Below are positions 1 through 64,000 of a DNA stretch of 64,000 nucleotides, in pieces. How positions within the stretch are numbered: the stretch's first letter is position 1; each line of letters begins with the position of its first letter. The notes under the pieces are model-generated. The model was given only the letters and a program-made list of their open reading frames with translations. It made no database searches and had not been told where the DNA came from. A program made the translations under genes and the position numbers. Origin of the DNA: Thalassolituus maritimus (lineage in GTDB: Bacteria > Pseudomonadota > Gammaproteobacteria > Pseudomonadales > Oceanobacteraceae). Location: the NCBI RefSeq assembly GCF_913019975.1, contig NZ_CAJWBH010000015.1. The stretch is one strand, 5' to 3'.

Positions 1-58
1 TGATCAGGATGAATTTCCGGCTCTTTGCCTCGCCGGGCAGCCATGCGTCGATTGGGTA

Positions 59-811
59 TCAGTCGGTACGCGGTGTGAGCTGAGCGCGGATTGATTGCTC
101 CAACCAGCTCGGATCGTCCGCGGGTAAGTCGTGCCCCGCAGAAGGGTGTGTGAACAAAGGCTTCTTCCAGCGATGCGCAATGCGCGCTGTACACCCCGGT
201 TTAACTAACCTGTCGCCTGCCGCATTGTAAAAGAACACGTCATGGACTGGGGCACTGGTCGGGCCTTTGTAGCGACTTGCGGCGATCAGTTGCACGAATA
301 CGTTACGCCAGCGCAGCGGGTGTTCATCTGCAAAACGAACCCATGGGGCAGATTCACCAGCGGTAAGTGCGCGGTTTATGGTCAGATCAAAAATGGTCCG
401 CTCGAGTCGCAGGCGGTCGCCAAAACAGAATAGCAGCCTGAAAAATGACACGGCCGTCATACGCTCCCACGGATAAGACATATTGGCGAGGCTGGTATTG
501 ATCAGATGGAGTGATTCAATCTCGTCTGGGTACTGGCGGGCCCATTCTGCAGCAATCATAGCCCCCATAGAGACAGCAATTACCGTTATCGGCCCCTCGT
601 GCTCAGCGCGAACCTGTGCGCGAATGTTTTCCATCATAGACGGAATGTCAGAAGGGGTTGTCTGGGAGTACTGATAGCCATTGCCTGGCAACTCAGGTTG
701 AATAACCTGAAAGTCCTCTGCAAACCTCTCCGGAAATTCCAGCCAGTGATAACGGCTGCGGATCAGGCCCCGAAGAAAAACGAGTACAGGTTTATCAGAG
801 GACGGCTTCAA
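59..811 (-). CDS. alpha/beta fold hydrolase
   Basis: LVFLRGL oxyanion region, AVSMG nucleophile elbow, C-terminal AGHDL His; 250 aa. Confidence 0.8.
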   Translation of the reverse strand: MKPSSDKPVLVFLRGLIRSRYHWLEFPERFAEDFQVIQPELPGNGYQYSQTTPSDIPSMMENIRAQVRAEHEGPITVIAVSMGAMIAAEWARQYPDEIESLHLINTSLANMSYPWERMTAVSFFRLLFCFGDRLRLERTIFDLTINRALTAGESAPWVRFADEHPLRWRNVFVQLIAASRYKGPTSAPVHDVFFYNAAGDRLVKPGCTARIAHRWKKPLFTHPSAGHDLPADDPSWLEQSIRAQLTPRTD

Positions 812-823
812 GCGTTTATCCTG

Positions 824-1540
824 TTACCAGATACGGAAGAAGCGGTGGACGCTGAACTGAATCAGAGTGCCTGCATCGAAGTCGCCACCCAGATTAGTGC
901 GTTCCAGGGTCAGGCGGTAATCCCAATGATTCCAGGTTCTGGCGGCTCCTACTCGGAAGTGCCAGTAATCGTCAGCCGTCGAGCTGCCGAAGTTCGTCGT
1001 TTCGTCGGTACCGTCTAAGCGATGATTGGCGCCGTAGAGTTCGATTGAAAAAGACCCGGTCTGAAAGGTGTAGGCTGTTTCGAGGGTATGCAGGTTGTAT
1101 TCGCTGCCGTAATAACCGTCTGCCGCCCGGTATCCCAGAGTCAGGTTGTTGTCCCACAACAGACGAAGTGCTGTTTCGTTGTATGCATCACCTTTTTCTT
1201 CAGCGTCACCATGGAAAGTGAAGCGCGTCAGGCTGGCATCAACAGACCATGCTCGCCAGAGCGGCAGGTTAGCACCGCCATACACATCCCATTCGGAGTG
1301 CAGGCTATCTGCGCTGCCGTGGTCTACGTTACTGCCCCAGGCGCCAGCATAAAACCCTGAGTTATGGGTGGCCGTCATGCCTGCCTGCCAGGCGGCTTTG
1401 CCGCTGGTCTGGCTTATGCCGTCACGCACAAATTCAGAGGTGACTCCAAGGTCGGCGGTAACATCAGCCAATGCGGCATGGTGACAGGTCAGTAAAGCGG
1501 CTGACGTGAGTGATACAAGCAGGTATTGCAGACGTGGCAT
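824..1540 (-). CDS. TorF-family putative porin / outer-membrane beta-barrel
   Basis: Signal peptide, then 'TSEFVRDGISQT..AWQAG..GFYAGAWGSNVD..EWDVYGG' pattern typical of the family; aromatic C-terminus. Confidence 0.7.
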   Translation of the reverse strand: MPRLQYLLVSLTSAALLTCHHAALADVTADLGVTSEFVRDGISQTSGKAAWQAGMTATHNSGFYAGAWGSNVDHGSADSLHSEWDVYGGANLPLWRAWSVDASLTRFTFHGDAEEKGDAYNETALRLLWDNNLTLGYRAADGYYGSEYNLHTLETAYTFQTGSFSIELYGANHRLDGTDETTNFGSSTADDYWHFRVGAARTWNHWDYRLTLERTNLGGDFDAGTLIQFSVHRFFRIW

Positions 1541-1599
1541 AAGGTTACGAAATCCGTCAGATACATCAGGCGCCTAGTGTAGCGGAAGCGGCGCTCGCT

Positions 1600-2670
1600 T
1601 CACACTGCCGGTGTGATATTTCCGCTCATTCCCGGATACCAGCGTTCAAGTGCAGACTGAAGGGCTCTCGTCTGATCTGCCGCTGATTCAGGCGCCCACT
1701 GCGGCATGGTCCGAGCAGCAGACATCAGAAAGTCGAACAGAACCAGATGCCGACGCAGAATCCGCTGTTGGCGGTGGGGTAATACCGGGTTAAACAAACC
1801 GTGATAACGCAGGAGGTGTCGTGGGTTTTTCTTGACCCAAAGCCAGGAGCCCATTTCCAGAGTGATAGGAATAAAACAACCTTCTGGTTGCATCGCCCGG
1901 TAATCATCGTAGAGGTAATCCCACATGTCACCGTTGGTGGTATAGCTGTGCGCCTGCGGCTCAAACAGATACTGCTCGTGGCTGGGGAAGCTGTGTTCAA
2001 ACAACTCAGTCAGCGTATGGGCAGCGCCTATTCCGGGCCATGGGGCAGTGCTTTTAGCGTATGGAAACCAGAGCCGGTCGCGGGTGCCGAAGCCAGAGTG
2101 GCAGTCGAGGCTGATGCAGTATTTCTGATCGCGCAGAGCATGATGAATGGCGTCGCTTAGCGCTTGATTCTCGGGCTCCATCGGGCGGCCAGGTTTGCCG
2201 CGGTACCAGGGCAGAGCGGAACTGATACGTTGGCCGCCCACCAGCCATGGGGTTTTGCCCTCGGCTTCGACCGGCGCATTGCGCATCAGATCCACACCGT
2301 TAGGGTTGCAGCGCGTATTCTCAGCCATGCCACCCGGGTTAACGATAGGGATGATTAATAGCCTGAGGTGTTCAAGTTGATCGCGAATAACAGGGTCCCA
2401 GTGCAGACGACGCACCAGGCTCTTCATAAATGACAGAATGACCTGGGTGCCAATGCGTTCGACGCCATGTACACCGCCAACCAATGCCAGCACCGGAGCA
2501 TCTTTAGCAGTACTGCCCATTTCAAGAACATAGAAAGGAAGATGTTCACCCTTGTGCTGTATGTGAGCAGGTACACGAATCCGCATGTACTGTTTGCCCT
2601 CTTCGATGAGGGACTCAAGTTCTGCCAGTTCTGGCAAAGCCGCGTTAAGGCGGGAAATGCGTTGAATCAC
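1600..2670 (-). CDS. M14-family zinc carboxypeptidase-like protein (DUF2817-type)
   Basis: GGVHGVE (HxxE), NPGG, RCNPNGVDLMRN, DCHSG and TLEMG motifs. Confidence 0.75.
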   Translation of the reverse strand: MIQRISRLNAALPELAELESLIEEGKQYMRIRVPAHIQHKGEHLPFYVLEMGSTAKDAPVLALVGGVHGVERIGTQVILSFMKSLVRRLHWDPVIRDQLEHLRLLIIPIVNPGGMAENTRCNPNGVDLMRNAPVEAEGKTPWLVGGQRISSALPWYRGKPGRPMEPENQALSDAIHHALRDQKYCISLDCHSGFGTRDRLWFPYAKSTAPWPGIGAAHTLTELFEHSFPSHEQYLFEPQAHSYTTNGDMWDYLYDDYRAMQPEGCFIPITLEMGSWLWVKKNPRHLLRYHGLFNPVLPHRQQRILRRHLVLFDFLMSAARTMPQWAPESAADQTRALQSALERWYPGMSGNITPAV

Positions 2671-2729
2671 GTTGAGGTGAACCTTATGCTCTTTGGCCTT
2701 TTGACTATATCTAACAGGTTACACCGCCA

Positions 2730-4532
2730 ATGAGAAGCTTCCAGTCAACACCGGTGGACATGCCTGACAAACTGCGCGTTCGTCGTTGGCTGACTACTAT
2801 CTGGCCCTTTCTGCTGGAGTATCGCGGTCGGGTCATCGGGGCGATGATTTGCCTCTTGTTGGCCAAGCTGGCCAGCGTGGTTATGCCATTTTTGCTCAAG
2901 TATCAGGTCGATCATCTGGATGCAGCTGGCACCATTGGTGAGAACTGGTGGGCGGCGTTCCCGCTATTACTGTTGCTGGCTTATGGCACCGTGCGGTTTA
3001 TGACCGTGTTTGCCGGGGAGCTCCGTGATCTGCTGTTTGGTCGGGTCGCAGAGCGGGTGATGCGCAGAATGTCACTGGCGTTGTTCCGGCATCTTCACAG
3101 CCTGAGTCTTTCGTTTCACCTGGATCGTCAGACGGGTGCATTGCAGCGTGATATTGAGAGAGGGACTAACGGCATTTCGTTCCTGATGCGTTTTCTGATT
3201 TTCAATATCCTTCCGACATTTCTTGAACTCGGTCTGGTTATCGTTCTTCTCTTAATTAATTACCCGCCTGTGTTTGCCGGGATCACCCTGGTGGCCGTTG
3301 TTCTGTACGTCGGCTATTCAGTGAAGGTCACGGAGTGGCGTACGCGCTATGTGCGGGAAGCCAATCAGATGGACTCATCAACGCATGCCCGGGCGCTTGA
3401 TAGCCTCCTAAACTATGAGACGGTTAAGTACTTCACCGCGGAAGGGCGGGAGTCGGCTGACTACGACGGTTCACTTGCCCGCTGGGAAAAAGCCCGACGA
3501 ATGAACCGCTTGTCGCTGTTTACCCTGAACAGTGGTCAGGCGCTTATTATTTCAGTCGCCATGGCCTGCATGTTGATGTCAGCAGCGCACTATGTGCTCA
3601 TCGGGGAGATGACGTTGGGTGACTTCACGCTGGTGAATGCCTTTATGTTTCAGCTTTTTTTGCCTCTGAACTTCCTTGGCTTTGTTTATCGCGAGATTAA
3701 GGCGTCGGTCGCTAATATTGAGAGGATGTTTGTTCTGCTCGATATTGAAACCGACGTGCCCGATAACGCCACCAAAGGCCTGAATGTGACTCGCGGTGAG
3801 GTGGTGTTTGATCGGGTCGGTTTTGATTATGGCAACGGTCGGCAGGTGCTTAACGATCTGAGCTTTTCTGTGCCCGCAGGAAAGACGCTCGCGCTTGTTG
3901 GCGGCAGCGGCGCGGGTAAGTCAACGATAACCCGGTTGCTGTTCCGTTTTTACGATGTGACATCCGGTCAGATACGTATTGACGGTCAGGGTATAACCGA
4001 TGTTTCTCAAACGTCGTTGCGGCAGGCCCTGGGCATCGTTCCGCAGGATACCGTCCTGTTTAATGACACACTGAGAAATAACCTGCTTTATGCCTGCCCG
4101 GATGCCAGCGAGGCAGACCTGCAGGACGTTATACAGATGGCAAGTCTGGACAGGCTGGTTGCAGAAAATCCAGCCGGTCTGGAAACCGTCGTGGGGGAGC
4201 GAGGGTTAAAGCTGTCTGGTGGTGAAAAGCAGCGCATTGCCATCGCCCGAATGCTACTTAAAAGACCCGCCATTATGGTCTTTGATGAGGCGACTTCATC
4301 GTTAGATTCTGAAACTGAGCGCAGCATTATGAAAGAGATTCGCAGGGTGTCCGAAGGGCATACCGCGTTAATCATTGCGCACCGTCTATCGACGGTTGTC
4401 GATGCCGATGAAATTGCGGTTCTCGAAAACGGACAGATCGCAGAACGTGGCAACCACAGAGAACTTCTGGCAAAGAACGGTCGTTACGCGGCGCTATGGC
4501 AGGCTCAACAAGCCTCTGGGGAGATTGGCTGA
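2730..4532 (+). CDS. ATM1/ABCB7-like fused ABC exporter (permease + ATPase)
   Basis: FHLDRQTG..RDIERG, DSLLNYETVKYF, Walker A GGSGAGKS, LSGGEKQR, DEATSSLD. Confidence 0.88.
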   Translation: MRSFQSTPVDMPDKLRVRRWLTTIWPFLLEYRGRVIGAMICLLLAKLASVVMPFLLKYQVDHLDAAGTIGENWWAAFPLLLLLAYGTVRFMTVFAGELRDLLFGRVAERVMRRMSLALFRHLHSLSLSFHLDRQTGALQRDIERGTNGISFLMRFLIFNILPTFLELGLVIVLLLINYPPVFAGITLVAVVLYVGYSVKVTEWRTRYVREANQMDSSTHARALDSLLNYETVKYFTAEGRESADYDGSLARWEKARRMNRLSLFTLNSGQALIISVAMACMLMSAAHYVLIGEMTLGDFTLVNAFMFQLFLPLNFLGFVYREIKASVANIERMFVLLDIETDVPDNATKGLNVTRGEVVFDRVGFDYGNGRQVLNDLSFSVPAGKTLALVGGSGAGKSTITRLLFRFYDVTSGQIRIDGQGITDVSQTSLRQALGIVPQDTVLFNDTLRNNLLYACPDASEADLQDVIQMASLDRLVAENPAGLETVVGERGLKLSGGEKQRIAIARMLLKRPAIMVFDEATSSLDSETERSIMKEIRRVSEGHTALIIAHRLSTVVDADEIAVLENGQIAERGNHRELLAKNGRYAALWQAQQASGEIG

Positions 4533-5293
4533 TGCATCTGCTGTTAATCGATGCGATGAATCTGATACGCCGGGTCTATGCTGCGGTGGAAGACTCTGAG
4601 TTTGCGGCTGAAGCAACCCGCAATAAAGTGATCGATATCATTGGTGCTAACGTCCGGGGGCGCAAAGCCACGCATCTGTTGATGGTGTATGAGGATCAGG
4701 AGCCGACCTGGCGTCACCGCATCTGGCCAGAGTATAAAGCCGGGCGTTCGCCCATGCCTGAAGCGCTGGCCAATGATCTTTCTGAGATGCGAGCGGATCT
4801 TGAACGCAGCGGTATTCATAGTTACCGCATGTCGGGCTGGGAAGCGGATGATGTGGTTGCAACGGTGGCGGACCGGGCTGCCCGTAGCGGCCTTCAGGTA
4901 ACCATTCTGTCGACCGATAAAGGCTTCTGCCAGCTGGTGTCAGAACGTATATCTGTACTTAATCACTTTGATCGATTTCTCTGGAATGAAGAAGCTGTGC
5001 ACCAGCGCTGGGGACTGGCACCTGCTCAGTTGACCGACTATTGGGCTCTGTGCGGTGATCAGACAAATCATTTGCCGGGCGTGCCGGGCATCGGTAAGAA
5101 GGGCGCCGCTCAGGTTCTTGATCTCTGTGGTAGCCTGGATCATGCGATCGGCTGGCCAGAGGTATTGCCCGAACGTCTTTCAAATGCGCTGGAACAGGGC
5201 ATCCCTTCGGCGATCCGGACTCGTGTTCTGGCGACCCTTCGAACCGACCTCGAGTTAGGGATCAGTCTCTCTTCATTGAGGGCAAAGTCGTGA
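4532..5293 (+). CDS. xni: flap endonuclease Xni (ExoIX) family
   Basis: LLIDAMNLIRR, YKAGR, EADD, STDKGFCQL, GDQTNHLPGVPGIGKKGA; ATG overlaps the upstream TGA. Confidence 0.82.
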   Translation: MHLLLIDAMNLIRRVYAAVEDSEFAAEATRNKVIDIIGANVRGRKATHLLMVYEDQEPTWRHRIWPEYKAGRSPMPEALANDLSEMRADLERSGIHSYRMSGWEADDVVATVADRAARSGLQVTILSTDKGFCQLVSERISVLNHFDRFLWNEEAVHQRWGLAPAQLTDYWALCGDQTNHLPGVPGIGKKGAAQVLDLCGSLDHAIGWPEVLPERLSNALEQGIPSAIRTRVLATLRTDLELGISLSSLRAKS

Positions 5294-5339
5294 TCGGCTA
5301 AACTTGCCCGCCATTTTGACAGGCCTCAGCGGAGCAGAT

Positions 5340-5756
5340 ATGTCTTCTCAGATAAAAGTTCGTGGATTCCATATTGATGTGTACCAGCACGTTAATAACG
5401 GGCGCTACATGGAGTTTCTGGAAGAAGCTCGTTGGGAGTTTATGGATCACACTGGCTTTGCCGAAAAAATCGCTGCGCTTGGGCTTTCGATGGTGGTGGT
5501 AAATACTAATATCAACTACCGCCGCCCTGCGGTTATCCATGATGTTCTGGACCTCGGGATTCGTGTGGCAAAAATTGGCGGCAAAAGCGCGGTTTTTGAG
5601 CAGACAGTAACCCGCCAGAAAGATGGTGTAACTGAGATGGTGGTCGACGCCACGGTGACCTTCTGTGTGATGGACCCGGTGGCCGAGAAGGCTGTTCCGC
5701 TCGAAGGTGAGATCCGGACTATTCTTGAACAGGTTGCAGAGGAAGCCGGGGCATGA
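5340..5756 (+). CDS. acyl-CoA thioesterase (YbgC/FadM hot-dog fold)
   Basis: VRGFHIDVYQHVNNGRYMEFLEEARW motif. Confidence 0.85.
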   Translation: MSSQIKVRGFHIDVYQHVNNGRYMEFLEEARWEFMDHTGFAEKIAALGLSMVVVNTNINYRRPAVIHDVLDLGIRVAKIGGKSAVFEQTVTRQKDGVTEMVVDATVTFCVMDPVAEKAVPLEGEIRTILEQVAEEAGA

Positions 5757-6370
5757 ACCTTGATGACGTGATGGCAGAGATTAATCAGTTCCTGCTATGC
5801 CCAACACCGTCCGCCTGGATTGATGTTGCTCTCGAAAATCAGGAATTACTGCTGATTGACCATGCTAACTGTGAAAAAAAAGCAGCCTCGACAGCAATGA
5901 ATCTTCTGTACCGCTACATTGATCGCGATGACCTTCTAAAGAAAATGAGCCAGCTCGCGCGCGAAGAGCTGCTGCATTTCGAACAAGTGGTTGGCATCAT
6001 GAAGGATCGCGGTGTCAGCTATCGTCATGTGTCGTCGTCACGTTACGCTTCTGGGTTGCGCGAACTGGTTCGCAAGGGCGGAGAGGATGAGCTGGTCGAT
6101 GTGCTTATCTGCGGCGCTTTAATCGAAGCGCGTTCCTGCGAGCGGTTCGCGGCGCTGGTACCACACCTCGACGAGGCCTTGGCCAAATTTTATCGTTCCC
6201 TGCTTCGCTCAGAGGGGCGCCACTACCAGGACTATCTGGAACTTGCCAGACAGTATGCGGGAACAGATATCCAGTGGCGGATTGACGAGTTCCGTGAAAT
6301 CGAGCGTGAGCTGATTATGAGTCCGGACCCGGAATTCCGTTTCCACAGCGGCGTTCCTGCCGCCGCTTAA
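5753..6370 (+). CDS. miaE: tRNA-(ms2io6A) hydroxylase
   Basis: DHANCEKKAA, EELLHFEQV, LIEARSCERF, SEGRHY di-iron motifs. Confidence 0.92.
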   Translation: MNLDDVMAEINQFLLCPTPSAWIDVALENQELLLIDHANCEKKAASTAMNLLYRYIDRDDLLKKMSQLAREELLHFEQVVGIMKDRGVSYRHVSSSRYASGLRELVRKGGEDELVDVLICGALIEARSCERFAALVPHLDEALAKFYRSLLRSEGRHYQDYLELARQYAGTDIQWRIDEFREIERELIMSPDPEFRFHSGVPAAA

Positions 6371-6546
6371 TCCTGACAGGCGCGAATGATCTTGATGCAG
6401 ATATCGGTTTCGCGCTGATACGTCGCTTCATCAATAGCGCCAGCCTTAAGGTCCCGACTGGCTTGCTCAAGCCGCGCCTCTGCGTCTTTTAAGTCGGTAA
6501 ACATGCGGTTGGCTTCAAGTGCTTTTAAGGTTACTGCTGCAGTCAT
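6367..6546 (-). CDS. small hypothetical protein, 59 aa (absent from ORF track)
   Basis: Hand translation MTAAVTLKALEANRMFTDLKDAEARLEQASRDLKAGAIDEATYQRETDICIKIIRACQD*; GAGGAG SD before the ATG; fills the gap; stop overlaps miaE stop in a TTAA. Confidence 0.72.
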   Translation of the reverse strand: MTAAVTLKALEANRMFTDLKDAEARLEQASRDLKAGAIDEATYQRETDICIKIIRACQD

Positions 6547-6669
6547 GGGTGGGCTCCTCAGGACGTTCTGATGTCACAATCAAACTAGACTCCCTCTCAG
6601 AACTGCACCAGTAGCTATCGTTCCTAAGACCTGCAATGATTACAATTTCTTTAACAGAGTGATCGCAAA

Positions 6670-7581
6670 GTGAACAAACTCCCGTTAGATGGCGCAATCT
6701 GCGCTGGGCATTCATTGGACACCCGGCAGGTAGCTGGACTGGCTACCTACGATTGCATTGAGGGTGAAGGAGAACCGCTTCATTTTCTTCACGGCAACGG
6801 TTTTTGCGGACTCACGTTAGCTCCCCTGGCAGAAGAAGTTACAGATGGAAGTCATCCCCTGCTGTTCACTGATTTACCAGGACATGGCGCCTCAGGGGGG
6901 CCGGATGTCAACGCACAGCCAGACTGGAATGATATGGCTGACCGCGTTGCAAACAGTATCGCCGCTCGCATTGACAGGCCAGTAACGGGGATAGGTCACA
7001 GTATGGGTGGTGTGGTGACGCTGCTTGCCGCAGCGCGTTATCCTGACTTGTTTTCCCGAGTTGTGTTGCTCGATCCGGTTCTGTTCAGCCGCGAAGTTAT
7101 TTTTTACCAAAGACTGATGAGAAAAACAGGGCTGTGGCAACGAACGTCTCTGGTACGCTCGGTCGCCCGGCGTCGTTCGGACTGGCCGTCTGTGGATGCA
7201 TTGAAAACAGACCTGTCGACCAAGTCGCTATACCGGAACTGGACTCCTGGAGCACTGGACGCATTTGCTCACTACGGAACTCGTACAACCGAGGCAGGTG
7301 CACTAACACTGGCCTGCGACCCTCGTTGGGAGGCCTCCATTTTTGGCTCTTACCCGCGTGGTCTCTGGCAGGCAGTCAGAACGGTCAGTGTGCCGGTCGA
7401 TATTGTTGTCGCCACACGTTCATATCCATTTATCCGTCCAGCAGTAAAGCGTGCCGTGGGCCGGAATAAGCGTATTTCGCAACATGTATTTGATGGTGGT
7501 CATTGCTTTCCTATGGAAGCGCCAGAGGCCGCAGCGGTGCAAATTAATGACATATTGGTCGATTCCGGCCGGGGGCTATGA
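6670..7581 (+). CDS. alpha/beta fold hydrolase
   Basis: HGNGF, DLPGHG, GHSMGG, GGHCFPME; GTG start. Confidence 0.85.
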   Translation: MNKLPLDGAICAGHSLDTRQVAGLATYDCIEGEGEPLHFLHGNGFCGLTLAPLAEEVTDGSHPLLFTDLPGHGASGGPDVNAQPDWNDMADRVANSIAARIDRPVTGIGHSMGGVVTLLAAARYPDLFSRVVLLDPVLFSREVIFYQRLMRKTGLWQRTSLVRSVARRRSDWPSVDALKTDLSTKSLYRNWTPGALDAFAHYGTRTTEAGALTLACDPRWEASIFGSYPRGLWQAVRTVSVPVDIVVATRSYPFIRPAVKRAVGRNKRISQHVFDGGHCFPMEAPEAAAVQINDILVDSGRGL

Positions 7582-7658
7582 AAACCTTTGTCAATTTGCG
7601 CGCTCTGGGCTAAGGTGGTTTTTACTTGGGCAATTAAGTGAGTTTCGAGTAGGACCCT

Positions 7659-8123
7659 ATGAACATGGAGATTCAGGCAGCCTTAGATGTTGCCGATGAG
7701 ACTGATTCCTTCCTGCAGATCACGGATGTGATCTACGACAAAGAAGCCGAGAATGGCTATGACTCCCTGAATGAAGCAGAGAAAACTGTCTTCTGTCTCG
7801 ATCAGTTGCTGAGAGAGATGGAGAACGGTGGTTTCGTGCAGTTCGTTCACCACGAAGCAGGCGCTAAAGCGGAAGACACGCTCGAAGCACTTGAGCGTAT
7901 TAAAGCGCCAGTGTCGGCTGGTCTGCTTGATCAGATAGTCGATCTGTTTCCTGATCGTAATATTCCTTCAGATGAAGATGATCGCATTGATGCTTTCGAT
8001 AATATCGAAAGCGAACATGCTGATAAAATCGCAGCTCTGGATGATCGTTTCTACGACAGCGGTGAAAATCTGGTCGGGTTGACACTGCGATTTGTTCAGA
8101 AAAACCTGCGTGAGTTTCACTGA
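7659..8123 (+). CDS. DMP19/DUF4375-family acidic protein
   Basis: 'EMENGGFVQF' and 'LEALERIKA' pattern; very Asp/Glu-rich. Confidence 0.7.
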   Translation: MNMEIQAALDVADETDSFLQITDVIYDKEAENGYDSLNEAEKTVFCLDQLLREMENGGFVQFVHHEAGAKAEDTLEALERIKAPVSAGLLDQIVDLFPDRNIPSDEDDRIDAFDNIESEHADKIAALDDRFYDSGENLVGLTLRFVQKNLREFH

Positions 8124-8242
8124 TCAAACAGGTGGCAAGGCTGTTTATGAGGAGGGGCGCTTGGGTCAGTATCGGCGCGAGTTGAGGCTTATCTTGTAAT
8201 ATCGAGGGCAAACGCTGAAACTATGTAGCAGCAATAAAGGGA

Positions 8243-8824
8243 TTGCCTATGATTATAAAAATGGTCTCATCGTGTTTTTTGTGTACAGCGCTGGCTCTCT
8301 CTGCCTCCGCTGCATTAGCAGATGTAAAGCTCAAAGGTGTATCTGTACCAGAAGAGGTTACTTTTTCTGGTCACACTATGGTTTTAAATGGTGCCGGTGT
8401 TCGGTCTCGTTTTTTCATCGATGCGTATGTCGCCGCATTGTACCTCCCGGAAGTTTCGACTGACGCAGACGGGATTCTTGCCTCCGGAAGTCCGCTGGAT
8501 ATCCGTGTCGTTATTATTTCGGACCTGGTGACCGCTGATCGTTTTGCAGAGTCTGCAATGGACGGCTTCGTCAGATCTACCCATGGAGACCTGGGTCCGA
8601 TACGTCCTCAGGTTGAAACTATGATCAAAACCTTCCGGAACTCTTTGTCGGTCGGCGATGTCTTTGATCTGGTTTATAACCCCGACGCCGGAACCGAGAT
8701 TTATCGTAACGGTGAGCTTCTTGAAGTTGTTGAGGGGCTGGATTTCCGTTCTGCAATGGCTGGTATCTGGCTCTCTGATGACCCGGTGCAGACCAGTCTT
8801 CGGGAAAAAATGCTGGGTCTTTGA
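8243..8824 (+). CDS. chalcone-isomerase-like periplasmic protein
   Basis: Signal peptide; 'LNGAGVRSRFFIDAYVAALYL' and 'IWLSDDPVQTSLREKMLG'; alternative ATG at 8249. Confidence 0.82.
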   Translation: MPMIIKMVSSCFLCTALALSASAALADVKLKGVSVPEEVTFSGHTMVLNGAGVRSRFFIDAYVAALYLPEVSTDADGILASGSPLDIRVVIISDLVTADRFAESAMDGFVRSTHGDLGPIRPQVETMIKTFRNSLSVGDVFDLVYNPDAGTEIYRNGELLEVVEGLDFRSAMAGIWLSDDPVQTSLREKMLGL

Positions 8825-8871
8825 GCCGGAACAGGGCTTTGAGTGCAGAAAATAGTGCAAAGGATTGCTAA

Positions 8872-10500
8872 ATGACAGAAACAGAACTCACGCGCTCGGG
8901 AAGCGATCTGTTACCTGACGAAATACCCGTTCTGGTTGTTGATGACGACCAGTCGGTACTCGATGTTACGAGTCTTGTTCTGTCCCGCTACCGTTTTGAG
9001 CAGCGACCTGTCACGGTCATTCAGGCCAGGTCTGCGGCGGCAGCGAAAGATATTCTGTCATCCCGCGATGATATTGCAGTTCTGTTTCTCGACGTCGTCA
9101 TGGAAGAGGATGATGCCGGCCTTAAACTGGTTGAATGCATTCGCGAAGAACTCAATAACCAGAAGATCCGGGTTATTCTCCGTACCGGTCAGGCTGGTTT
9201 CGCGCCAGAATATCGGGTTGTTCAGAATTACGATATTAATGACTACCTCGCCAAAAGTGAGTCCACGCAAGAGCGTCTCTACGTTTCCCTGACGACAGCG
9301 CTTCGAGGATACCGGGATATTCTGTTGTCCGAACATTTTGCCACGCTGGCGATGAATGCTGAACGTGAGCGTGAACTTGTCAGCGAAGCTCTGGAAGAAA
9401 AATCGCGATTCCTTGCACACCTCAGCCATGAGGTACGTAATCCTCTGACTGGTATGGTTGGCATTATTGAGTTGCTCGGCGATGCGGATGAAACGGAGCG
9501 TACAGAGTTGTTGCAGGGGCTCGAATTTACGACACAGACTCTGCTGGGTGTAGTTGATGACGTGCTTGATGTGGCTAAAATTGAAGCGGGTAAGTTCCGA
9601 CTGCAGGAATCCGCATTTAATGTTCGTTACTGGCTGGAAAAAACAGCGTCAACCTACGAAGCGATTTTACGCCAGAAAGGAATTCGTCTGGCGTGTGAAG
9701 TTGCTGAAGATATTCCCCTCAACCTGATTGGTGATCAGGCCCGGTTGCGTCAGGTTTTATCTAATTTTCTCAGCAATGCTGCGAGATTTACGCCTACGGG
9801 TGGCCAGGTCGCGGTGCGACTGAATGGAGCCCGAAATGGTGAGCAGTGGACCCTGTTTGTATCGGTCAGTGATACAGGGATCGGTATTGCGCCAGATCGT
9901 CTGACTTCTGTGTTTAAGCCCTATGTTCAGGAGACTGCAGCTACTGCAGAAGTGTATGGTGGAACAGGGCTTGGCCTGAGTCTATGTCATGACCTGGCTT
10001 CACTCATGGGTGGGAGTGTCGGTGTGACCAGTCGTCAGGGAAAGGGGTCGACGTTCTGGCTGGAGGTACCGCTTGGCATTGATAGCTCGCTGGTTACGGG
10101 GAGCCAGGACCGGCCGGCTTATAAGGTTCTCGTGTGTGAAGACGACGCAACCAATCAGAGAACCATGCAGGTAATTCTGGAAAAAAAAGGTCTGGACGTT
10201 GATGTCTTTGATAACGGCCGGGAGCTTATCGACAGCGATGCGTGGCGAATGGCTGACGCGATTATTATGGATTGCCATATGCCAGAACTTGGCGGTATGG
10301 AAGCAACTAGAATTCTCCGCTCAGAAGGTAGCGAGCTGCCCGTATTGGCGCTAACTGCTGGAGTGTCTGACGCCGAGCGGCAGGACTGTCTGGAGGCTGG
10401 TATGGATTGTGTTATCAGTAAGCCTGTGGATTATTCAATGCTTTATGATCAACTGGTTTCGCTAATTATTAAGGGGCGTCACCCGGTGCGCATTGCCTGA
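8872..10500 (+). CDS. cytoplasmic hybrid histidine kinase (REC-HisKA-HATPase-REC)
   Basis: VVDDD/LFLDVVM N-terminal REC; LSHEVRNPL; NFLSNAARFT; DTGIG; GGTGLGL; C-terminal CEDD/IMDCHMP. Confidence 0.88.
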   Translation: MTETELTRSGSDLLPDEIPVLVVDDDQSVLDVTSLVLSRYRFEQRPVTVIQARSAAAAKDILSSRDDIAVLFLDVVMEEDDAGLKLVECIREELNNQKIRVILRTGQAGFAPEYRVVQNYDINDYLAKSESTQERLYVSLTTALRGYRDILLSEHFATLAMNAERERELVSEALEEKSRFLAHLSHEVRNPLTGMVGIIELLGDADETERTELLQGLEFTTQTLLGVVDDVLDVAKIEAGKFRLQESAFNVRYWLEKTASTYEAILRQKGIRLACEVAEDIPLNLIGDQARLRQVLSNFLSNAARFTPTGGQVAVRLNGARNGEQWTLFVSVSDTGIGIAPDRLTSVFKPYVQETAATAEVYGGTGLGLSLCHDLASLMGGSVGVTSRQGKGSTFWLEVPLGIDSSLVTGSQDRPAYKVLVCEDDATNQRTMQVILEKKGLDVDVFDNGRELIDSDAWRMADAIIMDCHMPELGGMEATRILRSEGSELPVLALTAGVSDAERQDCLEAGMDCVISKPVDYSMLYDQLVSLIIKGRHPVRIA

Positions 10501-10539
10501 CGCTGACGTGTTGCTGTGACGTCTGATCTTGATAAGAAG

Positions 10540-10568
10540 AAGGGCTGAAAACTCAGCCCTTTTTATTT
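10540..10568 (+). terminator. intrinsic terminator between convergent genes
   Basis: aagggctga-aaac-tcagccctt followed by a T-rich tract. Confidence 0.7.
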
Positions 10569-10629
10569 CTGTCGCTTTGTATCTGTACTTCTATTTCAAC
10601 CCATTTGAATCCCGCGGTCACCTGTCGGT

Positions 10630-13053
10630 TTATTTTACCGAAGCGTCATCTTCCGGCGACTCCCCATCTTTGCGAGAAGGGTCAGTCATGCGGGCGATGG
10701 CTTCAAGGCGTTTGATGATTTCTCCGTTTACGCTACCTTCTGGGAAATTGCCCTCTGCATCTGCGATACCAGGCTCCCGGTCCAGCAACAGATGGATGGC
10801 TTCGTCGACGTGGCGCACGCAGTAAATATGGAATTCACCGGCCTCGACGGCCTTCAGTACATCGTCATGTAAAACAAGATTACGCTGATTGGCTGCTGGG
10901 ATAATTACCCCTTGCTTGCCGGTCAGTCCCCGAGCGTTGCAAAGACGGAAGAAGCCTTCGATCTTCTCATTCACGCCACCGATGGCCTGGGCTTCACCGT
11001 ATTGGTTGACCGAACCTGTAATAGCAAAACTCTGATCAATCGGCGAGTGAATCAGAGCCGAAATAAGACAAATCAGTTCAGCCATAGAGGCGCTGTCACC
11101 ATCGACGTAACCGTAAGACTGTTCCATTGCGATATGAGCAGAAATAGCGAGAGGGAATTTCTGTGCGTAGCGGTTCCCCAGGAAGCCTGAAAGAATCATA
11201 ACACCTTTAGAGTGAATCGCCTGACCCAGAGCGACTTCACGTTCGATATCGACAATACCTTTTGAACCCGGATATACCGACGCTGTAATTCTGGCAGGTG
11301 AGCCGAAACTGGTGTCGCCGAGTGACATCACGGTCAGTCCGTTAATTTTACCGATGGCGGTGCCGGTGGTCTCGAGAAGCACTGTGCCGTCCAGCATCTG
11401 CTCAAAAAGCTTGTCGTAGACTCTTCCAGTACGTTCCTGTTTGGCCTTAAGCGCACGATCGATATGAATTGTGGTGATTAATTCGTCCTGCGCCAGCTTG
11501 CGAATGAAGTCGGCTTCAGCGAGTAGGTCAAACTGATCACCAATTAACGCGCTTAAAGTATCCTGCTGTTCAGCAAGGCGGGCGCTGTGTCGGACCATGC
11601 GCTCAACGGCGGCTTTGTCGAGGTCGGCGTATTGCTGCTCTTCGATCCGGCTCTTCAACAGTTGAGCGTAGGCCTGAACGTGGGGTTCAGTCAGTTCGAT
11701 ATCACTGTCGAAATCGACCAGTGTGCGGAACAGACGCTTAAAGTCTTCGTCGTATTCCTGAAGCAGGTAATAAATCTGACGAGAGCCAATAAGCACCAGC
11801 TTAAAATCGAGGGGGATAACATCTGGCACGAGTGATGTTGTGTTCAGCAGGCCGACCTCGGAATAGGGCGATTCCATCTTGAGCTCGTTGGATTGCAGTG
11901 CACGTTTCAACGCGTCCCACACGAAGGGTTCGGACAGCACTTTCTCGGCATCCAGAATCAGGTAGCCGCCGTTGGCTTTGTGCAGCGCACCTGGGGCGAT
12001 TTTCTGATAATTGGTGACCAAGGCGCCTTGCTCACTGACGTACTCTATGCGTCCGACGAGGTTGGCGTACGACGGGTGGGGCTCGTAGATCACCGGCGCG
12101 CCACTGTCAGGCGCATGATGCGTGGCAATATTTGGCAGCAGTGAATCTTCAAGGCTGCTGCGTTTCGCGTACTCTTCACGCAGGTCCATCAGGCGCTCTT
12201 CGACCAGCTCTTCCAGAACAACGGACGGAAGGTGCTCTTCCATCACCGTGATGTAGTCCATCACTGGCTCATGATGAGAAAAGGCTTCGCGAATCGGAGC
12301 GAGCAAGGGAGTGATCGCCTCGCGAATCGTTTCCTGATTCAGGCGACGAAGCTCGTTGCTGCTTTCGCGTTTCCATTGTGGCAGTTCTGCAAGTTGCTCA
12401 CTGAGCATGTGTTCAAGCTCAGCGATGTCATTGTGGAAGGTTTCCCGCTCTTCTTCGGAGAGCTGAGCAAATTCGGTCTCATCCAGTGCTTTGCCTTCGC
12501 GCATTGGGGTGAAACTGATAGCGTTTGAATCCCGGTATACGGCAACCCCGCGCTTGTGCGCTTCCCGCTCTACCGTTTCGATCGCCCGGTCATAACGACG
12601 GTTAAATGTGTAATCAATGGCCGACTTTTTCTGTTGATAGGTCGGGTGCTCCAGAACGGCTGGAAAGCTGGCAATCAGCTGATCAATCAATTCGGTCATA
12701 AGCCCGCGGAAGTCACTGGCCTCCTGTGGGAGCAGGGCGAGAACTTTGGGCTCGCGCGGATTATTGAAGTTGTTTACGTAGCACCAGATGTCTGGGGTCT
12801 TCTGACGCTTGGCCTCGCTTTTCAGATAGTCGCGCACGTAGGACGAGCGACCGGTTCCGGTGTCTCCCATAACGAATATGTTGTAACCGGGGCGTTCCAT
12901 TGCAACGCCGAACTGGATCGCGTTGACGGCTCGCTCCTGACCCAGAACCCCGTGAAAGGGCTCAATATCCGCAGTTGTTTTGAAGTCGAGAGAATCGGGG
13001 TGGATCGTCTGTGTGGCAAGAGAGTGGGGTAACGCTTGGGGCTTCTGTGTCAT
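10630..13053 (-). CDS. Lon-like protease (AAA_32 + Lon_C; LonC/YcbZ type)
   Basis: GQERAV, degenerate Walker A GDTGTGRSS, GALHKANGGYL, INGL, VDGDSAS (Ser), GGVNEKIEGF (Lys). Confidence 0.88.
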   Translation of the reverse strand: MTQKPQALPHSLATQTIHPDSLDFKTTADIEPFHGVLGQERAVNAIQFGVAMERPGYNIFVMGDTGTGRSSYVRDYLKSEAKRQKTPDIWCYVNNFNNPREPKVLALLPQEASDFRGLMTELIDQLIASFPAVLEHPTYQQKKSAIDYTFNRRYDRAIETVEREAHKRGVAVYRDSNAISFTPMREGKALDETEFAQLSEEERETFHNDIAELEHMLSEQLAELPQWKRESSNELRRLNQETIREAITPLLAPIREAFSHHEPVMDYITVMEEHLPSVVLEELVEERLMDLREEYAKRSSLEDSLLPNIATHHAPDSGAPVIYEPHPSYANLVGRIEYVSEQGALVTNYQKIAPGALHKANGGYLILDAEKVLSEPFVWDALKRALQSNELKMESPYSEVGLLNTTSLVPDVIPLDFKLVLIGSRQIYYLLQEYDEDFKRLFRTLVDFDSDIELTEPHVQAYAQLLKSRIEEQQYADLDKAAVERMVRHSARLAEQQDTLSALIGDQFDLLAEADFIRKLAQDELITTIHIDRALKAKQERTGRVYDKLFEQMLDGTVLLETTGTAIGKINGLTVMSLGDTSFGSPARITASVYPGSKGIVDIEREVALGQAIHSKGVMILSGFLGNRYAQKFPLAISAHIAMEQSYGYVDGDSASMAELICLISALIHSPIDQSFAITGSVNQYGEAQAIGGVNEKIEGFFRLCNARGLTGKQGVIIPAANQRNLVLHDDVLKAVEAGEFHIYCVRHVDEAIHLLLDREPGIADAEGNFPEGSVNGEIIKRLEAIARMTDPSRKDGESPEDDASVK

Positions 13054-13261
13054 TGTCGCTCTGATGTCGCTTCTTTAATGAGGTACCCAGTTACAGTATT
13101 GCGCTCGCCGCAGTATGACAAGTCTGATTAGAGAAAAGCGCACACTGGTAAGCTCTGTCAGTTGCTTTTGTGCGGTTCTCGGGGATAATTCACGCTTTGT
13201 TGGCATCTGTTGCAAACAAAGTGTCATCGCAGTATTCAGAATGTGCAGTTAAGGTAGCTCC

Positions 13262-13531
13262 ATGTCGGTCCAGCCGGAAGACAGAACAACGATAGATATG
13301 TTCAGCTCGTCAGGGCCGGGCCGCCCTCGCAGTAACCCCTATGACAGAACTCAGCAGTCTCGCCTTAATAAACGCAGTCAGCGTCTGCGCGACAAGCATG
13401 CTGGCTTGCATCGTCTGGAAGTGAAATTGCCTGCGCACGTCGTAGCCGCTCTGGATGGCGCTGCTGACGAGTTAGGTTTGTCCCGTGCGGAAGTAATCAC
13501 CAAAGCACTGGAGCAGTGGCTCCACATCTGA
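13262..13531 (+). CDS. ybfE: YbfE-like ribbon-helix-helix protein
   Basis: DRTTIDMF..PGRPRSNP..Q.RLNKR.Q..RD closely follows YbfE. Confidence 0.75.
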   Translation: MSVQPEDRTTIDMFSSSGPGRPRSNPYDRTQQSRLNKRSQRLRDKHAGLHRLEVKLPAHVVAALDGAADELGLSRAEVITKALEQWLHI

Positions 13532-13554
13532 CGCAATGAATTGTTCATAAGACC

Positions 13555-13583
13555 TTGATTCTGAAGCGGGTTTTGGCTAATGT
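13555..13583 (+). promoter_or_regulatory. sigma70-like promoter of ffs
   Basis: TTGATT-N17-TAATGT directly upstream of the SRP RNA leader. Confidence 0.55.
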
Positions 13584-13612
13584 ACGCCTCCCCGCTGATC
13601 GCGGGGCGTTAT

Positions 13613-13724
13613 GGTGGCCTTTGTCGGTCCCCTCGCAACGATACACCGCGAACCCCGCCAGGTCCGGAAGGAAGCAACGGTAGTGGTCGACTCGTGTGCC
13701 GGGGTGTGGCTGGCAGAGGTCATC
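13613..13724 (+). ncRNA. ffs: SRP RNA (4.5S)
   Basis: Conserved CCAGGTCCGGAAGGAAGCAAC domain IV; ends pair (ggtggcctttgtcgg / ctggcagaggtcatc); canonical position before dnaX. Confidence 0.92.
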
Positions 13725-13829
13725 TCCAGTTTCTCTTCCGTATTTTCCTTTCCAGATTGTCACTGACTTTACCCGCTTATCCAGTTATTATGCGAGCTGA
13801 ATACAGGTATTCAGGCCGAATAGATTTTC

Positions 13830-16052
13830 ATGAGTTATCAGGTACTTGCGAGAAAATGGCGTCCGCGTTTCTTTGATGAAATGGTCGGGCAGGAGCACGT
13901 TCTGCGCGCGCTCATCAATGCGCTGAATGAAGGGCGTCTCCATCATGCGTACCTGTTTACCGGCACCCGCGGTGTTGGTAAAACGACGATTGCCAGGATT
14001 CTGGCCAAATGCCTCAACTGCGAGCAGGGCGTCAGCGCAAGACCCTGCGGCGAGTGCTCTTCTTGCCGTGAAATTGCAGAAGGCCGCTTCGTTGACCTGA
14101 TTGAAGTCGATGCAGCATCCCGTACCCGTGTTGAAGATACCAGAGAGCTCCTTGATAACGTTCAGTACGCGCCTACAAGAGGCCGCTTCAAGGTCTACCT
14201 GATTGACGAAGTTCATATGCTCTCAACCCACAGTTTTAACGCCTTGCTGAAAACGCTCGAAGAGCCGCCGGAACACGTTAAATTTCTGTTGGCGACGACC
14301 GATCCACAAAAGCTCCCCGTGACTATCCTTTCGCGCTGCCTGCAGTTCAGCCTCAAAAATATGACGCCTGAACGTATTGTTGGTTATCTGGGTAAAGTGC
14401 TGCAGGCGGAGTCTGTGCCGTACGACGAGCCGGCGCTCTGGTCTCTGGGGCGTGCTGCGCAGGGCAGTATGCGGGATGCGTTGAGCCTGACAGATCAGGC
14501 CATTGCCTTCGGTGAAGGTGAGGTTCATGAGTCGCAGGTCAACTCCATGTTGGGCAGTATGGATCGCGGCAGGCTCTTCAGGCTGGCCGAAGTGATGGCT
14601 AAGGCCGATGCCAGCGAAATCCTGGCGGAGACCGCTTCGATGGCGGAGCACTCTCCGGATTATGACGAGATTCTGCAGGGGCTTTTGCACATCTGGCATC
14701 GTGCGTCACTCGCTCAGGTTGTTCCTGATGCCATTGATAATGCCGAAGGCGATCGTGAAGCGATCCTGCAGTTGTCGATGGCGATGCCCGCCGAAGATCT
14801 GCAGCTGTGTTATCAGATCGCGCTTCAGGGGCGACAGGACCTCGCGATGGCACCAGAGCCTCGTCAGGGCTTTGAGATGATATTGCTGCGCATGCTGGCA
14901 TTCCGTCCGGCACCTGATGTCGTACCTGAACTCGACCTGGCGTCGGCGCTCGAAAAAAAAAAGCCACTGACAGCTCCAGCGGCTGAAGCTGTTTCTGGGG
15001 TTGGTAGTGGGGTCGTTCCGGAGTCTGATTCAGAGACTGCTGCAGGTACTGCATCAGAGCCGAACGAGCCTGCAGGGCAGTTCGAATCTCTCGGTTCTGT
15101 TTCGCCTGCTTCTGAGCCCGCTATTGCTGAGCCAGAAAAGTCAGAACCTCAGATTGCGACGCCTTCCGCTGCAGAGCCTATGGGTTCAGAGCCTGTAAAT
15201 TCAGAGCCTGTAAATTCAGAGCCTGTAAATTCAGAGCCTGTAAATTCAAAGCAGGCGCCAGAATCAATGGTAGCTACGCCCCAACAACCGGAACCATCCG
15301 CGACGCCAATCATTACAGATCATGCTGTCTCTGCGGAAAATTTAACGGCCGCTGATGCTTCTGTTGATACCCCTGCAGAGGCGCATTCCGGCAGCTCCAC
15401 TGGCGCTCCTGTTGAGGCTCCAGCCGATATCCCTGTCCAACAAGATGTCCCTGTCGAATATGAGTCTGCGCTGGCACCAGTGATGCCTGGTGATGAGACG
15501 CAGGAACGTCGCGATGGCTCTCTGGCCGACCTTATGGAGAACCCGGTTCCGCAGGCCGTGGTTGAGCCAGTGAGTGAGCCGGAAGTGTCAGGCTCATCGC
15601 CAGCGGCAGATGTTGAAGCCGAGTCGTCTGCCATGGCGAGTGTCGACGAGTTGCCCGAGCTGGCTCCTCATACCTGGCATATGTGGGTTGATCATCTGGC
15701 GCTCGCTGGATTACCTATGGCAATTGCCCGAAACAGTGCACTTATTCAGCGTGAAGAGGCGCCGGAAGGCACTGTGCTTGAGTTTGATGTCGATCCCGCA
15801 CAAGGCGCGTTGTACAACGATACCCAGCGAGAGAGAATCGCAACGGCTCTGAGGGAATTTCTGCCAGGTGTGACACTCAGAATGACTCTCACTGCAACAC
15901 GTGGAGAGACACCGGAGCAACGCAGGCAGCGGCTGCTGGCCGATGCGCTGTATTCAGCGCGTCAGGCAATCGACAGCGACCCTCTGGTGGACCAGATAGT
16001 TAATGAATTAGGCGGGCAGGTCATCGAAGACACTGTCCGCCCGAATACCTGA
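13830..16052 (+). CDS. dnaX: DNA polymerase III subunits gamma/tau
   Basis: MSYQVLARKWRP, GTRGVGKTT, DAASRT, IDEVHMLS; long acidic Pro/Glu linker. Confidence 0.97.
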   Translation: MSYQVLARKWRPRFFDEMVGQEHVLRALINALNEGRLHHAYLFTGTRGVGKTTIARILAKCLNCEQGVSARPCGECSSCREIAEGRFVDLIEVDAASRTRVEDTRELLDNVQYAPTRGRFKVYLIDEVHMLSTHSFNALLKTLEEPPEHVKFLLATTDPQKLPVTILSRCLQFSLKNMTPERIVGYLGKVLQAESVPYDEPALWSLGRAAQGSMRDALSLTDQAIAFGEGEVHESQVNSMLGSMDRGRLFRLAEVMAKADASEILAETASMAEHSPDYDEILQGLLHIWHRASLAQVVPDAIDNAEGDREAILQLSMAMPAEDLQLCYQIALQGRQDLAMAPEPRQGFEMILLRMLAFRPAPDVVPELDLASALEKKKPLTAPAAEAVSGVGSGVVPESDSETAAGTASEPNEPAGQFESLGSVSPASEPAIAEPEKSEPQIATPSAAEPMGSEPVNSEPVNSEPVNSEPVNSKQAPESMVATPQQPEPSATPIITDHAVSAENLTAADASVDTPAEAHSGSSTGAPVEAPADIPVQQDVPVEYESALAPVMPGDETQERRDGSLADLMENPVPQAVVEPVSEPEVSGSSPAADVEAESSAMASVDELPELAPHTWHMWVDHLALAGLPMAIARNSALIQREEAPEGTVLEFDVDPAQGALYNDTQRERIATALREFLPGVTLRMTLTATRGETPEQRRQRLLADALYSARQAIDSDPLVDQIVNELGGQVIEDTVRPNT
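14953..14993 (+). other. putative dnaX frameshift/slippage site (A10G plus downstream stem)
   Basis: A run 14953-14962, then G; TGA in the -1 frame at 14984 and in the +1 frame at 14968; gacagct/agctgtt stem 3' of the run. Confidence 0.65.
15186..15245 (+). repeat. 15-bp tandem repeat x4 (SEPVN) in the dnaX linker
   Basis: tcagagcctgtaaat, four perfect copies, preceded by a degenerate gcagagcctatgggt. Confidence 0.95.
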
Positions 16053-16095
16053 CGTTTAATAAAGAATTGACCTGAAGAATTGAAGAGAGGTACGC

Positions 16096-16422
16096 ATGAT
16101 TAAAGGTGGAATGGGCAACCTGATGAAGCAGGCTCAGAAGATGCAGGAGCAGATGGCGAAGGCTCAGGAAGAACTGGCTTCTGCAGAAGTGACAGGCGAA
16201 GCCGGCGCGGGTCTGGTGAAAGTCGTTATGACTGGCCGTCACGATGTTAAGCGCGTCGACCTTGATGATTCCATCATGGAAGAAGAAAAAGAACTGCTAG
16301 AAGATCTTCTTGCTGCTGCTGTGAATGATGCCGTTCGTAAAATCGAACAGAATAATCAGGAGCATATGTCGAAGCTGACATCAGGCATGGGGCTTCCTGC
16401 AGGCATGAAGCTGCCGTTCTGA
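16096..16422 (+). CDS. ybaB: nucleoid-associated protein YbaB/EbfC
   Basis: [30 protein letters not shown]; follows dnaX. Confidence 0.95.
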
Positions 16423-16425
16423 TTC

Positions 16426-16953
16426 ATGGCCAGCCGACCGCGTGACTATCAGCTACTTTGCGAAGCATTCGATGGCTTGCCCGGTATCGGTGCGCAGGCA
16501 GCAGAGCGGCTGGCGGAATGGTTGGTCTATCACGGTGATAGCAGGCAGCTGGCGGAGGTCCTGACGCGCATTAACGAAGCGGGGCTCTGTCGGCTCTGTA
16601 ATCGTATTCAGTGCCAATCGGAGTGCCAGGCCAATGGCGCTTGCGCCGATTACTTTCTGGTGGCATCGACGGAAGCGGTACTCAATCGGTTGTCTGATAT
16701 TGTTGATTATCAGGGGCCGCTGTTTGTTTTGCACGGTGAGTTGTCGCCAGCAAGCGGGGTCGGCCCCTCTCAAATAAATATGGATGATCTGCTTGCGTCC
16801 GTTGAGCGCTTCCCAGAGGCGACGTTGTTGATACTCAGCGGTGATTCCGTTGAGGGGCGGACGACCGCAGAATATATTTTCCGGCGCTCGGGGCGGGCTG
16901 GTGAGCGTGTCAGTGTTGACCGTGCGAGTGAGATATTAAGGGGTCTTGATTGA
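16426..16953 (+). CDS. recR: divergent, shortened RecR
   Basis: LPGIGAQAAERLA HhH, CRLC, VLHGELSP..GVGP, SVEGRTTAEYI; syntenic; lacks the usual C-terminal segment. Confidence 0.75.
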   Translation: MASRPRDYQLLCEAFDGLPGIGAQAAERLAEWLVYHGDSRQLAEVLTRINEAGLCRLCNRIQCQSECQANGACADYFLVASTEAVLNRLSDIVDYQGPLFVLHGELSPASGVGPSQINMDDLLASVERFPEATLLILSGDSVEGRTTAEYIFRRSGRAGERVSVDRASEILRGLD

Positions 16954-18092
16954 CTGAACCTAGAGTACAGACTGAAGTGCCGGTGCCGGAATGGATCGCG
17001 ACGGATCAGCAACTTAACGATGCCTGCATCAGGTGGTCTTCGGCGGATTTTCTCGCGGTGGATACTGAGTTTGTCAGAACCAGTACGTTTTATCCCAAAC
17101 CTGGCTTAATTCAGGTCGCGGATAAACATGCGTGCGCATTGATTGACCCTCTGGCAATCAACGACTGGAGCAAGTTCAAAGCTCTTATGCAGAGCCCGGA
17201 TGTTGTGAAAGTATTCCATTCATGCGCCGAAGATCTTGAAGTCTGTAAGCGTATTTTTGATGCCGTACCGAGCCCCTTGTTTGATACACAGATAGCGATG
17301 GCGCTGTCGGGGTATGGTGGTTCTGTAGGGTTTCAACGAGCCGTCAGTGAATTGCTAGATCTGGATATTCCTAAAGAAGCAACCAGAACGGACTGGCTTC
17401 AGAGGCCACTGACTCCGGTGCAGATGGAATACGCGACCGCAGATGTGTTTTATCTTTTTCAGATTTATCCACGGTTGAAACAAAAGCTCGAGAGTCTCGG
17501 AAGAGAAGCGTGGGTTGAGGAAGAGTGCGAACGTCTTGTAGTCGCCGCGAGTCAACCTGATACAGACTTCACAGGTGCGTTTCAGCGAGTGAAGTCAGGC
17601 TGGAAGCTAAGGCCGCAGGAACAGAGCATTCTGCAACAGCTGGCTGTCTGGCGTGAGGAAGAGGCGCGGGCGCGTGATGTCCCGCGAAATAAAGTGGCGG
17701 ATGATCCAGCGCTGTGGAATTTATCCAGATTTAAAGCACGTAACCGCGATCAGCTTTTCAAAGCAGGGTTACGGGCAAACATCATCAAAGAGTGTGGCAA
17801 ACAGGTTCTGCAGATTATTCAGCAGGCACAGAGTACTGACTCTGATGAATGGCCGGAGTTGTTGCAACGGCCGCTTTCTGTTGATGACGGTAATCTGATG
17901 AAGCTTCTGAAAAAAGGCGTAATTAAAAAAGCGGAATCGCTCAATATTCCGCCGGAAGTGCTGGCCAACAAAAAAGCGCTGGAGGCGTTAATGCGCACCC
18001 CGGACAATGAATTGCCACCCATACTCCTTGGGTGGAGAAAATCAGAAATAGGTGATGCCCTCTTGGCGCACCTGAAAGAGATCAGGCAATAA
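16950..18092 (+). CDS. rnd: ribonuclease D
   Basis: VDTEFVRT, GLIQV, HSCAEDL, FDTQIA, TDWLQRPL, YATADV; HRDC domains; TTG start. Confidence 0.92.
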   Translation: MTEPRVQTEVPVPEWIATDQQLNDACIRWSSADFLAVDTEFVRTSTFYPKPGLIQVADKHACALIDPLAINDWSKFKALMQSPDVVKVFHSCAEDLEVCKRIFDAVPSPLFDTQIAMALSGYGGSVGFQRAVSELLDLDIPKEATRTDWLQRPLTPVQMEYATADVFYLFQIYPRLKQKLESLGREAWVEEECERLVVAASQPDTDFTGAFQRVKSGWKLRPQEQSILQQLAVWREEEARARDVPRNKVADDPALWNLSRFKARNRDQLFKAGLRANIIKECGKQVLQIIQQAQSTDSDEWPELLQRPLSVDDGNLMKLLKKGVIKKAESLNIPPEVLANKKALEALMRTPDNELPPILLGWRKSEIGDALLAHLKEIRQ

Positions 18093-18095
18093 ATT

Positions 18096-18389
18096 ATGAC
18101 GGCGACTAAGCGCGTTTTGTGTGACGTTTATAAAACACGTCGCAAGGATGAGATGTACCTCTACGTTGAAAAGAAAGAGGGGTTGGCTCGTGTACCGGAT
18201 GAGTTGAAAGAAATGTTTGGTAAACCTGAACTGGCATTAACCCTGTTGCTGACGCCAGAGAAAAATCTTGGTCGGGCAGATGCTGAAAAGGTTCTCGCTG
18301 ATATCGAAGAGAAGGGCTTTTATCTACAGATGCCTCCGGCAAAAGAACCCTATATGCTGGATCTCTTCTGCCGAAAGGACGACGAATGA
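18096..18389 (+). CDS. ycgL: YcgL-domain protein
   Basis: YKTRRKDEMYLYV, VPDEL..FGKP, GFYLQMPP. Confidence 0.88.
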   Translation: MTATKRVLCDVYKTRRKDEMYLYVEKKEGLARVPDELKEMFGKPELALTLLLTPEKNLGRADAEKVLADIEEKGFYLQMPPAKEPYMLDLFCRKDDE

Positions 18390-18829
18390 GTGCGGACCGG
18401 CGCTTCTGGGAAACGACACCTTTAAAAGAGATGAGTCGGCAGCAGTGGGAATCCCTCTGCGACGGTTGTGCTTTATGCTGTCTGCATAAGCTGGAAGACG
18501 AAGACAGTGGTGATGTTTATTACACCGATATTCACTGCCGCTATATGGATAAGAGCAACTGCCAATGCACAGTTTATAAGGAGCGGCAGACCTACGTGCC
18601 TCACTGTGTCTGGTTAACACCAGAGCAGGCTTCTGAGTTTCACTGGTTGCCAGAGACCTGTGCTTACCGCCTTGTTGCTGAAGGTAAGCCACTGCAAGAG
18701 TGGCACCCGCTATTAACTGGGGATGCAGACTCCGTTCATCGTGCTGGTGTATCCCTTAAAGGGAAAGGCGTTGCTGATAATCTTGTGAATGAAGAGGATT
18801 GGGAAGATCACATTATATGGAAAGCCTGA
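18386..18829 (+). CDS. ycgN: YcgN-family cysteine-cluster protein
   Basis: WESLCDGCALCCLHKLED, WLPETCAYR. Confidence 0.9.
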   Translation: MSADRRFWETTPLKEMSRQQWESLCDGCALCCLHKLEDEDSGDVYYTDIHCRYMDKSNCQCTVYKERQTYVPHCVWLTPEQASEFHWLPETCAYRLVAEGKPLQEWHPLLTGDADSVHRAGVSLKGKGVADNLVNEEDWEDHIIWKA

Positions 18830-19236
18830 CTGATTATTACGCCTTCTGGGCCATTTATATTCTGGCTGGTCTGCTCGCATTCTGGTGTTGGGGGAAAATG
18901 GCGTTCTGGGTAAAACAGCGTGGAGTTGCTTATCACATTTACAGTGCGGTGGGTGCCATTATCATCTTCACGCCAGTGCCGGTTCCTGATGCCAGTGTTG
19001 AAGTGCTTTCGCCGGGGTTTATCGCGGTACCATTCGCTTTAATATCGGAGGGTCTGGCCGGGTTGGAGCAGTTTGTTACCTGGTTTTCAGTCTCGGCAGG
19101 GATAGCACTGTTGGTGACTCTGGTAGGTCTGGTAGCAGGGCTTGCGCCCAAGCCAAACGTGCAGGAAAAAGATCGCGAAACGCCCCCTCTGCGCGCTAAA
19201 AACGCGGCTCCAGTTAAGGGAAACCCTTTCCGCTGA
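18817..19236 (+). CDS. hypothetical inner-membrane protein (about 3 TM)
   Basis: Three hydrophobic segments; overlaps the ycgN stop. Confidence 0.7.
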   Translation: MESLTDYYAFWAIYILAGLLAFWCWGKMAFWVKQRGVAYHIYSAVGAIIIFTPVPVPDASVEVLSPGFIAVPFALISEGLAGLEQFVTWFSVSAGIALLVTLVGLVAGLAPKPNVQEKDRETPPLRAKNAAPVKGNPFR

Positions 19237-19499
19237 ACGGTGCAAGGACTGCTGTCTTGCTTGTCTGTCAATCTCTATCTGCAGCTGTGATCGTGCTGTT
19301 TTGGCACAACGGAACATACTTCCATGTCCCTCCTGTATCTTTGTTCTGCTGTGACTTACAAGCTGATACGTACATTTCTGGCTAACTCTCAAAACTTTGC
19401 TAGTTTTAATTCATACCGTGCCCAGATTGGGCACAGAATTAAAAACGCATGTCTGATTAGTGACACAGGCACCTGGCGGTGCTACTGAGGGTTTAGAAA

Positions 19500-20168
19500 A
19501 TGGCTAACCATATATTCATTCTTGCTACCGTAATGCTTCTTGCAGGGATCTTCGGCGGTCTGGTGAACTTTTACCTCTACGGTGATAAAGATCCGGATTC
19601 GGCAAGTCTTCCGCGATTTCTGGTTGTAGGTGTGGGCGCATCGTTCCTGGTACCGGTTGTTCTGGATATGGTGAACAGCGAGCTGGTTCTTGAAAGTCAG
19701 GGCGACCCCTCTCAGCTACTCATTTTCACCGGTTTCTGTCTGGTTTCAGCGCTGCTGAGTCGCTTTGTTATCGACAATATGTCGGATCGGATTCTCAACG
19801 AAGCGAATGTTGCTCGTCAGCGTTCTGAAGAAGTCGAGCAGGATCTTCGTATTATTCAGAATGAGCTGCTCCCTCTGATTGATACTGAAACCGAAAAAGA
19901 CATGAGTGGTTACGATCCGCAGATGGCGAATGTGTCAGAAGAGCTGGACACAACCTCTACCCAAATCCTCAAAATTCTGTCCAACGGTCGGTATATCTTC
20001 CGCTCACTGGCAGGGGTGTGTCGTGAGTGCAATCAGGAAGAGTCGACAGTACTGAAAACACTGCACGTACTGACTACACGTAGCCTTGCAGGCAAGGTGA
20101 GTGGTAAGAATGGTGTGCGCTGGCACATCACAGAGAAAGGTCGTCGTGTTCTCGAAAATAGCCTCTGA
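19500..20168 (+). CDS. YEATS-associated three-TM (YLATT-like) protein with a C-terminal winged-helix-like region
   Basis: 'LLAGIFGGLVN..GVGASFLVP..IFTGFC..ALLSRFVIDNMSDRI' then a coiled coil and 'ILKILSNGRYIFRSLAGV..WHITEKGR'. Confidence 0.6.
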   Translation: MANHIFILATVMLLAGIFGGLVNFYLYGDKDPDSASLPRFLVVGVGASFLVPVVLDMVNSELVLESQGDPSQLLIFTGFCLVSALLSRFVIDNMSDRILNEANVARQRSEEVEQDLRIIQNELLPLIDTETEKDMSGYDPQMANVSEELDTTSTQILKILSNGRYIFRSLAGVCRECNQEESTVLKTLHVLTTRSLAGKVSGKNGVRWHITEKGRRVLENSL

Positions 20169-20228
20169 TTCTGATTGAGCTTGAACTTGAGCTTGAAGGT
20201 GACTGAGTTAAAGGGAGTCGGAGCTTTT

Positions 20229-22424
20229 ATGCTGCTTTTCCGAGCGATTTTTCTGGCGGTGTTCTTCACCGCTTTAACCCTCAGCGTCCGGGCTGAAGAG
20301 TCTCAGGCTCCGGACGTAAGAATCGTGATCGATATCTCCGGTAGCATGAAGGAGACAGATCCTGAAAACCTCAGACGTCCGGCACTTAATCTGCTGACAG
20401 AATTATTACCTGAAGGGGCCCGCGCCGGTGTCTGGACCTTCGGGCGCTACGTGAATATGTTGGTGCCGCTTGCTACCGTAGATGAAGCTTGGCGCCAGAA
20501 AGCGCGCGCAGCCAGCGGTGATATCAGCTCTGTCGGTCTCAATACCAACCTCGTTGAAGCCCTCGATAAAGCCCTTTATGAGGCGACTCAGAACAGTCAG
20601 TTTGATCAGACAGTCATTCTCCTGACCGATGGTCGGATTGATATGGATACCTCCGGTGGTGCCCCTGACACGCCGGCGAATACAGCCGCTCGCGAAAGGC
20701 TTATCAGCACGGTTCTTCCTGAGTACATGTCAAAGAATGTCCGTATTCACACTCTTGCCCTGTCCGATGCCGCAGACGTTACTATGCTTGGGCAGCTTGC
20801 TATGGAAACAGACGGTCTCGCGCTGAAAGCGCATACCAATGACGAGCTGATGCCAGCATTTCTTAAAGCATTTGATCGTGCCGTACCAAGCGAGCAGGTT
20901 CCGCTTGTTGGAAATACCTTCAATATTGACCCGAGTGTTAACGAATTTACTGCGCTGATTTTCAGGGCAGCTTCCAGCAAACCTACGGAACTGGTGTCGC
21001 CCTCTGGTGTGCGTATCTCTCAGGATTCTGCAGCGACATCTGCTGATGTCCGCTGGCATCATGACCTGAACTTCGACCTGATTACTGTGAAGTCTCCTGA
21101 AACCGGAGACTGGGTCGCCGATGCCGACGTCGCTCCTGACAGTCGGGTGCAGATTTTGTCTGATCTCAAACTAAAAGTGTCTGGCCTGCCGGGAAGCCTT
21201 TTTTCTGGTGTGCCGGTGCAGCTTGAAATGTCTCTTGAGAATGAAGGCGAAACAGTAAATGAAGAGACCATTCTGCAACTGACGGATGTCAGCCTTCAGG
21301 TCACTGCACCGGATGGCCGTACAGGGAGCAAGTTGCTGTCTGACCCGGAGAGCCTGCCTGTTGATGGGATATTCAGAGAGACCCTGAGTCGGTTGAATCA
21401 GCCCGGAGAATATAGGCTGGAGATTAATGCTCAGGGGCGTACATTCGAGCGCAAGCAGGTTCTGACGGCAACGCTGGCTGAGCCGATGCGGGTCGATGTT
21501 ACTCCTGATGTCGGGCAGCAGATACTTAACGTGCGTGTGTACCCACAAAGTGACCTCGTAGATACTGCTCTGTCGCGGGTGATTTCCAGAATATCCAGCC
21601 CGGATGGTAGCTCGGTGATTAACGCTATGGAGTATTCAGAAGGCAGCGGCGCCTGGGAACTCGCGCTTGTCGCCGACAAAGGCCCAGGCAGTTACGAGGT
21701 TATGCTAAACATCCGTGGAGTGTCGGCCAGCGGTAAGACATTTAAGAGTAAACCAGAAAGCATTCCTGTGATCTTTCCTTTGGTCTCTGAAGTAAGTACC
21801 CCAGTTACCGAAGCGCCAGATCCAGAGCCGGTGAATGAAGAGGTCAGGGAACCTGATATCAGGGGTGAGCAAGCGGCTGTTCAGAACGCACCAGAGCCTA
21901 CTGTGAGTGAAACTGCTGCAGCACAACCTGATTCGTCTGAAGAGGCACCTGCGGAACCTGAGGTCGTGCCTGTATCTGATGAAATTGTTCCTGATCTGGC
22001 GGCGAGATACAGTGAGCAGTCTGCTGTCGAAGAAGTTGGGCCAGAAGAGGAGTCGGGTGTTGCCTGGTGGGTATACGTCCTGCTTGGGGTGGCAAATCTG
22101 GCACTTCTAGGTGGGCTGGCGTGGTGGTGGCTGGGGAGGCGCAAAGGAAAATCTGAGAGCGCGGAAGACGTAGCCGCACGCGAAGCGTTGGATCTGGAGA
22201 CAGGGCAGCTTGATGACGCCGATCTGGATTCCGCTGACTTTGATAACTTTGACGGTGCGGAGGAGGAAGAAATTCCTGCAGCGGAGGAAGAAAGCAAGGT
22301 CACTGCTTCTATGGGAGGAGACACCGATATGGGGAGTTCTGAACCCGCAGCGGATGCAGCAGATTCAGCCGATGAAGACGATGACTGGGGGGAATTCGAC
22401 CTCCCGGACGACAAAAAAGAATAG
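20229..22424 (+). CDS. exported vWA (MIDAS) protein with C-terminal TM and acidic tail
   Basis: Signal peptide; DISGSM, LLTDGRID; beta-rich middle; TM VAWWVYVLLG..WWWLG-RRK; Asp/Glu-rich tail. Confidence 0.78.
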   Translation: MLLFRAIFLAVFFTALTLSVRAEESQAPDVRIVIDISGSMKETDPENLRRPALNLLTELLPEGARAGVWTFGRYVNMLVPLATVDEAWRQKARAASGDISSVGLNTNLVEALDKALYEATQNSQFDQTVILLTDGRIDMDTSGGAPDTPANTAARERLISTVLPEYMSKNVRIHTLALSDAADVTMLGQLAMETDGLALKAHTNDELMPAFLKAFDRAVPSEQVPLVGNTFNIDPSVNEFTALIFRAASSKPTELVSPSGVRISQDSAATSADVRWHHDLNFDLITVKSPETGDWVADADVAPDSRVQILSDLKLKVSGLPGSLFSGVPVQLEMSLENEGETVNEETILQLTDVSLQVTAPDGRTGSKLLSDPESLPVDGIFRETLSRLNQPGEYRLEINAQGRTFERKQVLTATLAEPMRVDVTPDVGQQILNVRVYPQSDLVDTALSRVISRISSPDGSSVINAMEYSEGSGAWELALVADKGPGSYEVMLNIRGVSASGKTFKSKPESIPVIFPLVSEVSTPVTEAPDPEPVNEEVREPDIRGEQAAVQNAPEPTVSETAAAQPDSSEEAPAEPEVVPVSDEIVPDLAARYSEQSAVEEVGPEEESGVAWWVYVLLGVANLALLGGLAWWWLGRRKGKSESAEDVAAREALDLETGQLDDADLDSADFDNFDGAEEEEIPAAEEESKVTASMGGDTDMGSSEPAADAADSADEDDDWGEFDLPDDKKE

Positions 22425-22438
22425 CGCTTATATTATGA

Positions 22439-22460
22439 CCGCCTCCGGTACCGGAGGCGG
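22439..22460. terminator. perfect 22-bp palindrome / hairpin after the vWA gene
   Basis: ccgcctccggt-accggaggcgg; no long U tract. Confidence 0.55.
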
Positions 22461-22584
22461 CTTCTGTACAATTATCCCTTTCTGTCTGATTTTAAAGCCT
22501 TTTTCTGGTCCTGCCTTGCTGTACTAAAGCGGCCTCCTTATACTCTGGCCAGTCAAGAATCAGAGATCGAGAGGTTAAGTCCTG

Positions 22585-23427
22585 ATGAAATTCCAGGGTA
22601 CCGGTGAATACGTAGCGACACCTGAGCTGCAAATGGCAGTCAACGCAGCAATTACATTGCAGCGACCACTCCTGCTGAAAGGTGAGCCAGGAACCGGTAA
22701 AACAATGCTGGCAGAGCAACTGGCCACTTCATTGGGCACTGACCTTATCCAATGGCACATCAAGAGTACGACCAAGGCTCATCAGGGGCTCTATGAGTAC
22801 GATGCCGTCAGTCGTCTGCGCGACTCGCAACTTGGTGTTGATGGTGTCAATGATATTTCGAACTACATCGTTAAAGGTAAGCTCTGGGAAGCTTTTGAAG
22901 CGGATAAGCCTGTTGTTCTGCTGATCGACGAGATTGATAAAGCGGATATCGAGTTCCCGAACGACCTTCTTCTCGAAATCGATAAGATGGAGTTCTTCGT
23001 GTATGAAACTCAGGAGCGCATCGTTGCTAAGCACCGCCCAATTATTCTGATTACCAGCAATAACGAGAAAGAATTGCCTGACGCATTCCTGCGCCGCTGC
23101 TTCTTCCATTATATCGACTTCCCTGATCGCGAAACCATGAAGGCGATCGTTGATGTGCATTTCCCGAATATTCAGGCGGAGCTGGTCAATGACGCGCTTG
23201 AAGTCTTCTTTGACGTGCGCAAAGTACCGGGGCTGAAGAAAAAACCGTCAACTTCTGAACTGGTTGACTGGCTGAAGCTGCTGATGGCCGATGAACTCGG
23301 CGTCGAGTTATTACGTAATCACGATACTACCAAGGCAATTCCACCCATGGCGGGTGCTCTGGTGAAGAATGAGCAGGATGTGCACTTGCTGGAGCGTCTT
23401 GCGTTTATGAGTCGCCGTCGGGGCTGA
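22585..23427 (+). CDS. MoxR-family AAA+ ATPase
   Basis: KGEPGTGKT, LIDEIDKAD.EFPNDLL, TSNNEKELPDAFLRRC. Confidence 0.92.
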   Translation: MKFQGTGEYVATPELQMAVNAAITLQRPLLLKGEPGTGKTMLAEQLATSLGTDLIQWHIKSTTKAHQGLYEYDAVSRLRDSQLGVDGVNDISNYIVKGKLWEAFEADKPVVLLIDEIDKADIEFPNDLLLEIDKMEFFVYETQERIVAKHRPIILITSNNEKELPDAFLRRCFFHYIDFPDRETMKAIVDVHFPNIQAELVNDALEVFFDVRKVPGLKKKPSTSELVDWLKLLMADELGVELLRNHDTTKAIPPMAGALVKNEQDVHLLERLAFMSRRRG

Positions 23428-23429
23428 TC

Positions 23430-24611
23430 ATGCTGATCGACTTTTTCGATACGGTTCGTCGCGCAAAAGTACCTTGCTCGATTCGCGAGTACCTTGACCT
23501 CGTTGAGGCGGTTCAGGCGCGGGTAGCCTTTGCAGACCTTGAAGAGTTCTACGCGCTTGCACGTTTGATCCTTGTAAAGGACGAAAAGCACTACGATAAG
23601 TTCGACAAGGCCTTTGCCGCCTACTTTGAGGGTATTGAAGCACTGCCTTCATTGTTCGATGACGCCAGTATCCCTGCTGAATGGATGCGCAAAGAGATGG
23701 AGAAGCTGCTCTCTGAAGAGGAAATGGCGAAGATTGAATCGCTGGGCGGCTTCGATGAACTGATGAAAACCCTGCAGGAGCGCCTCGAAGAGCAGAAAAA
23801 GCGCCATCAGGGTGGAAATAAAATGATCGGTACAGGCGGAACATCACCGTTTGGTGCTGAAGGTTACAACCCGGAAGGGGTTCGTATTGATCAGAATCGT
23901 TCCCGTCATAAAAAAGCGGCGAAAGTATGGGAACAGAGAAATTACAAAAATCTCGATGACAATGTGCAGCTCGGTATACGGAACATCAAAGTAGCGTTGC
24001 GTCGTCTTCGTCGGTTTGCGCGCCAGGGTGCAGCCGATGAACTTGATATGAATGACACCATCAGTTCTACCGCGCGCAACGCAGGTATGCTCGACATTAA
24101 AATGGTTCCAGAACGGCATAACGCTGTGAAAGTACTGCTCTTTTTTGATGTCGGTGGGTCTATGGACCCTCACGTTCGTGTGTGCGAAGAGCTGTTCTCG
24201 GCTGCTCGTACCGAGTTCAAGCATATGGAAACCTTTTACTTCCATAACTGCCTGTATGAATCCGTCTGGAAGAATAATATCCGCCGTATGAACGAGCGCA
24301 CAGAAACATGGGACATTTTGCGCAAGTATGGACAGGATTACCGCGTTATCTTTGTGGGCGATGCCATGATGGCGCCGTATGAGGTAACTCATGCGGGAGG
24401 AAGCGTCGAACACTGGAATGAAGAGCCGGGCGCGGTCTGGATGGAACGCATGGCGAATCACTTCGATAAACTGGTCTGGTTGAACCCAGCGCCGGAAGAC
24501 CATTGGGGGAATGGCGGCTCGCTGGGGGCGATTCGTACATTGGTCAAAGATAAAATGTATCCCATGACCCTTTCAGGTCTTGAGGATGCTATGAGATTTC
24601 TCAGCAAATAG
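23430..24611 (+). CDS. vWA-domain (CoxE-like) partner of MoxR
   Basis: GTGGTSPFG, DVGGSMD, YFHNC, VGDAMMAPYE. Confidence 0.88.
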   Translation: MLIDFFDTVRRAKVPCSIREYLDLVEAVQARVAFADLEEFYALARLILVKDEKHYDKFDKAFAAYFEGIEALPSLFDDASIPAEWMRKEMEKLLSEEEMAKIESLGGFDELMKTLQERLEEQKKRHQGGNKMIGTGGTSPFGAEGYNPEGVRIDQNRSRHKKAAKVWEQRNYKNLDDNVQLGIRNIKVALRRLRRFARQGAADELDMNDTISSTARNAGMLDIKMVPERHNAVKVLLFFDVGGSMDPHVRVCEELFSAARTEFKHMETFYFHNCLYESVWKNNIRRMNERTETWDILRKYGQDYRVIFVGDAMMAPYEVTHAGGSVEHWNEEPGAVWMERMANHFDKLVWLNPAPEDHWGNGGSLGAIRTLVKDKMYPMTLSGLEDAMRFLSK

Positions 24612-24680
24612 CTGAAAATAGAAGTCGGAGGAGCTTGTCAGAGAGGGCAGGTTTCCCCGGAAAATAATAAAGAATGCAGG

Positions 24681-25400
24681 ATGTTTTACATGCAGGCGAT
24701 ACGCTTGTTTTCACCACTGCTGACATTGCTGATTGCTACAGGAATCACTCTTGGCGTTGTTAAGCCGGTTGCTGCTGAGCAGGTCTACATAGGCCTGCGC
24801 AATGGGCCGTCTGAGGCCTTTCCTGTCATCTACGAAGTCACCCCATATCGTCGCCTTGAGGTAGTCGCTCGTCGCGGTAGCTGGGTCAAGGCGACTGATG
24901 GGCGGAATAGCGGCTGGCTGCATGTCGATGACCTTCATCTGCTCGAAACCTTTCCCCGCGATGAACTCTGGAAGCTAGTTAATGACGCGCGCCCCGGGAA
25001 AAATCGACTCGAAGTGACCCTTTCAACCGCGAGCGCCTATTCCGTCGGATGGTTGTTTCCTGTCCTCGGAGAGTATGGCTCTGTGCGTTACACTCGCGCT
25101 CCAGAGGGTGATTCGGCGTGGTCAATGCTGGATGTTGGCATCGTTACTCAGTTCGCTCAACCAGCAGATTACTTAACCTTCAGTTGGAGCGCGTTTGCCG
25201 GTTATGCCCAGAGTGAGCGAGGCAATACACATTGGTCTGACACGGCTGAGCCTGTCTGGGTTGGTGCGGTAGGTGTTGAATCAATGTGGCGTGTTGCCCG
25301 GTATTTTGACTTTGGTGCTCGCGGCGAAGTAGGCACAGCACTTGACAGTGAAATGACAACCCACAGGTCTATGTCATTAGTTTGGAGATTACGTTTATGA
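24681..25400 (+). CDS. SH3b-domain exported protein with beta-barrel-like C-terminus
   Basis: Signal peptide; LRNGPSEAFPV..RRGSWVK..GWL SH3b pattern; alternating aromatic strands. Confidence 0.6.
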   Translation: MFYMQAIRLFSPLLTLLIATGITLGVVKPVAAEQVYIGLRNGPSEAFPVIYEVTPYRRLEVVARRGSWVKATDGRNSGWLHVDDLHLLETFPRDELWKLVNDARPGKNRLEVTLSTASAYSVGWLFPVLGEYGSVRYTRAPEGDSAWSMLDVGIVTQFAQPADYLTFSWSAFAGYAQSERGNTHWSDTAEPVWVGAVGVESMWRVARYFDFGARGEVGTALDSEMTTHRSMSLVWRLRL

Positions 25401-26005
25401 CTTCTTTTTTGCGGACGGTGGGGCTTGCTTGTATGGCGTTGTGTTCGCTCAGCGCTGCGGCAGAGGTGTTCAGTCCGGGCAGTCAGAGGAACGGTCTCGA
25501 TGATCTGAGTGAGACTGAAGTCGAACACGGTGTCTTCAGCGTAGGGTATTCCAATGCTCTGGCCTACAACAATGATCCGCAGCCGGGAATTCTGTTCACG
25601 GCGCGCTATTTTGCCGGTGAGAAATGGTATTTGCTGGGTGAGGCTCAGATTGGTCAGTTCAGTACGCGTGCCGTGATTAATGACGGCCAGGAAATACGAA
25701 GCGATGACGAAGAGCTGCTTCGTTACTCTGCGGGAGCGGGTTACGCGCTCCTTCAGGGGACCGCCAGCACCAGCGGAGTCCGTGCCGTGCCGTGGGTGCT
25801 CTCAGCGGAACTTAATGCAGGTGAACAACATTCCGGTGATACCAGTGGTCGTTATGCATCGCTAGGCATGAGCGTTCAGTTTCATGGTGACCGGATCTGG
25901 ACGGGGATAGGCGTGCGTGAGTTTCTGGTCGACGATGAGCGCCTTCAGTCTCTCGAATCTGATGGGGGCACACAGTGGGATATCTCACTCGGTTTGTATT
26001 ACTGA
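25397..26005 (+). CDS. putative small outer-membrane beta-barrel
   Basis: Signal peptide, amphipathic strands, C-terminal DISLGLYY; ATGA coupling. Confidence 0.55.
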   Translation: MTSFLRTVGLACMALCSLSAAAEVFSPGSQRNGLDDLSETEVEHGVFSVGYSNALAYNNDPQPGILFTARYFAGEKWYLLGEAQIGQFSTRAVINDGQEIRSDDEELLRYSAGAGYALLQGTASTSGVRAVPWVLSAELNAGEQHSGDTSGRYASLGMSVQFHGDRIWTGIGVREFLVDDERLQSLESDGGTQWDISLGLYY

Positions 26006-26469
26006 TCGGTCTGGCCCTGCATCTGCAGGCGTCTGAAAGTCTGAAACCGGGGGATATGGTTCCGGACTTTACGTTACCGGCGACGAACGGATTTGGTCAA
26101 AGACTCGAGGAAGCCCGTGGTTCTTATCTGATGTTGATATGGCTTGGAGACTGTGATGAATGTTCCGAGCGTCTCGTCAGATATCAGCTTCTTGCTGAGA
26201 GTCTGGAAATTGAAGGGTTGAAAGGATGGTTTGTCTGGACCCCGAAAGGAAAGCGGCAACCGCCCAATATGCGTATTCCAGTTCTGAAGTACGAGCCGAA
26301 ATGGCGTCAGGGTTGGGTGTTTGATGAGCGACCAGCGGTAATGTTAATTAATGCCGATGGGCGCCTTGATCACCTGATTACAGGTGATCTCAATGATAAT
26401 TATCAGGAAACTGAGCGGGTGGTTATGCGCTGGATGAGCCAGGGCCGTGACTATCAGCAACCGGAGTAG
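25975..26469 (+). CDS. exported redoxin (AhpC/TSA-TlpA fold) with CDEC
   Basis: LKPGDMVPDFTLPATNG; W.GDCDEC; PAVMLINADG; GTG start. Confidence 0.7.
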   Translation: MGYLTRFVLLIGLALHLQASESLKPGDMVPDFTLPATNGFGQRLEEARGSYLMLIWLGDCDECSERLVRYQLLAESLEIEGLKGWFVWTPKGKRQPPNMRIPVLKYEPKWRQGWVFDERPAVMLINADGRLDHLITGDLNDNYQETERVVMRWMSQGRDYQQPE

Positions 26470-26472
26470 ACA

Positions 26473-26970
26473 ATGAAATTTCTGTTAGTTCTGAGCATGC
26501 TGTTTGCCCCTGCCGTCATGGCGGAAGACGCAGCGGTACGTGAACAGGTGATGACAGCAAAAGAAGCGGTGCTTGAGCTAAATCGTGACCTCTATGAGCT
26601 GGAGCGGGAGCTTCTGAGCCCAGCTACGACTCGGGCGGCGTTTCATGTGACTCTTAACCATGGTGAATATTTTGAACCTCTGTCAGTTGAACTCTCGGTA
26701 GATGGCAAGCTTGAACTTCAGCATCTGTATACTGAACGTCAGGTAAAGGCCTTGCGTATGGGCGCGGTACAGCCGCTGGGTGATCTCAACCTTGCACCGG
26801 GCAAACATGAAGTGTCTGTAACTATTCGTGGTGTCGACCACCAGGGTCAGGGGCGTGAACTTGCGATCACTGAAATGATCAGCAAAACCGGTAAACCGCT
26901 TATCACAGAACTCCTGATCGTCGACCGGGATGACCTGCAGAGTGCACGATTACAGCTGAAGTACTGGTAA
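26473..26970 (+). CDS. hypothetical periplasmic protein (coiled coil + beta sandwich)
   Basis: Signal peptide AVMA; operon position. Confidence 0.7.
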   Translation: MKFLLVLSMLFAPAVMAEDAAVREQVMTAKEAVLELNRDLYELERELLSPATTRAAFHVTLNHGEYFEPLSVELSVDGKLELQHLYTERQVKALRMGAVQPLGDLNLAPGKHEVSVTIRGVDHQGQGRELAITEMISKTGKPLITELLIVDRDDLQSARLQLKYW

Positions 26971-26971
26971 T

Positions 26972-28942
26972 TTGATGCAGAGACTATTTCTTCTACTTCT
27001 GTTGGCTCCGCTGGCTTTGTTCAGTGTGGGCCTATACGCAGAGGGCTTGTCAGAAGACGATATCGATTTTGATCTTGATGATATCGAAGGTATCGGTGTC
27101 AACGAAGACGCTGAGAAACGACTTCTGCGCGGTAATTTTTATTATTCCTATCTCATCGGTGAGTATTACCAGACGCTTTACTATCTACGCGAATGGAAAG
27201 AGCTTATTGGTAGCGACACGACGCCAGAGACTGAAGCTGAAGTTATGAGGGCTGCCGTCTATCTGTCGCTGGGGTTGGAGGATCAGGCAGAAGATCTCTT
27301 TTACGCTGTATTTGAAGAGGGCGGAAGTGCATCTGGAGACGCCTGGTATTTTTTGACGCAACGTCTTTTCAACGCAGGTTTTTATGGTCGTGCAGAGCAG
27401 GCTGCACGGAATGCACTTGCTGCATCGCCTGCTCTCAGCCGACGTTATGATCAGGAGCTTTCTTACCTCCTGGCCAGTAGTATCAGTGAGCAGGACCGGG
27501 TAGAAGAAGCTCAGGTTGTAGTTAAGAGCATGGAAGACGCGAGTATCTGGACGGGTTACGCGCGCTACAACCTTATTCTGGCGATGGTTCGTCAGAATTT
27601 CAGAAGTCGCGACATCGAAGCGACCATCGATGAGGCAATTTTCTACTTACCAGACAACGAAGAAGGCACGGCTCTGCGTGATCGTATTCTGCTGATTTCT
27701 GGTATAGCTGCGATGGAGCGGGATAAGCACGCAATGGCTAATCGTTATTTTTCGGACGTGACGCTGGAATCTGTATTTACTCCGCCCGCCTTATTGCACC
27801 ACGGATGGAATCTTTTGGCTCAGTGGCGCTATGAAGATGCTATTCAGCCATGGCGTATCCTGCAGCAGCTTTACGATGAATATCATCCTGCGGTTGTTGA
27901 ATCCTACCTTGCAGTACCTCACACACTTGAGCTGGTCGATGCTGTCAATCAGTCTGTGCTTGCATATGAACGTGTTGAGGAACGCTTGACTGAGATGGTC
28001 GGGGAGCTGAAACAACTCAATCAGGAAGAGTCACTGGGAAATTGGCTACATGAGTGGCGCCAGTCAAATGAAGCTGAGAATTGGGGCTGGCAGAGACAGG
28101 CGCTTGGTGATCTGCCACAGAGCCAGGTAACGCGTTTTGCTCAGGGGTTACTGAAAGAAGAGGCGTTTACGCAAGAGTTAGCGCGCCTTCATGACCTTGA
28201 TCGTATCCGCGCTGACCTCGCAGAAGCGATGCGTGAGTTGACCTTGTGGGAAGATATCCTCGTCCAGCGCCGGGAAAATCTTGAAGCGATGGGGGGGGAG
28301 GCTCTGCTGGAACAACTGGAAGAGCGTCAGATGGATGTTCTTCGGAGCATTCTTGCTGTTCAGGACAGACTCCTGGACGAGGATGAAACGGTTTTCTCTT
28401 ACGCATCCAGAAGTGATGAAGCGCGAATCGAGCGTTTAAGAAGTGTCGTTCCTGCGGTTACTCTGCTCCAGAAAATAGGTACGCCGACCCGTGATCTCGC
28501 GCCATACAAAGAGCGCTGGCGGCGAATGAGGGGGCTGCAGCTCTGGTCGATATATGAAGCGCAGCCTCAACGTAAATGGGATACCGAGCGCGACCATATG
28601 ATATTGCGCTCTGAAACTGACAAGTTATTCCGTCAATTAGAGAATACGCGTACCTCCCTGATCTGGGCTGACAGTTCATGGCGCGGATTTCCTGAACGTG
28701 TCGGTCAGTTGCAGCAAAGAGTTGCCGCGCTGGACTCTGATGTCGCCGGGATCCAGCGTGATCAGGAAGCACTTCTCACAGAAATGACAAAACAGCATCT
28801 GACAGAGCTCGATGAACGCCTGACGCTTTATCTCGCACAGGCACGCCTGGCGCTGGCTCGGCTCTACGACGATTCACTACAGAATGAATTTGGCTCACTC
28901 GAATATGAGCCGGAAAATGAAAAACAGGAGGCGGTTAAGTAA
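26972..28942 (+). CDS. exported TPR and coiled-coil protein (GltC-like position)
   Basis: Signal peptide; TPR-like helices; C-terminal 'LAQARLALARLYD'. Confidence 0.7.
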   Translation: MMQRLFLLLLLAPLALFSVGLYAEGLSEDDIDFDLDDIEGIGVNEDAEKRLLRGNFYYSYLIGEYYQTLYYLREWKELIGSDTTPETEAEVMRAAVYLSLGLEDQAEDLFYAVFEEGGSASGDAWYFLTQRLFNAGFYGRAEQAARNALAASPALSRRYDQELSYLLASSISEQDRVEEAQVVVKSMEDASIWTGYARYNLILAMVRQNFRSRDIEATIDEAIFYLPDNEEGTALRDRILLISGIAAMERDKHAMANRYFSDVTLESVFTPPALLHHGWNLLAQWRYEDAIQPWRILQQLYDEYHPAVVESYLAVPHTLELVDAVNQSVLAYERVEERLTEMVGELKQLNQEESLGNWLHEWRQSNEAENWGWQRQALGDLPQSQVTRFAQGLLKEEAFTQELARLHDLDRIRADLAEAMRELTLWEDILVQRRENLEAMGGEALLEQLEERQMDVLRSILAVQDRLLDEDETVFSYASRSDEARIERLRSVVPAVTLLQKIGTPTRDLAPYKERWRRMRGLQLWSIYEAQPQRKWDTERDHMILRSETDKLFRQLENTRTSLIWADSSWRGFPERVGQLQQRVAALDSDVAGIQRDQEALLTEMTKQHLTELDERLTLYLAQARLALARLYDDSLQNEFGSLEYEPENEKQEAVK

Positions 28943-31749
28943 TGTTGCACCGTTTCATACTGTTAGTAATGTTCGTAGTAGTCAGCTCTGGCTGTAGTTG
29001 GTTTGGTAAAAAAGACGAACGTAAGTACCTGTCAGACATTGGTACGCTTACCGTTCGCACAGCGTCCGATGAACCTCTTGGAGTTGATCATCGTGATGTA
29101 ATTCGCAGCTATAAATCCTATCTCGAAGTGTCGACTGATCCTGAGTTGCGGGTTCGTGTGGCGCACCGCATTGCCGGCCTGAAACTGCAGTGGGACGAGA
29201 TCCGAATGGATCAGTTTGGTGATGATATCGATGCAATGGTCGAAGAAGACCGGGAAATGGCAGAGGCGTCGATTGGTGACTATGAAACTCTTCTTGAGCT
29301 CTATCCTGACCGCATAGACAACGACACCATCTACTATCAGCTGGCGAAAGCGTATTCGTTGGCTGGTCGACAGAATCAGGCCATCGCTGTGCTGGAAGAA
29401 TTAACTGAGCGCTACCCTGAGTCTATTTACTATCTTGAATCGCAATTCCGACTGGGAAGAATGCTTTATAACGTTAGTGATTTCGAAGCTTCGGAAAGTC
29501 GCTTCACCCAGGTCGTAGAGTTCGGTCCCGAAGGTAATCCGTATTACCTTGATGCGCAGTATTTCTGCGGCTGGGCATTGTTTAAGCAAAATCGACTGGA
29601 AGATAGTCTGCTCTCCTTTACGGAAATGATTGATGAACACTTCCCGGATGATGAAACGCTGATGGCCGCAGACGGAGCCGAACTGGAAGTATTGAATGAT
29701 ACGCTTCGGATCATGGCATTGATGTTTGATTATCTCGGCGACTGGAACGAAATTGCTCGTTTCTACGATGAACATGGAACCCGGTATTTCGAATATCGGA
29801 TTTATGCCGAACTGTCTAATCAGTATTACGAAAAGAAATACTTCAAAAGCTCGGCATCAACCCTTCGTGCATTTGTAGATCGTTTCCCAGATGACGATCG
29901 AGCCCCGCTTTATTATCGTCGTCTGATTTCAGGATATGAAAAAGCCGGTTATCCGATGCTGCGCAGAAAGCACAAAGAGGTCTTTATCGAACGTTTCGGT
30001 GTTGGTTCACCTTATTGGGAAACGCATGGTGAAGAAGTACGCACTCTGATCACCGTTGCTTTGGGCGACTATATCTGGGATCTCGCTACATTTGCGCACG
30101 GCTGGGGGCAGCAAACGAAATCAGCGAGTGACAAACGCGAGCGATTGGAGCAGGCCGCTGGCTGGTATCGTGAATATATCCGCTCATTTCCCAAGGCGCC
30201 GGATGCTGTAAAAGCACATTTTTTATTGGCTGAAATTTCATACGAAATCGGCAATTACGATGACGCGCGCAATAACTTTGAAATCGTTGCTTATCAGTAT
30301 CCTTTCTACGAAAACGCGGCAGAGGCTGGTTATGCAGCATTGTTGGCTTATAACAAATACAAGCCTACACCAGAGGAAGAGGCGCGCTGGCGCCAGCTGA
30401 CTGTAGCCAGTGCAAAACGTTTTGTGCTCGAATTTCCGCAGGATGAACGACGTGGAACCGTCTTGGTGAATACTGCAGAGATGCTTCTCGCGGATGAATA
30501 TTATGGCCAGGCGTTAACTACGGCCCGGCTTGCACAGGAAAGTGGTGTTGAACTGCCTCCGCGCTATTCTTACGGAGCGTCATTGGTGCAGGGGCATTCA
30601 GCCTTTGAGCTAGGGAAGTTTGAAGAAGCAGAAGCAGCGCTTCTTGCTGCCTCTGAGTATCCAGAGTTGAATCGTAAGCAGCGCGCTGATCTTCGCCAGA
30701 AGTCAGCGGCTGCAATTTATAAACAGGGCGAAGCTGCGCGGGAAGAAAATCCAGAAGAAGCCGTAGCGCAATGGTTGCGGCTGGCGGAAGTTGTGCCAGA
30801 GAGTGACCTCCGTGAGAATGCGGAATACGATGCCGCCACACTGTTGATGCAGATCGAAGATTTTGCCCGAGCTGAAGAGGTGCTTCTTGGGTTCCGTGAA
30901 AATCATCCGAACAGTAAATTCTCGAACGATATTCGTAGCAAACTAATTATTGCTTATGAAGGTCAGGGCGAGTGGCGACAGGCAGCCTTTGAACTGAAGA
31001 CTATCTCGGACTCTGGCACGGATGATGAGGAGAAACGAATCGCCGCTTTCCAGTCGGCGGAGTATTTCGAGAAGGCCGAGGATTACGATAACGCTATCGT
31101 AATGTATCGACGCTATGCACATACGTACAAACGTCCTTTTGATCCCGCTATTGAAGCCCACTATAAGCTTGATCAGATATACGCAAAACTAGGTGAAGAA
31201 GAAAAACGCCGTTTCTGGTTAGACAAAATTATCAGTCTCCATTCTCGTGCTGGCGATGATAGAACAGATCGATCTCGTTATCTGGCCTCTAAGGCGGCCT
31301 TTGAGTTGGGTGAGTTTGATCGGCGCCGCTTCGACGATATAGAAATAACTCTGCCTCTGGCGAAAAGTATTGTGCGTAAGAACAACGCTATGCAAGGGGC
31401 GCTTAAACGTTATACCCAGGCCGTTGAGATGGAAGTTCTGGAATTTACTACGCCTGCGACTTTCCATATTGGTGATATGTATGCCAAGTTCAGTCGCGGT
31501 TTGATGGAATCTGAACGTCCAGCGGGCATGGACGAACTCGAAGAAGAAGAATACACCTTCCTGCTCGAGGATCAGGCATTTCCTCTGGAAGAAGCTGCGA
31601 TTGATATTCATCAGACCAATATCAGCAGGACCTATGATGGCCTCTATGATGAATGGGTTAAGAAAAGTTTCCGGTCTATGGCTAGATTGATGCCGGGCCA
31701 ATACGACAAACAAGAAAAAGCGGTGACCTATGTTGATCAGATTCGCTAG
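28942..31749 (+). CDS. large TPR lipoprotein (GltD/AgmU-like)
   Basis: Lipobox SSGC; many TPRs (YYQLAKAY, AHFLLAEI); C-terminal 'LEDQAFPLEEAAIDIH'. Confidence 0.72.
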   Translation: MLHRFILLVMFVVVSSGCSWFGKKDERKYLSDIGTLTVRTASDEPLGVDHRDVIRSYKSYLEVSTDPELRVRVAHRIAGLKLQWDEIRMDQFGDDIDAMVEEDREMAEASIGDYETLLELYPDRIDNDTIYYQLAKAYSLAGRQNQAIAVLEELTERYPESIYYLESQFRLGRMLYNVSDFEASESRFTQVVEFGPEGNPYYLDAQYFCGWALFKQNRLEDSLLSFTEMIDEHFPDDETLMAADGAELEVLNDTLRIMALMFDYLGDWNEIARFYDEHGTRYFEYRIYAELSNQYYEKKYFKSSASTLRAFVDRFPDDDRAPLYYRRLISGYEKAGYPMLRRKHKEVFIERFGVGSPYWETHGEEVRTLITVALGDYIWDLATFAHGWGQQTKSASDKRERLEQAAGWYREYIRSFPKAPDAVKAHFLLAEISYEIGNYDDARNNFEIVAYQYPFYENAAEAGYAALLAYNKYKPTPEEEARWRQLTVASAKRFVLEFPQDERRGTVLVNTAEMLLADEYYGQALTTARLAQESGVELPPRYSYGASLVQGHSAFELGKFEEAEAALLAASEYPELNRKQRADLRQKSAAAIYKQGEAAREENPEEAVAQWLRLAEVVPESDLRENAEYDAATLLMQIEDFARAEEVLLGFRENHPNSKFSNDIRSKLIIAYEGQGEWRQAAFELKTISDSGTDDEEKRIAAFQSAEYFEKAEDYDNAIVMYRRYAHTYKRPFDPAIEAHYKLDQIYAKLGEEEKRRFWLDKIISLHSRAGDDRTDRSRYLASKAAFELGEFDRRRFDDIEITLPLAKSIVRKNNAMQGALKRYTQAVEMEVLEFTTPATFHIGDMYAKFSRGLMESERPAGMDELEEEEYTFLLEDQAFPLEEAAIDIHQTNISRTYDGLYDEWVKKSFRSMARLMPGQYDKQEKAVTYVDQIR

Positions 31750-32572
31750 TGCGTTACTGATTCTATTATTGAGCGCCTGTGCGTCGAATAGGCCTGTAAT
31801 CCAGGATTCGGCAGAATTTGGCCCTGATGGTCAGCCCGTTGCTGAACCTCTTCCAGAGGGGTTTGAAAACGAATACCGTAATGGTTTGTCGCTTATGGAA
31901 GACGAACGCTTTGATGAGGCCTTGCAGCACTGGGCAGATATGTCAGTTGTTTTTGGTCAGTATCCGGGAGTGTGGAGTAACCTGGGACTCGCGCATTATC
32001 AGCGAGGCAATTATGAAGAGGCCGTCTCTGCTTATGAGCAGGTTGAAACTATAGACCCGACTTTTTGCCCGGTTCATGCGTTGAGCGGTGTAGCTTATCG
32101 TGAATTGGGGCGTTTTGATGATGCTCAAGCGAGTTATTACGCCGCCATTGATTGTGATCCCGATGACGGGCGTCACTATTATAATCTAGGTATTCTTCTG
32201 GATCTGTATCGTAACGACCTTGAAAGCGCGCTTGAATTTTATCGCAAGGCGCGTCGATTAATGCCGGATAACGAGCAGTTAAATATCTGGGTGATAGACC
32301 TTGCGCGTCGAGTCGGTGTCGACGAGGCTGATCCGGCGAGTGTTGATGAGTGGTATAGCTCGTTAAAAGCACCCGCCGACGAAACTACGGATGCGGTTAT
32401 ACAAGGCCAGGTAACCGACATTAATGCTTCAGAGGGTGTTATTGATGCAGAAGACTCTCAGGAAGTAGCACCCGCTGATGATGCGGTTATGCCTGAAGAG
32501 GCGGGTGAAGCCCCTGCCTCCCCTGAAACAGCAACTCCTGATCAAGGCACGGTCGAAGAGGAGGCATTATGA
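31730..32572 (+). CDS. TPR lipoprotein (GltE/AglT-like)
   Basis: Lipobox LSAC; SNLGLAHY, YNLGILLDLY; acidic tail. Confidence 0.72.
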   Translation: MLIRFASALLILLLSACASNRPVIQDSAEFGPDGQPVAEPLPEGFENEYRNGLSLMEDERFDEALQHWADMSVVFGQYPGVWSNLGLAHYQRGNYEEAVSAYEQVETIDPTFCPVHALSGVAYRELGRFDDAQASYYAAIDCDPDDGRHYYNLGILLDLYRNDLESALEFYRKARRLMPDNEQLNIWVIDLARRVGVDEADPASVDEWYSSLKAPADETTDAVIQGQVTDINASEGVIDAEDSQEVAPADDAVMPEEAGEAPASPETATPDQGTVEEEAL

Positions 32573-32883
32573 GATATCTGATAGCTTTGCTCATACCTCT
32601 GATGCTTATAAGTACAGAAGTGCTCTCTGCTGATGACGATGTTGTCCGTCTACAGGGCATGACAATTCGTGGAAATAGCGAAAACCCGAATGTCCTCTAT
32701 ATTAATGCCTGGCAGCCGCCTCCCGGAACGGGGCGGCTGTATGAACCAGTTACCAGCTTCAACCGTCACTGGTTTCGACCATTAACCCGTGACAGTCTGA
32801 AACGAGAGATACGTTATGGTAAGCGTTACAACGAAAAAGAGGATCACGTCACAAGGCTAAACGAAGTCCTCGAAATACAGTGA
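32569..32883 (+). CDS. small exported protein (GltF-like)
   Basis: Signal peptide; 'LQGMTIRGNSENPNVLYI'; lies between the TPR gene and exbB. Confidence 0.6.
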   Translation: MRYLIALLIPLMLISTEVLSADDDVVRLQGMTIRGNSENPNVLYINAWQPPPGTGRLYEPVTSFNRHWFRPLTRDSLKREIRYGKRYNEKEDHVTRLNEVLEIQ

Positions 32884-32985
32884 GCTGCGGTTTTTTCTGC
32901 AGAGAAATAATGGTTAAATCAGCCCGTGTGCAGCTTAATGAGCTGCCTATCAGAACAACAATAGTATCAGAACCGGAGATATCCA

Positions 32986-33642
32986 ATGGATTCCATCATT
33001 CGCTTCCTTCAGGAAGGTGGTGTGTTTATGTACCCGATTGCAATCATCATGGTAATCGGTCTCGCTGTCGCAATTGAGCGTTTGCTCGTCCTCGCAAAAG
33101 AAAAGTCGGGTAACCGTCGTGCTTTCGATGAGATGTACCCTATGCTGCAGAAACGTGATCTGCGCTCAGCACTCAACTACGCCAATAGCTCTGATACTCA
33201 TATCGCTAATATCTTTGCCGCTGGCATCCAGCGTATCCCGACTGCTCAACGTCGTGAAGAGGTTGAGTACGCATTGGAAGAAGGTCTGATGGAAGCGATT
33301 CCTCAGTTGGAGAAGCGTACGCCGTACATCGCGACACTTGCTAATATTGCAACCCTGATGGGCCTGCTGGGTACCATTATGGGTCTTATTGCGGCATTTA
33401 CCGCAGTAGCCAGCGCACCGGCTGCGGAAAAGGCTGAACTGCTATCGCAAAGTATTTCCGTTGCGATGAACACAACAGCATTTGGTCTGATTGCAGCCAT
33501 TCCACTGATTCTGCTTCACAGCTACCTGCAGACCAAAACATCTGAAATCGTCGACAGCATCGAGATGGCGGGCGTTAAGTTCCTAAATACCATCACGGAT
33601 AAAAAGGCAGGACAAAACGGCACTCCTTCAAATAACGGTTAA
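32986..33642 (+). CDS. MotA/TolQ/ExbB proton-channel protein (AglR-like)
   Basis: GGVFMYPI..IER; ATLMGLLGTIMGLIAAF; ISVAMNTTAFGL. Confidence 0.92.
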   Translation: MDSIIRFLQEGGVFMYPIAIIMVIGLAVAIERLLVLAKEKSGNRRAFDEMYPMLQKRDLRSALNYANSSDTHIANIFAAGIQRIPTAQRREEVEYALEEGLMEAIPQLEKRTPYIATLANIATLMGLLGTIMGLIAAFTAVASAPAAEKAELLSQSISVAMNTTAFGLIAAIPLILLHSYLQTKTSEIVDSIEMAGVKFLNTITDKKAGQNGTPSNNG

Positions 33643-33656
33643 TCAGGAGTCGTTCG

Positions 33657-34166
33657 ATGAGACGCCATAAGAAAATCAGAGAAGAGGCGGAACTCAACGT
33701 AACATCCTTCATGAACCTGATGATCGTACTGGTACCTGTGCTGTTGATGAACATGGTTTTTTCACAGCTGGCCGTACTGGATCTCAGGTTACCTTCTGGC
33801 GATGAGCCAGGTGCCGTTAACCCGGAGGATGTCACGCTTGAAGTGACGATCAGGAAGACAGGATTCACTCTCTCCCGGACCTATCAGGAAGAGACAGTTG
33901 AACTGGCTTCTATTCCTGCTCAGTCCGGAGAACTTGACTACGAAGGTCTTTCAAAGGCCCTTCAGAACGCCAAGAAGAATCCTGAGTTTGCAGAAAAAAG
34001 AGATATTACACTGCTCGCAGAGCCCAATACGGATTACCAGACACTGGTGACTGTGATGGACACGGTTCGCATTTACCCTGCCGTGGTAGCTGCGTCCCTG
34101 GTTGATGCTGTGCTGTTCCCGGATATTTCTCTGGGTGAAGCAGAAGCGCAGGAGGTGGCACCATGA
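33657..34166 (+). CDS. ExbD/TolR-family protein (TM Asp replaced by Asn)
   Basis: ELNVTSFMNLMIVLVPVLL; LLAEPNTDYQTLVTVMD. Confidence 0.85.
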   Translation: MRRHKKIREEAELNVTSFMNLMIVLVPVLLMNMVFSQLAVLDLRLPSGDEPGAVNPEDVTLEVTIRKTGFTLSRTYQEETVELASIPAQSGELDYEGLSKALQNAKKNPEFAEKRDITLLAEPNTDYQTLVTVMDTVRIYPAVVAASLVDAVLFPDISLGEAEAQEVAP

Positions 34167-34657
34167 AAATGTCACGTCGCGCTAAGCGCATGCAGCGTAA
34201 CCATAAACGTAATGCCAATAAAAACGGTCTGAATCTGACAGCCCTGATGGATATTTTCACCATTCTGGTGTTCTTCCTCATGGTGAATCAGTCAGAGGTG
34301 GAAGTGCAGAACACGGATAGCGTCGAGCTCCCTGTTTCTGTGTCAGAGAACAAGCCTGAGGAGCAACTGACAGTTCTGGTGACGGATACAGATCTGCTTG
34401 TGCAGGGACGTTCAGTAGCGCAACTGTCAGCGATTAAACAGGGTGAAGAAGAAATTATTCCTTCATTGCTCTCTGAACTTGAATATCAGGCCAGCCGTAC
34501 GCCAATCGCGGAAGGGGAAGACAGCCGTCCGGTAACGATTGTGGGTGACAAGGCAACGGAATACTCAGTTCTTAAAAGAATTATGAGTACCTGTGCCGAG
34601 TCTGGCTTTGCCAATATCTCACTGGCGGTAAACCAGAAGCAGCCGGGAGGTGCGTGA
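34163..34657 (+). CDS. ExbD/TolR-family protein (AglS-like)
   Basis: LNLTALMDIFTILVFFL; IVGDKATEYSVLKRIMSTC..GF. Confidence 0.88.
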   Translation: MKMSRRAKRMQRNHKRNANKNGLNLTALMDIFTILVFFLMVNQSEVEVQNTDSVELPVSVSENKPEEQLTVLVTDTDLLVQGRSVAQLSAIKQGEEEIIPSLLSELEYQASRTPIAEGEDSRPVTIVGDKATEYSVLKRIMSTCAESGFANISLAVNQKQPGGA

Positions 34658-35622
34658 TGAGTAGTATTTATCGCACTCCTGAGTTGCCGTGGACCGATGG
34701 CGAAGATGGTCGCCGCTTGTGGATGATCCTGGGCGTCCTGCTGGCATTGATGTTGTTGGTTGGTGTCGTGGTTCCGTTTATTGATCTGCCTGAAAAAGAC
34801 AGGTCTGAACTTGAGGAGCTGCCGCCGCAACTGGCCAAGGTCATTGAGCGTAAGAAGCTCGAGCTTCCTAAACCAAAGCCCGAGCCGAAGCCTCAACCTA
34901 AACCCGAGCCTAAGCCGGAACCCGAGCCCGAGCCGAAACCTGAACCTAAGCCTGAGCCAAAACCTCAGCCAAAGCCGGAACCTAAACCTAAACCCGAGCC
35001 TAAGCCGAAAGTTGAAGCAACAGAGCAGCAGCGTCAGGCAGCCAAGCAGAAAGCACGTGATGCAGTGGGTACCGAGGCACTTCAGGCTTTGAGTGACTTG
35101 CGTTCGGCGATTCCTACCACGGCACTGAGCACTTCAAGTTCGTCGCTCAGTACCAAAGGAACTCAGGCGACTAACGTCGGCTCAGTAGTGGATCGCACAG
35201 CGGCGAGCCGGGGTTCTGGTGGTGTTGATGTAGCATCGCTGACTAATGTTACGTCAGGAGAGAACCTTGGTGATCGCGCGACAACGACGGTTGAGGTGGC
35301 CGCAGAGGCGGTTGCCGCAGCAGAAGAGTCGAAGAAACGTAGCCAGGAAGAGCTCAGGCTGGTGTTTGAGGCATACAACGTACACTATGACAGGTTGTAT
35401 CGCCGGGCTTTACGTAAGAATCCAACGCTCGAGGGCTCTGTAACTCTTGCGCTGACGATTCAGCCGGATGGCTCAGTGACTTCCTGTAAAGCTGCGAAGA
35501 GCGAAATTAAAGACGCTCGACTGATCCGCAGTGTTGAACTCAAATGTCAGCAAATGGCGTTTGAAAGTCGACCTAACGTCGAGGTTACTAAGGTGGAATA
35601 TCCAATCCGCTTTAACCCTTGA
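34654..35622 (+). CDS. TonB-like energy transducer with AgmX/PglI-type C-terminal domain (GltG-like)
   Basis: N-terminal TM, PKPEP repeats, 'RS.EEL..VF....LY.RALRKNPTLEGSVTL.LTI.PDGSV'. Confidence 0.8.
   Translation: MMSSIYRTPELPWTDGEDGRRLWMILGVLLALMLLVGVVVPFIDLPEKDRSELEELPPQLAKVIERKKLELPKPKPEPKPQPKPEPKPEPEPEPKPEPKPEPKPQPKPEPKPKPEPKPKVEATEQQRQAAKQKARDAVGTEALQALSDLRSAIPTTALSTSSSSLSTKGTQATNVGSVVDRTAASRGSGGVDVASLTNVTSGENLGDRATTTVEVAAEAVAAAEESKKRSQEELRLVFEAYNVHYDRLYRRALRKNPTLEGSVTLALTIQPDGSVTSCKAAKSEIKDARLIRSVELKCQQMAFESRPNVEVTKVEYPIRFNP
34867..35010 (+). repeat. Pro-Lys/Pro-Glu coding repeat (periplasm-spanning linker)
   Basis: Degenerate cctaaacc/gagcc repeats encoding PKPKPEPKPQP... Confidence 0.85.
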
Positions 35623-35629
35623 TACCCAG

Positions 35630-35656
35630 AAGCCCGGCAGATGCCGGGCTTTTTTT
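35630..35656 (+). terminator. intrinsic terminator closing the Agl/Glt-like operon
   Basis: aagcccggca-ga-tgccgggctt plus T tract. Confidence 0.85.
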
Positions 35657-35755
35657 ATCCGTATCGGATACTGGCCCACTTGACGCAATGCCGCTAAACT
35701 CGAATGCAACGATGTCGGTTTACGCCGCAGATAATTTCAGTGAATGGAGATAGAG

Positions 35756-37435
35756 ATGAACGAACAGTTTTTCCAGGAGCGTTACCCCGAGGGGTATCCA
35801 AAGACAGTCAACGTTAATGAGTTTTCGTGCATTACCGAAATCTTTGATGGTTTCGTTAAAAAGTACGCTGAACTGCCAGCGTTTACATGTCTCGGGCAGA
35901 CTATGACGTATGCCCAGCTGGATGAAAAAAGTGCTGCGTTCGCCTCTTTCCTTCAGAATGAAACGTCCCTTCAGGCAGGTGATCGTATTGCGGTTCAGCT
36001 GCCGAATGTACTGCAATACCCGGTCGTCGTTTTTGGTGCCATGCGTGCAGGGATTACCGTGGTGAATACCAATCCGCTGTATACAGAGCGTGAAATGGAA
36101 CACCAGTTTAACGACTCTGGCGCGAAAGCTTTGGTCGTTCTAGCGAACTTTGGCGATAAAGTTGAACGTGTTCTGCCTAAAACAGGCATTAAGCATGTTA
36201 TTGTGACTAATGTTGGCGATATGCATTGCCCACTGAAAAGAACTCTGATTAACACAGTGCTTAAGTACGTGAAGAAGGAGGTGCCTGCAGCAAATATCCC
36301 AGGCGCCATTCCGTTGCGTAAAGCGCTCAGCAAAGGTAAGGGCAAGCCTTACACCAGCGCCCCCGCAACTTCTGATGATATCGCAGTACTGCAATATACG
36401 GGGGGCACTACAGGCGTCGCAAAAGGCGCAATGCTTACCCATGGCAACCTGATGGCTAATATGGCCCAGGCATATGGTGTATTCAAACAGGTTATGAACG
36501 AGGGTGAGGAGACGGTAATCTGTCCTTTGCCTCTTTATCATATCTACGCGTTTACCATGCACTGCATGGTGCTTCTCCAGACTGGCAATCACAGCATCCT
36601 GATCCCGAATCCTCGCGATATCCCGGGCTTTATTAAGACGCTGCAGAAAACAGACTTCACTGGATTTGTGGGGCTTAACACTCTGTTTGTGGCGCTTTGC
36701 GCTCAGGAAGATTTCCGTGCTCTGGACTTCAGTAAACTCAAGCTGACTGTGTCAGGTGGTATGGCGCTGACCAAAGCTGCCTTTGATGAATGGAAAGCGG
36801 TGACAGGGTGTGAAGTGGCTGAAGGTTACGGCATGACCGAAACCTCGCCAGTCGTATCCTTTAACCCGACCACACGCATCAAGCAGGGCACCATTGGTAT
36901 GCCTGTTGCGAATACAGCCTGCATGGTGATCGACGAAGAAGGTAATGAGTTGCCCCTCGGAGAAGCTGGTGAACTGTGTGTGAAAGGACCTCAGGTCATG
37001 AAGGGCTACTGGCAGCGTCCTGAAGCGACTGAAGAAACAATGACCAAAGACGGGTGGTTGAAGACGGGTGACATGGCCGTTATCAACGACGATGGCTACC
37101 TCAAAATCGTTGACCGTAAGAAAGATATGATCATCGTCTCTGGCTTTAATGTCTATCCCAACGAAGTGGAGGACGTTATTGTTTCCCATAAAGACATTGT
37201 TGAAGCAGCTGCTATTGGTATACCAGACCCTAAAAGCTCTGAGGCCGTGAAAGTGTTTATTGTCCGGAGCAACCCATCGCTCACGGAGAAAGATGTTATT
37301 GCCTTCTGTCGAGAGAATCTCACCGCGTACAAAGTGCCTAAGATCGTTGAGTTCCGTGACGAGCTGCCGAAGACGAATGTTGGTAAGATCCTGCGTCGTG
37401 AGCTTCGTGACGAGGAGCTGGCCAAGCACAAATAA
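35756..37435 (+). CDS. fadD: long-chain-fatty-acid--CoA ligase
   Basis: LQYTGGTTGVAKG, EGYGMTETSP, TGD, DRKKDMI, PKTNVGK; GGAGA SD favours ATG 35756 over 35744. Confidence 0.92.
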   Translation: MNEQFFQERYPEGYPKTVNVNEFSCITEIFDGFVKKYAELPAFTCLGQTMTYAQLDEKSAAFASFLQNETSLQAGDRIAVQLPNVLQYPVVVFGAMRAGITVVNTNPLYTEREMEHQFNDSGAKALVVLANFGDKVERVLPKTGIKHVIVTNVGDMHCPLKRTLINTVLKYVKKEVPAANIPGAIPLRKALSKGKGKPYTSAPATSDDIAVLQYTGGTTGVAKGAMLTHGNLMANMAQAYGVFKQVMNEGEETVICPLPLYHIYAFTMHCMVLLQTGNHSILIPNPRDIPGFIKTLQKTDFTGFVGLNTLFVALCAQEDFRALDFSKLKLTVSGGMALTKAAFDEWKAVTGCEVAEGYGMTETSPVVSFNPTTRIKQGTIGMPVANTACMVIDEEGNELPLGEAGELCVKGPQVMKGYWQRPEATEETMTKDGWLKTGDMAVINDDGYLKIVDRKKDMIIVSGFNVYPNEVEDVIVSHKDIVEAAAIGIPDPKSSEAVKVFIVRSNPSLTEKDVIAFCRENLTAYKVPKIVEFRDELPKTNVGKILRRELRDEELAKHK

Positions 37436-37458
37436 GGCTTTGCGACGTGTTACACTGA

Positions 37459-37483
37459 GCGCCCCGGTTTCCGGGGCGTTTTT
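37459..37483 (+). terminator. intrinsic terminator after fadD
   Basis: cgccccgg-ttt-ccggggcg plus T5. Confidence 0.75.
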
Positions 37484-37503
37484 GTTTCTGACTGGCGGGA
37501 TAC

Positions 37504-40500
37504 ATGTCTACCGAAGTAACCAAGATGTTCTCTGAACTCGAAAAATCCCTGATGCATTGTCTTATTCGCGATCGGCACCCGGTCCGTAACGCACTTCGTC
37601 GCATTGAAAAAGAACCCCTTGATAAACAGCAAACGCAGTTGGCTAAGCTGGTCTCCAGAATAGAAAAAAGTCAGCAAGCGGTTGCAGCCCGAAGTACTAA
37701 TCCTGCACTTAATTACCCTGAGAACCTGCCTGTTTGTGAGAAGAGGTCAGAGATTCTGTCTCTGATTTCTGAAAATCAGGTGGTCGTCATTGCCGGTGAA
37801 ACAGGTTCGGGTAAGACGACTCAGTTACCGAAAATGTGTATTGAAGCGGGGTTGGGTGTGTATGGACGGATTGGCCATACACAGCCGCGACGCCTTGCTG
37901 CGCGTTCGGTGTCACAGCGGATTGCTGATGAATTAAACAGCCCGCTCGGTGAGACAGTGGGCTATCAGGTGAGGTTTACAGACCAGTCAAGCGATGACAC
38001 CCGTATTAAGGTCATGACGGACGGTATTCTACTGGCTCAGACGCAGCACGACCGCTTCCTGAATGAATACGACTGCATCATTATCGATGAAGCACACGAA
38101 CGTAGCCTGAATATCGATTTTTTGATGGGTTACCTCAAACAGTTACTGCCCAAACGTCCAGACCTTAAGGTCATCATTACTTCTGCAACCATTGACGTTG
38201 AGCGCTTCTCTCAGCACTTTGATGACGCTCCGGTGATTCAGGTGTCGGGCCGGACACATCCTGTTGATGTTCTCTATCGTCCACTGGTTCGGAATGACGA
38301 TGACGAGGAAGATCGCTCTTTATTCGAAGGGATAGCTGAGGCGCTCGAAGAATTGCGCTCAATCGACAAGGCTAAGGGTAGTCCGGGTGACACCCTGGTG
38401 TTTCTGCCCGGAGAGCGGGAAATCAGGGAGTGTGCTGAATTCCTCAGACGTCAGCAATTGCCCGCGACGGATATTCTACCGCTGTATGCACGGTTGAGTT
38501 CTGCTGATCAACAGAGAATATTTCGCCCTCATGGCGGGCGGCGCGTCGTGCTCAGTACCAATGTGGCTGAAACTTCTCTGACGGTCCCCGGCATTCGCTA
38601 TGTTATCGACTCCGGTGTCGCGAGAATCAGTCGTTACAGCTACCGCACCAAAGTGCAGCGTCTGCCGGTTGAAGCGATTTCTCAGGCGAGTGCAAATCAA
38701 AGGGCAGGGCGTTGCGGCCGTATAGAGCCCGGAACCTGCATCCGGCTTTATGACGAGCAGGATTTTTTTTCGCGCTCAGAATTTACCGATCCGGAAATTC
38801 GTCGAACTAATCTTGCAGCCGTGATATTGCAGATGTTGAATCTTCGCTTGGGTGACATCCGGAAATTCCCATTTGTTGATGCACCTGACGATCGTTTTGT
38901 AAAAGACGGATATACATTGCTGTCCGAACTCGGTGCCGTCGATAACGCAAGAAAAATTACCAGCACGGGCAGGACCATGGCCCGGTTACCGGTCGATCCA
39001 CGTATCGGGCGCATGTTGATTGCCGCAGGGCAGAGAAATTGTGCGACTGAAATGATGATCGTCGCCGCAGCCCTGACCGTTGCTGATCCAAGAGAAAGAC
39101 CGCAGGAAAAACAACAGGCGGCTGCTGAAAAACACAGGCAATGGGCGGATGATGATTCCGACTTTGCAACGCTGATTAATCTCTGGAATGGCTTCGAGAC
39201 ACAGCGCCAGGAATTGAGTCAGAATCAACTTCGCAAGTGGTGTAAGAAGAATTATTTGTCATATATGCGGATGCGGGAATGGCGGGATATTCATCGCCAG
39301 CTGCATCTGATGCTGCGTGATATGGATATATCGACAAATTCCGAGCCTGCTTCTTATGACGCGTTGCACAAAGCCATTCTCTCAGGGATGTTAAGTCATA
39401 TCGGTTTCAGGGCAGAGCAGAAGGAATATATAGGCGCTCGTAACCGACGTTTCGTGATGGCGCCGGGGAGTGCCGGTTATAAGAAACCGCCCAAATGGCT
39501 TGTCGCTGCCGAGCTGGTTGAAACCAGTAAGCTGTTTGCGCGCATGGTTGCCAGGGTGGAGCCCGAGTGGATCGAAGAATGTGGTCGGGAATTACTTAAA
39601 TATCAGTACTTCGAACCACATTGGCAACAGCAGCGAGGTCAGGTTGTAGCGACTGAACAGTCTTCGCTGTACGGCCTGGTTGTAAACCCGAAAAAACGTG
39701 TCGATTATTCGAAAACTCACCCTGAAGAAAGTCGACAGATTCTTATTACAGAAGCGCTCGTCGCGCAGCAGCTTAAATCTGATGTTGAATTTTATCGCAA
39801 AAACATTGAACTGATTGCAGAGGTCACTGAGTACGAAGAAAAATCGCGCCGGCGTGATCTTGTGATTGATGATCATGCGCTGATTGATTTTTACGAGAGA
39901 TATTTTCCTGAGGGTGTTTTTTCCCGCAGAGCATTGGAAAGTTGGTTTAAACGTGCGTCAGGCGCCGATAAAAGGCAATTGTATCTTACTCGTGAATTTC
40001 TTCTGTCGGATGCTGCTCGCGGAATATCCAGTGAAGATTACCCCGCCGAGCTGGAAATTAATGGCATAAATTTTCCGTTGTCATACACCTTTGCTCCTGG
40101 AAGTTCCGACGATGGGGTGACCTTAACCGTTCCTGCTCAGATGCTGCCTCAGGTTAATGAAAGGCTGACAGAATGGCTGGTTCCGGGATTTATTCACCAA
40201 AAAGTTGTAGCCATTATTAAAGCGTTGCCAAAGCCAGTGCGGAAGCAGTTTGTACCTGTGCCAGATACGGCAACCCGCTTTCTGAATCAGGCTACAGCTT
40301 CCAAGGGTGGACTCTATATCCAGCTGGCGGAATTTCTGAATCAGACCTTAAGGCCCGAGCGTGTAACGCCAGAAGAGCTGATGAGTGATGCGCTGGAGTC
40401 TCACTTGAAAATGAACTTCAGGGTTCTCAACGGCGATGATGTTATCACCGAAAGCAGAGACCTGGCCGCGCTTATTGAGAGTGTTGATGTTAGCGGAGAG

Positions 40501-41403
40501 ACTTCTGAATACGTCCTTCTTGATGACCGGTTTGCCGGACATACGGTTAATGACTGGGATTTCGGCGCATTGCCGGAGTCAACCGAGGCCGAAGTGGCCG
40601 GCTTGCCAGTGAGGTCTTACCCATGCCTTAAGAGCGACGGCGACACGGTAGTCCTGACAACAGAGAATAGTGAATCTCAGGCCGAGGTTTCGCATCGTGA
40701 AGGGGTGTTGGCCCTGATTCGCCAGCAGCTTGCAGGAATGGATCGCGACCTCCGCCAATCTATCCAGACGCAAATGAAACCACACTGGCTGTTGGCTAAA
40801 GGTATGGGGTCCGAAGGAGAGATTACTCGCGAGCTTGTTGATGCGGTGTATACCCATATCATGCTACCTCTTGATGAGGCTCTGCCGCGGACGCCTGAAG
40901 AATTTGATGTAAGAATTCAGCGACGTAGCCGACTACATCAACATCTGGAAGAGCTGCTTACCCAGTTTGTTCAGTGGTTGAAGATTCGGCATGGTGTGCT
41001 TAAGAGCCTCAGGGGCGCCGTAACAATGGATAAGGCCATGGCGTTCAGTGATACCAAAGCCCATCTGGAACGCCTGTTGGCTCCGGGGTTTCTTGTCGAA
41101 GTGCCATGGCCAAGGTTGAAGTGTTTCACCCGCTATCTGCGGGCTATGGAGTATCGGATTGATAAGCTGCAAGGGAACCTTGCGCGTGATCGTCAGTCCA
41201 TGGTTGAGTTCGAGTCGGTCTATGTGCCTTGGAAAGAAGCGGTAGATCGTGGCGGTGCAAATCAGGAAGCCCTTGAGGAGTTCCGGTGGCTGCTTGAGGA
41301 GTGGCGAGTGTCGTTATTCGCGCAACCGCTGGGTACACAAGAGCCGGTATCGCTTAAGCGCCTTAACAAACGTTGGCATGAGATCGTTCAGGCGGGTCTC
41401 TGA
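37504..41403 (+). CDS. hrpA: ATP-dependent RNA helicase HrpA
   Basis: GETGSGKTTQ, DEAHERS, SAT, TNVAETS, QRAGRCGR; C-terminal LEEWRVSLFAQ. Confidence 0.96.
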   Translation: MSTEVTKMFSELEKSLMHCLIRDRHPVRNALRRIEKEPLDKQQTQLAKLVSRIEKSQQAVAARSTNPALNYPENLPVCEKRSEILSLISENQVVVIAGETGSGKTTQLPKMCIEAGLGVYGRIGHTQPRRLAARSVSQRIADELNSPLGETVGYQVRFTDQSSDDTRIKVMTDGILLAQTQHDRFLNEYDCIIIDEAHERSLNIDFLMGYLKQLLPKRPDLKVIITSATIDVERFSQHFDDAPVIQVSGRTHPVDVLYRPLVRNDDDEEDRSLFEGIAEALEELRSIDKAKGSPGDTLVFLPGEREIRECAEFLRRQQLPATDILPLYARLSSADQQRIFRPHGGRRVVLSTNVAETSLTVPGIRYVIDSGVARISRYSYRTKVQRLPVEAISQASANQRAGRCGRIEPGTCIRLYDEQDFFSRSEFTDPEIRRTNLAAVILQMLNLRLGDIRKFPFVDAPDDRFVKDGYTLLSELGAVDNARKITSTGRTMARLPVDPRIGRMLIAAGQRNCATEMMIVAAALTVADPRERPQEKQQAAAEKHRQWADDDSDFATLINLWNGFETQRQELSQNQLRKWCKKNYLSYMRMREWRDIHRQLHLMLRDMDISTNSEPASYDALHKAILSGMLSHIGFRAEQKEYIGARNRRFVMAPGSAGYKKPPKWLVAAELVETSKLFARMVARVEPEWIEECGRELLKYQYFEPHWQQQRGQVVATEQSSLYGLVVNPKKRVDYSKTHPEESRQILITEALVAQQLKSDVEFYRKNIELIAEVTEYEEKSRRRDLVIDDHALIDFYERYFPEGVFSRRALESWFKRASGADKRQLYLTREFLLSDAARGISSEDYPAELEINGINFPLSYTFAPGSSDDGVTLTVPAQMLPQVNERLTEWLVPGFIHQKVVAIIKALPKPVRKQFVPVPDTATRFLNQATASKGGLYIQLAEFLNQTLRPERVTPEELMSDALESHLKMNFRVLNGDDVITESRDLAALIESVDVSGETSEYVLLDDRFAGHTVNDWDFGALPESTEAEVAGLPVRSYPCLKSDGDTVVLTTENSESQAEVSHREGVLALIRQQLAGMDRDLRQSIQTQMKPHWLLAKGMGSEGEITRELVDAVYTHIMLPLDEALPRTPEEFDVRIQRRSRLHQHLEELLTQFVQWLKIRHGVLKSLRGAVTMDKAMAFSDTKAHLERLLAPGFLVEVPWPRLKCFTRYLRAMEYRIDKLQGNLARDRQSMVEFESVYVPWKEAVDRGGANQEALEEFRWLLEEWRVSLFAQPLGTQEPVSLKRLNKRWHEIVQAGL

Positions 41404-41542
41404 GCGTAATAACTGACTGTTGGCTCAAAAAATGCGGTGTGTAACAGTAAAATCGTCTGACATACTGAATCCAACCTGTGCTTTGGAACGTACAGGATAC
41501 ATACGGGCACCTTTTGCCCCTAACACTGAAAAGGAAACTGCT

Positions 41543-41923
41543 ATGAAAAACTCTACCAAAGATACCAACAAGCTGATGTCTGCTGTTCTCGGAACGGCGT
41601 TTGTTACCGCTGTTTCAGCTGCAGGCGTTAATGCTGCTGAAAACCCGTTTGCTTCTGCAGAACTGAATCAGGGTTACAAAGTGGCTGCGCACCATGAAGG
41701 CAAATGTGGCGAGGGTAAGTGTGGCGCCAAGGCCGATGAAGAAGGCAAGTGTGGCGAAGGTAAGTGTGGTGCTAAGTCTGAGAAAGAAGGCAAGTGTGGC
41801 GAAGGTAAGTGCGGTGCCAAGTCTGAAAAAGAAGGCAAGTGTGGCGAAGGTAAGTGCGGTGCTAAGTCTGAAAAAGAAGGCAAGTGCGGTGAAGGTAAGT
41901 GCGGCGGTAAAAAAGAGAGCTGA
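41543..41923 (+). CDS. HvfA-like MNIO RiPP precursor with ten EGKCG motifs
   Basis: AAGGA SD; signal peptide; AENPF; (EGKCGEGKCGxxxxx)5. Confidence 0.85.
   Translation: MKNSTKDTNKLMSAVLGTAFVTAVSAAGVNAAENPFASAELNQGYKVAAHHEGKCGEGKCGAKADEEGKCGEGKCGAKSEKEGKCGEGKCGAKSEKEGKCGEGKCGAKSEKEGKCGEGKCGGKKES
41696..41920 (+). repeat. 45-bp tandem repeat x5 encoding EGKCGEGKCGAKSEK-type units
   Basis: Five 15-aa units read directly from the sequence. Confidence 0.93.
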
Positions 41924-41931
41924 GCGCTGAT

Positions 41932-42798
41932 ATGAATCGCCACCAGATCACGGGCGCAGGATTAGGTCTGCGCCGAGGGTTTATCTCAGAATTGCAGTCC
42001 CGCATAGAAAACGGCGTTGAAGTCCCCGTCGATTTTTTTGAGGTCGCGCCCGAGAACTGGTTACGGGTTGGTGGTCGTCTGGGCCGCCAATTCCGCTATT
42101 TTACTGAACGCTATCCATTTGCTTGCCATGGACTGTCGTTGTCTATTGGTAGCCCTGCTCCGTTGGACGAAGCGTTCGTCCGTGACGTAAAAGACTTTCT
42201 GAAAGAGCATAAGGTGGCGGTCTATAGCGAGCACCTGAGTTACTGCTCAGACGATGGCCATCTGTACGACCTTATGCCGCTTCCGTTTACCGAAGAAGCT
42301 GTCAAGTACGTCAGTGAGCGAATCATGAGAGTGCAGGACATTCTTGGTGAGCGCCTGGTGATAGAAAATGTTTCGGCTTATGTTGAGCCCGGACGCGAAA
42401 TGGCAGAGCCAGAATTCGTCAAAGCGGTGCTTGAAGCTGCCGACTGCGAGTTACTCCTTGATGTGAATAACGTCTACGTTAATTCAACAAATCACGGGTA
42501 CAACGCTGAAGAGTACATTCGCAGTATGCCGAGCGATAAAATCCGGTATTACCATGTCGCTGGCCACTATCAGGATACATCGGACGCCAGTGATGCTGAT
42601 CCTTCCTCGAATTTGTTGGTAGACACCCATGGTGCAGATGTTATTGAGCCCGTCTGGGCACTGCTATCAGCGGCTTATGATGCACACGGGATGAGACCAA
42701 CGCTTCTGGAACGGGATTTTAATTTTCCTGACCTCGACGAAATGTTTGCAGAGGTCTCGCAGATTAAGACTCTCCAGGAGGCGCTACTGCATGTCTGA
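41932..42798 (+). CDS. DUF692 / MNIO family enzyme (HvfB/BufB-like)
   Basis: GAGLGLRR, EVAPENW, HGLSLSIG, SEHLSY, ENVS, LLDVNNVYVN, HVAGH, DTHG, LLERD. Confidence 0.92.
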   Translation: MNRHQITGAGLGLRRGFISELQSRIENGVEVPVDFFEVAPENWLRVGGRLGRQFRYFTERYPFACHGLSLSIGSPAPLDEAFVRDVKDFLKEHKVAVYSEHLSYCSDDGHLYDLMPLPFTEEAVKYVSERIMRVQDILGERLVIENVSAYVEPGREMAEPEFVKAVLEAADCELLLDVNNVYVNSTNHGYNAEEYIRSMPSDKIRYYHVAGHYQDTSDASDADPSSNLLVDTHGADVIEPVWALLSAAYDAHGMRPTLLERDFNFPDLDEMFAEVSQIKTLQEALLHV

Positions 42799-43513
42799 TC
42801 TGGCGAAGATGCAAAGGGCGTTTGCCAAGGACATTCGCACTGATGGTGATGAAAGCTTCGGTGAACAGCCGGGCCTCAAAATTTATCGGGAGCTCTTTTT
42901 TAACAGTGTCTGTGGCTTTCTCGATGGTACCTTCCCTGTCTGTAAAGAGGCTGTCGGCGATGAGCGATGGAAGGAATATTCGCGGGCATTTTTTCGTGAT
43001 CACCAGTCAAACTCTCCGCTTTTTCTCGAAATAAGTGAGGAATTTCTGGCATGGTTGGTGACACAGCAAAGTATTCTTGGTGAGTTTCCATATCTGGCAG
43101 AGCTAGCTCACTATGAGTGGCTGGAGCTGGCCGTTGATGTGATGGATGTTGAAGGGTTCAGAGGTGAGCCTGATGCTCTCTTTGATCCGGGCTCGCCAAT
43201 TTTAATTAATCCTGCATCGATTGCTGCGTGTTATCAGTACCCGGTTCATCAGGTGTCAGGGTTTGAACCTGAGGTCTCGGAACAGATGTCGGGGTTTGTC
43301 GTTTATCGTGACCTGGCTGATAAAGTACGGTTTATCAGCTGCACTCCTTTGTCACTTATGATTCTCGAAACTGCACGGGCTGAACCGATGCTGACTGCAC
43401 GACAGGCCGTTGAATCGGTAATGTCTCAGGCTGGGCTGGATGGAGATGTTGCTCTTCAGGGGGCGCTGCAGGTTCTGGGTGACTGGCACCGGCAAGGTGT
43501 TATCCGCTCGTGA
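42791..43513 (+). CDS. DUF2063 partner protein (HvfC-like RiPP recognition)
   Basis: Q..FA..IR, IYRELFFN, FF..H..SPLFLEI..EFL, ELAHYEWLEL. Confidence 0.85.
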   Translation: MSDLAKMQRAFAKDIRTDGDESFGEQPGLKIYRELFFNSVCGFLDGTFPVCKEAVGDERWKEYSRAFFRDHQSNSPLFLEISEEFLAWLVTQQSILGEFPYLAELAHYEWLELAVDVMDVEGFRGEPDALFDPGSPILINPASIAACYQYPVHQVSGFEPEVSEQMSGFVVYRDLADKVRFISCTPLSLMILETARAEPMLTARQAVESVMSQAGLDGDVALQGALQVLGDWHRQGVIRS

Positions 43514-43551
43514 GACAGTAAAAGCTGACGTTCTGGTCGGTTTCTGACATT

Positions 43552-44301
43552 ATGAGCGCAACAAAAACAGGACGTCATCTTATGTATTTTCATTCCCTTG
43601 TTGCGCTGATTGGAACGGTTACCATTGGCCTCGCGGCGTTGCCTGCTCAAGCTGAAGAGGAATACGATCCTTTTGAAGAAACCAATCGCAAAATTTTCGC
43701 CTTCAATGATTACCTGGACCGAAAATTCTTTGTGCCTGTAGCAAGGGGGTACAACGCGGTGACCCCTGTGGTGGTAGATACCGGCATTACGAATATGTAC
43801 CAGAACGCGCTTGACCCTCTTACCAGTGTGAATGATGTCGCGCAGCTTAAATTCTCTAGGGCAGCTACGGCCGTGGGTCGATTTCTGGTGAACAGTACGG
43901 TTGGGTTTTTCGGCTTTTTCGATGTGGCGACGCACATCGGTCTGCCAAAGCATCGTGAAGACTTCGGGCAGACTCTCGGTTACTGGGGGGTCGGCAATGG
44001 GCCTTATCTGGTATTGCCGTTCTTTGGGCCACGTACCTTGCGTCATTCTGTAGGACATGTCGGCGACTATTACACCGGCCTGTCGTATACCTATTTTGGC
44101 GACAATCTCGGTGAAGATGCTGCGATGTTGGGCTTAAAAGCGCTCGACCTTCGTTCAGATCTGATTGAATCTGAGCAGTTTATTACCGGCGACCGTTATC
44201 TCTTTATCCGTAGTGCGTATCTTCAGAGCCGTGAGTATCTGGTCAATGATGGGCAGGTGCAGGATGAGTTTGAAGATGAGTTTGGCATCTTCGATGAATG
44301 A
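43552..44301 (+). CDS. mlaA: MlaA/VacJ-family protein
   Basis: DPFEETNRKIFAFND, RFLVNST.GFFG, EDFGQTLG.WG, YLVLPFFGP, RSAYLQ. Confidence 0.9.
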   Translation: MSATKTGRHLMYFHSLVALIGTVTIGLAALPAQAEEEYDPFEETNRKIFAFNDYLDRKFFVPVARGYNAVTPVVVDTGITNMYQNALDPLTSVNDVAQLKFSRAATAVGRFLVNSTVGFFGFFDVATHIGLPKHREDFGQTLGYWGVGNGPYLVLPFFGPRTLRHSVGHVGDYYTGLSYTYFGDNLGEDAAMLGLKALDLRSDLIESEQFITGDRYLFIRSAYLQSREYLVNDGQVQDEFEDEFGIFDE

Positions 44302-44322
44302 CTATAGATTACGACAGATAAT

Positions 44323-44350
44323 AAAAAAGGCCTCGTGAGAGGCCTTTTTT
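44323..44350. terminator. bidirectional intrinsic terminator
   Basis: aaaaaaggcctc-gtga-gaggcctttttt between convergent genes. Confidence 0.9.
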
Positions 44351-44354
44351 GTTT

Positions 44355-45662
44355 TTAGCCGGCTGTGCGCCCAGGGAGAACATCTTTCAGCTTCTCACGC
44401 ATTTTGCGGATTGCATCTTCAGTTTCTTCCCAGCTGATGCAGCCGTCTGTTACCGATAAGCCGTACTCCAGATCATCCAGGTTGGCTGGAATATTCTGAC
44501 GCCCGTGTTTGATGTTTGATTCAACCATCAGGCCGATAATGGATTTGTTGCCTTCAAGGATCTGGTTGCTGACGTTGTCCATGACTAATGGCTGCAGTGC
44601 CGGATTCTTGCTGCTGTTTTCATGGCTGCAGTCGATCATGATGTTCTGTGCAAGATCCGCTTTAGACAGTGCGTCTTCTGCAATCTGGACGTTCACTGAA
44701 TCGTAGTTTGGCTTACCGCCGCCGCCGCGCAGCACAACGTGTGCGTAAGGGTTGCCCTTGGTTGAAACGATTGAAACCTGGCCGCTCTGGTCGATACCAA
44801 GGAAGCGGTGCGGGTTGGCTACTGACATCAGTGCGTTAGTAGCAACTGTCAGGCTGCCATCGGTTCCGTTCTTGAAGCCAACGGCCGATGAAAGGCCTGA
44901 AGCCATCTCTCGGTGTGTCTGGGATTCTGTAGTGCGTGCGCCAATAGCTGACCATGCGATCAGATCCTGAAGGTACTGTGGTGAGATCGGGTCCAGCGCT
45001 TCAGTGGATAGTGGCAAGCCGAGCTCTGCAAGATCAATCAGAAGGCGACGCGCGGTATGCAGACCGTCCTGGATTTTGAAAGTGTCGTTCATGTACGGGT
45101 CGTTAATCAGCCCTTTCCATCCAACGGTAGTGCGAGGCTTTTCAAAGTAAACGCGCATTACAAGGTAGAGGGTATCGCTGACTTCTTCTGCCAGATCCCG
45201 CAAGCGCTGAGCGTAGTCTTTAGCTGCATCTACGTCGTGGATGGAGCAGGGGCCGACCACAACAAAAATGCGGTGATCTTTACGATCCAGGATGTCGCGA
45301 ATGGCCTGGCGGCCTTTACAGACGCTTTCGACAGCTTGCTCAGAGATAGGCATCTCTTCTTTGAGCTGAGTTGGGGTTACCAGAGTCGCGATGGACTCAA
45401 TATTGAGATCTTCAATGCGATTGTCAGTCATTTCCTGTTGGCCTTCAGACGGTTGGGCTGGTGTTGTCTCAGGTTGGGAGGGGGCTGAGCCTGCGGTCAG
45501 TTGCCCTTTGGTCAGGGCAGCAATTTGCTTCTGACGACCTGCTGGCGGCTCTTCTCCCCATTGGGAGACCGCCGCAGCGGTCAGCTTCCAGCCGTCTTCG
45601 GAACAGGCTTCTGCAATAGCTTTTTTGGTTCCGAACCAGGCGACAACATCAGTTGTTTTCAT
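44355..45662 (-). CDS. class I DAHP synthase (from internal Met78 at 45431) with in-frame N-terminal P22-Cro-like HTH
   Basis: GPCSIHD, KPRTTVGWKG, GARTTESQ, DCSH.NS, SVTDGC; residues 1-58 match P22 Cro pattern 'DV...FGT..A.A...AAVSQW.E..P'. Confidence 0.85.
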   Translation of the reverse strand: MKTTDVVAWFGTKKAIAEACSEDGWKLTAAAVSQWGEEPPAGRQKQIAALTKGQLTAGSAPSQPETTPAQPSEGQQEMTDNRIEDLNIESIATLVTPTQLKEEMPISEQAVESVCKGRQAIRDILDRKDHRIFVVVGPCSIHDVDAAKDYAQRLRDLAEEVSDTLYLVMRVYFEKPRTTVGWKGLINDPYMNDTFKIQDGLHTARRLLIDLAELGLPLSTEALDPISPQYLQDLIAWSAIGARTTESQTHREMASGLSSAVGFKNGTDGSLTVATNALMSVANPHRFLGIDQSGQVSIVSTKGNPYAHVVLRGGGGKPNYDSVNVQIAEDALSKADLAQNIMIDCSHENSSKNPALQPLVMDNVSNQILEGNKSIIGLMVESNIKHGRQNIPANLDDLEYGLSVTDGCISWEETEDAIRKMREKLKDVLPGRTAG

Positions 45663-45671
45663 AATTAGATA

Positions 45672-45729
45672 TTAAGTTAGCTTATTCGTGCTTAAGCTTA
45701 ATAGCCTGGCTGGGGTTAAGTAAAGTTAA
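45672..45729. promoter_or_regulatory. operator-like inverted repeats upstream of the Cro-DAHP ORF
   Basis: TTAAG-TTAG-CTTAT (45672-45685), TTAAGCTTAA (45692-45701), TTAAG-TAAA-GTTAA (45716-45729). Confidence 0.5.
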
Positions 45730-45732
45730 TTT

Positions 45733-45912
45733 TTAGCGAAGACGGCTTTGAATGTCCTTGAATCGTTCTACTTTATTTCTTTCGAAAAGCATTGGCTCGC
45801 TGCCTCCTGATGAGTCGAGGAGTCCCTCGCGAGCATAGCGCTTAACTGTCACAGTTTTGATTTCGAGGTACTTTGCGACTTCTTCGATGGTCATAAGTTG
45901 TTGGTCAGACAT
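45733..45912 (-). CDS. HTH_17 / excisionase-like small DNA-binding protein, 59 aa (absent from ORF track)
   Basis: Hand translation MSDQQLMTIEEVAKYLEIKTVTVKRYAREGLLDSSGGSEPMLFERNKVERFKDIQSRLR*; AAGGAG SD. Confidence 0.82.
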   Translation of the reverse strand: MSDQQLMTIEEVAKYLEIKTVTVKRYAREGLLDSSGGSEPMLFERNKVERFKDIQSRLR

Positions 45913-46047
45913 GCTCGCACTCCTTTATGTATATGCACTGGAGTAAGAGTTTAGTCAGGATTTGACAGCGTGTTGGCGGGCGGTGGTTCGTTGCGCCTGA
46001 CTCAGCTGACAGAGCAGGCGCTTTGTTTGGTTGGGGCGCAAGTATTG

Positions 46048-46821
46048 TTACTGGAACATGTACCGTGCACCCATGAAAAACAGAATGCTTGCAAGAGCAG
46101 GGCGCAGTATTGCGTCAGGAACCTTGCGGCTGATCATGCTTCCGAAGTGGATGGCTGGAATGGAACCCAGGAGCAGTGCGCCGAGTAGTTGGAAGTCGAC
46201 ATTGCCAAGGCCCAGGTGGATAAGGCCAGCAGCGAGTGTCAGTGGAACGGCGTGAGCGATATCGGTGCCGACGATGTGAGTGCCCCGGAGTGCAGGGTAG
46301 AGAATCATGAGGATGGCTGTACCAATAGCGCCAGCGCCGACAGACGAGAGTGTAACGAATATGCCGAGCAGGATGCCCATGACGATAGTTGCGGCTGGTC
46401 TGAATCGACTCAGGTTGCGGGCGTTGCGGGCCGCCGCAAAGGCTTGAATGCGTGTTCTCATGAAGATAACGACGGCAGTCATGACCAGCATGATGCCGAG
46501 GGCGTTTTTCAGCAGGTGGCCGTAGTCTTCAGCGTCATTGAAGAACACGTGAAGAAGGGCGCCGGTAATTAGTGCGGCGGGTATTGAGCCAGCAGCAAGA
46601 AGTTTGACCAACCCCCAATTGACGTGCTTTTGTCTGTGATGGCTATACGCTCCGCCGGCCTTCGTTAATGCCGCGTAGAGCAGATCGGTTCCGACAGCGG
46701 TATGCGCTGGGAAGCCAAAGCTGAGCAGAAGTGGCGTCATCAATGCGCCGCCACCAATGCCGGTCATGCCTACAATAAAGCCGACGGCAGCGCCGGCACC
46801 GATATAAAGCAGAAAATCCAT
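46048..46821 (-). CDS. TauE/SafE sulfite exporter family
   Basis: GMTGIGGGALMTP, AVGTDL, SSVGAGAIG, VGTDIAHAVPL. Confidence 0.9.
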   Translation of the reverse strand: MDFLLYIGAGAAVGFIVGMTGIGGGALMTPLLLSFGFPAHTAVGTDLLYAALTKAGGAYSHHRQKHVNWGLVKLLAAGSIPAALITGALLHVFFNDAEDYGHLLKNALGIMLVMTAVVIFMRTRIQAFAAARNARNLSRFRPAATIVMGILLGIFVTLSSVGAGAIGTAILMILYPALRGTHIVGTDIAHAVPLTLAAGLIHLGLGNVDFQLLGALLLGSIPAIHFGSMISRKVPDAILRPALASILFFMGARYMFQ

Positions 46822-46938
46822 CTGAGTCGTCTAATCTGGGTGCGTATAGTACAGAATGCGACAATGTAGAGGTTGTCATCTATTCTGGAAAGGAATATTT
46901 GTTTATATTTTTATAACTCGAATAGCGTTTTGTCGTAA

Positions 46939-47925
<987 letters not shown>

Positions 47926-47959
47926 CCGCAGCAGGGGGGCTCGATAGAAGGCGCTTGTT

Positions 47960-48688
47960 TCAGCCCTTTGAGATGATGTTGCCTGCGTGGAGTCCGCACT
48001 CTTTGTGGGTTGCTTCCTCCCACCACCAGCGACCTTCACGCTCGTGTTGGTTTGGCAGTGTGGCTCTGGTGCAGGGTTCGCAGCCGATGCTGACGAAGCC
48101 TTTCTGGTGAAGCTCGTTGTATGGAACGTCGAACATTTTTATGTATTCCCAGACCTGAGCCGAAGTCCAGTGAGCGAGCGGGTTATACTTGGTTAGTGTT
48201 TCGCCCCGTCCTTTGAAGGCGCTATCCAGTTCTATAATCGATACGTCTGATCGTGTCCCTGGGCTCTGGTCGCGACGTTGACCCGTTATCCATGCGTCCA
48301 GTTCAGTCAGCTTGTTGCGTAGTGGGGCGATTTTGCGAACGCCACAGCACTCCTGGTGCCCATCTTCGTAAAAGCTGAACAGGCCTTTCTCTTTAACGAA
48401 TGCCTGCAGTGCAGCTTGCTCTGGAGTGCGGACATCAATGTTGATGCCGTAGTGTTTACGTACTTTCTCGATAAATTGGTACGTCTCTGGGTGTAGTCGC
48501 CCGGTGTCCAGTGTGAAAATGTCTACCTCTGGGTTAATTTTTACTGCCATGTCGACCAGGATGACATCTTCCGCGCCGCTGAATGAAACGGCGATGGCGT
48601 CGTGGTTTTCAATGGCGTGACGAATGATGTCCTTTGGGCGTTTGTCTTCAAACTGAGTGTTCAGTTCTGCAATCTGGTCGTCTCTCAT
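47960..48688 (-). CDS. cysH: APS/PAPS reductase (4Fe-4S type)
   Basis: SFSGAED, LDTGRLH, CC plus CEPC cluster ligands, C-terminal ECGLH. Confidence 0.93.
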
Positions 48689-48856
48689 CGGTGTATCCGG
48701 TCGTTGTATTTTCGGTGAATATTATCATGGGGGTTCTTAGGTCAAATAATACTAAAAAAGAATACTCTTATTCATCTGCTTGCTAATTCGTTGTGTTTGC
48801 CCGGATGAGTGGTAGAGTAGCGGCCTTTATTACCTGAATGAATTGATGGGGACTCC

Positions 48857-49474
48857 ATGGAAATCGCATGTCTTGACCTTGAAGGTGTACTGGTACCTGA
48901 GATCTGGATTGAATTTGCAAACAAAACGGGCATTGAAGAGTTGAAAGCAACTACTCGTGATATTCCTGATTACGACGTTCTGATGAAACAACGTCTGGCG
49001 CTACTCGATCAGCACGGTTTTAAACTGCAGGATATTCAGGAAGTGATCGCAACTCTTAAGCCACTTGACGGAGCGCGTGAGTTTGTTGATTGGCTGCGTG
49101 AGCGTTTTCAGGTCATCATTCTGTCTGACACTTTCTATGAGTTTTCTCAGCCGCTGATGCGTCAATTGGGTTTTCCGACTTTGTTCTGTCATCGCCTTGT
49201 GGCGGACGAAGAGGGGCGTGTGGTTGACTATAAACTTCGCCAGGCTGATCCTAAGCGCCAGTCTATCCGTGCCCTGCAAACGATCTATTATCGTACGATT
49301 GCCGCAGGCGACTCCTACAACGACACCACTATGCTGGCAGAGGCTGATGCGGGTATTCTCTTTCACGCTCCGCAGAACGTAATCGAGGAATTTCCACAAT
49401 TTCCGGCCGTTCATACCTATGAAGACCTGAAAAAGGAATTCATTAAGGCGAGCAATCGCGAGTTGACCCTCTGA
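48857..49474 (+). CDS. thrH: phosphoserine phosphatase / homoserine phosphotransferase
   Basis: CLDLEGVLVPEIW, TTRDIPDYD, AGDSYND. Confidence 0.95.
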   Translation: MEIACLDLEGVLVPEIWIEFANKTGIEELKATTRDIPDYDVLMKQRLALLDQHGFKLQDIQEVIATLKPLDGAREFVDWLRERFQVIILSDTFYEFSQPLMRQLGFPTLFCHRLVADEEGRVVDYKLRQADPKRQSIRALQTIYYRTIAAGDSYNDTTMLAEADAGILFHAPQNVIEEFPQFPAVHTYEDLKKEFIKASNRELTL

Positions 49475-49481
49475 TCAGGCA

Positions 49482-50753
49482 CTAAAGCGGGGTGTCGAGT
49501 ATCTTCGTCACCTTGTTCAGAATCTCCTGATATTCGTCGTCGGCATCGCTGTCGATGACGAGTCCTCCGCCACCCCAGCATGTTGCTCCATCTTCTTTGG
49601 CTTCGATCGTGCGTATCAGTATGTTGAAGTCGCACTGTCCGCTGTCGTCGATGTAGCCCATAGAGCCACAGTAGGCTCCGCGTTCTGCGGGTTCCAGCTC
49701 ATTGATGATTTCCATAGCGCGTTTCTTCGGTGCCCCTGTTATCGATCCTCCCGGAAAGGTCGCTTTGATCGCTTCTGCAGCGGGGGTGTTCGCTCTTAGT
49801 GTGGCTGTGATGGTGGAAACAAGATGGTGCACATTGGAGTGCGACTCGAGCGTGAATAGCTCCGGGACCGATACGCTTCCGGGTTCTGCGTGTATGCTCA
49901 GGTCGTTTCGCAGCAAATCTACGATCATCAGGTTCTCGGCCTGATTTTTTGGACTCTCTTTTAGTGAAAAGGCGAGGCGATTGTCTTCTGCAGGGTCTGG
50001 GTGCCTGGGAGCGGTGCCCTTGATTGGGCGTGTCTCAAGTAGCAATTCATGAGTATTGGTATTGTCGTTAGGCGAGGGGGTGACTTTCAGGAGTCTCTCT
50101 GGAGATACGCTGATTATCGTGCGGTCACTGTCTTTGAATATGCAGCCGTGAGGTGCGTCAAAAGATTCCAGTAACTCGGAGGGGTCGCCGTCTCTCAGGT
50201 CGTCTTTGCAGTAGAAGGCCGTGGCAAGGTTGATCTGGTAGCAGTCACCGCTCAATAGGTAATCACGGACTTTTGCAAAGTTCTCCACATACTTCGATTT
50301 TGTCTCGCAAGGCGCCCATTTTCTTTGTTTGCGGGCAGGTACAGCTGCTGTTGAGTGGAAGTTCAAGGCCTTTAGGTAGTTTGACGCTGTATTGGCTGAG
50401 ATTGGCTCGTAGGCCTGGATGACGCAGTAATCACTGTCAGGATCGATCAGAAGTGAAGAGTTGTAGCGTCGGAATATGATTTCGCCCTGGCTGTTCGGAT
50501 AGTTCAGTAAACCGATCCAGCCTGCGACAAAGCCGTTGGTGCTGCAGTCTTTACTTGCTTTTGCTTGTGGAAACCCACTGATGGTATCTGCAATATCGAT
50601 TGCGAGGACATACTTCGCTTTAAAGTGATCTGCTTCTGTCAAATTTAAGTAATGGCGTTGCCTGTGTGGAATGGTTAACAAACTGAAGTTGTCCAGTTGC
50701 GACAGGTTTTTCAGTATGTTAGCGCCGGGTAGCTCTATTTTGTGGGTGAACAT
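49482..50753 (-). CDS. pabB: aminodeoxychorismate synthase component I
   Basis: GDCYQINL, SPE, TRPIKGT, ENLMIVDLLRND, FPGGSITGAPK; start uncertain (50753 or 50837); divergent N-terminus. Confidence 0.8.
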   Translation of the reverse strand: MFTHKIELPGANILKNLSQLDNFSLLTIPHRQRHYLNLTEADHFKAKYVLAIDIADTISGFPQAKASKDCSTNGFVAGWIGLLNYPNSQGEIIFRRYNSSLLIDPDSDYCVIQAYEPISANTASNYLKALNFHSTAAVPARKQRKWAPCETKSKYVENFAKVRDYLLSGDCYQINLATAFYCKDDLRDGDPSELLESFDAPHGCIFKDSDRTIISVSPERLLKVTPSPNDNTNTHELLLETRPIKGTAPRHPDPAEDNRLAFSLKESPKNQAENLMIVDLLRNDLSIHAEPGSVSVPELFTLESHSNVHHLVSTITATLRANTPAAEAIKATFPGGSITGAPKKRAMEIINELEPAERGAYCGSMGYIDDSGQCDFNILIRTIEAKEDGATCWGGGGLVIDSDADDEYQEILNKVTKILDTPL

Positions 50754-51096
50754 TACAGGCCATTCAGTTGGGTTTGTGGGTGTGTAACTATTTGAAAAAT
50801 ATAGATTTTTCTCGAGTTCTTTACCTGTATTATACATCCAGGGCTATTTCGTAACCATTACTCCGTAACTTTGTGTGAAAAAAGGGTAGACATCTGCAAA
50901 TCAACATAATAGATTGGTCGCAAGTCTCGTGTAGCGGGGCTTAATTCGAAAGCTTGCTGGTAGTTTTTAAGACAGTAAGCAAATTGAAAATCGACCATTC
51001 AGGCGGGTGACACCACAAGGTGAAACAAGTAGGATGGTCAACGGGTAAGCTGAAAGACCCGCTGTACTACATAAAAACAATCAGGAGTGTGCACAA

Positions 51097-51864
51097 ATGA
51101 AATTCCTCAAGAAAGCTTCTCTGGCTGCATCTATCGCCGCTGTATCTTTCGCTGCTAACGCTGAGCTGGTAGCAATGGACGAAATGGCAATGGCTGCTGC
51201 TACTGGTCAGGCTGGTATCGATCTGGATATTACTCTGTCTGATGTCGATGCCATTTCTATCGGTGAAGTTCTGTATACCGATACTGTCGACGGCGTAACT
51301 GTTGGTGGCGGTTCTTTGGCAATTAGCAATATCATCGTTGGTTCTGCAGATGGTTCTGATATTACTATCTTCAACGCAATCGACATTGATGAAACTGGTT
51401 CTATCATCATGGATAGCTCTGCGACTGATCTGTCAGGCCTGCGTGTACGTATCGGTAACGTTGAAACTCGCACTGATGCTGGCCTTTCTGCTGCTAACCT
51501 GGCGCGTAACGTTGACGTTACTATGGATGTTCAGGGTGGCGTTACTACAATTGCACAGTCTGGTACGGATACTACCATTACTTCAGTTGGTGGTTCTGTT
51601 GAAGTTACCTCAGGTAGCATGACGCTGTTGAACGACGCGATTGGCATTACTGATCTGCGTGTATACGGTACTGGCGGTGTTGGTACTGGTATTAGCACTG
51701 ACTCTACTCTGACCTTCAATGGCGACGGTATCTCTATCACAGGTCTTGACCTGGCTGGTACTATCGAGATTGGTGACTTGGCTCTGGGTGGATCTTCTAT
51801 CGGTTCAGTTGCTATCTCTGATATCGCTCTGAACGGTGCGGCTGTAACCATCTCTGGTCGCTAA
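51097..51864 (+). CDS. DUF6160 / FilA-like secreted fibre subunit
   Basis: Signal peptide then 'ELVAMDEMAMAAATGQAGIDL'; Gly/Thr/Ser/Asp-rich beta strands; AGGAG SD. Confidence 0.72.
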   Translation: MKFLKKASLAASIAAVSFAANAELVAMDEMAMAAATGQAGIDLDITLSDVDAISIGEVLYTDTVDGVTVGGGSLAISNIIVGSADGSDITIFNAIDIDETGSIIMDSSATDLSGLRVRIGNVETRTDAGLSAANLARNVDVTMDVQGGVTTIAQSGTDTTITSVGGSVEVTSGSMTLLNDAIGITDLRVYGTGGVGTGISTDSTLTFNGDGISITGLDLAGTIEIGDLALGGSSIGSVAISDIALNGAAVTISGR

Positions 51865-51876
51865 GTTCGCTTAGCG
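51859..51876 (+). other. UUCG-loop hairpin over the filA-like stop codon
   Basis: cgctaag-ttcg-cttagcg. Confidence 0.6.
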
Positions 51877-51885
51877 TCTAGAAAG

Positions 51886-51911
51886 AAAGCCCGCTCCGGC
51901 GGGCTTTTTTT
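51886..51911 (+). terminator. intrinsic terminator after the filA-like gene
   Basis: aaagcccgc-tccg-gcgggcttt plus T tract. Confidence 0.85.
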
Positions 51912-52053
51912 ATGTCTGTATTTAATGAAAAAGAGCGAAAAAACCTGATTTATCAGTGAATTATACTTGGTTGGGCTAAATTGTTTCTGTAACATAGGAT
52001 AACGATACAAATTATAATAAAAATATAAAGGGGGAGGCCGAGGCCTTAGAATC

Positions 52054-52995
52054 GTGCTGATTATTCTCTTAGGATCTGTTATCGGGTTCGCCATGGCACA
52101 TGAGCTTGCCATTGTGAATGAGCGAGAGCAGGGGGACACCGTTGTTCGTGTGGCCGTCGGTGAAGACTATCAGGAAGATATGGTAGTTAATGTCGAACCT
52201 CTCGCTGCGAAAAAATTCAAAAATGTCGTGCGTCAGGTGTATGACTATTCCTGTGGCTCTGCTGCCCTGACGACACTTCTCGACTTTTACTTGGGTAGGA
52301 ACTTCCAGGAACGTCAGGTGATGGAAGGTTTGCTGCGATTCGGTGAGACTGAACGAATCGTAGAGCGTCGGGGTTTCTCAATGTTAGACATGAAGCGCTT
52401 AGTTACGGCGCTCGGTCATCCATCAGGGGGGTTCAAGGCGGAAGCATCCGACCTTGAAACTTTAGATCACCCAGCTATCGCACCGATTCAGTATGCGGGA
52501 TTTAAACATTTTGTTGTTATCCGCACGGTGTACGATGGCCGGGTTTACGTTGCCGACCCTGCATTGGGCAACATCTCTTTTACTCTTCATCGTTTTCTCG
52601 AAGTCTGGGATAACAACGTTCTCTTTATAGTGTTCCCGAATGGCCATAAGCCCGCGAGCGGCTTAGAGCTGCATGAAGAGGATATGCGCTTTGTTTCAGA
52701 TCATATTATTGCTGAGAATGCCTTTAAAGAGTTTCCAATGTTGCATGTCAAATCTGAGCACCAGCTGCAGAATGCGATTTATGCTTCATTTAATAACGCC
52801 GAATACGAATATCGCTTAAAAGTAGATGAGAATGGCGATGCTGTTGTGGGGGATGACGGCTCATTCGTATTTGAAACTGAAATCAAAACTGCTGAAGACG
52901 GCGGCGATCCGGATAACTTCAATATCCTGGTCACCGATGGCCTTGTCGAAGATGGCCAAGGTATTAATAAGTCTCTCCGTTACAGAAGAAAATAA
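52054..52995 (+). CDS. C39-family cysteine peptidase (FilB/FapD-like)
   Basis: RQ.YDYSCGSAAL (Cys), KHFVV (His), VADP (Asp), GFSMLDMKR. Confidence 0.88.
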   Translation: MLIILLGSVIGFAMAHELAIVNEREQGDTVVRVAVGEDYQEDMVVNVEPLAAKKFKNVVRQVYDYSCGSAALTTLLDFYLGRNFQERQVMEGLLRFGETERIVERRGFSMLDMKRLVTALGHPSGGFKAEASDLETLDHPAIAPIQYAGFKHFVVIRTVYDGRVYVADPALGNISFTLHRFLEVWDNNVLFIVFPNGHKPASGLELHEEDMRFVSDHIIAENAFKEFPMLHVKSEHQLQNAIYASFNNAEYEYRLKVDENGDAVVGDDGSFVFETEIKTAEDGGDPDNFNILVTDGLVEDGQGINKSLRYRRK

Positions 52996-53013
52996 TAAAA
53001 GGTAAGCAGAATC

Positions 53014-54045
53014 ATGAAACGCTCCGGAATTTTATCGCTGACTTTGTTGCTGGCTGCTGTGAATGGCGCTTACGCAGATACCGCTGAAGAAATGGACAAG
53101 GCTCGCGAGGCTCTTTCAAAACAGGACAGTGATGCTGATACTGAGAAAGCACTTGAGGAAGTGTTTGAGGCGGCGGAAAAGAACTATTCCTTGCTGAAAA
53201 AAGGCGGGATGTCTCTCAACTATAACTTCGACTACAGCTATTATGGTGACCAGCGCATAGACCTCAATGTTGAGGACTCTCGCGTTCGTAGTGTTGATGT
53301 AAGTCCAGTTGCAAGCCATTCATTTACGAATAGCTTTGCGTTTGATTACGGCCTGTTTAACAACCTGACACTCGGTGTTCGCCTGCCGTTGGTTTCCAAG
53401 TTTGAAACGCAGGACGAGCTTTCCGGTTACGGCGTGGGTGATATCAGCGGTACTGTTCGCTGGCAGCCAGCTGAGTATATTCCGGGTAAAGCATCCAGAA
53501 CGTATTTCGGTTCTCTTCGTGTACCGACCGGTCAGTCGCCTTACGAAATTGATGAAAATGAAGCGCTTTCCACAGGGTCGGGTACATTTGGCTTGAGTGG
53601 CGGTTTGAGTACTTCTAAAGTTCTTGATCCGGTTGTCTTGTTCGGCTCACTCTCAGCGGGTTATGACCTTCCCGCTACTGATCTGAACCAGGTGCGTGGT
53701 GATCAGCTGCTGCAAGAAGTGAATAATAAGGGCAATATCTCAGCCTCTATGGGTTTTGCTTACTCGCTTTCATACGATGTTTCTCTGAGTGCATCTTTCC
53801 AGGGGTCTTACTCTATGGGAAGCGAATTTGTTCTGTATCGCCCTTCAACTGGTCAGGAGACTCGTTCTGAAACGACCGGCCAAATGACCGGCATTATGAA
53901 CTTCGCCTTAGGTGTGCGCGTATCCCCAAAAACGATCGCAAACGTAAACGTCGGCTTTGGTATGACGGAGCTTTCTCCTGATATCCTGCTGGGACTGTCA
54001 TTGCCTATTGATATTGAGGGTGCAAAACCTTCAGAGGGCAACTAA
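53014..54045 (+). CDS. outer-membrane transporter (FilC/FapF-like)
   Basis: Signal peptide, N-terminal coiled coil, G.GD, PTG.SPY, GSG, LDPVVLFG, VNVGFG.T..SPD. Confidence 0.78.
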   Translation: MKRSGILSLTLLLAAVNGAYADTAEEMDKAREALSKQDSDADTEKALEEVFEAAEKNYSLLKKGGMSLNYNFDYSYYGDQRIDLNVEDSRVRSVDVSPVASHSFTNSFAFDYGLFNNLTLGVRLPLVSKFETQDELSGYGVGDISGTVRWQPAEYIPGKASRTYFGSLRVPTGQSPYEIDENEALSTGSGTFGLSGGLSTSKVLDPVVLFGSLSAGYDLPATDLNQVRGDQLLQEVNNKGNISASMGFAYSLSYDVSLSASFQGSYSMGSEFVLYRPSTGQETRSETTGQMTGIMNFALGVRVSPKTIANVNVGFGMTELSPDILLGLSLPIDIEGAKPSEGN

Positions 54046-54096
54046 TCAGTCATGACTGATAAAACGATAATAAATAACAGTTTGTGGCGGTTTAAT

Positions 54097-55740
54097 ATGC
54101 GGAAGTTAGCGCTGTTAGCGATGCTGGTTCCAGGAGTGGCAAATGCTGAACTCCTGCAGAACTTATTTATCGACAACAAAGCCATGTCCTTGGGGAACGC
54201 AGTAACAGCAGACCCTACCGGAATCATGGATATTCACTTTAACCCTGCTGGTCTGACTAAGCTTGATGGGCGTCAGTTTCAGTTGCAGTTCAATAACATT
54301 ATTCTGAACTCTGAAGCTGAATTCAGTTTGCCTGATGATTTTGACCCTGGGGAGGCGGGTTTGCTCGACCCTTCCAAAGATCCTGTGTTGAACGAAGGCA
54401 AAAGTAGAGCGCACGTCGCTGCGTATTTTCCTGGAATAGGCCGTCAGGGTATTCCATTGCCTATCATTGCTCTGCCAACGGCGGGGTTCTCTATTAAGCC
54501 GCCGGGCTCAAAATTTACCTTTGCAAATGCTGTCTATGCGCCAATGGCTGCAGGCTTCTCGAAGGGAGATGATGATCCGGGGCGTTATCAGGCGAAAGAA
54601 GTTGCAATTCAGCGGCTTACTTATTTGTCGCCATCATTTGGTTATCAGGTAAATGATGAATTCTCTGTTGGCGCAGGTCTCCTGTTTTCACACCAGGCTG
54701 TGTCTTTAGAGCAGGAACTTCGTGCACCAAACGTGTTGGTCGGTGTGCTCGAGGAGCTGCAAAATGCTTTTGGCTGTCTCGAACCCGATGAAAATGGCAA
54801 CCCCAAACGGAATGATCCGCTGGCGCCTTTTATTACGCTGTGTGGTGGTGACGTTGGTCCCTACGATGATATTGGCACGCTTGATATCACTATGACTGAG
54901 TCGCTGTCTCCATCGTTTAACCTTGGTATGCTTTGGGAACCTAATGGTTGGTTTAAGTTTGGTATGTCATATCAAAGTGAGGCGAATACCAAGCTGACCG
55001 GTGATTACGAGCTTGAGTATACGGACGACTTTGCGGACTTTTTCCGTACCTTTAACTCATCGATTATTGGTGCTGTGACTGGCGCGATTTTCTCTTTCCC
55101 GCAAGGGCAGACTTATGAGTCTGGTTATGTGACGTCAGAGCTGACCTATCCTCAGCATTTTCAGGCGGGTGTGAAGTTCAAGTATTTTGATATATTTCAC
55201 TTCAATCTGGATGCTGGCTGGACCGACTTCGATGAATGGGACAGCTTAGACATCCAGTTTGACCGTCAGGTGAGCTTCCTTTCTACGGCTAAAATCCTGT
55301 CGCCGGATTTGGTAACTGATACCACTCTGGAAATGCCTCTGAACTTCCGTAGTGTCTGGACATACAATATTGGTATGGCGATGGATCTTAACTCACGTAT
55401 ACAGCTGCGTGCTGGTTTTGAACCCCGTCGTAGCTCAATTCCTAAGGATTCGCGTAGCCTGCAGGCGCCGATTGGCTTTATGCGTATGTACGCTGTCGGC
55501 CTTGGCTACCAGTGGGACCTGGATACTACCATCGACCTGTCGATGAGTTTTATGAAATCAGTTGAGCATATCAAGGCGGATCCGCAGGACGCGAGTTCTA
55601 ATAATGAGTATCCGAATTCAAGTAACTCTCTTAACCGTAACTGTCTTACATGCGTTGTTACCAACCCTTACCCAGGGCTCGATGTCGACACCAAGTTGAC
55701 CATTGGGCACGCGGGTATCAGCTTCAGGACCAAGTTCTGA
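54097..55740 (+). CDS. OmpP1/FadL-family outer-membrane barrel (FilD-like)
   Basis: AMSLGNAVTADP.G...HFNPAGL, LTYLSP..GYQV, C-terminal Phe; alternative start 54052. Confidence 0.78.
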   Translation: MRKLALLAMLVPGVANAELLQNLFIDNKAMSLGNAVTADPTGIMDIHFNPAGLTKLDGRQFQLQFNNIILNSEAEFSLPDDFDPGEAGLLDPSKDPVLNEGKSRAHVAAYFPGIGRQGIPLPIIALPTAGFSIKPPGSKFTFANAVYAPMAAGFSKGDDDPGRYQAKEVAIQRLTYLSPSFGYQVNDEFSVGAGLLFSHQAVSLEQELRAPNVLVGVLEELQNAFGCLEPDENGNPKRNDPLAPFITLCGGDVGPYDDIGTLDITMTESLSPSFNLGMLWEPNGWFKFGMSYQSEANTKLTGDYELEYTDDFADFFRTFNSSIIGAVTGAIFSFPQGQTYESGYVTSELTYPQHFQAGVKFKYFDIFHFNLDAGWTDFDEWDSLDIQFDRQVSFLSTAKILSPDLVTDTTLEMPLNFRSVWTYNIGMAMDLNSRIQLRAGFEPRRSSIPKDSRSLQAPIGFMRMYAVGLGYQWDLDTTIDLSMSFMKSVEHIKADPQDASSNNEYPNSSNSLNRNCLTCVVTNPYPGLDVDTKLTIGHAGISFRTKF

Positions 55741-56546
55741 GGTTAATATTTCTCTTCCTGCTGTCGTCAGTCGCCATGGCTGACGGCAGTTATTACACTT
55801 GGGTTGATGCGCAGGGGCGAATTCATAATGTCCCGCTGAAGCCCGGTGAGGAAGAGCCAGTGGAGCAACCTCCTGGTGACGATAATGACTACCAGACAGA
55901 GGAGGAGGTTCAGGAAAAGCTTCGCCAGTACGATGAGGATAATCCTGCCTTTTACGTGATCGTAGAGCCAGATGGGCGTGTTCGTACGGAAACATACGAC
56001 GCTGAAGCTGAACAAGAAGCCGCTGCTGAGACCATTGTGGGCGATGACGAGGTCATTATTGGGTGGGATCCTATTCTTGCTCCACCATTCAGGGTCGAAC
56101 AGCAAATGACGCAGGGAGCGTGCTGCGAAGCGTTTACTGACCAGTTTGTTGAAGCCCCTAAGCAATTTAAGTCGGTGCAGCTGTTTGACCCTGTCAGATA
56201 TCGCTCGTTCCCAACTTCGCAGGGAAATCACACAGCCTGGTACTTTCACATTGGAAAGCCTCCCAAGGCAACTTCGGGTCGTCGATTTCTTGTGCTCAGG
56301 CTGCGTGGCGCTCCGGTCGAGGCTAGCCTGATCTCGCTAAACTCAGACCTCAAGCCTCTGTACTACTCGCGACGTTTGCCGCTCGATAGTATTCCCGAAA
56401 GCTGGCATAGCGTTGGATATCAGGAGGCCAGGGTGCTTGTCGAAGACAAGGGTGTTGAGAGTTTCATTCTTTATCTTGATATGAAACCCGCGGAAGATAT
56501 GTCGCTGGAGATTCGTTGGGCTGATGGCTACGCACCGTTTCAGTAA
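55737..56546 (+). CDS. FilE-like periplasmic protein (probable CTG start)
   Basis: Signal peptide RLIFLFLLSSVAMA then DGSYYTWVDAQGR; AGGA SD 7 nt before a CTG overlapping the upstream TGA. Confidence 0.6.
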   Translation: MRLIFLFLLSSVAMADGSYYTWVDAQGRIHNVPLKPGEEEPVEQPPGDDNDYQTEEEVQEKLRQYDEDNPAFYVIVEPDGRVRTETYDAEAEQEAAAETIVGDDEVIIGWDPILAPPFRVEQQMTQGACCEAFTDQFVEAPKQFKSVQLFDPVRYRSFPTSQGNHTAWYFHIGKPPKATSGRRFLVLRLRGAPVEASLISLNSDLKPLYYSRRLPLDSIPESWHSVGYQEARVLVEDKGVESFILYLDMKPAEDMSLEIRWADGYAPFQ

Positions 56547-57369
56547 AACCCTCAATCACGGTGATATTGCATCTACGCTCGTCAACTTCGAAGAAAGCAT
56601 GAGTACAGCTGTGGGTGATTCGCGTCGTCTGGTCTTGCTGCATGGTGCTGGCCTGGCCGGAGATCTGACGTGGCGTCTGGTTGTTAATTACCTGACAGAA
56701 TGGGATGAAGTGCTGATTCCCGATCTTCCGGGAATGGGGGATTCTGTTTGGGTTAATGCAGAGTCTGCGGGCTTTGATGAATACCTGGCTGCTATCGCTG
56801 AATTCCTTAGGTATCAGGGTTGGGGTCAGTTTGACCTTGTCGGGTATTCCTTTGGAGGGCTGCTGGCAATGCATCTTGCGGAGCTGAGTGATGCGCCGTT
56901 TAAGGTGCAGCGATTAGGTTTGATTGAGCCTGCGGCCTTGTTGGCGAGTAATCCAGAGCTTTTGATACATCGAGCTGAAGAATATGGCGACCAGGCTGAA
57001 TTGCTGATGTCAGGTAAGGCGGATGCTGTGCTTGGTTTTCTGGATGCTGTATCCCCGTTTCGTGATAAAGCTGGCGATGACCTGGTTGTGCGACGTTTGT
57101 CAGAAAACCTGGCTGGGCTCGGCTATGGTGTCAGGGCGGTTAGTCAGGCGTTGACTCGGTATTCAGATCATTATGCTAACTGGATTTCACCAGTCCCAGG
57201 TATGAGCCTCATCGGAGGCCTGTCTCCTGAATCAATGCGTATGCGTCATAAAAGACTGGCGGCTGAATCTCCGACGTGGGTGTTGCACGAAGTTCCGCGT
57301 GCAGATCATGGCGTTGTTTATTCGAGGCCGAAGCAGGTGGCTTCGGCGATTAATGCACTACGTGCTTGA
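56524..57369 (+). CDS. alpha/beta fold hydrolase
   Basis: LLHGAG, DLPGMG, GYSFGG, ADHG; alternative start 56599. Confidence 0.8.
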   Translation: MATHRFSKTLNHGDIASTLVNFEESMSTAVGDSRRLVLLHGAGLAGDLTWRLVVNYLTEWDEVLIPDLPGMGDSVWVNAESAGFDEYLAAIAEFLRYQGWGQFDLVGYSFGGLLAMHLAELSDAPFKVQRLGLIEPAALLASNPELLIHRAEEYGDQAELLMSGKADAVLGFLDAVSPFRDKAGDDLVVRRLSENLAGLGYGVRAVSQALTRYSDHYANWISPVPGMSLIGGLSPESMRMRHKRLAAESPTWVLHEVPRADHGVVYSRPKQVASAINALRA

Positions 57370-57372
57370 ATA

Positions 57373-58191
57373 TCAGTCGAGAGAGCGCTTCAGCCCTGTG
57401 GAATCAAGGATTCTAGTAGAAATTTCCTCGATCGATTTGTCGGTTGTGCTGATGTAAGGGATGTTCTCCCGCTCGTACAGAAACTCCACTTCGTCTACTT
57501 CGTGGTAGCATTGCTTAAGTGACGCGTATCTGCTGTTAGCTTTTCGTTCTGTGCGGATCGCTGAGAGGCGCTCCGGGTCAATCGTTAACCCGAATATCTT
57601 ATGTTTGTGTTTCTGCAGGCTGTCAGGCAAGCGCAGATCAAGCATATCTTCTTCTGTCAGCGGGTAGTTCGCCGCCTTAATGCCGAATTGCATAGCAAGA
57701 TAGAGGCAGGTCGGAGTTTTGCCGGACCGGGAAACGCCAACGAGTATGACGTCAGCATCTTCGTAGTGGCGGGTGCGTGCGCCATCATCATTGTCGAGGG
57801 CAAAATTGACTGCGTCTATGCGGTTCAGGTAGCGCGTACTATCCGCAGGGGAGTGTGACTTGCCGACCGAGTACGAGCTTTCAGTCGCTAATTCCTGCTC
57901 CAGTGGATGCAGAAATGCTTCAAAAATGTCGACTTTAAATGCATCCGCGGTGTCGATGATAGAACGGATGTTCTTGTCGACAATCGTATCGAAGAGAATG
58001 GCGGGTGCGCCGGAGTCCTTTGCGGCCTGATTGATTTTGGCCACTGCGTTGTTAGCCTTCTCAGTCGAATCAATGTATGGCAGTGTTACACGGGTAAACT
58101 GAAGCTTGTCGAATTGGGCTAGCAAGGCATTGCCTAATGTTTCGGCCGTGATTCCTGTACCGTCGGAAATAAAATAGGCAAAGCGCTTCAT
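57373..58191 (-). CDS. ppsR: PEP synthase regulatory protein (kinase/pyrophosphorylase)
   Basis: [22 protein letters not shown]; divergent from ppsA. Confidence 0.93.
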
Positions 58192-58320
58192 ATGGTAATT
58201 TTTCCTGCGTCCACTTAGTATTACGTGCCTGACGGAGTTCCGCAGACGCAGGCAACTATAGGTGATTCATGCGAATCACCCAAGCGTAAAATTGAATCAT
58301 CAGCACGAAGGAGAGTTTCC

Positions 58321-60690
58321 TTGACCGATTATGTTCTCAGGTTTAATCAGGTAACCATCAATGACGTTGAGCGCGTTGGCGGTAAGAATGCATCACTTGG
58401 CGAAATGATCGGAAACCTCTCGGCCGCTGGCGTTTCAGTGCCAGACGGTTTCGCAACAACGGCAGATGCCTATCGGGAGTTTCTCGCCTATGAGGGCCTG
58501 GGCGGACGAATTAATGATGCGCTTCAGGGGCTGGATGTTGATGATATTCAGGCATTGACATCGACGGGTAAGCAAATCAGGGAGTGGATTCACGAGGCAC
58601 CTTTGCCGCCAAAGCTTGAAGAGAGAGTGCGTGAAGAGTTCTCATGGCTGGAAGATGGCAATGACAACATGGCCGTTGCTGTGCGCTCATCAGCCACTGC
58701 AGAAGACCTGCCTGATGCTTCTTTCGCTGGTCAGCAAGAAACCCATCTGAATATTGTCGGTATCGACAATGTGCTTTTCGCGATCCGTGATGTCTTCGCT
58801 TCTCTGTTTAACGACCGTGCGATCGCTTACCGTGAGCATCAAGGCTTTGATCATCACAAGGTCGCCCTGTCTGCGGGTATTCAACGTATGGTTCGTAGTG
58901 AGACTGCATCCAGCGGTGTCATGTTTACCCTGGATACAGAATCTGGATTCGACGATGTCGTATTTATAACCTCCTCATATGGCCTGGGCGAAACCGTTGT
59001 GCAGGGTGCGGTAAACCCTGACGAGTTCTACGTTCACAAGCGTAACCTGACTGAGGGTCGACCATCGATTCTGCGTCGCAATCTTGGTGCTAAAGCCATC
59101 AAGATGATTTACAACAAGGAGGCTTCGGTTGGTAAATCGGTTGAGACTCAACGCGTTGATCGTGACCTGCGCAGAATATTTTCTATTACTGATGACGAAG
59201 TGCAGTCGCTCGCTCGTCAGGCAATGATCATTGAGAAACACTACGGCCGCCCAATGGATATTGAGTGGGCGAAAGATGGTGATGATGGCAAGCTTTATAT
59301 CGTCCAGGCCCGTCCGGAAACCGTAAAAAGTCGCGCCAGTAAAAACGTTATGGAGCGCTACCTGCTGAAAGAAACCGGCAATATCCTTGCTGAAGGCCGG
59401 AGCATTGGCCACCGGATTGGTAAGGGTAAAGTACGCGTTATTGAACATATCGAAGATATGGACAAGGTGCAGGAAGGCGAAGTACTCGTAGCTGATATGA
59501 CGGACCCTGACTGGGAACCGGTCATGAAGCGCTCGGCTGCAATTGTTACCAATCGTGGTGGTCGGACCTGTCACGCAGCAATCATTGCGCGTGAGCTTGG
59601 CATTCCTGCTGTTGTAGGTTGTGATGATGCAACGGATCGACTCTTTGATGGTCAGGAAGTCACCGTGTCTTGTGCGGAAGGTGATACCGGCTACGTATAC
59701 GAGGGTGCGCTTGATTTTGATGTTCGCACCAATAGCGTGGACTCAATGCCTGATCTCGATCTTAAAATCATGATGAATGTCGGCAATCCGGATCGTGCCT
59801 TTGATTTCCAGTCGTTACCGAACGCCGGAGTTGGCCTTGCGCGTCTGGAGTTTATTATTAATCGCATGATCGGTGTTCACCCGAAAGCGCTTCTGAATTT
59901 TGATCAGCTGCCTGAGGATGTGAAACCTACCGTCGAGCGTCGTATCTCTGGGTACAGCGAGCCTGTTGATTTCTACGTAGATAAGCTGGTTGAAGGTATA
60001 TCAACTCTGGCTGCTGCGTTCTGGCCGAAGCGCGTTATCGTTCGTCTTTCTGACTTTAAATCAAACGAATACGCCAACCTGATTGGTGGGCGCTTATTTG
60101 AGCCGGAAGAAGAAAATCCAATGCTGGGTTTCCGTGGCGCGTCGCGCTATATCTCCAAGAATTTCCGTGATTGTTTCGAACTCGAATGTCGGGCGATGAA
60201 AAAAGTCCGCAATGAAATGGGCTTCACCAATGTTGAAATTATGGTGCCATTTGTTCGCACCGTCGGTGAAGCAGAGCAGGTGGTTGAGCTGCTTGCGGAA
60301 AACGGCCTTAAGCGTGGTGAGAATGACCTGCGCCTGATCATGATGTGTGAGCTCCCTGCAAACGCGATTCTTGCAGAGCAGTTCCTTGAGCATTTTGACG
60401 GTTTCTCTGTTGGCTCGAATGACCTCACGCAACTGACGCTGGGTCTGGATCGGGATTCCGGCATTATTGCTCACCTCTTTGATGAGCGTAATGCGGCAAT
60501 TCTGGCTCTGCTTGAGAACGCCATTGATGCGTGTAAGAAAGCAGGCAAGTACATCGGCATCTGCGGTCAGGGGCCGTCGGATCATCCGGACTTCGCACGC
60601 TGGTTAATGGATAAAGGTATCGACAGTATTTCTCTGAACCCAGATTCCGTGTTGGATACCTGGTTCTTTCTTGCCAATAAGCAGGACTGA
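58321..60690 (+). CDS. ppsA: phosphoenolpyruvate synthase
   Basis: AGGAG SD plus TTG start; [38 protein letters not shown]. Confidence 0.97.
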
Positions 60691-60717
60691 ACAACCCAAG
60701 TAAAGGACGAACGAATT

Positions 60718-61671
60718 ATGAAGAGCAGCAGTTCGCTGTTCCCCGTGACCTTATCGCGGGCAGATATCCTTGGTGATCTCTCTGAGGATATCTATCTGGT
60801 GAAACACAATCGCGATCCTGACCCGAGTGTACAGATAGCGCTGTCGCGGATTGGTCTGGCTGGTAACGAGCAAGGTGAGGACAGAGGGTTTCCGGTTGTT
60901 CTCGTTCACGGTAGTTTCACCAATAAAGGCTTCTGGTTGTCGGCGAAAGGGCGCGGCATGGCCAGTTTTCTGGTCGAAAAGGGCTTTGATGTCTGGTTAT
61001 ACGAGCACCGTGGGCATGGCCAGTCTCCCCGTAATGATGACTATCAAAAAAATACTGTTGAGCGGTACGCGCGTTTCGATGTCCCGGCGGTTCATGAGTT
61101 TATTCACGAGCAGAGTGGACGTTATCCGGCCTGGCTCGGGCATTCACTTGGTGGGACTATCATCGCGACTGCGGTTTCCGGTGGCTTTCTGACTTCGTTG
61201 CCAGCATTTGCCATGTTTGGTACGCAAGTGGTGCGCCCGAATATGGCGTTGCAGGTTCCGCTCGCGGGTCCAATTGCTCGTGCGCTTGTTTCTTTCAGGA
61301 AAGAGCTGGACGGTCGCCAGATGAAAATTGGGCCTGAAAACGAACCTGCAGGTGTCATTAATGAGTACCTTGCGCGCCATAGCCTGCTGGGGCGTTGGAA
61401 GTTGCCATCGACTGGCGAGCCTCTGTTGCCGAAGTGGAAAGAAGCGACAATTCCGCTTCTGGGGGTTTCTGCAGCGGGTGATACCACGGATCCAGCGAAG
61501 TATTGTCAGCGTTTTTATCGAATGTACGGCGGCCCTAAAGAGGAACTTATCCTTGGCGTTGGAAGCGGCTTTAGCAAGGATTTTGCTCACATTGATATGA
61601 TCATTGGCGAAGATGCCGAACGCGAAGTCTGGCCGAAGGTCAGTAATTGGCTTGGCGCTTATGCAAGCTGA
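60718..61671 (+). CDS. alpha/beta fold hydrolase (lipase/esterase-like)
   Basis: LVHGSF, EHRGHG, GHSLGG, FAHIDM. Confidence 0.82.
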   Translation: MKSSSSLFPVTLSRADILGDLSEDIYLVKHNRDPDPSVQIALSRIGLAGNEQGEDRGFPVVLVHGSFTNKGFWLSAKGRGMASFLVEKGFDVWLYEHRGHGQSPRNDDYQKNTVERYARFDVPAVHEFIHEQSGRYPAWLGHSLGGTIIATAVSGGFLTSLPAFAMFGTQVVRPNMALQVPLAGPIARALVSFRKELDGRQMKIGPENEPAGVINEYLARHSLLGRWKLPSTGEPLLPKWKEATIPLLGVSAAGDTTDPAKYCQRFYRMYGGPKEELILGVGSGFSKDFAHIDMIIGEDAEREVWPKVSNWLGAYAS

Positions 61672-62329
61672 GGAGCCTTACAGTAAAGTTGCGGTTATTG
61701 TCGGTGTTACCGGACTGATTGGTTCCCATCTGTTGGAGTGCCTGCTGCAGGAGAACCGCTATCGTAAAATCGTTGCCATTGCGCGTAGTTCTGCGCCGGA
61801 TTCTGTTAAGAAATACATCGATAGCGGTCAGCTGATCTGGCAGTCGTTCTCTGAGCCTATGCCTGATCATGTTGATCATTTCTTCTGTGCACTTGGTACG
61901 ACGCAAAAAGTGGCTGGCAAGGCAGGCCTTGCGGCGGTCGATCGGGATCTGGTTGTTGAGACCGCATCTGCCGCGATCGCAAAAGGTGCCAGTCTCTGTT
62001 CAATTGTCAGTGCGACTGGAGCGGATGCCAGTTCGATATTTTTTTATAACAGGATCAAGGGTGAAATGGAGGCGGGGCTCAGCGAGTTAGGCGCCCGCTG
62101 TGTGCAATTCTGGCAACCGTCCGTATTGCTGGGCGAGCGCAGTGAGGAGCGGTTTGCAGAAAAGATCGCGGGTTGTATCCTGCGGTCGCCTTTACCTAGA
62201 AATATCCAGTGTCGGGATGGAGCTGCTGTTGCTTCTGCGATCGCAGTAGCCGCTGGTCGGGATCTGACCGGAATACACCGATTTAAAGTACGTGAAATAG
62301 ACATGTTTAACTCAGGAGAGACGCTATGA
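61661..62329 (+). CDS. NAD(P)-binding Rossmann protein (YraR/TIP30-like)
   Basis: GVTGLIG, FCALGTT, VDRDLV, VSATGA, Y.R.KGEME, PSVLLG. Confidence 0.85.
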
Positions 62330-62820
62330 CTCAATATGTAACCCCGGATCTTTGTGATGAATACCCGGATCTCATCACTGTTGTTGAGCCAATGTTCAAT
62401 AACTACGGTGCCCGTGAATCATTCGGTGGCGAAATCGTAACTGTTAAGTGCCACGAAGATAACTCAAAAGTAAAAGAGTTGGTCGACACCGACGGCAAAG
62501 GTAAAGTCATGGTTGTTGATGGTGGCGGCTCCATGCGTCACGCGCTGCTGGGCGATATGCTGGCTGAAAAAGCAGCTAAAAACGGTTGGGAAGGTATCAT
62601 TATCTACGGTTGTATCCGTGATGTTGATGTCATTATGGAAACTGAGCTGGGCGTTCAGGCGCTGGCAACGAATCCTCTGAAGACCGATAAGCGTGATCTG
62701 GGCGACGTAAACGTTAAGGTTAAGTTCGGTGGTGTTGATTTCGTGCCGGGCCAGTTCGTTTATGCAGATAACAACGGCATTATCGTTTCTCCGCAGAAGC
62801 TGGAGATGCCAGAGGCCTGA
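62326..62820 (+). CDS. rraA: RraA-family protein
   Basis: TPDLCD, KCHEDN, VVDGGGS, LLGD, GCIRD, YAD.NG. Confidence 0.9.
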
Positions 62821-62841
62821 TTAACAGTGCACTCTGTAAAG

Positions 62842-62865
62842 AGCCCGGCATGGCCGGGCTTTTTT
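62842..62865 (+). terminator. intrinsic terminator after rraA
   Basis: agcccggc-atg-gccgggct plus T tract. Confidence 0.85.
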
Positions 62866-62893
62866 GTGCTCCGTTTTCGATGGGATGGGCTGG

Positions 62894-62981
62894 GTTGTAT
62901 ACAATCTTGGTCGTAGATCTATTGAAACTGGCATTTTTAGGCGTAGAATGTCGGTCGACTTATTTAGGATTGTCGACAATC
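62894..62981 (+). promoter_or_regulatory. prp promoter with two PrpR(GntR)-type palindromes
   Basis: gTTGTATACAAt (62894-62905); TTGAAA-N16-TAGAAT (62922-62949); GATTGTCGACAATC (62968-62981). Confidence 0.7.
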
Positions 62982-62982
62982 T

Positions 62983-63648
62983 ATGTCTGAAGCCCAAACG
63001 CTTGCTGAAAAAGTGTTCTCTGAACTCGCCACGGCTATCGTTCGTGGAGAGCTGGCTCCCGGTGAAAAACTTTCGGAGCAGGCATTGGTTACCCGATATG
63101 GCGGCAGTCGCGCGCCGATAAGAGAAGCGATTCAGAAGCTTGAGGCACGCAATCTCGTGGTTCGTGTTCCGCATGCTGGCGCTCGTGTGGTGTCTTTGTC
63201 GCTCGAGGAACTGCGTGATATCTATGAAGTTCGCCTGGAGCTTGAGAGTATGGCGTGCCGCCTGGCCGCAGAGCGTATGTCTGACGCTGATATTTCAGCA
63301 CTTGAAAAGCTTCTCGAAGAACATGCACGTTCCATTGAGGCAGATCAGGGACTCAGTTACTACCAGAAGTCGGGCAATCTGGATTTTCACTACCGCATTA
63401 TCGAAGGCAGCAAGAATAGCCGTTTGCATCAAATGCTCTGTGGTGACCTCTATCACATAATCCGTATGTATCGTTATCGCACCAGTACCAGCTCAGAGCG
63501 CCCGCTGCAGGCATTGAAAGAGCACCAGGGCATTGTGGAGGCGATAAAAAGTCGTGATCCGCAACTCGCCGAACTACTGATGAGGCGCCATATCCAGGTG
63601 TCTTTGACTAACCTTGAAACTCGTCTGGCTCACGAGGCCCGACATTAA
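62983..63648 (+). CDS. prpR: GntR/FadR-family regulator of methylcitrate genes
   Basis: GEKLSE, SRAPIREA, FCD domain (DFHY, EH..I); precedes prpB. Confidence 0.8.
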   Translation: MSEAQTLAEKVFSELATAIVRGELAPGEKLSEQALVTRYGGSRAPIREAIQKLEARNLVVRVPHAGARVVSLSLEELRDIYEVRLELESMACRLAAERMSDADISALEKLLEEHARSIEADQGLSYYQKSGNLDFHYRIIEGSKNSRLHQMLCGDLYHIIRMYRYRTSTSSERPLQALKEHQGIVEAIKSRDPQLAELLMRRHIQVSLTNLETRLAHEARH

Positions 63649-63672
63649 CTTATACGGCACAGGAGACCTGAT

Positions 63673-64000
63673 ATGACCCCAGGCCAGAAATTCCGTAAGG
63701 CGCTTGAAGATAACAAGCCGCTGCAAATTGTAGGTACCATCAATGCGTATGCCGCGATGATGGCTGAAAAAATTGGCCATCAGGCGATCTATCTCTCCGG
63801 TGGTGGTGTTGCAAACGCTTCCTACGGCCTGCCAGACCTCGGTATGACGTCGCTGAACGACGTGGTTGAAGATGTTCGTCGTATTACTTCTGCAAGCTCG
63901 TTGCCGCTGTTGGTTGATATTGATACGGGTTGGGGGGGCGCATTCAACATCGCTCGCACCATTAAAGAGATGGAAAAGGCCGGTGCTGCTGCAGTGCATA
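63673..64000 (+). CDS. prpB: 2-methylisocitrate lyase (5' part; truncated by window end)
   Basis: Hand translation [46 protein letters not shown]; AGGAG SD. Confidence 0.93.

Follow-up and report, generated by a model that had tools for sequence, protein, structure and literature searches.

An operon of Thalassolituus maritimus with the gene order of the gammaproteobacterial Agl-Glt core complex and a predicted outer-membrane module

The gammaproteobacterial Agl-Glt core complex was described by Luciano et al. 2011 (PLoS Genet 7:e1002268), with Marinobacter aquaeolei Maqu_1595-1602, Hahella HCH_02626-02634, and Cellvibrio CJA_3313-3319 as examples, in a survey that did not include Thalassolituus. 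The Glt relationship of this cluster has been known since then, and its function was still called unknown in papers up to 2020-2025. A core complex of this kind is the ancestor type of the Myxococcus gliding motor. The M. xanthus Agl-Glt machinery shares with the operon reported here the motor class, in which two distinct TolR-like subunits accompany a TolQ-like channel, as well as a TonB-like GltG protein with an AgmX/PglI domain, the TPR lipoproteins GltD and GltE, and periplasmic GltC. GltB and GltA are paralogous barrels that bind GltC and are encoded just upstream of gltC (PMC4488436, PMC11761067). In the same bacterium, a motor of the Agl-Glt kind drives the Glt-like A-H set of the Agl-Nfs spore-coat assembly machinery, which works on a surface polymer and not on cell movement (PMC3858216), and thus the architecture is able to serve outputs other than motility.

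Here, we analyzed a 64,000-nucleotide stretch of Thalassolituus maritimus DNA (the window), in which 12 plus-strand open reading frames occupy positions 24681-35622. The identity of the window to T. maritimus is about 98%. A first-pass annotation made from the sequence had listed 12 genes in one orientation, most of them overlapping, with a strong terminator at the end; all of these reading frames were recovered at the coordinates it gave, and each of its domain calls (SH3b/barrel, small barrel, redoxin, TPRs, ExbB, two ExbD, and a TonB-like protein with AgmX/PglI domain) was reproduced. Adjacent genes overlap or are separated by at most 14 nt, with the exception of 102 nt ahead of the ExbB-like P9. 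The predicted features are as follows.

24681..25400, + strand: P1, exported protein with N-terminal SH3b domain and C-terminal small outer-membrane beta-barrel of the OMP_myx_plus type (signal peptide, SH3_3)
25382..26005, + strand: P2, OMP_myx_plus-family small outer-membrane beta-barrel ending in an aromatic residue (TIGR04565)
25975..26469, + strand: P3, exported thioredoxin-fold protein, TlpA/AhpC-like, with the CXXC motif CDEC (AhpC-TSA)
26473..26970, + strand: P4, conserved exported protein combining a long N-terminal helix and an 8-strand beta-sandwich (AF2 model, locus conservation)
26972..28942, + strand: P5, periplasmic GltC-like protein, 656 aa, with N-terminal TPR region and helical C-terminal half (hhalign, size, position)
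28942..31749, + strand: P6, GltD-like TPR outer-membrane lipoprotein, 935 aa, putative central scaffold (lipobox, TPR families, hhalign)
31730..32572, + strand: P7, GltE-like TPR outer-membrane lipoprotein, 280 aa, with acidic low-complexity tail (lipobox LLSAC, hhalign)
32569..32883, + strand: P8, small exported protein in the GltF slot, counted as the "additional gene" in the published core (position, hhalign)
32986..33642, + strand: P9, AglR-like proton-channel subunit of the TolQ/ExbB/MotA family (MotA_ExbB, E 7.7e-29)
33657..34166, + strand: P10, first ExbD/TolR paralogue, AglQ slot (ExbD, 2.8e-15)
34163..34657, + strand: P11, second ExbD/TolR paralogue, AglS slot (ExbD, 5.4e-16)
34654..35622, + strand: P12, GltG-like TonB-type transducer, 322 aa (NF033768, hhalign)
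35628..35656, + strand: intrinsic terminator at the operon end (11-bp stem, 4-nt loop, U7 tract)

In our reading, the operon probably encodes an ancestral-type gammaproteobacterial Agl-Glt core complex to which an outer-membrane module has been added, together forming an energized envelope machine. Its homology and collinearity with Glt/Agl-type clusters are evident, as are predicted localization signals. P5-P12 follow the order GltC-GltD-GltE-extra gene-AglR-AglQ-AglS-GltG of the 2011 core complex, and their product sizes (656-935-280-104-218-169-164-322 aa) are nearly identical to those of the core clusters of Marinobacter, Hahella, Cellvibrio, Saccharophagus, Shewanella, and Teredinibacter. 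Compared with the published core, the window operon adds three upstream genes, two for OMP_myx_plus barrels and one for a thioredoxin-like protein, and P4 emerges as a constant member absent from the 2011 list. Most of the 166 related loci show the order P4-P12 again, and the arrangement lies far beyond chance. At least 559 relatives of P6 were found in species genomes, and Marinobacter, Hahella, Cellvibrio, and Methylibium genomes also yielded P6 relatives. The membership of P4 and P8, the paralogy of the P1 and P2 barrels, and an Asn in the first ExbD paralogue go beyond the 2011 description.

The first-pass annotation had also placed the TPR genes in a Glt relationship, and this was borne out by profile-profile comparison (hhalign) with families from 80 Myxococcota Glt-paralogue loci of the MXAN_1919-1924 type, which stand in for, and are not, GltC/D/E/G and AglRQS themselves. 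P5 matched the GltC-paralogue family (98.9%, E 1.2e-17, 471 columns) and the D and E families at 7e-8 and 9e-10, P6 the GltD-paralogue family (MXAN_1922 type; probability 100, E 1.9e-76, 861 columns), and P7 the GltE-paralogue family (99.7%, E 3.3e-26). The pairings of P5 with C, P6 with D, and P7 with E were reciprocally specific, off-diagonal pairs being 7 to 69 orders of magnitude weaker. P6 carries the lipobox VSSGC with Ser at +2 and matched several TPR families; P7 matched TPR_1 at 3e-21 and the GltE model NF033758 at 4.4e-9, under that model's cut-off. Single-sequence searches of P5 and P6 with the GltC model were negative or marginal, and NF033756 gave a single-sequence match in 1 of 35 P5 relatives. 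P5 agrees in size and position with the GltC homologues of Luciano 2011 Table S3, and, since the published core comprises GltC/D/E/G and AglRQS, it is the predicted GltC counterpart.

The MXAN_1919-1924-type cluster is collinear (X244-C-D-E-F-G) and homologous at the profile level in each slot. Some Myxococcota versions carry an AglRQS-like motor between F and G, as in the window, whereas most have no in-cluster motor; five loci show the order X-C-D-E-F-AglR-Q-S-G of the window operon. The Myxococcus paralogue proteins are larger than their window counterparts, at roughly 800, 1110, and 490 aa for C, D, and E, respectively, and 447 aa for G, which has an N-terminal extension. One comparator locus, in Myxococcus eversor (L220), adjoins mglB-mglA, encodes proteins matching GltC, GltE, GltG, and AgmX/PglI models, and agrees with MXAN_1919-1923 of Luciano 2011 Table S3.

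P4 and P8 gave no family match in Pfam or NCBIfam. P4 immediately precedes the GltC-like gene in 78 loci, and its AF2 model (pLDDT 85) found only generic Ig/transthyretin-like matches in the PDB. It aligned with the ORF family preceding the Myxococcota GltC paralogue (X244; hhalign 94.9%, E 4.3e-8, 155 columns). P8 occurs in 79 loci and aligned with a small-ORF family that fills the E-G slot of 56 of the 80 Myxococcota loci (hhalign 94.2%, E 1.1e-7, 89 columns). MXAN_1920, the M. xanthus gene in this slot, is a GltF homologue according to Luciano et al. 2011. The links of both proteins to Myxococcota families are weak and lean on position. P4 and P8 are near-universal cluster members, an addition to the 2011 description, with weak same-slot homologues in Myxococcota. 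The resemblance to GltD/E/F/G plus AglRQS seen at first pass holds for the gene order; P5 had not been named as GltC, and a GltF-like nature of P8 is weakly supported.

The motor shares with Tol-Pal and TonB-ExbBD a proton-motive-force-driven inner-membrane channel family of the 5:2 type. P9 reached 70 bits with the TolQ equivalog model (cut-off 221) and 48 bits with that of ExbB (cut-off 206), and against solved structures it scored 43 bits with TolQ and 37 bits with ExbB. With in-cluster ExbB-like genes of Myxococcota loci (L206, L209, L219, L228, and L246) it reached 216 bits (E 2.5e-64). The 216 bits to Glt-cluster motors versus 43 bits to TolQ argue that the system is neither an ordinary Ton nor an ordinary Tol system, as was claimed at first pass, also on the ground that no TonB-dependent receptor, TolB, or Pal is encoded in the operon. 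P10 has Asn in place of the proton-binding transmembrane Asp, as do 52 of 68 homologues (Asp in 16 of 68) and those inside Myxococcota clusters, while in P11 this Asp is invariant (67/67 homologues). This Asn/Asp asymmetry of the two ExbD paralogues is common to the Myxococcota versions and the window operon.

P12 consists of a short cytoplasmic tail, one transmembrane helix, a Pro/Glu/Lys-rich spacer, a Ser/Thr/Ala-rich linker, and a C-terminal AgmX/PglI domain (NF033768, 55.9 bits, cut-off 40), and it aligned with the Myxococcota GltG-paralogue family over 293 columns (hhalign 99.8%, E 9.5e-30). Tol-Pal and TonB-ExbBD likewise have a Pro-rich transducer that is anchored in the inner membrane and has a TonB-CTD-like fold, and P12 passes the cut-off of the TonB C-terminal domain model TIGR01352 (28.4 versus 27.1). 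This raises the question of an ordinary TonB-ExbB-ExbD energizer for receptors encoded elsewhere, for instance in iron or alkane-related uptake. Several TonB systems with accessory TPR proteins exist in some bacteria. A proteome study of T. oleivorans ties a TonB-dependent receptor to growth on long-chain alkanes, although it makes no mention of this gene cluster (PMC6304351). However, P9 falls far under the ExbB cut-off, P12 stays under that of Pfam TonB_C (22.6 versus 24.6) while its AgmX/PglI domain is above its own, neither the operon nor any large ORF of the window encodes a receptor, and the link to TPR proteins of the GltC/D/E type holds in all 166 loci. We regard such an energizer as very improbable. 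The transmembrane helix of TonB and TolA carries an SHLS motif; the helix of P12 has no His.

A Tol-Pal-like paralogue, serving envelope integrity or outer-membrane tethering or constriction, e.g., under particular growth conditions, and not a specific cargo, has somewhat more in its favor. TolQ is the best curated match of P9 and TolR that of P10 and P11, several stretches of P6 match the CpoB/YbgF TPR model (80 bits versus a cut-off of 90), repeats of a kind found in Tol-Pal, the operon contains no evident cargo gene, and reviews assign Agl-Glt to the same mechanistic class as Tol-Pal (PMC5349195). Yet every Tol equivalog score lies far under its cut-off, TolB, Pal, and a TolA-type domain III are absent, two non-identical ExbD-type subunits, one usually without the Asp, take the place of a TolR homodimer, and the Glt family relationship is much stronger than that to Tol. 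The cluster moreover has barrels of its own, and its versions from other taxa include a DUF3570 barrel and a beta-propeller protein, which points to a dedicated outer-membrane module. A Tol-Pal-like role thus seems rather unlikely to us.

In the window operon this module would comprise P1 and P2, which their sequences suggest to be paralogous outer-membrane barrels of the OMP_myx_plus family. P1 matched SH3_3 (E 1.3e-5), and 11 of the 17 members of its family matched TIGR04565 (best E 5.5e-11) and likewise 11 of 17 an SH3 model; a homologue in another locus (L029) combines SH3_3 (1e-10) with OMP_b-brl (3.9e-10). P2 itself matched TIGR04565 at E 5.5e-4 and its family in 14 of 17 members (best E 5.6e-52), with F or Y as the last residue in every aligned member. 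The P1 barrel aligned with P2 (hhalign 95.1%, E 3.3e-8). P3, found upstream of P4 in about 58 loci, matched AhpC-TSA/Redoxin weakly (E 2.6e-4), its L029 homologue is a clear AhpC-TSA protein (E 8e-33), and both CXXC cysteines are present in 48 of 56 homologues; in Thalassolituus P3 is divergent. No homologues of P1, P2, or P3 were found in the 80 Myxococcota loci, P1 and P2 having been searched with HMMs. As paralogous small barrels in the gltB/gltA position, P1 and P2 may parallel GltB and GltA.

These barrels, together with the homology to Glt C/D/E/G families and Agl-type motors, could speak for a functional gliding machine like that of Myxococcus, and so could the life of the host genus on oil droplets and surfaces. 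Gliding-specific parts are nevertheless absent from the operon: profile searches detected no homologues of GltI, GltJ, GltH, GltK/CglC, CglB adhesin, or AglZ in it, coupling to MglA/MreB is missing, and P12 has no FHA domain and about 21 residues ahead of its transmembrane helix, compared with a cytoplasmic part of about 330 residues with two FHA domains in GltG (PMC11761067). In Myxococcus, these parts make the complex mobile and adhesive. The core genes alone are insufficient for motility and occur also in nongliders (Luciano et al. 2011). Disruption of MXAN_1922, in the closest Myxococcus paralogue cluster, leaves gliding normal. Gliding by the operon product is unlikely because the cytoplasmic and adhesin parts are absent, and we give a complete Myxococcus-like gliding machine hardly any credence. 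The operon, termed complete at first pass, is so as an ancestral core plus two outer-membrane barrels but not with respect to the FHA domains, GltH/I/J/K, CglB, and AglZ, and surface motility consequently becomes the least likely of the functions then listed.

For the preferred core complex with outer-membrane module, the analogy to TolQR/ExbBD and to the AlphaFold model of Myxococcus Agl-Glt suggests a working mechanism. Five P9 subunits in the inner membrane would enclose one P10/P11 heterodimer (5:2 stoichiometry), and protons passing via the single invariant Asp of P11 would drive a conformational or rotary cycle. P12 would be anchored beside the motor, its Pro-rich spacer crossing the periplasm and its AgmX/PglI domain docking onto outer-membrane-anchored P6, the presumed carrier of P7, P5, P4, and P8, while P5 might hold periplasmic extensions of the P1 and P2 barrels. 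Proton-motive energy would thus reach an outer-membrane platform. The complex is probably stationary and not tracked along the cell, because P12 has no FHA domains and the operon no GltI/J, AglZ, or CglB-type adhesin. Its output would most likely be a Ton/Tol-like energized action on the outer membrane, such as exposure, release, or remodeling of a surface component. Unlike Agl-Nfs, the operon has no neighboring polysaccharide synthesis or export genes, and there is no evidence of sporulation in the host organism.

The 5' boundary of the operon before P1 is less certain, because the upstream gene, which has the same orientation, ends only 69 nt before P1 and this gap showed no promoter-like site. 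At the 3' end, the terminator stem (35628-35653, AGAAGCCCGGC/GCCGGGCUUUU) is followed by the U-tract up to 35656; the fold has a dG of -20 kcal/mol and a z of -4.86, and 0 of 200 shuffles were equally stable. A pattern-based terminator scan gave no match for this hairpin. Two marine metatranscriptome assemblies also contain the entire operon at 100% identity, on contigs that extend past the terminator and may hold DNA.

[quoted passage not shown] The ORFs, whose products we call P1 to P12 in operon order, overlap or almost abut at their ends.

24681-35622, + strand: twelve ORFs encoding P1-P12
26473-26970, + strand: P4, exported protein
33657-34166, + strand: P10, first ExbD-like motor subunit
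34163-34657, + strand: P11, second ExbD-like motor subunit
35628-35656: terminator, a GC-rich 11-bp hairpin with a U7 tract (dG -20 kcal/mol, z -4.9)

The terminator was overlooked by the promoter/terminator pattern scanner, which reported no promoter near the operon start, and the 5' boundary is soft, with only 69 nt between P1 and the co-oriented gene upstream. All earlier domain calls were reproduced: SH3b in P1, a barrel signal in P2, a weak AhpC/Redoxin match with CDEC in P3, TPRs in P5-P7 with lipoboxes in P6 and P7, MotA_ExbB in P9, and ExbD in P10 and P11. P12, annotated as TonB-like with an AgmX/PglI-type C-terminus, is a GltG-type transducer: a single transmembrane helix is combined with a Pro-rich region, and the AgmX/PglI domain at the C-terminus passes its curated model (NF033768, 55.9 bits versus a cut-off of 40).

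A conserved cluster of gltC, gltD, gltE, gltG, aglR, aglQ, aglS and one extra gene was reported by Luciano et al. (2011, PLoS Genet 7:e1002268) from several Gammaproteobacteria, one betaproteobacterium, Geobacter and Fibrobacter, and was named the core complex (Group B cluster), its function being unknown. P5-P12 follow the order GltC-GltD-GltE-(extra small gene)-AglR-AglQ-AglS-GltG in a single co-oriented cluster, and their lengths agree almost residue for residue with the clusters of Marinobacter, Hahella, Cellvibrio, Saccharophagus, Shewanella and Teredinibacter, for which Table S3 of that study lists gene orders and sizes. At least 559 species-level genomes contain relatives of P6; most are gammaproteobacterial and some belong to Burkholderiales, with Marinobacter, Hahella, Cellvibrio and Methylibium among them. 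The P4-P12 block was almost invariant among 166 fetched loci. Gene order, sizes and profile matches to Glt families thus bear out the Agl/Glt reading. Judged by its sequence, the operon is a member of the Agl-Glt core complex, a kind known since 2011, in a genus not surveyed before.

Lengths of P5-P12, size ranges in Table S3 of Luciano et al. (2011), and hhalign matches to slot families C, D, E and G of 80 Myxococcota loci centered on a GltC paralogue (comparators distinct from M. xanthus GltC/D/E/G themselves)
P5, GltC-like: 656 aa; range 550-692 aa; family C, probability 98.9%, E 1.2e-17, 471 columns
P6, GltD-like: 935 aa; range 933-1016 aa; family D, probability 100%, E 1.9e-76, 861 columns
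P7, GltE-like: 280 aa; range 162-263 aa; family E, probability 99.7%, E 3.3e-26, 216 columns
P8, extra small gene: 104 aa; no range listed
P9, AglR-like: 218 aa; range 205-272 aa
P10, AglQ slot: 169 aa; range 169-188 aa
P11, AglS slot: 164 aa; range 162-185 aa
P12, GltG-like: 322 aa; range 321-334 aa; family G, probability 99.8%, E 9.5e-30, 293 columns

The Myxococcota loci were retrieved with a 12-sequence alignment subset. Among them is the Myxococcus eversor locus (L220), where the Glt-type cluster adjoins mglB-mglA; its products match curated GltC, GltE, GltG and AgmX/PglI models (including NF033756 and NF033758), and it corresponds to MXAN_1919-1923 in Table S3 of Luciano et al. (2011). 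Off-diagonal pairs between TPR families reached only 1e-7 to 1e-10, and the clean diagonal against these Myxococcota paralogues indicates that the kinship of P5-P7 with the GltC, GltD and GltE families is specific and exceeds generic TPR similarity. The curated equivalog cut-offs for GltC and GltE were not reached by P5-P7, single-sequence NCBIfam and Pfam scans of P5 and P6 gave no Glt match, and one marginal match to the GltC model was obtained among 35 members of the P5 family.

A divergent Glt-type locus in a metagenome-assembled genome (L010, 5065-13056) has its GltC-, GltD- and GltE-like genes arranged as in Gammaproteobacteria and bridges the gammaproteobacterial and Myxococcota families. 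All matches in a protein search with its GltC-like product were unnamed TPR proteins, none of them from Myxococcus. A profile search with the corresponding family gave 150 full-length matches, assigned to Myxococcota by cluster look-up; all were close to the query, and M. xanthus GltC was not among them. An OMP_myx_plus barrel is encoded 4 kb upstream of the Glt-type genes of this locus.

The motor consists of one TolQ/ExbB-like subunit (P9) and two distinct TolR/ExbD-like subunits (P10 and P11). An ordinary TonB uptake role is unlikely: scores fell far under the equivalog cut-offs for ExbB (TIGR02797, 47.7 versus 206.2), ExbD (19-28 bits versus 123-216) and TonB (40-50 bits versus 265-315), the generic TonB C-terminal domain TIGR01352 was the sole TonB-type model passed (28.4 versus 27.1), and neither the operon nor the large ORFs of the window yielded a TonB-dependent receptor. 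A Tol-like role in envelope integrity seems to us a possible, if rather improbable, alternative; TolR (30-35 bits versus 127) and TolA (21 versus 59) cut-offs were likewise missed, and the operon encodes no TolB or Pal domain. The earlier statement that this is not a standard Ton or Tol-Pal locus is therefore upheld. ExbB/ExbD/ExbD genes lie between the E and G genes in five Myxococcota loci (L206, L209, L219, L228 and L246), and P9 scored 216 bits against the ExbB-like proteins of these in-cluster motors, which are distinct from M. xanthus AglR, whereas the TolQ model gave 70.2 bits (cut-off 221) and TolQ structures gave 43. Judged by these scores the motor does not group with ordinary Ton or Tol systems, and the TPR genes are not devoid of a Glt relationship; the Agl/Glt reading therefore stands.

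The two ExbD paralogues differ at the position of the proton-binding transmembrane Asp of ExbD/TolR. Among loci L011-L088, P10-type proteins have Asn in 52 of 68 cases and Asp in the other 16, mostly from Steroidobacteraceae-type loci, and P11-type proteins invariably have Asp (67/67). The same Asn/Asp split recurs in the five Myxococcota in-cluster motors. Given this split, only one protonatable Asp seems to be present in the plug of this motor clade.

Surface motility had been listed among the possible outputs and is unlikely. Myxococcus GltG has about 330 cytoplasmic residues with two FHA domains (PMC11761067), which dock on GltI and so couple the complex to AglZ/MglA/MreB, whereas P12 has about 21 such residues and no FHA match. 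No match to the Group A components GltH, GltI, GltJ and GltK, to the CglB adhesin or to AglZ was found among the operon products, the GltJ model NF033761 hitting the C-terminal domain of P12 only (21.7 bits). A true gliding machine, which the kinship to the Myxococcus apparatus might bring to mind, is thus unlikely, as its characteristic parts are absent from the operon. Moreover, the core genes are insufficient for gliding (Luciano et al., 2011), and a mutant disrupted in the closest paralogous cluster of Myxococcus still glides normally. Given the missing focal-adhesion parts, the insufficiency of the core and the normal gliding of the paralogue mutant, we favor the view, drawn by analogy, that the operon encodes a stationary, Ton/Tol-like energizer of an outer-membrane platform.

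Candidate partners in the outer membrane are encoded at the start of the operon, upstream of the GltC-like gene: P1 and P2, two small barrels that belong to the OMP_myx_plus family and are paralogs of each other. This layout recalls Myxococcus gltB-gltA-gltC, where two paralogous barrels bind GltC (PMC11761067, PMC4488436), the likeness being one of position and barrel pair. Hhalign comparisons of P1, P2 and P3 with all Myxococcota slot families gave no match, P1/P2 HMMs retrieved no barrel homolog from the 80 Myxococcota loci, and the P2 family was negative against two single ORFs of L010. Elsewhere the upstream module is larger, comprising a beta-propeller/HZS_alpha protein, a 172-aa ORF product (X172), P1, P2, a P3 of clear AhpC/TlpA-like type and a DUF3570 barrel. 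A 15-gene form was seen in many Burkholderiales, Alteromonadaceae and other loci (L029 1125-7162, L068 937-7463 and about 30 more); it adds upstream of P4 the beta-propeller protein (about 870 aa, with PD40, a HZS_alpha middle domain and a weak cytochrome c motif), X172 and the DUF3570 barrel (about 415 aa). These three are missing from the reduced module of Thalassolituus.

Two small proteins may extend the published parts list. P4, a 165-aa exported protein without family assignment, is encoded directly before the GltC-like gene in 78 loci, and its homologs (P0315-P0402) contain no Pfam domain. Its AlphaFold2 model shows a long helix and an 8-strand beta-sandwich (pLDDT 85), for which a fold search returned generic beta-sandwich matches only (TM <=0.45) and no specific structural relative. 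Public names of P4 homologs include "AraC family transcriptional regulator" and "cell division protein FtsB"; neither name suits an exported protein made of a helix and a beta-sandwich, and the homologs are mis-named. P4 matched the ORF family preceding the Myxococcota GltC paralogue (hhalign 94.9%, E 4.3e-8). P8 is the additional gene product of the core complex of Luciano et al. (2011), once described as having no myxobacterial homolog; it matched a small-ORF family in the E-G slot of 56 of the 80 Myxococcota loci (94.2%, E 1.1e-7), a slot occupied in M. xanthus by MXAN_1920, a GltF homolog according to the same study. P4 and P8 are constant members of the gammaproteobacterial block, and these weak links, read partly from position, tentatively suggest counterparts of both at the corresponding places in Myxococcota.

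How such an energizer might work can be drawn by analogy with TolQR/ExbBD structures and the published AlphaFold model of Myxococcus Agl-Glt (PMC11761067); a sequence search of the PDB gave no Agl or Glt structure. A P9 pentamer around a P10/P11 heterodimer would turn proton flow into movement. P12, anchored beside the motor, would cross the periplasm and dock with its C-terminal domain on an outer-membrane scaffold of the lipoprotein P6 together with P7, P5, P4 and P8, and P5 would contact the barrels P1 and P2.

The Mignot group has already raised the idea that the core secretes or exposes a surface component. It is tempting to go further and speculate that the ancestral Agl-Glt unit extends beyond its published description and acts as a stationary TonB-like machine for secretion or exposure, a view that we regard as doubtful. 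Such a unit would comprise nine conserved genes, for P4, GltC/D/E, a GltF-like P8, AglRQS with a single proton-binding Asp, and GltG, and an optional outer-membrane module of two OMP_myx_plus barrels equivalent to GltB/GltA and a TlpA-like oxidoreductase, joined in other taxa by the DUF3570 barrel and the beta-propeller protein. A proton-driven pull of P12 on the TPR scaffold would open or reorganize the P1/P2 platform, so that a surface component is exposed or released; in Thalassolituus, this could be an adhesin or a factor for hydrophobic substrates. If true, the original function behind gliding and spore-coat assembly would be identified.

What the widespread Agl-Glt core of proteobacteria does has been asked since 2011, and the answer bears directly on the origin of the Myxococcus gliding and spore-coat machines. 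Searches of the literature by locus tags of known gammaproteobacterial clusters found nothing, and a T. oleivorans alkane proteome paper (PMC6304351) does not mention the cluster. The operon is less a surprise than a good way to approach this long-standing question by experiment: a compact single-operon version with candidate outer-membrane partners, in a cultivable, non-gliding marine hydrocarbon degrader, would offer a convenient test system for a stationary Agl-Glt-type motor, and the parts list is sharpened by constant P4/P8, a paralogous barrel pair and a conserved ExbD Asn/Asp asymmetry.

The operon also seems to be expressed in situ. It was found whole at 100% identity in two marine metatranscriptome assemblies (X8 and X13; window 23400-36400), which agrees with expression, although contigs of this kind may include DNA. 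Contig depth in X13 was about twofold higher over P7-P12 than over P1-P5, which hints at an internal start within or upstream of P7, contig depth being a poor measure. P6 is 98% identical to its counterpart in Thalassolituus maritimus DSM 24913, and a blastn comparison of the motor genes with plasmids gave nothing but Pro-rich repeat noise.

Several neighboring genes in the window deserve mention.

19500-24611, co-oriented: YLATT three-TM protein; exported VWA protein of 749 aa, with a TM anchor at its C-terminus; MoxR-type AAA ATPase; CoxE-type VWA protein
44355-45662, - strand: DAHP synthase (DAHP_synth_1, E 1e-80) with an N-terminal P22_Cro DNA-binding match
54052-55740: FadL/TodX-family outer-membrane transporter (E 8e-63)

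The VWA/MoxR genes lie directly upstream of the operon, and these genes, together with FadD-HrpA downstream, also border it in Marinobacter (L145, L148 and L150) and Bermanella (L113). A functional link was set aside, since the adjacency occurs in only 13 of 166 loci, all from related Oceanospirillales and Marinobacter, and the downstream housekeeping genes are conserved alongside; shared chromosomal synteny is the simpler and probable explanation. In the DAHP synthase, residues 2-63 match P22_Cro (E 5.8e-11), an unusual fusion. The FadL/TodX transporter is in keeping with a hydrocarbon-degrading host and has no relation to the operon.

Follow-up and report, generated by a model that had tools for sequence, protein, structure and literature searches.

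The cro::aroF gene occupies positions 44355–45662 of the window (the whole 64-kb stretch of DNA that was analyzed), on the minus strand, as do all features of the locus given below. As claimed in the original prediction, the ORF listing has here a single uninterrupted ORF of 435 aa, which begins MKTTDVVAWFGTKKAIAEAC; the coordinates take in the stop codon. The ORF comprises a Cro module (aa 1–58; 45489–45662), supported by Pfam, a PDB profile match, AlphaFold2 (AF2)/Foldseek and dN/dS; a low-complexity linker of 19 aa rich in Ser/Pro/Gln/Thr/Ala/Glu (aa 59–77; 45432–45488); and a class I-alpha DAHP synthase of the AroF (Tyr-sensitive) type (aa 78–435; 44355–45431), assigned by family models and alignment, whose first codon, Met78 (45429–45431), is aligned with Met1 of unfused relatives. 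A hairpin and T-run resembling an intrinsic terminator (44323–44350; 12-pair stem with 5 G-C pairs) lie immediately 3′ of the stop codon. Thalassolituus is a marine, oil-degrading genus, and over 6.2 kb the locus shares 95.3% nucleotide identity with that of Thalassolituus maritimus DSM 24913. The gene is chromosomal and flanked by HTH_17 and MlaA genes, with no cI-like gene adjoining it among the neighbors. The aroF–cysB neighborhood had been described as core pseudomonad synteny; Thalassolituus is not a pseudomonad in the narrow sense, and genes for TauE and for a 59-aa HTH_17 protein also separate aroF from cysB.

The fusion is real and not an artefact. All sampled 31-mers of the stretch are present in 15 DNA runs, and positions 44100–46200 show zero substitutions and zero indels relative to DNA contigs from two of those runs; neither the runs nor their contigs gave any indication of a sequencing problem at cro::aroF. 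The two parts are co-transcribed: cro and aroF are spanned by single RNA contigs in five runs (assembled contigs, not read ends). On the 5′ side, the RNA contigs end at 45668–45680, 6–18 nt before Met1, in four low-depth runs, and differences in RNA depth between the cro and aroF parts are inconsistent between runs in these contig data. Fused orthologs form 16 protein clusters and occur at 12 genomic loci, all within the Thalassolituus clade. Relatives are either fused or without cro altogether (the nearest unfused ones lack it entirely), and in none are cro and aroF separate ORFs with a stop at the junction, the arrangement that the original prediction had named as contrary to a fusion. Wherever the Cro module is present, the fusion recurs with a variable linker that is in frame and free of stops; the earlier caveat, that a spacer between two genes is being read through, is excluded. 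Nothing was found in support of a miscalled stop, an assembly chimera or an annotation read-through that has joined two genes, and against the concordant DNA runs, the difference-free contigs, the RNA contigs crossing the junction and the recurrence of the fusion in twelve independent assemblies, the probability of such an artefact is negligible. In a neighbor-joining tree of the catalytic domain, the fused genes are not monophyletic, with only 30–41% bootstrap for the conflicting nodes; a single origin of the fusion is neither supported nor rejected by this tree.

The catalytic part corresponds to the normal class I DAHP synthase that had been described from Met78, with Pfam and NCBIfam models well above their cut-offs: DAHP_synth_1 (PF00793) at aa 110–416 (270.9 bits; cut-off 25.5), PRK12755 (NF009395) at aa 79–428 (527.9 bits; cut-off 343) and TIGR00034 (491.9 bits; cut-off 173.2). 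It scores below the cut-offs of the AroG and AroH equivalog/subfamily models. The best match among solved structures, over the full catalytic length, is Escherichia coli Tyr-sensitive AroF (6AGL, also 6AGM), with 427 bits vs 371 bits for Phe-sensitive AroG. The motifs GPCSIHD, KPRTTVGWKG, DCSHENS, MVESNI and SVTDGCI, which we take to contribute metal or substrate ligands, match E. coli AroF and AroG residue for residue and are invariant in 19 relatives. In FLGIDQ, the catalytic part has Gly, as does E. coli AroF, where AroG has Ser; the rule relating this Gly/Ser difference to Tyr vs Phe specificity reportedly stems from work on yeast Aro3 and Aro4. The catalytic part is therefore classified as a Tyr-type class I-alpha DAHP synthase, its specificity being a prediction. 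In E. coli AroG and AroF, the N-terminus contributes to the inhibitor site, and in the fused protein a conserved N-terminal segment (MTDNRVEDLNIES) begins right after the linker. Whereas E. coli AroF consists of the catalytic enzyme alone and depends on TyrR for control in trans, the fused enzyme carries a DNA-binding module in cis, together with phage-type boxes in its promoter.

The N-terminal helix-turn-helix (HTH), proposed earlier to be of the P22 Cro type, is genuine by HMM search. P22_Cro (PF14549; gathering score 30.2), the Pfam family of P22 Cro (1RZS) and N15 Cro (2HIN, 6ON0), all-alpha Cro repressors of lambdoid phages, matched aa 2–63 of the full-length protein with 42.4 bits; the module searched alone scored 46.6 bits. 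The module also matched the PHROG 409 transcriptional regulator (E = 2e-8) and, as a profile against the PDB, P22 Cro 1RZS (E = 3e-8), with AAVSQW aligned to AAVSQW. An AF2 model of the module, built with 68 diverse sequences, reached a pLDDT of 88.8, with helices at residues 3–10, 13–22, 29–33 and 41–50; the full-length model (14 close homologs; pLDDT 52) was too poor for use. For the module model, Foldseek ranked N15 Cro, P22 Cro and Xfaso-1 Cro highest (TM 0.67–0.77), and the predicted fold is all-alpha and of the four-helix P22/N15 type (TM 0.76 to 6ON0 and 0.77 to 1RZS), except that the turn joining helix 2 to helix 3 is five residues longer (the “DGW” insertion). The recognition helix T28-A-A-A-V-S-Q-W35 (45558–45581) is identical to that of P22 Cro at H2–H7, in agreement with the AAVSQW helix noted in the original prediction.

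Selection has maintained this module. Residues A30, A31, V32, Q34 and W35 are invariant among the aligned fused proteins, as is Cys20; the base-contacting helix is the best-conserved part of the module; and dN/dS of the module is 0.03–0.19, with dS saturated, indicating that it is under purifying selection. DAHP synthases repeatedly gain N-terminal regulatory domains, and by analogy with the chorismate-mutase or ACT/ferredoxin-like domains of the class I-beta enzymes the module could be a former HTH that no longer binds DNA and instead regulates the enzyme or recruits a partner. The invariant Cys20 and the DGW insertion in the HTH turn would suit such a role; however, DGW is also present in free-standing phage Cro proteins, conservation is highest in the base-contacting helix, and cognate-looking operators in the gene’s own promoter travel with the module (see below), such that we consider loss of DNA binding highly unlikely.

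An exhaustive HMMER search for Cro relatives in 1.84 billion representative proteins gave 350 matches, and among the best 150 of these all proteins besides the fused ones are free-standing (56–118 aa); the two nearest free-standing relatives examined are surrounded by phage genes for immunity or replication. The search for a donor phage found none, with 49% identity for the best viral Cro, and none of 66 viral matches to the 17-mer box coincides with a Cro locus. P22 and N15 Cro are free-standing proteins of ~60 aa encoded in an immunity region with a divergent cI gene, a setting shared by the nearest free-standing relatives, whereas the fused module is chromosomal and attached to a 358-aa enzyme.

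The 19-aa Ser/Pro/Gln/Thr linker described earlier is confirmed at aa 59–77. Across nine non-redundant loci the linker ranges from 16 to 36 aa and is hypervariable in sequence, yet is always in frame and stop-free (joint probability of no stop ~8e-4; of all lengths in frame ~1.5e-4), and the reading frame is thus under selection. The linker is probably disordered. In the alignment of relatives, the internal Met never varies and coincides with the first residue of the unfused proteins, and upstream of Met78 is a Shine-Dalgarno-like GAAGG…AGGA (45433–45446) formed by X-Gly codons of the linker, a feature of all 12 fused loci; in each of them, an AGGA or GGG element is located 6–9 nt before the internal Met. 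The mean anti-Shine-Dalgarno duplex energy at Met78 (−4.1 kcal/mol; combined p ~0.005) is comparable to that at unfused aroF starts (−3.9 to −4.3 kcal/mol), whereas the value at Met1 is −1.1 kcal/mol, that is, Met1 has no Shine-Dalgarno sequence. Given a Met1 without a Shine-Dalgarno sequence and a Met78 with one of normal strength, two isoforms are likely produced, and the caveat in the original prediction that Met78 may also initiate is backed by the conserved internal element. A precedent is IncC (ParA) of plasmid RK2, which has alternative in-frame starts and two isoforms, of which the longer alone includes an N-terminal DNA-binding part (PMC2666795). In cro::aroF, as in IncC, initiation at a second start codon in the same frame, served by a separate ribosome-binding site, would give a plain form next to the DNA-binding one; both products are established for IncC, whereas the two products of cro::aroF are predicted from sequence.

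The distribution of start signals could also mean that the cassette containing cro acts only as a portable promoter for aroF, with the enzyme made from Met78 being the product that matters and the Cro-tagged form a tolerated by-product. A full-strength Shine-Dalgarno sequence at Met78 with none at Met1 would be expected in that case, and the native promoter of unfused relatives has indeed been replaced at the fused loci. However, a useless tag would have been lost by a stop or frameshift, and instead the frame and stop-free state have been kept through many indels, dN/dS of the module is 0.03–0.19 despite saturated synonymous sites, and the recognition helix is near-invariant. We therefore regard a mere by-product as improbable.

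Within 70 nt before Met1 there are two P22-operator-like boxes, each with one mismatch to the P22 core TTAAG-N4-CTTAA; boxes were counted by mismatches to this core, which was fixed beforehand. The proximal box ATAAG-CTAA-CTTAA (45672–45685) is 10–23 nt before Met1, and the distal box is the 19-mer AAAAATTAACTTTACTTAA (45716–45734), with the core TTAAC-TTTA-CTTAA at 45716–45729. In having operator-like sites with this core just 5′ of the gene, cro::aroF resembles P22 cro; the phages have three adjacent operators, however, whereas cro::aroF has two boxes and no partner repressor gene. Three sites in the 64-kb window have ≤1 mismatch to the core, two of them being those before Met1; the third, at 16936, falls within coding DNA just ahead of an RNase D-like gene, and chance is the likeliest explanation for it. 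Paired boxes with ≤2 mismatches are found at all 12 fused loci, 42–44 bp apart at 10 of them. At locus L007 both boxes are displaced by 55 nt with the spacing still 42–44 bp, and at the T. oleivorans-type loci L001 and L009, which lack an exact distal box, the spacing is 54 bp. The 14-mer core of the distal box is exact at 10 of the 12 loci. The boxes are absent upstream of four unfused aroF genes (best position weight matrix [PWM] score 3.4) and hence co-occur strictly with the Cro module; we interpret them as candidate operators, conserved and restricted to fused loci. With a PWM derived from true P22 operators, the boxes score 8–17 bits (distal box 10.3) vs 18–22 bits for real operators, and the upstream region scored better than shuffles at only five of the 12 loci.

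In phages, this recognition helix and this operator core are associated. At 30 phage loci encoding an AAV(S/T)QW helix, the core occurs 7.95 times per kb upstream of cro vs 0.14 per kb elsewhere at these loci, an enrichment of ~56-fold, and often in pairs 46–49 bp apart; the P22-type operators in the ES18 record carry the TTAAG-N4-CTTAA core too. Locus L015 has other palindromes (CAACT/AGTTG) and another helix. The published Cro code assigns A at +5 to an Ala at H3, and G at +6 to a Gln at H6 (PMC6649833), from which an AG half-site is predicted for an AAVSQW-type helix. Since marine phages with this same helix often have the core in their immunity regions, the fused protein might act mainly elsewhere, on operators of resident or incoming P22-like phages (immunity interference) or on a wider regulon, with the boxes in its own promoter being leftovers. 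This seems very improbable in view of the paired boxes at aroF, which have been kept across the genus at a fixed spacing, and of the 64-kb window having just one further site, inside coding DNA; targets elsewhere are nevertheless compatible with autoregulation, and the two are not mutually exclusive.

The upstream region can also be read as a promoter. A −35-like TTTACT (45719–45724) is located inside the distal box, with a putative −10-like hexamer TAAGCT (45695–45700) 18 nt after it; a TAnnnT hexamer is present at the equivalent place in most of the anchored upstream regions. These elements predict a transcription start at ~45687–45689, which would place the proximal box at about +3 to +17. 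The hexamers are weak, and a consensus promoter scan made no call within these 70 nt. At the fused loci, the extended −10 promoter native to unfused relatives has been replaced, and the extreme conservation of the distal box could simply reflect promoter elements (−35 or UP-like). The distal box was also considered as a TyrR box (TGTAAA-N6-TTTACA) and rejected, because the match is limited to the right half and no locus has the key G of the left one; a resemblance to the region 5′ of the phage cro in L017 failed the core-pattern test and was withdrawn. For the Cro autoregulatory loop raised in the original prediction, the two operator-like boxes, which occur strictly together with the fusion, provide indirect support.

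Carrying a domesticated phage Cro domain, with what resemble the operators of that phage in the promoter of its gene, the enzyme is probably an autorepressor, and we lean, with modest confidence, toward the capture of a phage operator–promoter–cro cassette in front of aroF as the explanation of the locus. [quoted passage not shown] Full-length Cro–DAHP synthase would be made from Met1, which follows a short leader that has no Shine-Dalgarno sequence, and the plain 358-aa enzyme very probably also from Met78, using the ancestral Shine-Dalgarno sequence. P22 Cro stays monomeric up to millimolar concentration (PMC6649833); for a P22-type Cro that is monomeric alone, the enzyme oligomer would supply the dimerization needed for operator binding. 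Tethered Cro pairs could then bind the two TTAAG-N4-CTTAA-like boxes, which are approximately four helical turns apart and would coincide in part with the −35 region and with the start of transcription. Binding would more plausibly repress than activate the promoter. Repression of its own promoter would mean that enzyme concentration feeds back on transcription.

In line with the trigger-enzyme idea of the original prediction, the catalytic body might act as the sensor of a one-component system, in which Tyr or substrates would alter the presentation of Cro, so that operator occupancy would follow the aromatic amino-acid pool and the protein would be a functional stand-in for a TyrR-type regulator. 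The AroF-like catalytic part with its Tyr-type Gly is consistent with this, and the Tyr allosteric site of class I-alpha enzymes involves the N-terminal segment that bears the linker, with the conserved MTDNRVEDLNIES coming straight after it; however, the linker is long, variable and probably disordered, and hence poor for transmitting conformational change or for precise allosteric coupling. We view ligand sensing as possible but unlikely. The same applies to its more elaborate form, a phage-built device in which a Tyr-sensing oligomer would place two Cro pairs on two operators with occupancy tracking Tyr or substrate, which we put forward only tentatively. If the latter is true, competition between Met1 and Met78 would set the ratio of Cro-bearing to plain subunits and thereby tune the set-point; it would also be the first DAHP synthase to double as a transcription factor, and would clearly exemplify the rewiring of a phage genetic switch into core metabolism.

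As the first enzyme of aromatic amino-acid synthesis, DAHP synthase is its committed entry point, and it serves as a model for the evolution of allostery by domain recruitment. The DAHP synthases of Bacillus subtilis (AroA, with an N-terminal chorismate mutase) and Thermotoga maritima (ACT/ferredoxin-like) have an extra N-terminal domain and a linker, as here, but they belong to class I-beta and gate the active site by means of their metabolite-binding extra domain, whereas cro::aroF encodes a class I-alpha enzyme with its own allosteric site and an HTH as the add-on. To our knowledge, every described DAHP synthase add-on domain binds metabolites, and our literature search found no paper describing a Cro–DAHP synthase fusion. 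A DNA-binding add-on would widen the DAHP synthase repertoire to transcriptional control by the enzyme itself. Comparable in architecture are the group II biotin ligase BirA and the archaeal riboflavin kinase/regulator RbkR, trigger enzymes with a DNA-binding domain of their own, which combine an N-terminal HTH with a pathway enzyme and have predicted binding sites in the promoters of their own pathway genes, as in cro::aroF (PMC4016012; PMC5397151). DNA binding by BirA and RbkR depends on the ligand or product of the enzyme, and such enzyme-repressors work in the manner envisaged for a ligand-sensing Cro–DAHP synthase. The HTH of cro::aroF differs in being of recent phage origin, in having probably arrived with its operators and in being confined to one genus-level clade; cro::aroF would be a further, putative case of the known enzyme–repressor fusions.

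The locus points to domestication of a whole phage operator–promoter–cro cassette for a housekeeping gene, and suggests a route by which a monomeric Cro may gain affinity through its attachment to an enzyme that forms oligomers. The system is small, consisting of one protein and ~70 bp of DNA, and is present in cultivable T. oleivorans MIL-1 (TOL_1615) and T. maritimus. TOL_1615, the T. oleivorans ortholog, has been detected by proteomics, as protein-level spectral counts with no peptide positions (PMC6304351). Residues 1–80 of TOL_1615 contain peptides such as LTSAAVSQWGDEPPLGR and QIEALTNGTLR.

The ORF listing of the window gives cro::aroF as one uninterrupted ORF of 435 aa (44355-45662, minus strand), in which Pfam assigns aa 2-63 to P22_Cro (PF14549; 42.4 bits versus a gathering score of 30.2) and aa 110-416 to DAHP_synth_1 (270.9 bits), with NCBIfam DAHP synthase models covering aa 79-428 well above their cut-offs. 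A linker (aa 59-77) leads to Met78 (45429-45431, minus strand), where a plain 358-aa DAHP synthase begins. These searches, including the HMM match of the N-terminus, bear out every descriptive statement of the original prediction (435-aa ORF, P22 Cro module, linker and Met78). PHROGs classes the N-terminal part as a phage transcriptional regulator, and the sole convincing solved-structure match to the module profile is P22 Cro (1RZS; E = 3e-8); the AAVSQW recognition helices of the two align, and relative to 1RZS the turn of the module is lengthened by five inserted residues (“DGW”). A model of the module built with 68 diverse sequences is of high confidence (pLDDT 88.8) and has four helices, and its best structural matches are DNA-bound N15 Cro, P22 Cro, and Xfaso-1 Cro (TM 0.67-0.77). 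On its profile and modelled fold, we identify the N-terminal module as a phage Cro, which departs from P22_Cro membership solely in not being a free-standing phage gene. Cys20 is invariant in the Cro module, at the end of helix 2 (codons 20-23, 45594-45605, minus strand), as is Asp-Gly-Trp (Asp23 and neighbouring codons 24-25) in the insertion that separates the two HTH helices. This insertion is common to the nearest free-standing phage Cro proteins (P0123-P0130), from which Cys20 is absent.

The best solved relative of the catalytic part is E. coli Tyr-sensitive AroF (6AGL; 427 bits), with Phe-sensitive AroG scoring lower (371 bits). In the alignment, all catalytic motifs are identical between the fused enzyme and its E. 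coli relatives, and the fused enzyme has Gly, as in AroF, where AroG has the Ser of FLSVTK. Judged by sequence, the C-terminal part belongs with ordinary class I-alpha AroF-type enzymes, looks fully functional, and is probably tyrosine-inhibited.

The possibility that an artefact had joined separate genes is excluded: all sampled 31-mers of the stretch are present in 15 DNA runs, and the contigs of two of those runs have no substitution, indel, or joint across 44100-46200, so the read check disclosed no sequencing fault at the locus. A homology search recovered the same two-domain architecture in 16 protein clusters (427-450 aa, 79-100% identical), those bearing names being Thalassolituus; ranking next are unfused enzymes (355-360 aa) of Bacterioplanoides, Bacterioplanes, Oceanobacter mangrovi, and other Oceanospirillaceae/Saccharospirillaceae. 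Scanning a single genome for each species gave 10 module-encoding loci, all within the Thalassolituus clade, and the fusion is confined to this one clade. Together with the window (95.3% nucleotide identity to T. maritimus DSM 24913) and the T. oleivorans-type locus L001, the fused ORF is present in 12/12 loci; the fusion recurs with a stop-free, variable linker, as the original prediction had asked, and cro and aroF as separate ORFs are absent among the relatives examined. The protein alignment shows a conserved Cro module and an unalignable linker, whose length ranges from 16 to 36 residues in nine non-redundant loci; for these nine, the chance of the linker never gaining a stop is ~8e-4, and that of every length change being a multiple of three ~1.5e-4. 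The start Met of the unfused enzymes is invariant in the fused proteins. Between-species synonymous sites are saturated (pS 0.5-0.9), and dN/dS of the Cro module is 0.03-0.19 wherever calculable. This low dN/dS and the stop-free, in-frame linker argue that selection keeps the fusion and that its Cro part is both translated and functional.

Searched exhaustively with HMMER, 1.84 billion representative proteins yielded 350 matches to the module, of which the best 150 are small free-standing proteins (56-118 aa), except for two truncated copies of the fusion. The nearest free-standing relatives carry a PPxGRQ motif as well as the DGW insertion, and homologues are annotated as Cro in known phages of Vibrio, Pseudomonas, and E. 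coli. Among these nearest relatives with available context, cro adjoins a divergent cI-like repressor gene at one locus (L015) and directly precedes an O-like replication initiator at another (L017). The donor phage was not found in the viral contigs, where the best match is 49% identical. The gene order of unfused relatives matches that of the fused loci (pabB, HAD hydrolase, cysH, LysR/CysB gene, TauE, 59-aa HTH_17 gene, aroF, MlaA); between HTH_17 and aroF, these relatives have a DUF72 gene (or remnant) on the opposite strand (L003, 5009-5842; L018, 3010-3939; L019, 2963-3907), and no cro was found there in those examined. The equivalent 1-kb gap of L020 (3011-4000), in which no gene is called, may be a decayed DUF72 copy. 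The fused genes are non-monophyletic in the catalytic-domain tree, where the conflicting nodes have only 30-41% bootstrap; because it is poorly resolved, this tree does not decide between single and multiple origins, and one origin is the simplest reading since junction, boxes, and synteny are shared. Directly upstream of cro::aroF in the window lies the 59-aa HTH_17/MerR/excisionase-like ORF (45733-45912, minus strand), kept beside TauE in fused and unfused relatives and therefore outside the phage cassette.

Two operator-like boxes precede Met1, the start of the full fusion. Upstream of Met1, 10/12 fused loci carry the exact 14-mer TTAACTTTACTTAA, in nine of them at a distance of 62-68 nt from the ATG, including loci with a different upstream neighbour; aligned on this 14-mer, nine loci share a longer invariant stretch, AAAAATTAACTTTACTTAA. 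A second, proximal box lies ~10-25 nt before the ATG. Neither box is present upstream of the four closest unfused aroF genes (L003, L018, L019, L020), which share an extended -10-like TGTCATAAT, lacking in the fused loci, and a normal AGGA Shine-Dalgarno sequence. The annotated record of phage ES18 gives the P22-type operator core TTAAG-N4-CTTAA (e.g., AGTTAAGTCATCTTAAAT, ATTTAAGTGTTCTTTAAT), which was set beforehand as the pattern, sites being counted by mismatches. Only three sites with at most one mismatch occur in the 64-kb window, two of them the distal (45716-45729) and proximal (45672-45685) boxes; the third, TTAAGGGGTCTTGA (16936-16949; one mismatch), at the end of a recR-like ORF and 14 nt before an RNase D-like gene (DNA_pol_A_exo1 + HRDC), is probably a chance match. 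Paired sites, each within two mismatches of the core, are found in 12/12 fused loci, with start-to-start spacings of 44 bp (n = 7), 43 (n = 2), 42 (n = 1), and 54 (n = 2; T. oleivorans-type loci); in fused locus L007 both boxes lie 55 nt farther from the ATG with the spacing still 44 bp. Support is weaker under a PWM from real operators, where the boxes score only 8-17 bits versus 18-22 for true operators, significantly against shuffles in 5/12 fused loci, and the best score in unfused controls is only 3.4 bits. The stop codon of the HTH_17 ORF overlaps the A-run of the distal box.

The same core recurs in phages, which supports the operator reading independently. In 30 distinct viral loci, chosen for a free-standing Cro with an AAV(S/T)QW helix, its density is 7.95 per kb over the 130 nt preceding cro versus 0.14 per kb in the remainder of these loci, with at least two sites in 11/30 and a typical spacing of 46-49 bp. 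The published Cro “evolutionary code” links Ala at H3 to A at +5, and Gln at H6 to G at +6; for this helix it predicts the ...AG of TTAAG (PMC6649833). The L015 phage has a different helix (QQAISNW) and different palindromes. Viral contigs L035, L036, L043, L044, L050, and L052-L054, from uncultivated phages whose Cro proteins have the AAVSQW helix, contain TTAAG-N4-CTTAA sites, two or three per contig and nearly perfect, within 130 nt upstream of cro; P22-type operator specificity thus seems widespread far beyond enterobacterial phages.

When the upstream regions are anchored on the distal box, a -35-like TTTACT falls within it, followed after 17-18 nt in most species by a TAnnnT hexamer (TAAGCT, TAACTT, TAATCT, or TAATAT). 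This would put the transcription start ~25 nt before Met1 and the proximal box at ~+3 to +17; a consensus promoter scan made no call at this promoter. The predicted start agrees with the RNA contig data: in four low-depth RNA runs the cro-covering contigs end at 45668-45680, 6-18 nt before Met1, with a coverage gap to the HTH_17 gene in three of the four. Single contigs span aroF, cro, and the HTH_17 gene in three deeper metatranscriptomes, and in another deep run aroF depth is ~5x that of HTH_17. Thus, the Cro codons are carried on the aroF mRNA, and cro::aroF is predicted to be driven by a promoter of its own within the 70-nt spacer. RNA contigs from five independent metatranscriptomes also break within ~30 nt of the linker/Met78 boundary (45401-45436); these breaks are most likely assembly-graph bubbles where the strain-variable linker meets conserved aroF, and may instead stem from processing of the RNA or from a 5' end inside the gene.

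At Met1 there is virtually no Shine-Dalgarno sequence (mean duplex energy -1.1 kcal/mol, not above background). In 12/12 loci an AGGA or GGG element sits 6-9 nt ahead of Met78, formed by X-Gly codons inside the otherwise hypervariable linker, and its duplex energy (-4.1) equals that of genuine unfused starts (-3.9 to -4.3; combined p ~0.005). From these signals, two products are likely: the plain enzyme and, in smaller amount, a Cro-tagged form. The predicted cis elements of the locus form an unusually complete set. The T. oleivorans MIL-1 orthologue, TOL_1615 (UniProt M5E3H3, 438 aa), was detected at protein level by shotgun proteomics with 21-31 spectral counts and flagged as differentially abundant between growth substrates (~21, 22, and 31 counts; p = 0.037) (PMC6304351 supplement), which hints that its level is regulated. 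Entries among those listed include TOL_1614, TOL_1615, and TOL_1617, with no TOL_1616 (PMC6304351 supplement); TOL_1616, possibly the HTH_17 orthologue, may have gone undetected.

We find cro::aroF mechanistically suggestive, and propose that a phage operator-promoter-cro cassette took the place of the native aroF promoter and was joined to the enzyme in frame. Without DNA, P22 Cro does not dimerise at concentrations as high as millimolar, and dimerisation strength ranks among the main determinants of apparent operator affinity (PMC6649833); for these reasons, Cro tethered to a dimeric or tetrameric enzyme could become a high-avidity repressor. Two Cro pairs of one oligomer would bind two operators four turns apart, and the putative operators, overlapping the -35 region and transcription start, would allow repression of the gene's own promoter. 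Alternatively, and less probably, the Cro part may be a passenger tag, an exapted domain now serving protein contacts, or a regulator of targets elsewhere. Within the proposed autorepression, modulation of Cro-operator binding by tyrosine or substrates is unlikely, because the linker, being long and floppy, disfavours tight coupling. By mode of action, the enzyme-repressors BirA and RbkR and the IncC alternative-start pair are among the closest to the fusion. The regulatory domains known from other DAHP synthases, chorismate mutase and ACT-like, are metabolite-binding, not DNA-binding. No description of a Cro-DAHP synthase fusion was found in the full-text literature searched on DAHP synthase in connection with DNA binding, HTH domains, or Thalassolituus, and the database name of the fusion proteins is plain “3-deoxy-7-phosphoheptulonate synthase.”

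Elsewhere, the 64-kb window has no tRNA genes and encodes a bacterial small SRP RNA (Rfam RF00169, 72.5 bits; 13622-13718, plus strand) just upstream of a dnaX-like gene (13830-16052). Two overlapping ORFs of 288 and 255 aa (41932-43513, plus strand), which in relatives are an MbnB/TglH/ChrH-family protein and an HvfC-like protein preceded by a small ORF (116-143 aa) that matches nothing in Pfam, look like a conserved peptide-modification or metal-related cassette adjoining MlaA.

Follow-up and report, generated by a model that had tools for sequence, protein, structure and literature searches.

BirA and NadR are metabolic enzymes that also act as repressors. Trifunctional PutA belongs with them as an autogenous repressor in which a ribbon-helix-helix (RHH) domain at the N-terminus is joined to a proline catabolic enzyme (PMC5293562). 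The locus described here, within a 64-kb stretch of Thalassolituus DNA (hereafter the window), encodes a phage-type Cro domain fused to a DAHP synthase (Cro-DAHPS) and resembles PutA in two respects. In both, a DNA-binding domain forms the N-terminus of a metabolic enzyme and matching (here operator-like) sites lie in the promoter region of the gene itself, and an oligomeric enzyme would supply the multivalency. As in PutA, both parts lie in one open reading frame, which in this case runs to 430-450 aa with a variable in-frame linker in six lineages. Unlike PutA, BirA, and NadR, which use RHH or winged-helix domains, this fusion has the helix-turn-helix (HTH) of a phage Cro protein, and the pathway is that of DAHP synthase. 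The fusion also differs from PutA-like regulators in its origin, which is recent and restricted to a small marine clade and appears to lie in a phage immunity module.

The aroF and aroG genes of E. coli are regulated by TyrR, and some DAHP synthases carry fused regulatory domains (ACT, chorismate mutase). Fusion of a CM-like domain to DAHP synthase has been documented (PMC5526877). In contrast to these systems, the added domain in our locus is a DNA-binding rather than an allosteric one, and the gap upstream of the gene has no TyrR box at up to three mismatches, which rules out this type of site there. Full-text searches of the literature turned up no account of a fusion between Cro and DAHP synthase.

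The Cro-DAHPS fusion and its distribution

The window is 100% identical to L001, contig NZ_FTOH01000003.1 of Thalassolituus maritimus DSM 24913. The Cro-DAHPS gene occupies 44355..45662 on the minus strand, with its ATG at 45662, and encodes 435 aa, in which a variable linker joins a P22_Cro domain to a DAHP synthase of the AroF-like kind. The Cro domain (residues 1-57; 45492..45662, minus strand) is an all-alpha HTH whose turn is five residues longer than that of P22 Cro owing to the insert SEDGW. In Pfam searches, P22_Cro (PF14549) matched residues 2-63 with 42.4 bits, above its gathering score of 30.2, and DAHP_synth_1 matched residues 110-416. The domain is 36% identical to P22 Cro, and the two recognition helices have AAVSQW in common. 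An AF2 model built from a 60-sequence alignment reached a pLDDT of 89.3, while an earlier one from only five sequences (pLDDT 62) was unusably poor. The top Foldseek matches of the better model were 1rzs (P22 Cro; TM 0.84, rmsd 1.0 Å) and 6on0 (N15 Cro on its operator; TM 0.78), and in it the SEDGW insert lengthens the loop that connects helices 2 and 3.

The linker (residues 58-77; 45432..45491, minus strand) is of low complexity, and across lineages its length varies from 18 to 38 aa with no conservation of sequence. From Met78 onward the protein is a type I-alpha DAHP synthase (44355..45431, minus strand), as judged by family HMMs for the AroF/G/H group (NCBIfam TIGR00034, 492 bits; NF009395, 528 bits) and by similarity to solved AroF and AroG over the full length. 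It is nearest to the Tyr-sensitive AroF: the closest solved structure in the PDB was E. coli AroF (6agl) at 427 bits, versus 371 bits for AroG.

A search with the Cro domain found the fusion in six diverged lineages, namely the window and the genomes or MAGs L084-L088, along with two further metagenome fragments (L081 and L082). All fused lineages are Thalassolituus or close relatives, and each of the complete loci L084-L088 is a single ORF of 430-450 aa. A mis-called ORF can be ruled out, as the frame is kept through linkers of every length in all six lineages. The nearest aroG relatives, L002 and L003 (87% and 84% identical), start at the equivalent of Met78 (MTDNR...) and have no Cro domain. 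The fused lineages are separated by dS values of 0.9 to more than 2, with synonymous sites saturated, and dN/dS was 0.02-0.18 for the Cro domain and 0.00-0.07 for the enzyme part. The recognition helix is invariant among them. The low dN/dS indicates that the Cro domain is under purifying selection, and the structural match to P22 Cro that it is a real one, which is in line with the view of the initial annotation that the domain is functional.

In the closest unfused relatives, a minus-strand gene lies between the TauE/HTH_17 genes and aroG (L002 2320-2907 and L003 1940-2887), in the place where T. maritimus has the Cro domain, which marks the junction upstream of aroG as a site of rearrangement. 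In a predicted protein of 90 aa from a metagenome fragment (P0018), an N-terminal piece of DAHP synthase, with 93% identity across some 29 residues, is followed by the tail of a PIN domain (PF01850). Either disruption of an aroG gene or chimeric assembly may account for this protein.

Operator-like sites in the upstream gap

Between the Cro-DAHPS ATG and the stop codon of a gene for a 59-aa HTH_17 protein lies a gap of 70 bp (45663-45732; 31% G+C). The initial annotation had placed three motifs here, all of which we found on the plus strand at the positions given: TTAAGTTAGCTTAT at 45672-45685, TTAAGCTTAA at 45692-45701, and TTAAGTAAAGTTAA at 45716-45729. It had also given an AAG-N4-CTT core for the c2/Cro operators of phage P22. 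The P22 sequence (BK000583) bears this out in both the right operators (OR3, TTAAG-TCAT-CTTAA; OR2, TAAAG-ATTC-CTTTA; OR1, TTAAG-TGTT-CTTTA) and the left ones (OL1, TTAAG-ACTT-CTTAA; OL2, TGAAG-AAAA-CTTAA), which together yield the more specific consensus TTAAG-N4-CTTAA. Two of the motifs in the gap are each one mismatch away from this consensus. On the coding (minus) strand, the proximal site O_P (45672..45685) reads ATAAG-CTAA-CTTAA and the distal site O_D (45716..45729, within a 16-mer at 45716..45731) reads TTAAC-TTTA-CTTAA, with 44 bp between their centers. The proposal of O_D as a site stood as to its position and its match to 9 of the 10 positions of the palindromic consensus, but it is not a true inverted repeat.

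Within the window, the consensus occurs three times in 64 kb at up to one mismatch, and two of these occurrences are in the 70-bp gap. Shuffling of the gap itself, which controls for its AT-richness, gave probabilities for two or more sites of 5.5e-5 (mononucleotide) and 1.0e-3 (dinucleotide). The two sites in 70 bp are thus not a chance occurrence. We found no intrinsic terminator in the gap. An RNA element is unlikely, as Rfam families matched the gap only far below their gathering scores and its RNA fold z-score was -0.08.

Relation to phage P22 and origin of the module

Among the closest described counterparts of the gap and Cro domain together is the P22 immunity region (c2-OR-cro). The two share the fold of PF14549 (1RZS; N15 Cro 2HIN/6ON0), the AAVSQW of the recognition helix, and the operator consensus, and in both the sites overlap the promoter of the cro-bearing gene, although here the promoter is a predicted one. 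The differences lie in the arrangement. P22 has three tandem sites 23-25 bp apart and two divergent promoters, whereas the fusion locus has two sites 44 bp apart, no cI/c2 partner, no divergent promoter, and transcription in one direction only. P22 Cro is a free protein of 61 aa, while Cro here is the N-terminus of a 435-aa enzyme, so that the locus does not have the usual free Cro of about 60 aa divergent from a cI-type repressor. The fusion further differs from P22 in the five-residue insert of its HTH turn and in having no Shine-Dalgarno sequence before its ATG.

A HMMER search of 1.8 billion representative proteins showed that stand-alone Cro proteins of 58-77 aa with the same turn insert (xDGWxxT) form a subfamily. 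Four of these could be placed on contigs, and each was divergent from a cI-like HTH_3 gene (with or without an S24 peptidase) and upstream of lambdoid replication genes. The intergenic regions between cI and cro in these relatives contain AAG-N4-CTT palindromes such as GTAAG-AAAT-CTTAC and ATCAAG-AAAA-CTTGAT, and GTAAG-AAGA-CTTAC in L090. Single-protein scans with P0021 (against genomes) and P0022 (against viral contigs) gave no match. An exact scan of genomes and metagenomes with the distal 16-mer returned, among the matches listed, mostly chance matches in AT-rich genomes, but also another fused locus (L322) and a phage immunity region (L285). In the latter, which is metagenomic, the identical 16-mer TTAAGTAAAGTTAATT lies between a cI-like gene (1367..2002, minus strand) and a cro gene of the P22_Cro family (2116..2307, plus strand), in a region (2003-2118) that also has TTAAT-TTCA-CTTAA and TTAAA-GAAT-CTTAA. 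Taken together, these sequences show AAG-N4-CTT as the putative operator core of the whole family. Since the stand-alone relatives are phage cro genes divergent from cI with such palindromes between them, the suggestion of the initial annotation that cro was captured with its operator region while cI was lost is a fair reading, and the identical 16-mer in L285 speaks for it as well. L285 is also a natural comparator for operator specificity.

Conservation of the sites and a predicted promoter

Both sites are present in all six fused lineages, whereas a search of 79 unfused aroG loci from -150 to +60, with one mismatch allowed, found no site in any of them. The 16-mer that includes O_D (AATTAACTTTACTTAA, 45716-45731) is 100% identical in six of six. 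In L088 the upstream TauE and HTH_17 genes are gone, 256 bp separate the fusion gene from a LysR gene that faces it, and the module is retained; in L002 the HTH_17 gene is present and the sites are absent. The sites therefore go with the Cro domain and not with the neighboring genes. At the finer scale, the gaps of the window and L084 are identical at 64 of 70 positions at a dS of about 1, with five of the six differences in the spacer of the predicted promoter described below and the sixth just upstream of the predicted start. The initial annotation had asked whether the spaced palindromes are conserved in orthologous loci, and this is so for O_D and O_P but not for TTAAGCTTAA, which reads TTAACTTAAT in L085, TTAAGCTGTT in L086, and TTAACTTGTC in L087.

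The TTAAGCTTAA palindrome (45692-45701) is unique in the window, where 0.03 occurrences would be expected, and had been put forward as a further operator-like element. Only its core is conserved, as TAAGCT or in other lineages TAACTT (45695..45700, minus strand), and this core is a probable -10 element. A third operator in this middle block was thus ruled out, as the conserved part is not palindromic. The corresponding -35 element would be TTTACT (45719..45724, minus strand), which is embedded in O_D. In each of the six fused lineages, a single TAnnnT hexamer follows TTTACT at a distance of 17-18 nt, with a spacer of 18 nt in the window, and we infer from this conservation a sigma-70 promoter with a predicted start 7 nt downstream of the -10 element, near 45688 (45687..45689, minus strand). 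The hexamers are weak, with four of six (-35) and three of six (-10) consensus matches, which explains why they were not picked up by a generic promoter scan. Of all parts of the gap, the spacer between them shows the least conservation, and a MerR-type site there was rejected for this reason.

Relative to the predicted start, O_D would lie at about -41..-28 and cover the -35 element, and O_P would lie at +3..+16 in the window. O_P begins 44 bp after the start of O_D in every fused lineage except L088 (43 bp), and falls within +3..+18 throughout. This includes L085, where it is at +4..+17 and the predicted leader is 81 nt long, compared with about 25-27 nt in the window and 22-28 nt across the other lineages. 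Because O_P in L085 keeps its distance to the promoter despite an insertion of 55 nt, it appears to be tied to the promoter and not to the ATG. The insertion itself, seen in the 5NW40/TARA lineage of T. maritimus (L085 2920-3003; also L081 2385-2443), lies between the proximal site and the ATG and holds an upstream ORF of 18 codons (ATGACCATT...AATTGA). This ORF ends 1 nt short of the Cro ATG, so that translation of the two could be coupled.

Proposed autorepression and alternative readings

The gap is best explained as a promoter-operator module of phage origin that has been domesticated and accompanies the Cro domain. We are far more confident that a conserved, functional cis-module exists here than about which protein binds it. 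Our best reading, which we consider somewhat more probable than all else combined, is that the Cro-DAHPS fusion represses its own gene at O_D and O_P, with both DNA binding and repression deduced from the features described above. The fusion is the only Cro-family protein tied to the sites, and we favor it for this reason. In the proposed mechanism, a weak sigma-70 promoter starting near 45688 is flanked by two P22-type pseudo-palindromes of 14 bp, to which the N-terminal Cro domains of the fusion would bind. A small Cro protein needs to dimerize, and the enzyme body can provide for this because DAHP synthases of type I-alpha are oligomeric; it would bring the Cro domains together in pairs or fours. 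Protein on both O_D (over -35) and O_P (at +3..+16) would then block RNA polymerase and shut the promoter of its own gene, and the enzyme body could also bridge the two sites. The placement of the sites, relative to a promoter predicted from conservation and the ends of RNA contigs, fits the layout of a repressor.

A rather unlikely alternative is that the conserved blocks are only the relic of a promoter. They would then be a -35 element, a -10 element, and an AU-rich, S1-dependent leader that came from the phage, and the Cro domain would no longer bind them but have another role (elsewhere in the genome, or in solubility) or none. The distal block does contain the -35 hexamer and the middle block the -10 hexamer, so that the -35 element could account for the invariance of O_D no less than a repressor could, and the true target of the Cro domain could lie elsewhere in the genome, given that sites were counted within the 64-kb window. 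The missing Shine-Dalgarno sequence is in keeping with a leader that matters for translation, and the insert in the HTH turn is unusual. Against this reading, O_P retains its palindromic half-sites while its 4-bp spacer varies (ATAAG-CTAA-CTTAA, CTAAG-TCAG-CTTAA, CTTAG-TTAA-CTTAA, TAAAG-TTAA-CTTAA, and TTAAG-CTGG-ATTAA), a pattern that would be expected of a site bound by a dimer rather than of a leader. Its fixed position relative to the promoter in L085 argues the same way. In addition, purifying selection acts on the Cro domain, whose recognition helix is invariant, and stand-alone Cro proteins that share the insert are found at phage operators.

We consider it less likely still that the sites are bound in trans, by the HTH_17 protein, by a c2/Cro-type repressor of a resident prophage, or by a TyrR-like regulator. 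The HTH_17 gene (45733..45912, minus strand; 59 aa, excisionase-like by Pfam) is directly upstream of the fusion in five of the six lineages (absent in L088) and partly co-transcribed with it, and P22-type operators are by nature recognized by repressor and Cro alike. As noted above, however, L088 has the sites without the HTH_17 gene and L002 the HTH_17 gene without the sites, the gap has no TyrR box, and no cI-type gene is found in the locus. The HTH_17 gene lies just downstream of a TauE sulfite-exporter gene in fused and unfused relatives (window 45733-45912; L002 1688-1867). This conserved pairing makes it part of the TauE neighborhood and not of the captured phage module.

Autorepression by the fusion may extend to sensing of a metabolite. 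The enzyme is AroF-like, which suggests the speculative possibility that tyrosine, at the allosteric N-terminal region, tunes DNA binding. In its fullest form, the idea is of a self-contained metabolite-sensing repressor in which an AroF-like tetramer would bridge two operators 44 bp apart with four Cro domains, tyrosine would alter occupancy, and initiation at Met78 would set the ratio of fused to catalytic subunits, replacing TyrR-type control in this clade. We regard this complete scheme as doubtful.

Transcripts and leader

The RNA data are assembled contigs of public metatranscriptomes, and the positions given are contig ends and not mapped 5' ends. Upstream ends of Cro-DAHPS contigs were found at 45687 (X37), 45680 (X30), 45676 (X35), 45670 (X29 and X31), and 45668 (X38), and further ends at 45654, 45652, 45631, and 45620. 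Nine runs had contigs that stop in 45620-45687, none of them past 45688, and in most runs whose contig stops at or before 45687 the depth over the HTH_17 gene was zero or lower. Four deeper runs (X25-X28) had unbroken contigs from 44200/44433 to 45911-45941, a short way upstream of the HTH_17 start codon. The ends within the gap and the unbroken contigs together point to a start of its own for Cro-DAHPS in the gap plus read-through from the HTH_17 promoter. The contigs of four runs end at 45938-45941 (one at 45911), and 45941 is preceded at a distance of 7 nt by the hexamer TAAACT (45948-45953). The transcription start of the HTH_17 gene is likely near this position. In two of these four runs, RNA depth falls sharply toward the TauE gene.

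On the coding strand, the sequence upstream of the Cro-DAHPS ATG ends in ...CTTAATATCTAATTATG, in which TAATAT (45669..45674, minus strand) is followed by CTAATT and then the ATG. We confirmed that no Shine-Dalgarno sequence precedes this ATG: none of the six lineages has GGAG, GAGG, AGGA, or AAGG in the 20 nt before it. The predicted leader of the mRNA is short and AU-rich. The initial annotation had also drawn attention to TAATAT 6 nt upstream of the ATG and to a possible leaderless transcript. The hexamer is indeed there, in ideal geometry for a -10 element of an mRNA starting at the A of the ATG, and the missing Shine-Dalgarno sequence would suit such an mRNA, but we find this very improbable, as TAATAT is confined to the window and L084, the conserved promoter predicts leaders in all lineages (up to that of L085), and RNA contigs run through the hexamer to 45668-45687, with RNA 6-25 nt upstream of the ATG in at least seven runs.

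A possible internal start at Met78

The last codons of the linker, just 5' of Met78, contain CAGGA(A) at 45432-45437, which is the ancestral Shine-Dalgarno sequence of aroG. In unfused relatives, TCAGGA is found 5' of the start codon, and that start codon is Met78 of the fusion. Although the linker is otherwise unconserved, every fused lineage retains CAGGA (AAGGGA in L085) at a distance of 2-10 nt upstream of the internal ATG. Since the ancestral Shine-Dalgarno sequence and ATG are still present within the ORF, the enzyme may also be made in free form. We speculate that free DAHP synthase is translated from the internal ATG as well and that the fusion is a minor, regulatory form.

Significance

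The system is small, with a domain of 60 aa, two sites of 14 bp, and a cultured type strain, and the idea is therefore directly testable. If true, autorepression by Cro-DAHPS would extend the few known enzyme-repressor fusions by a DNA-binding fold and a pathway that are both new among them. It would also be a clean, recent, and evolutionarily traceable case in which a phage immunity module, Cro with its operators and with cI lost, was rewired into host metabolism.
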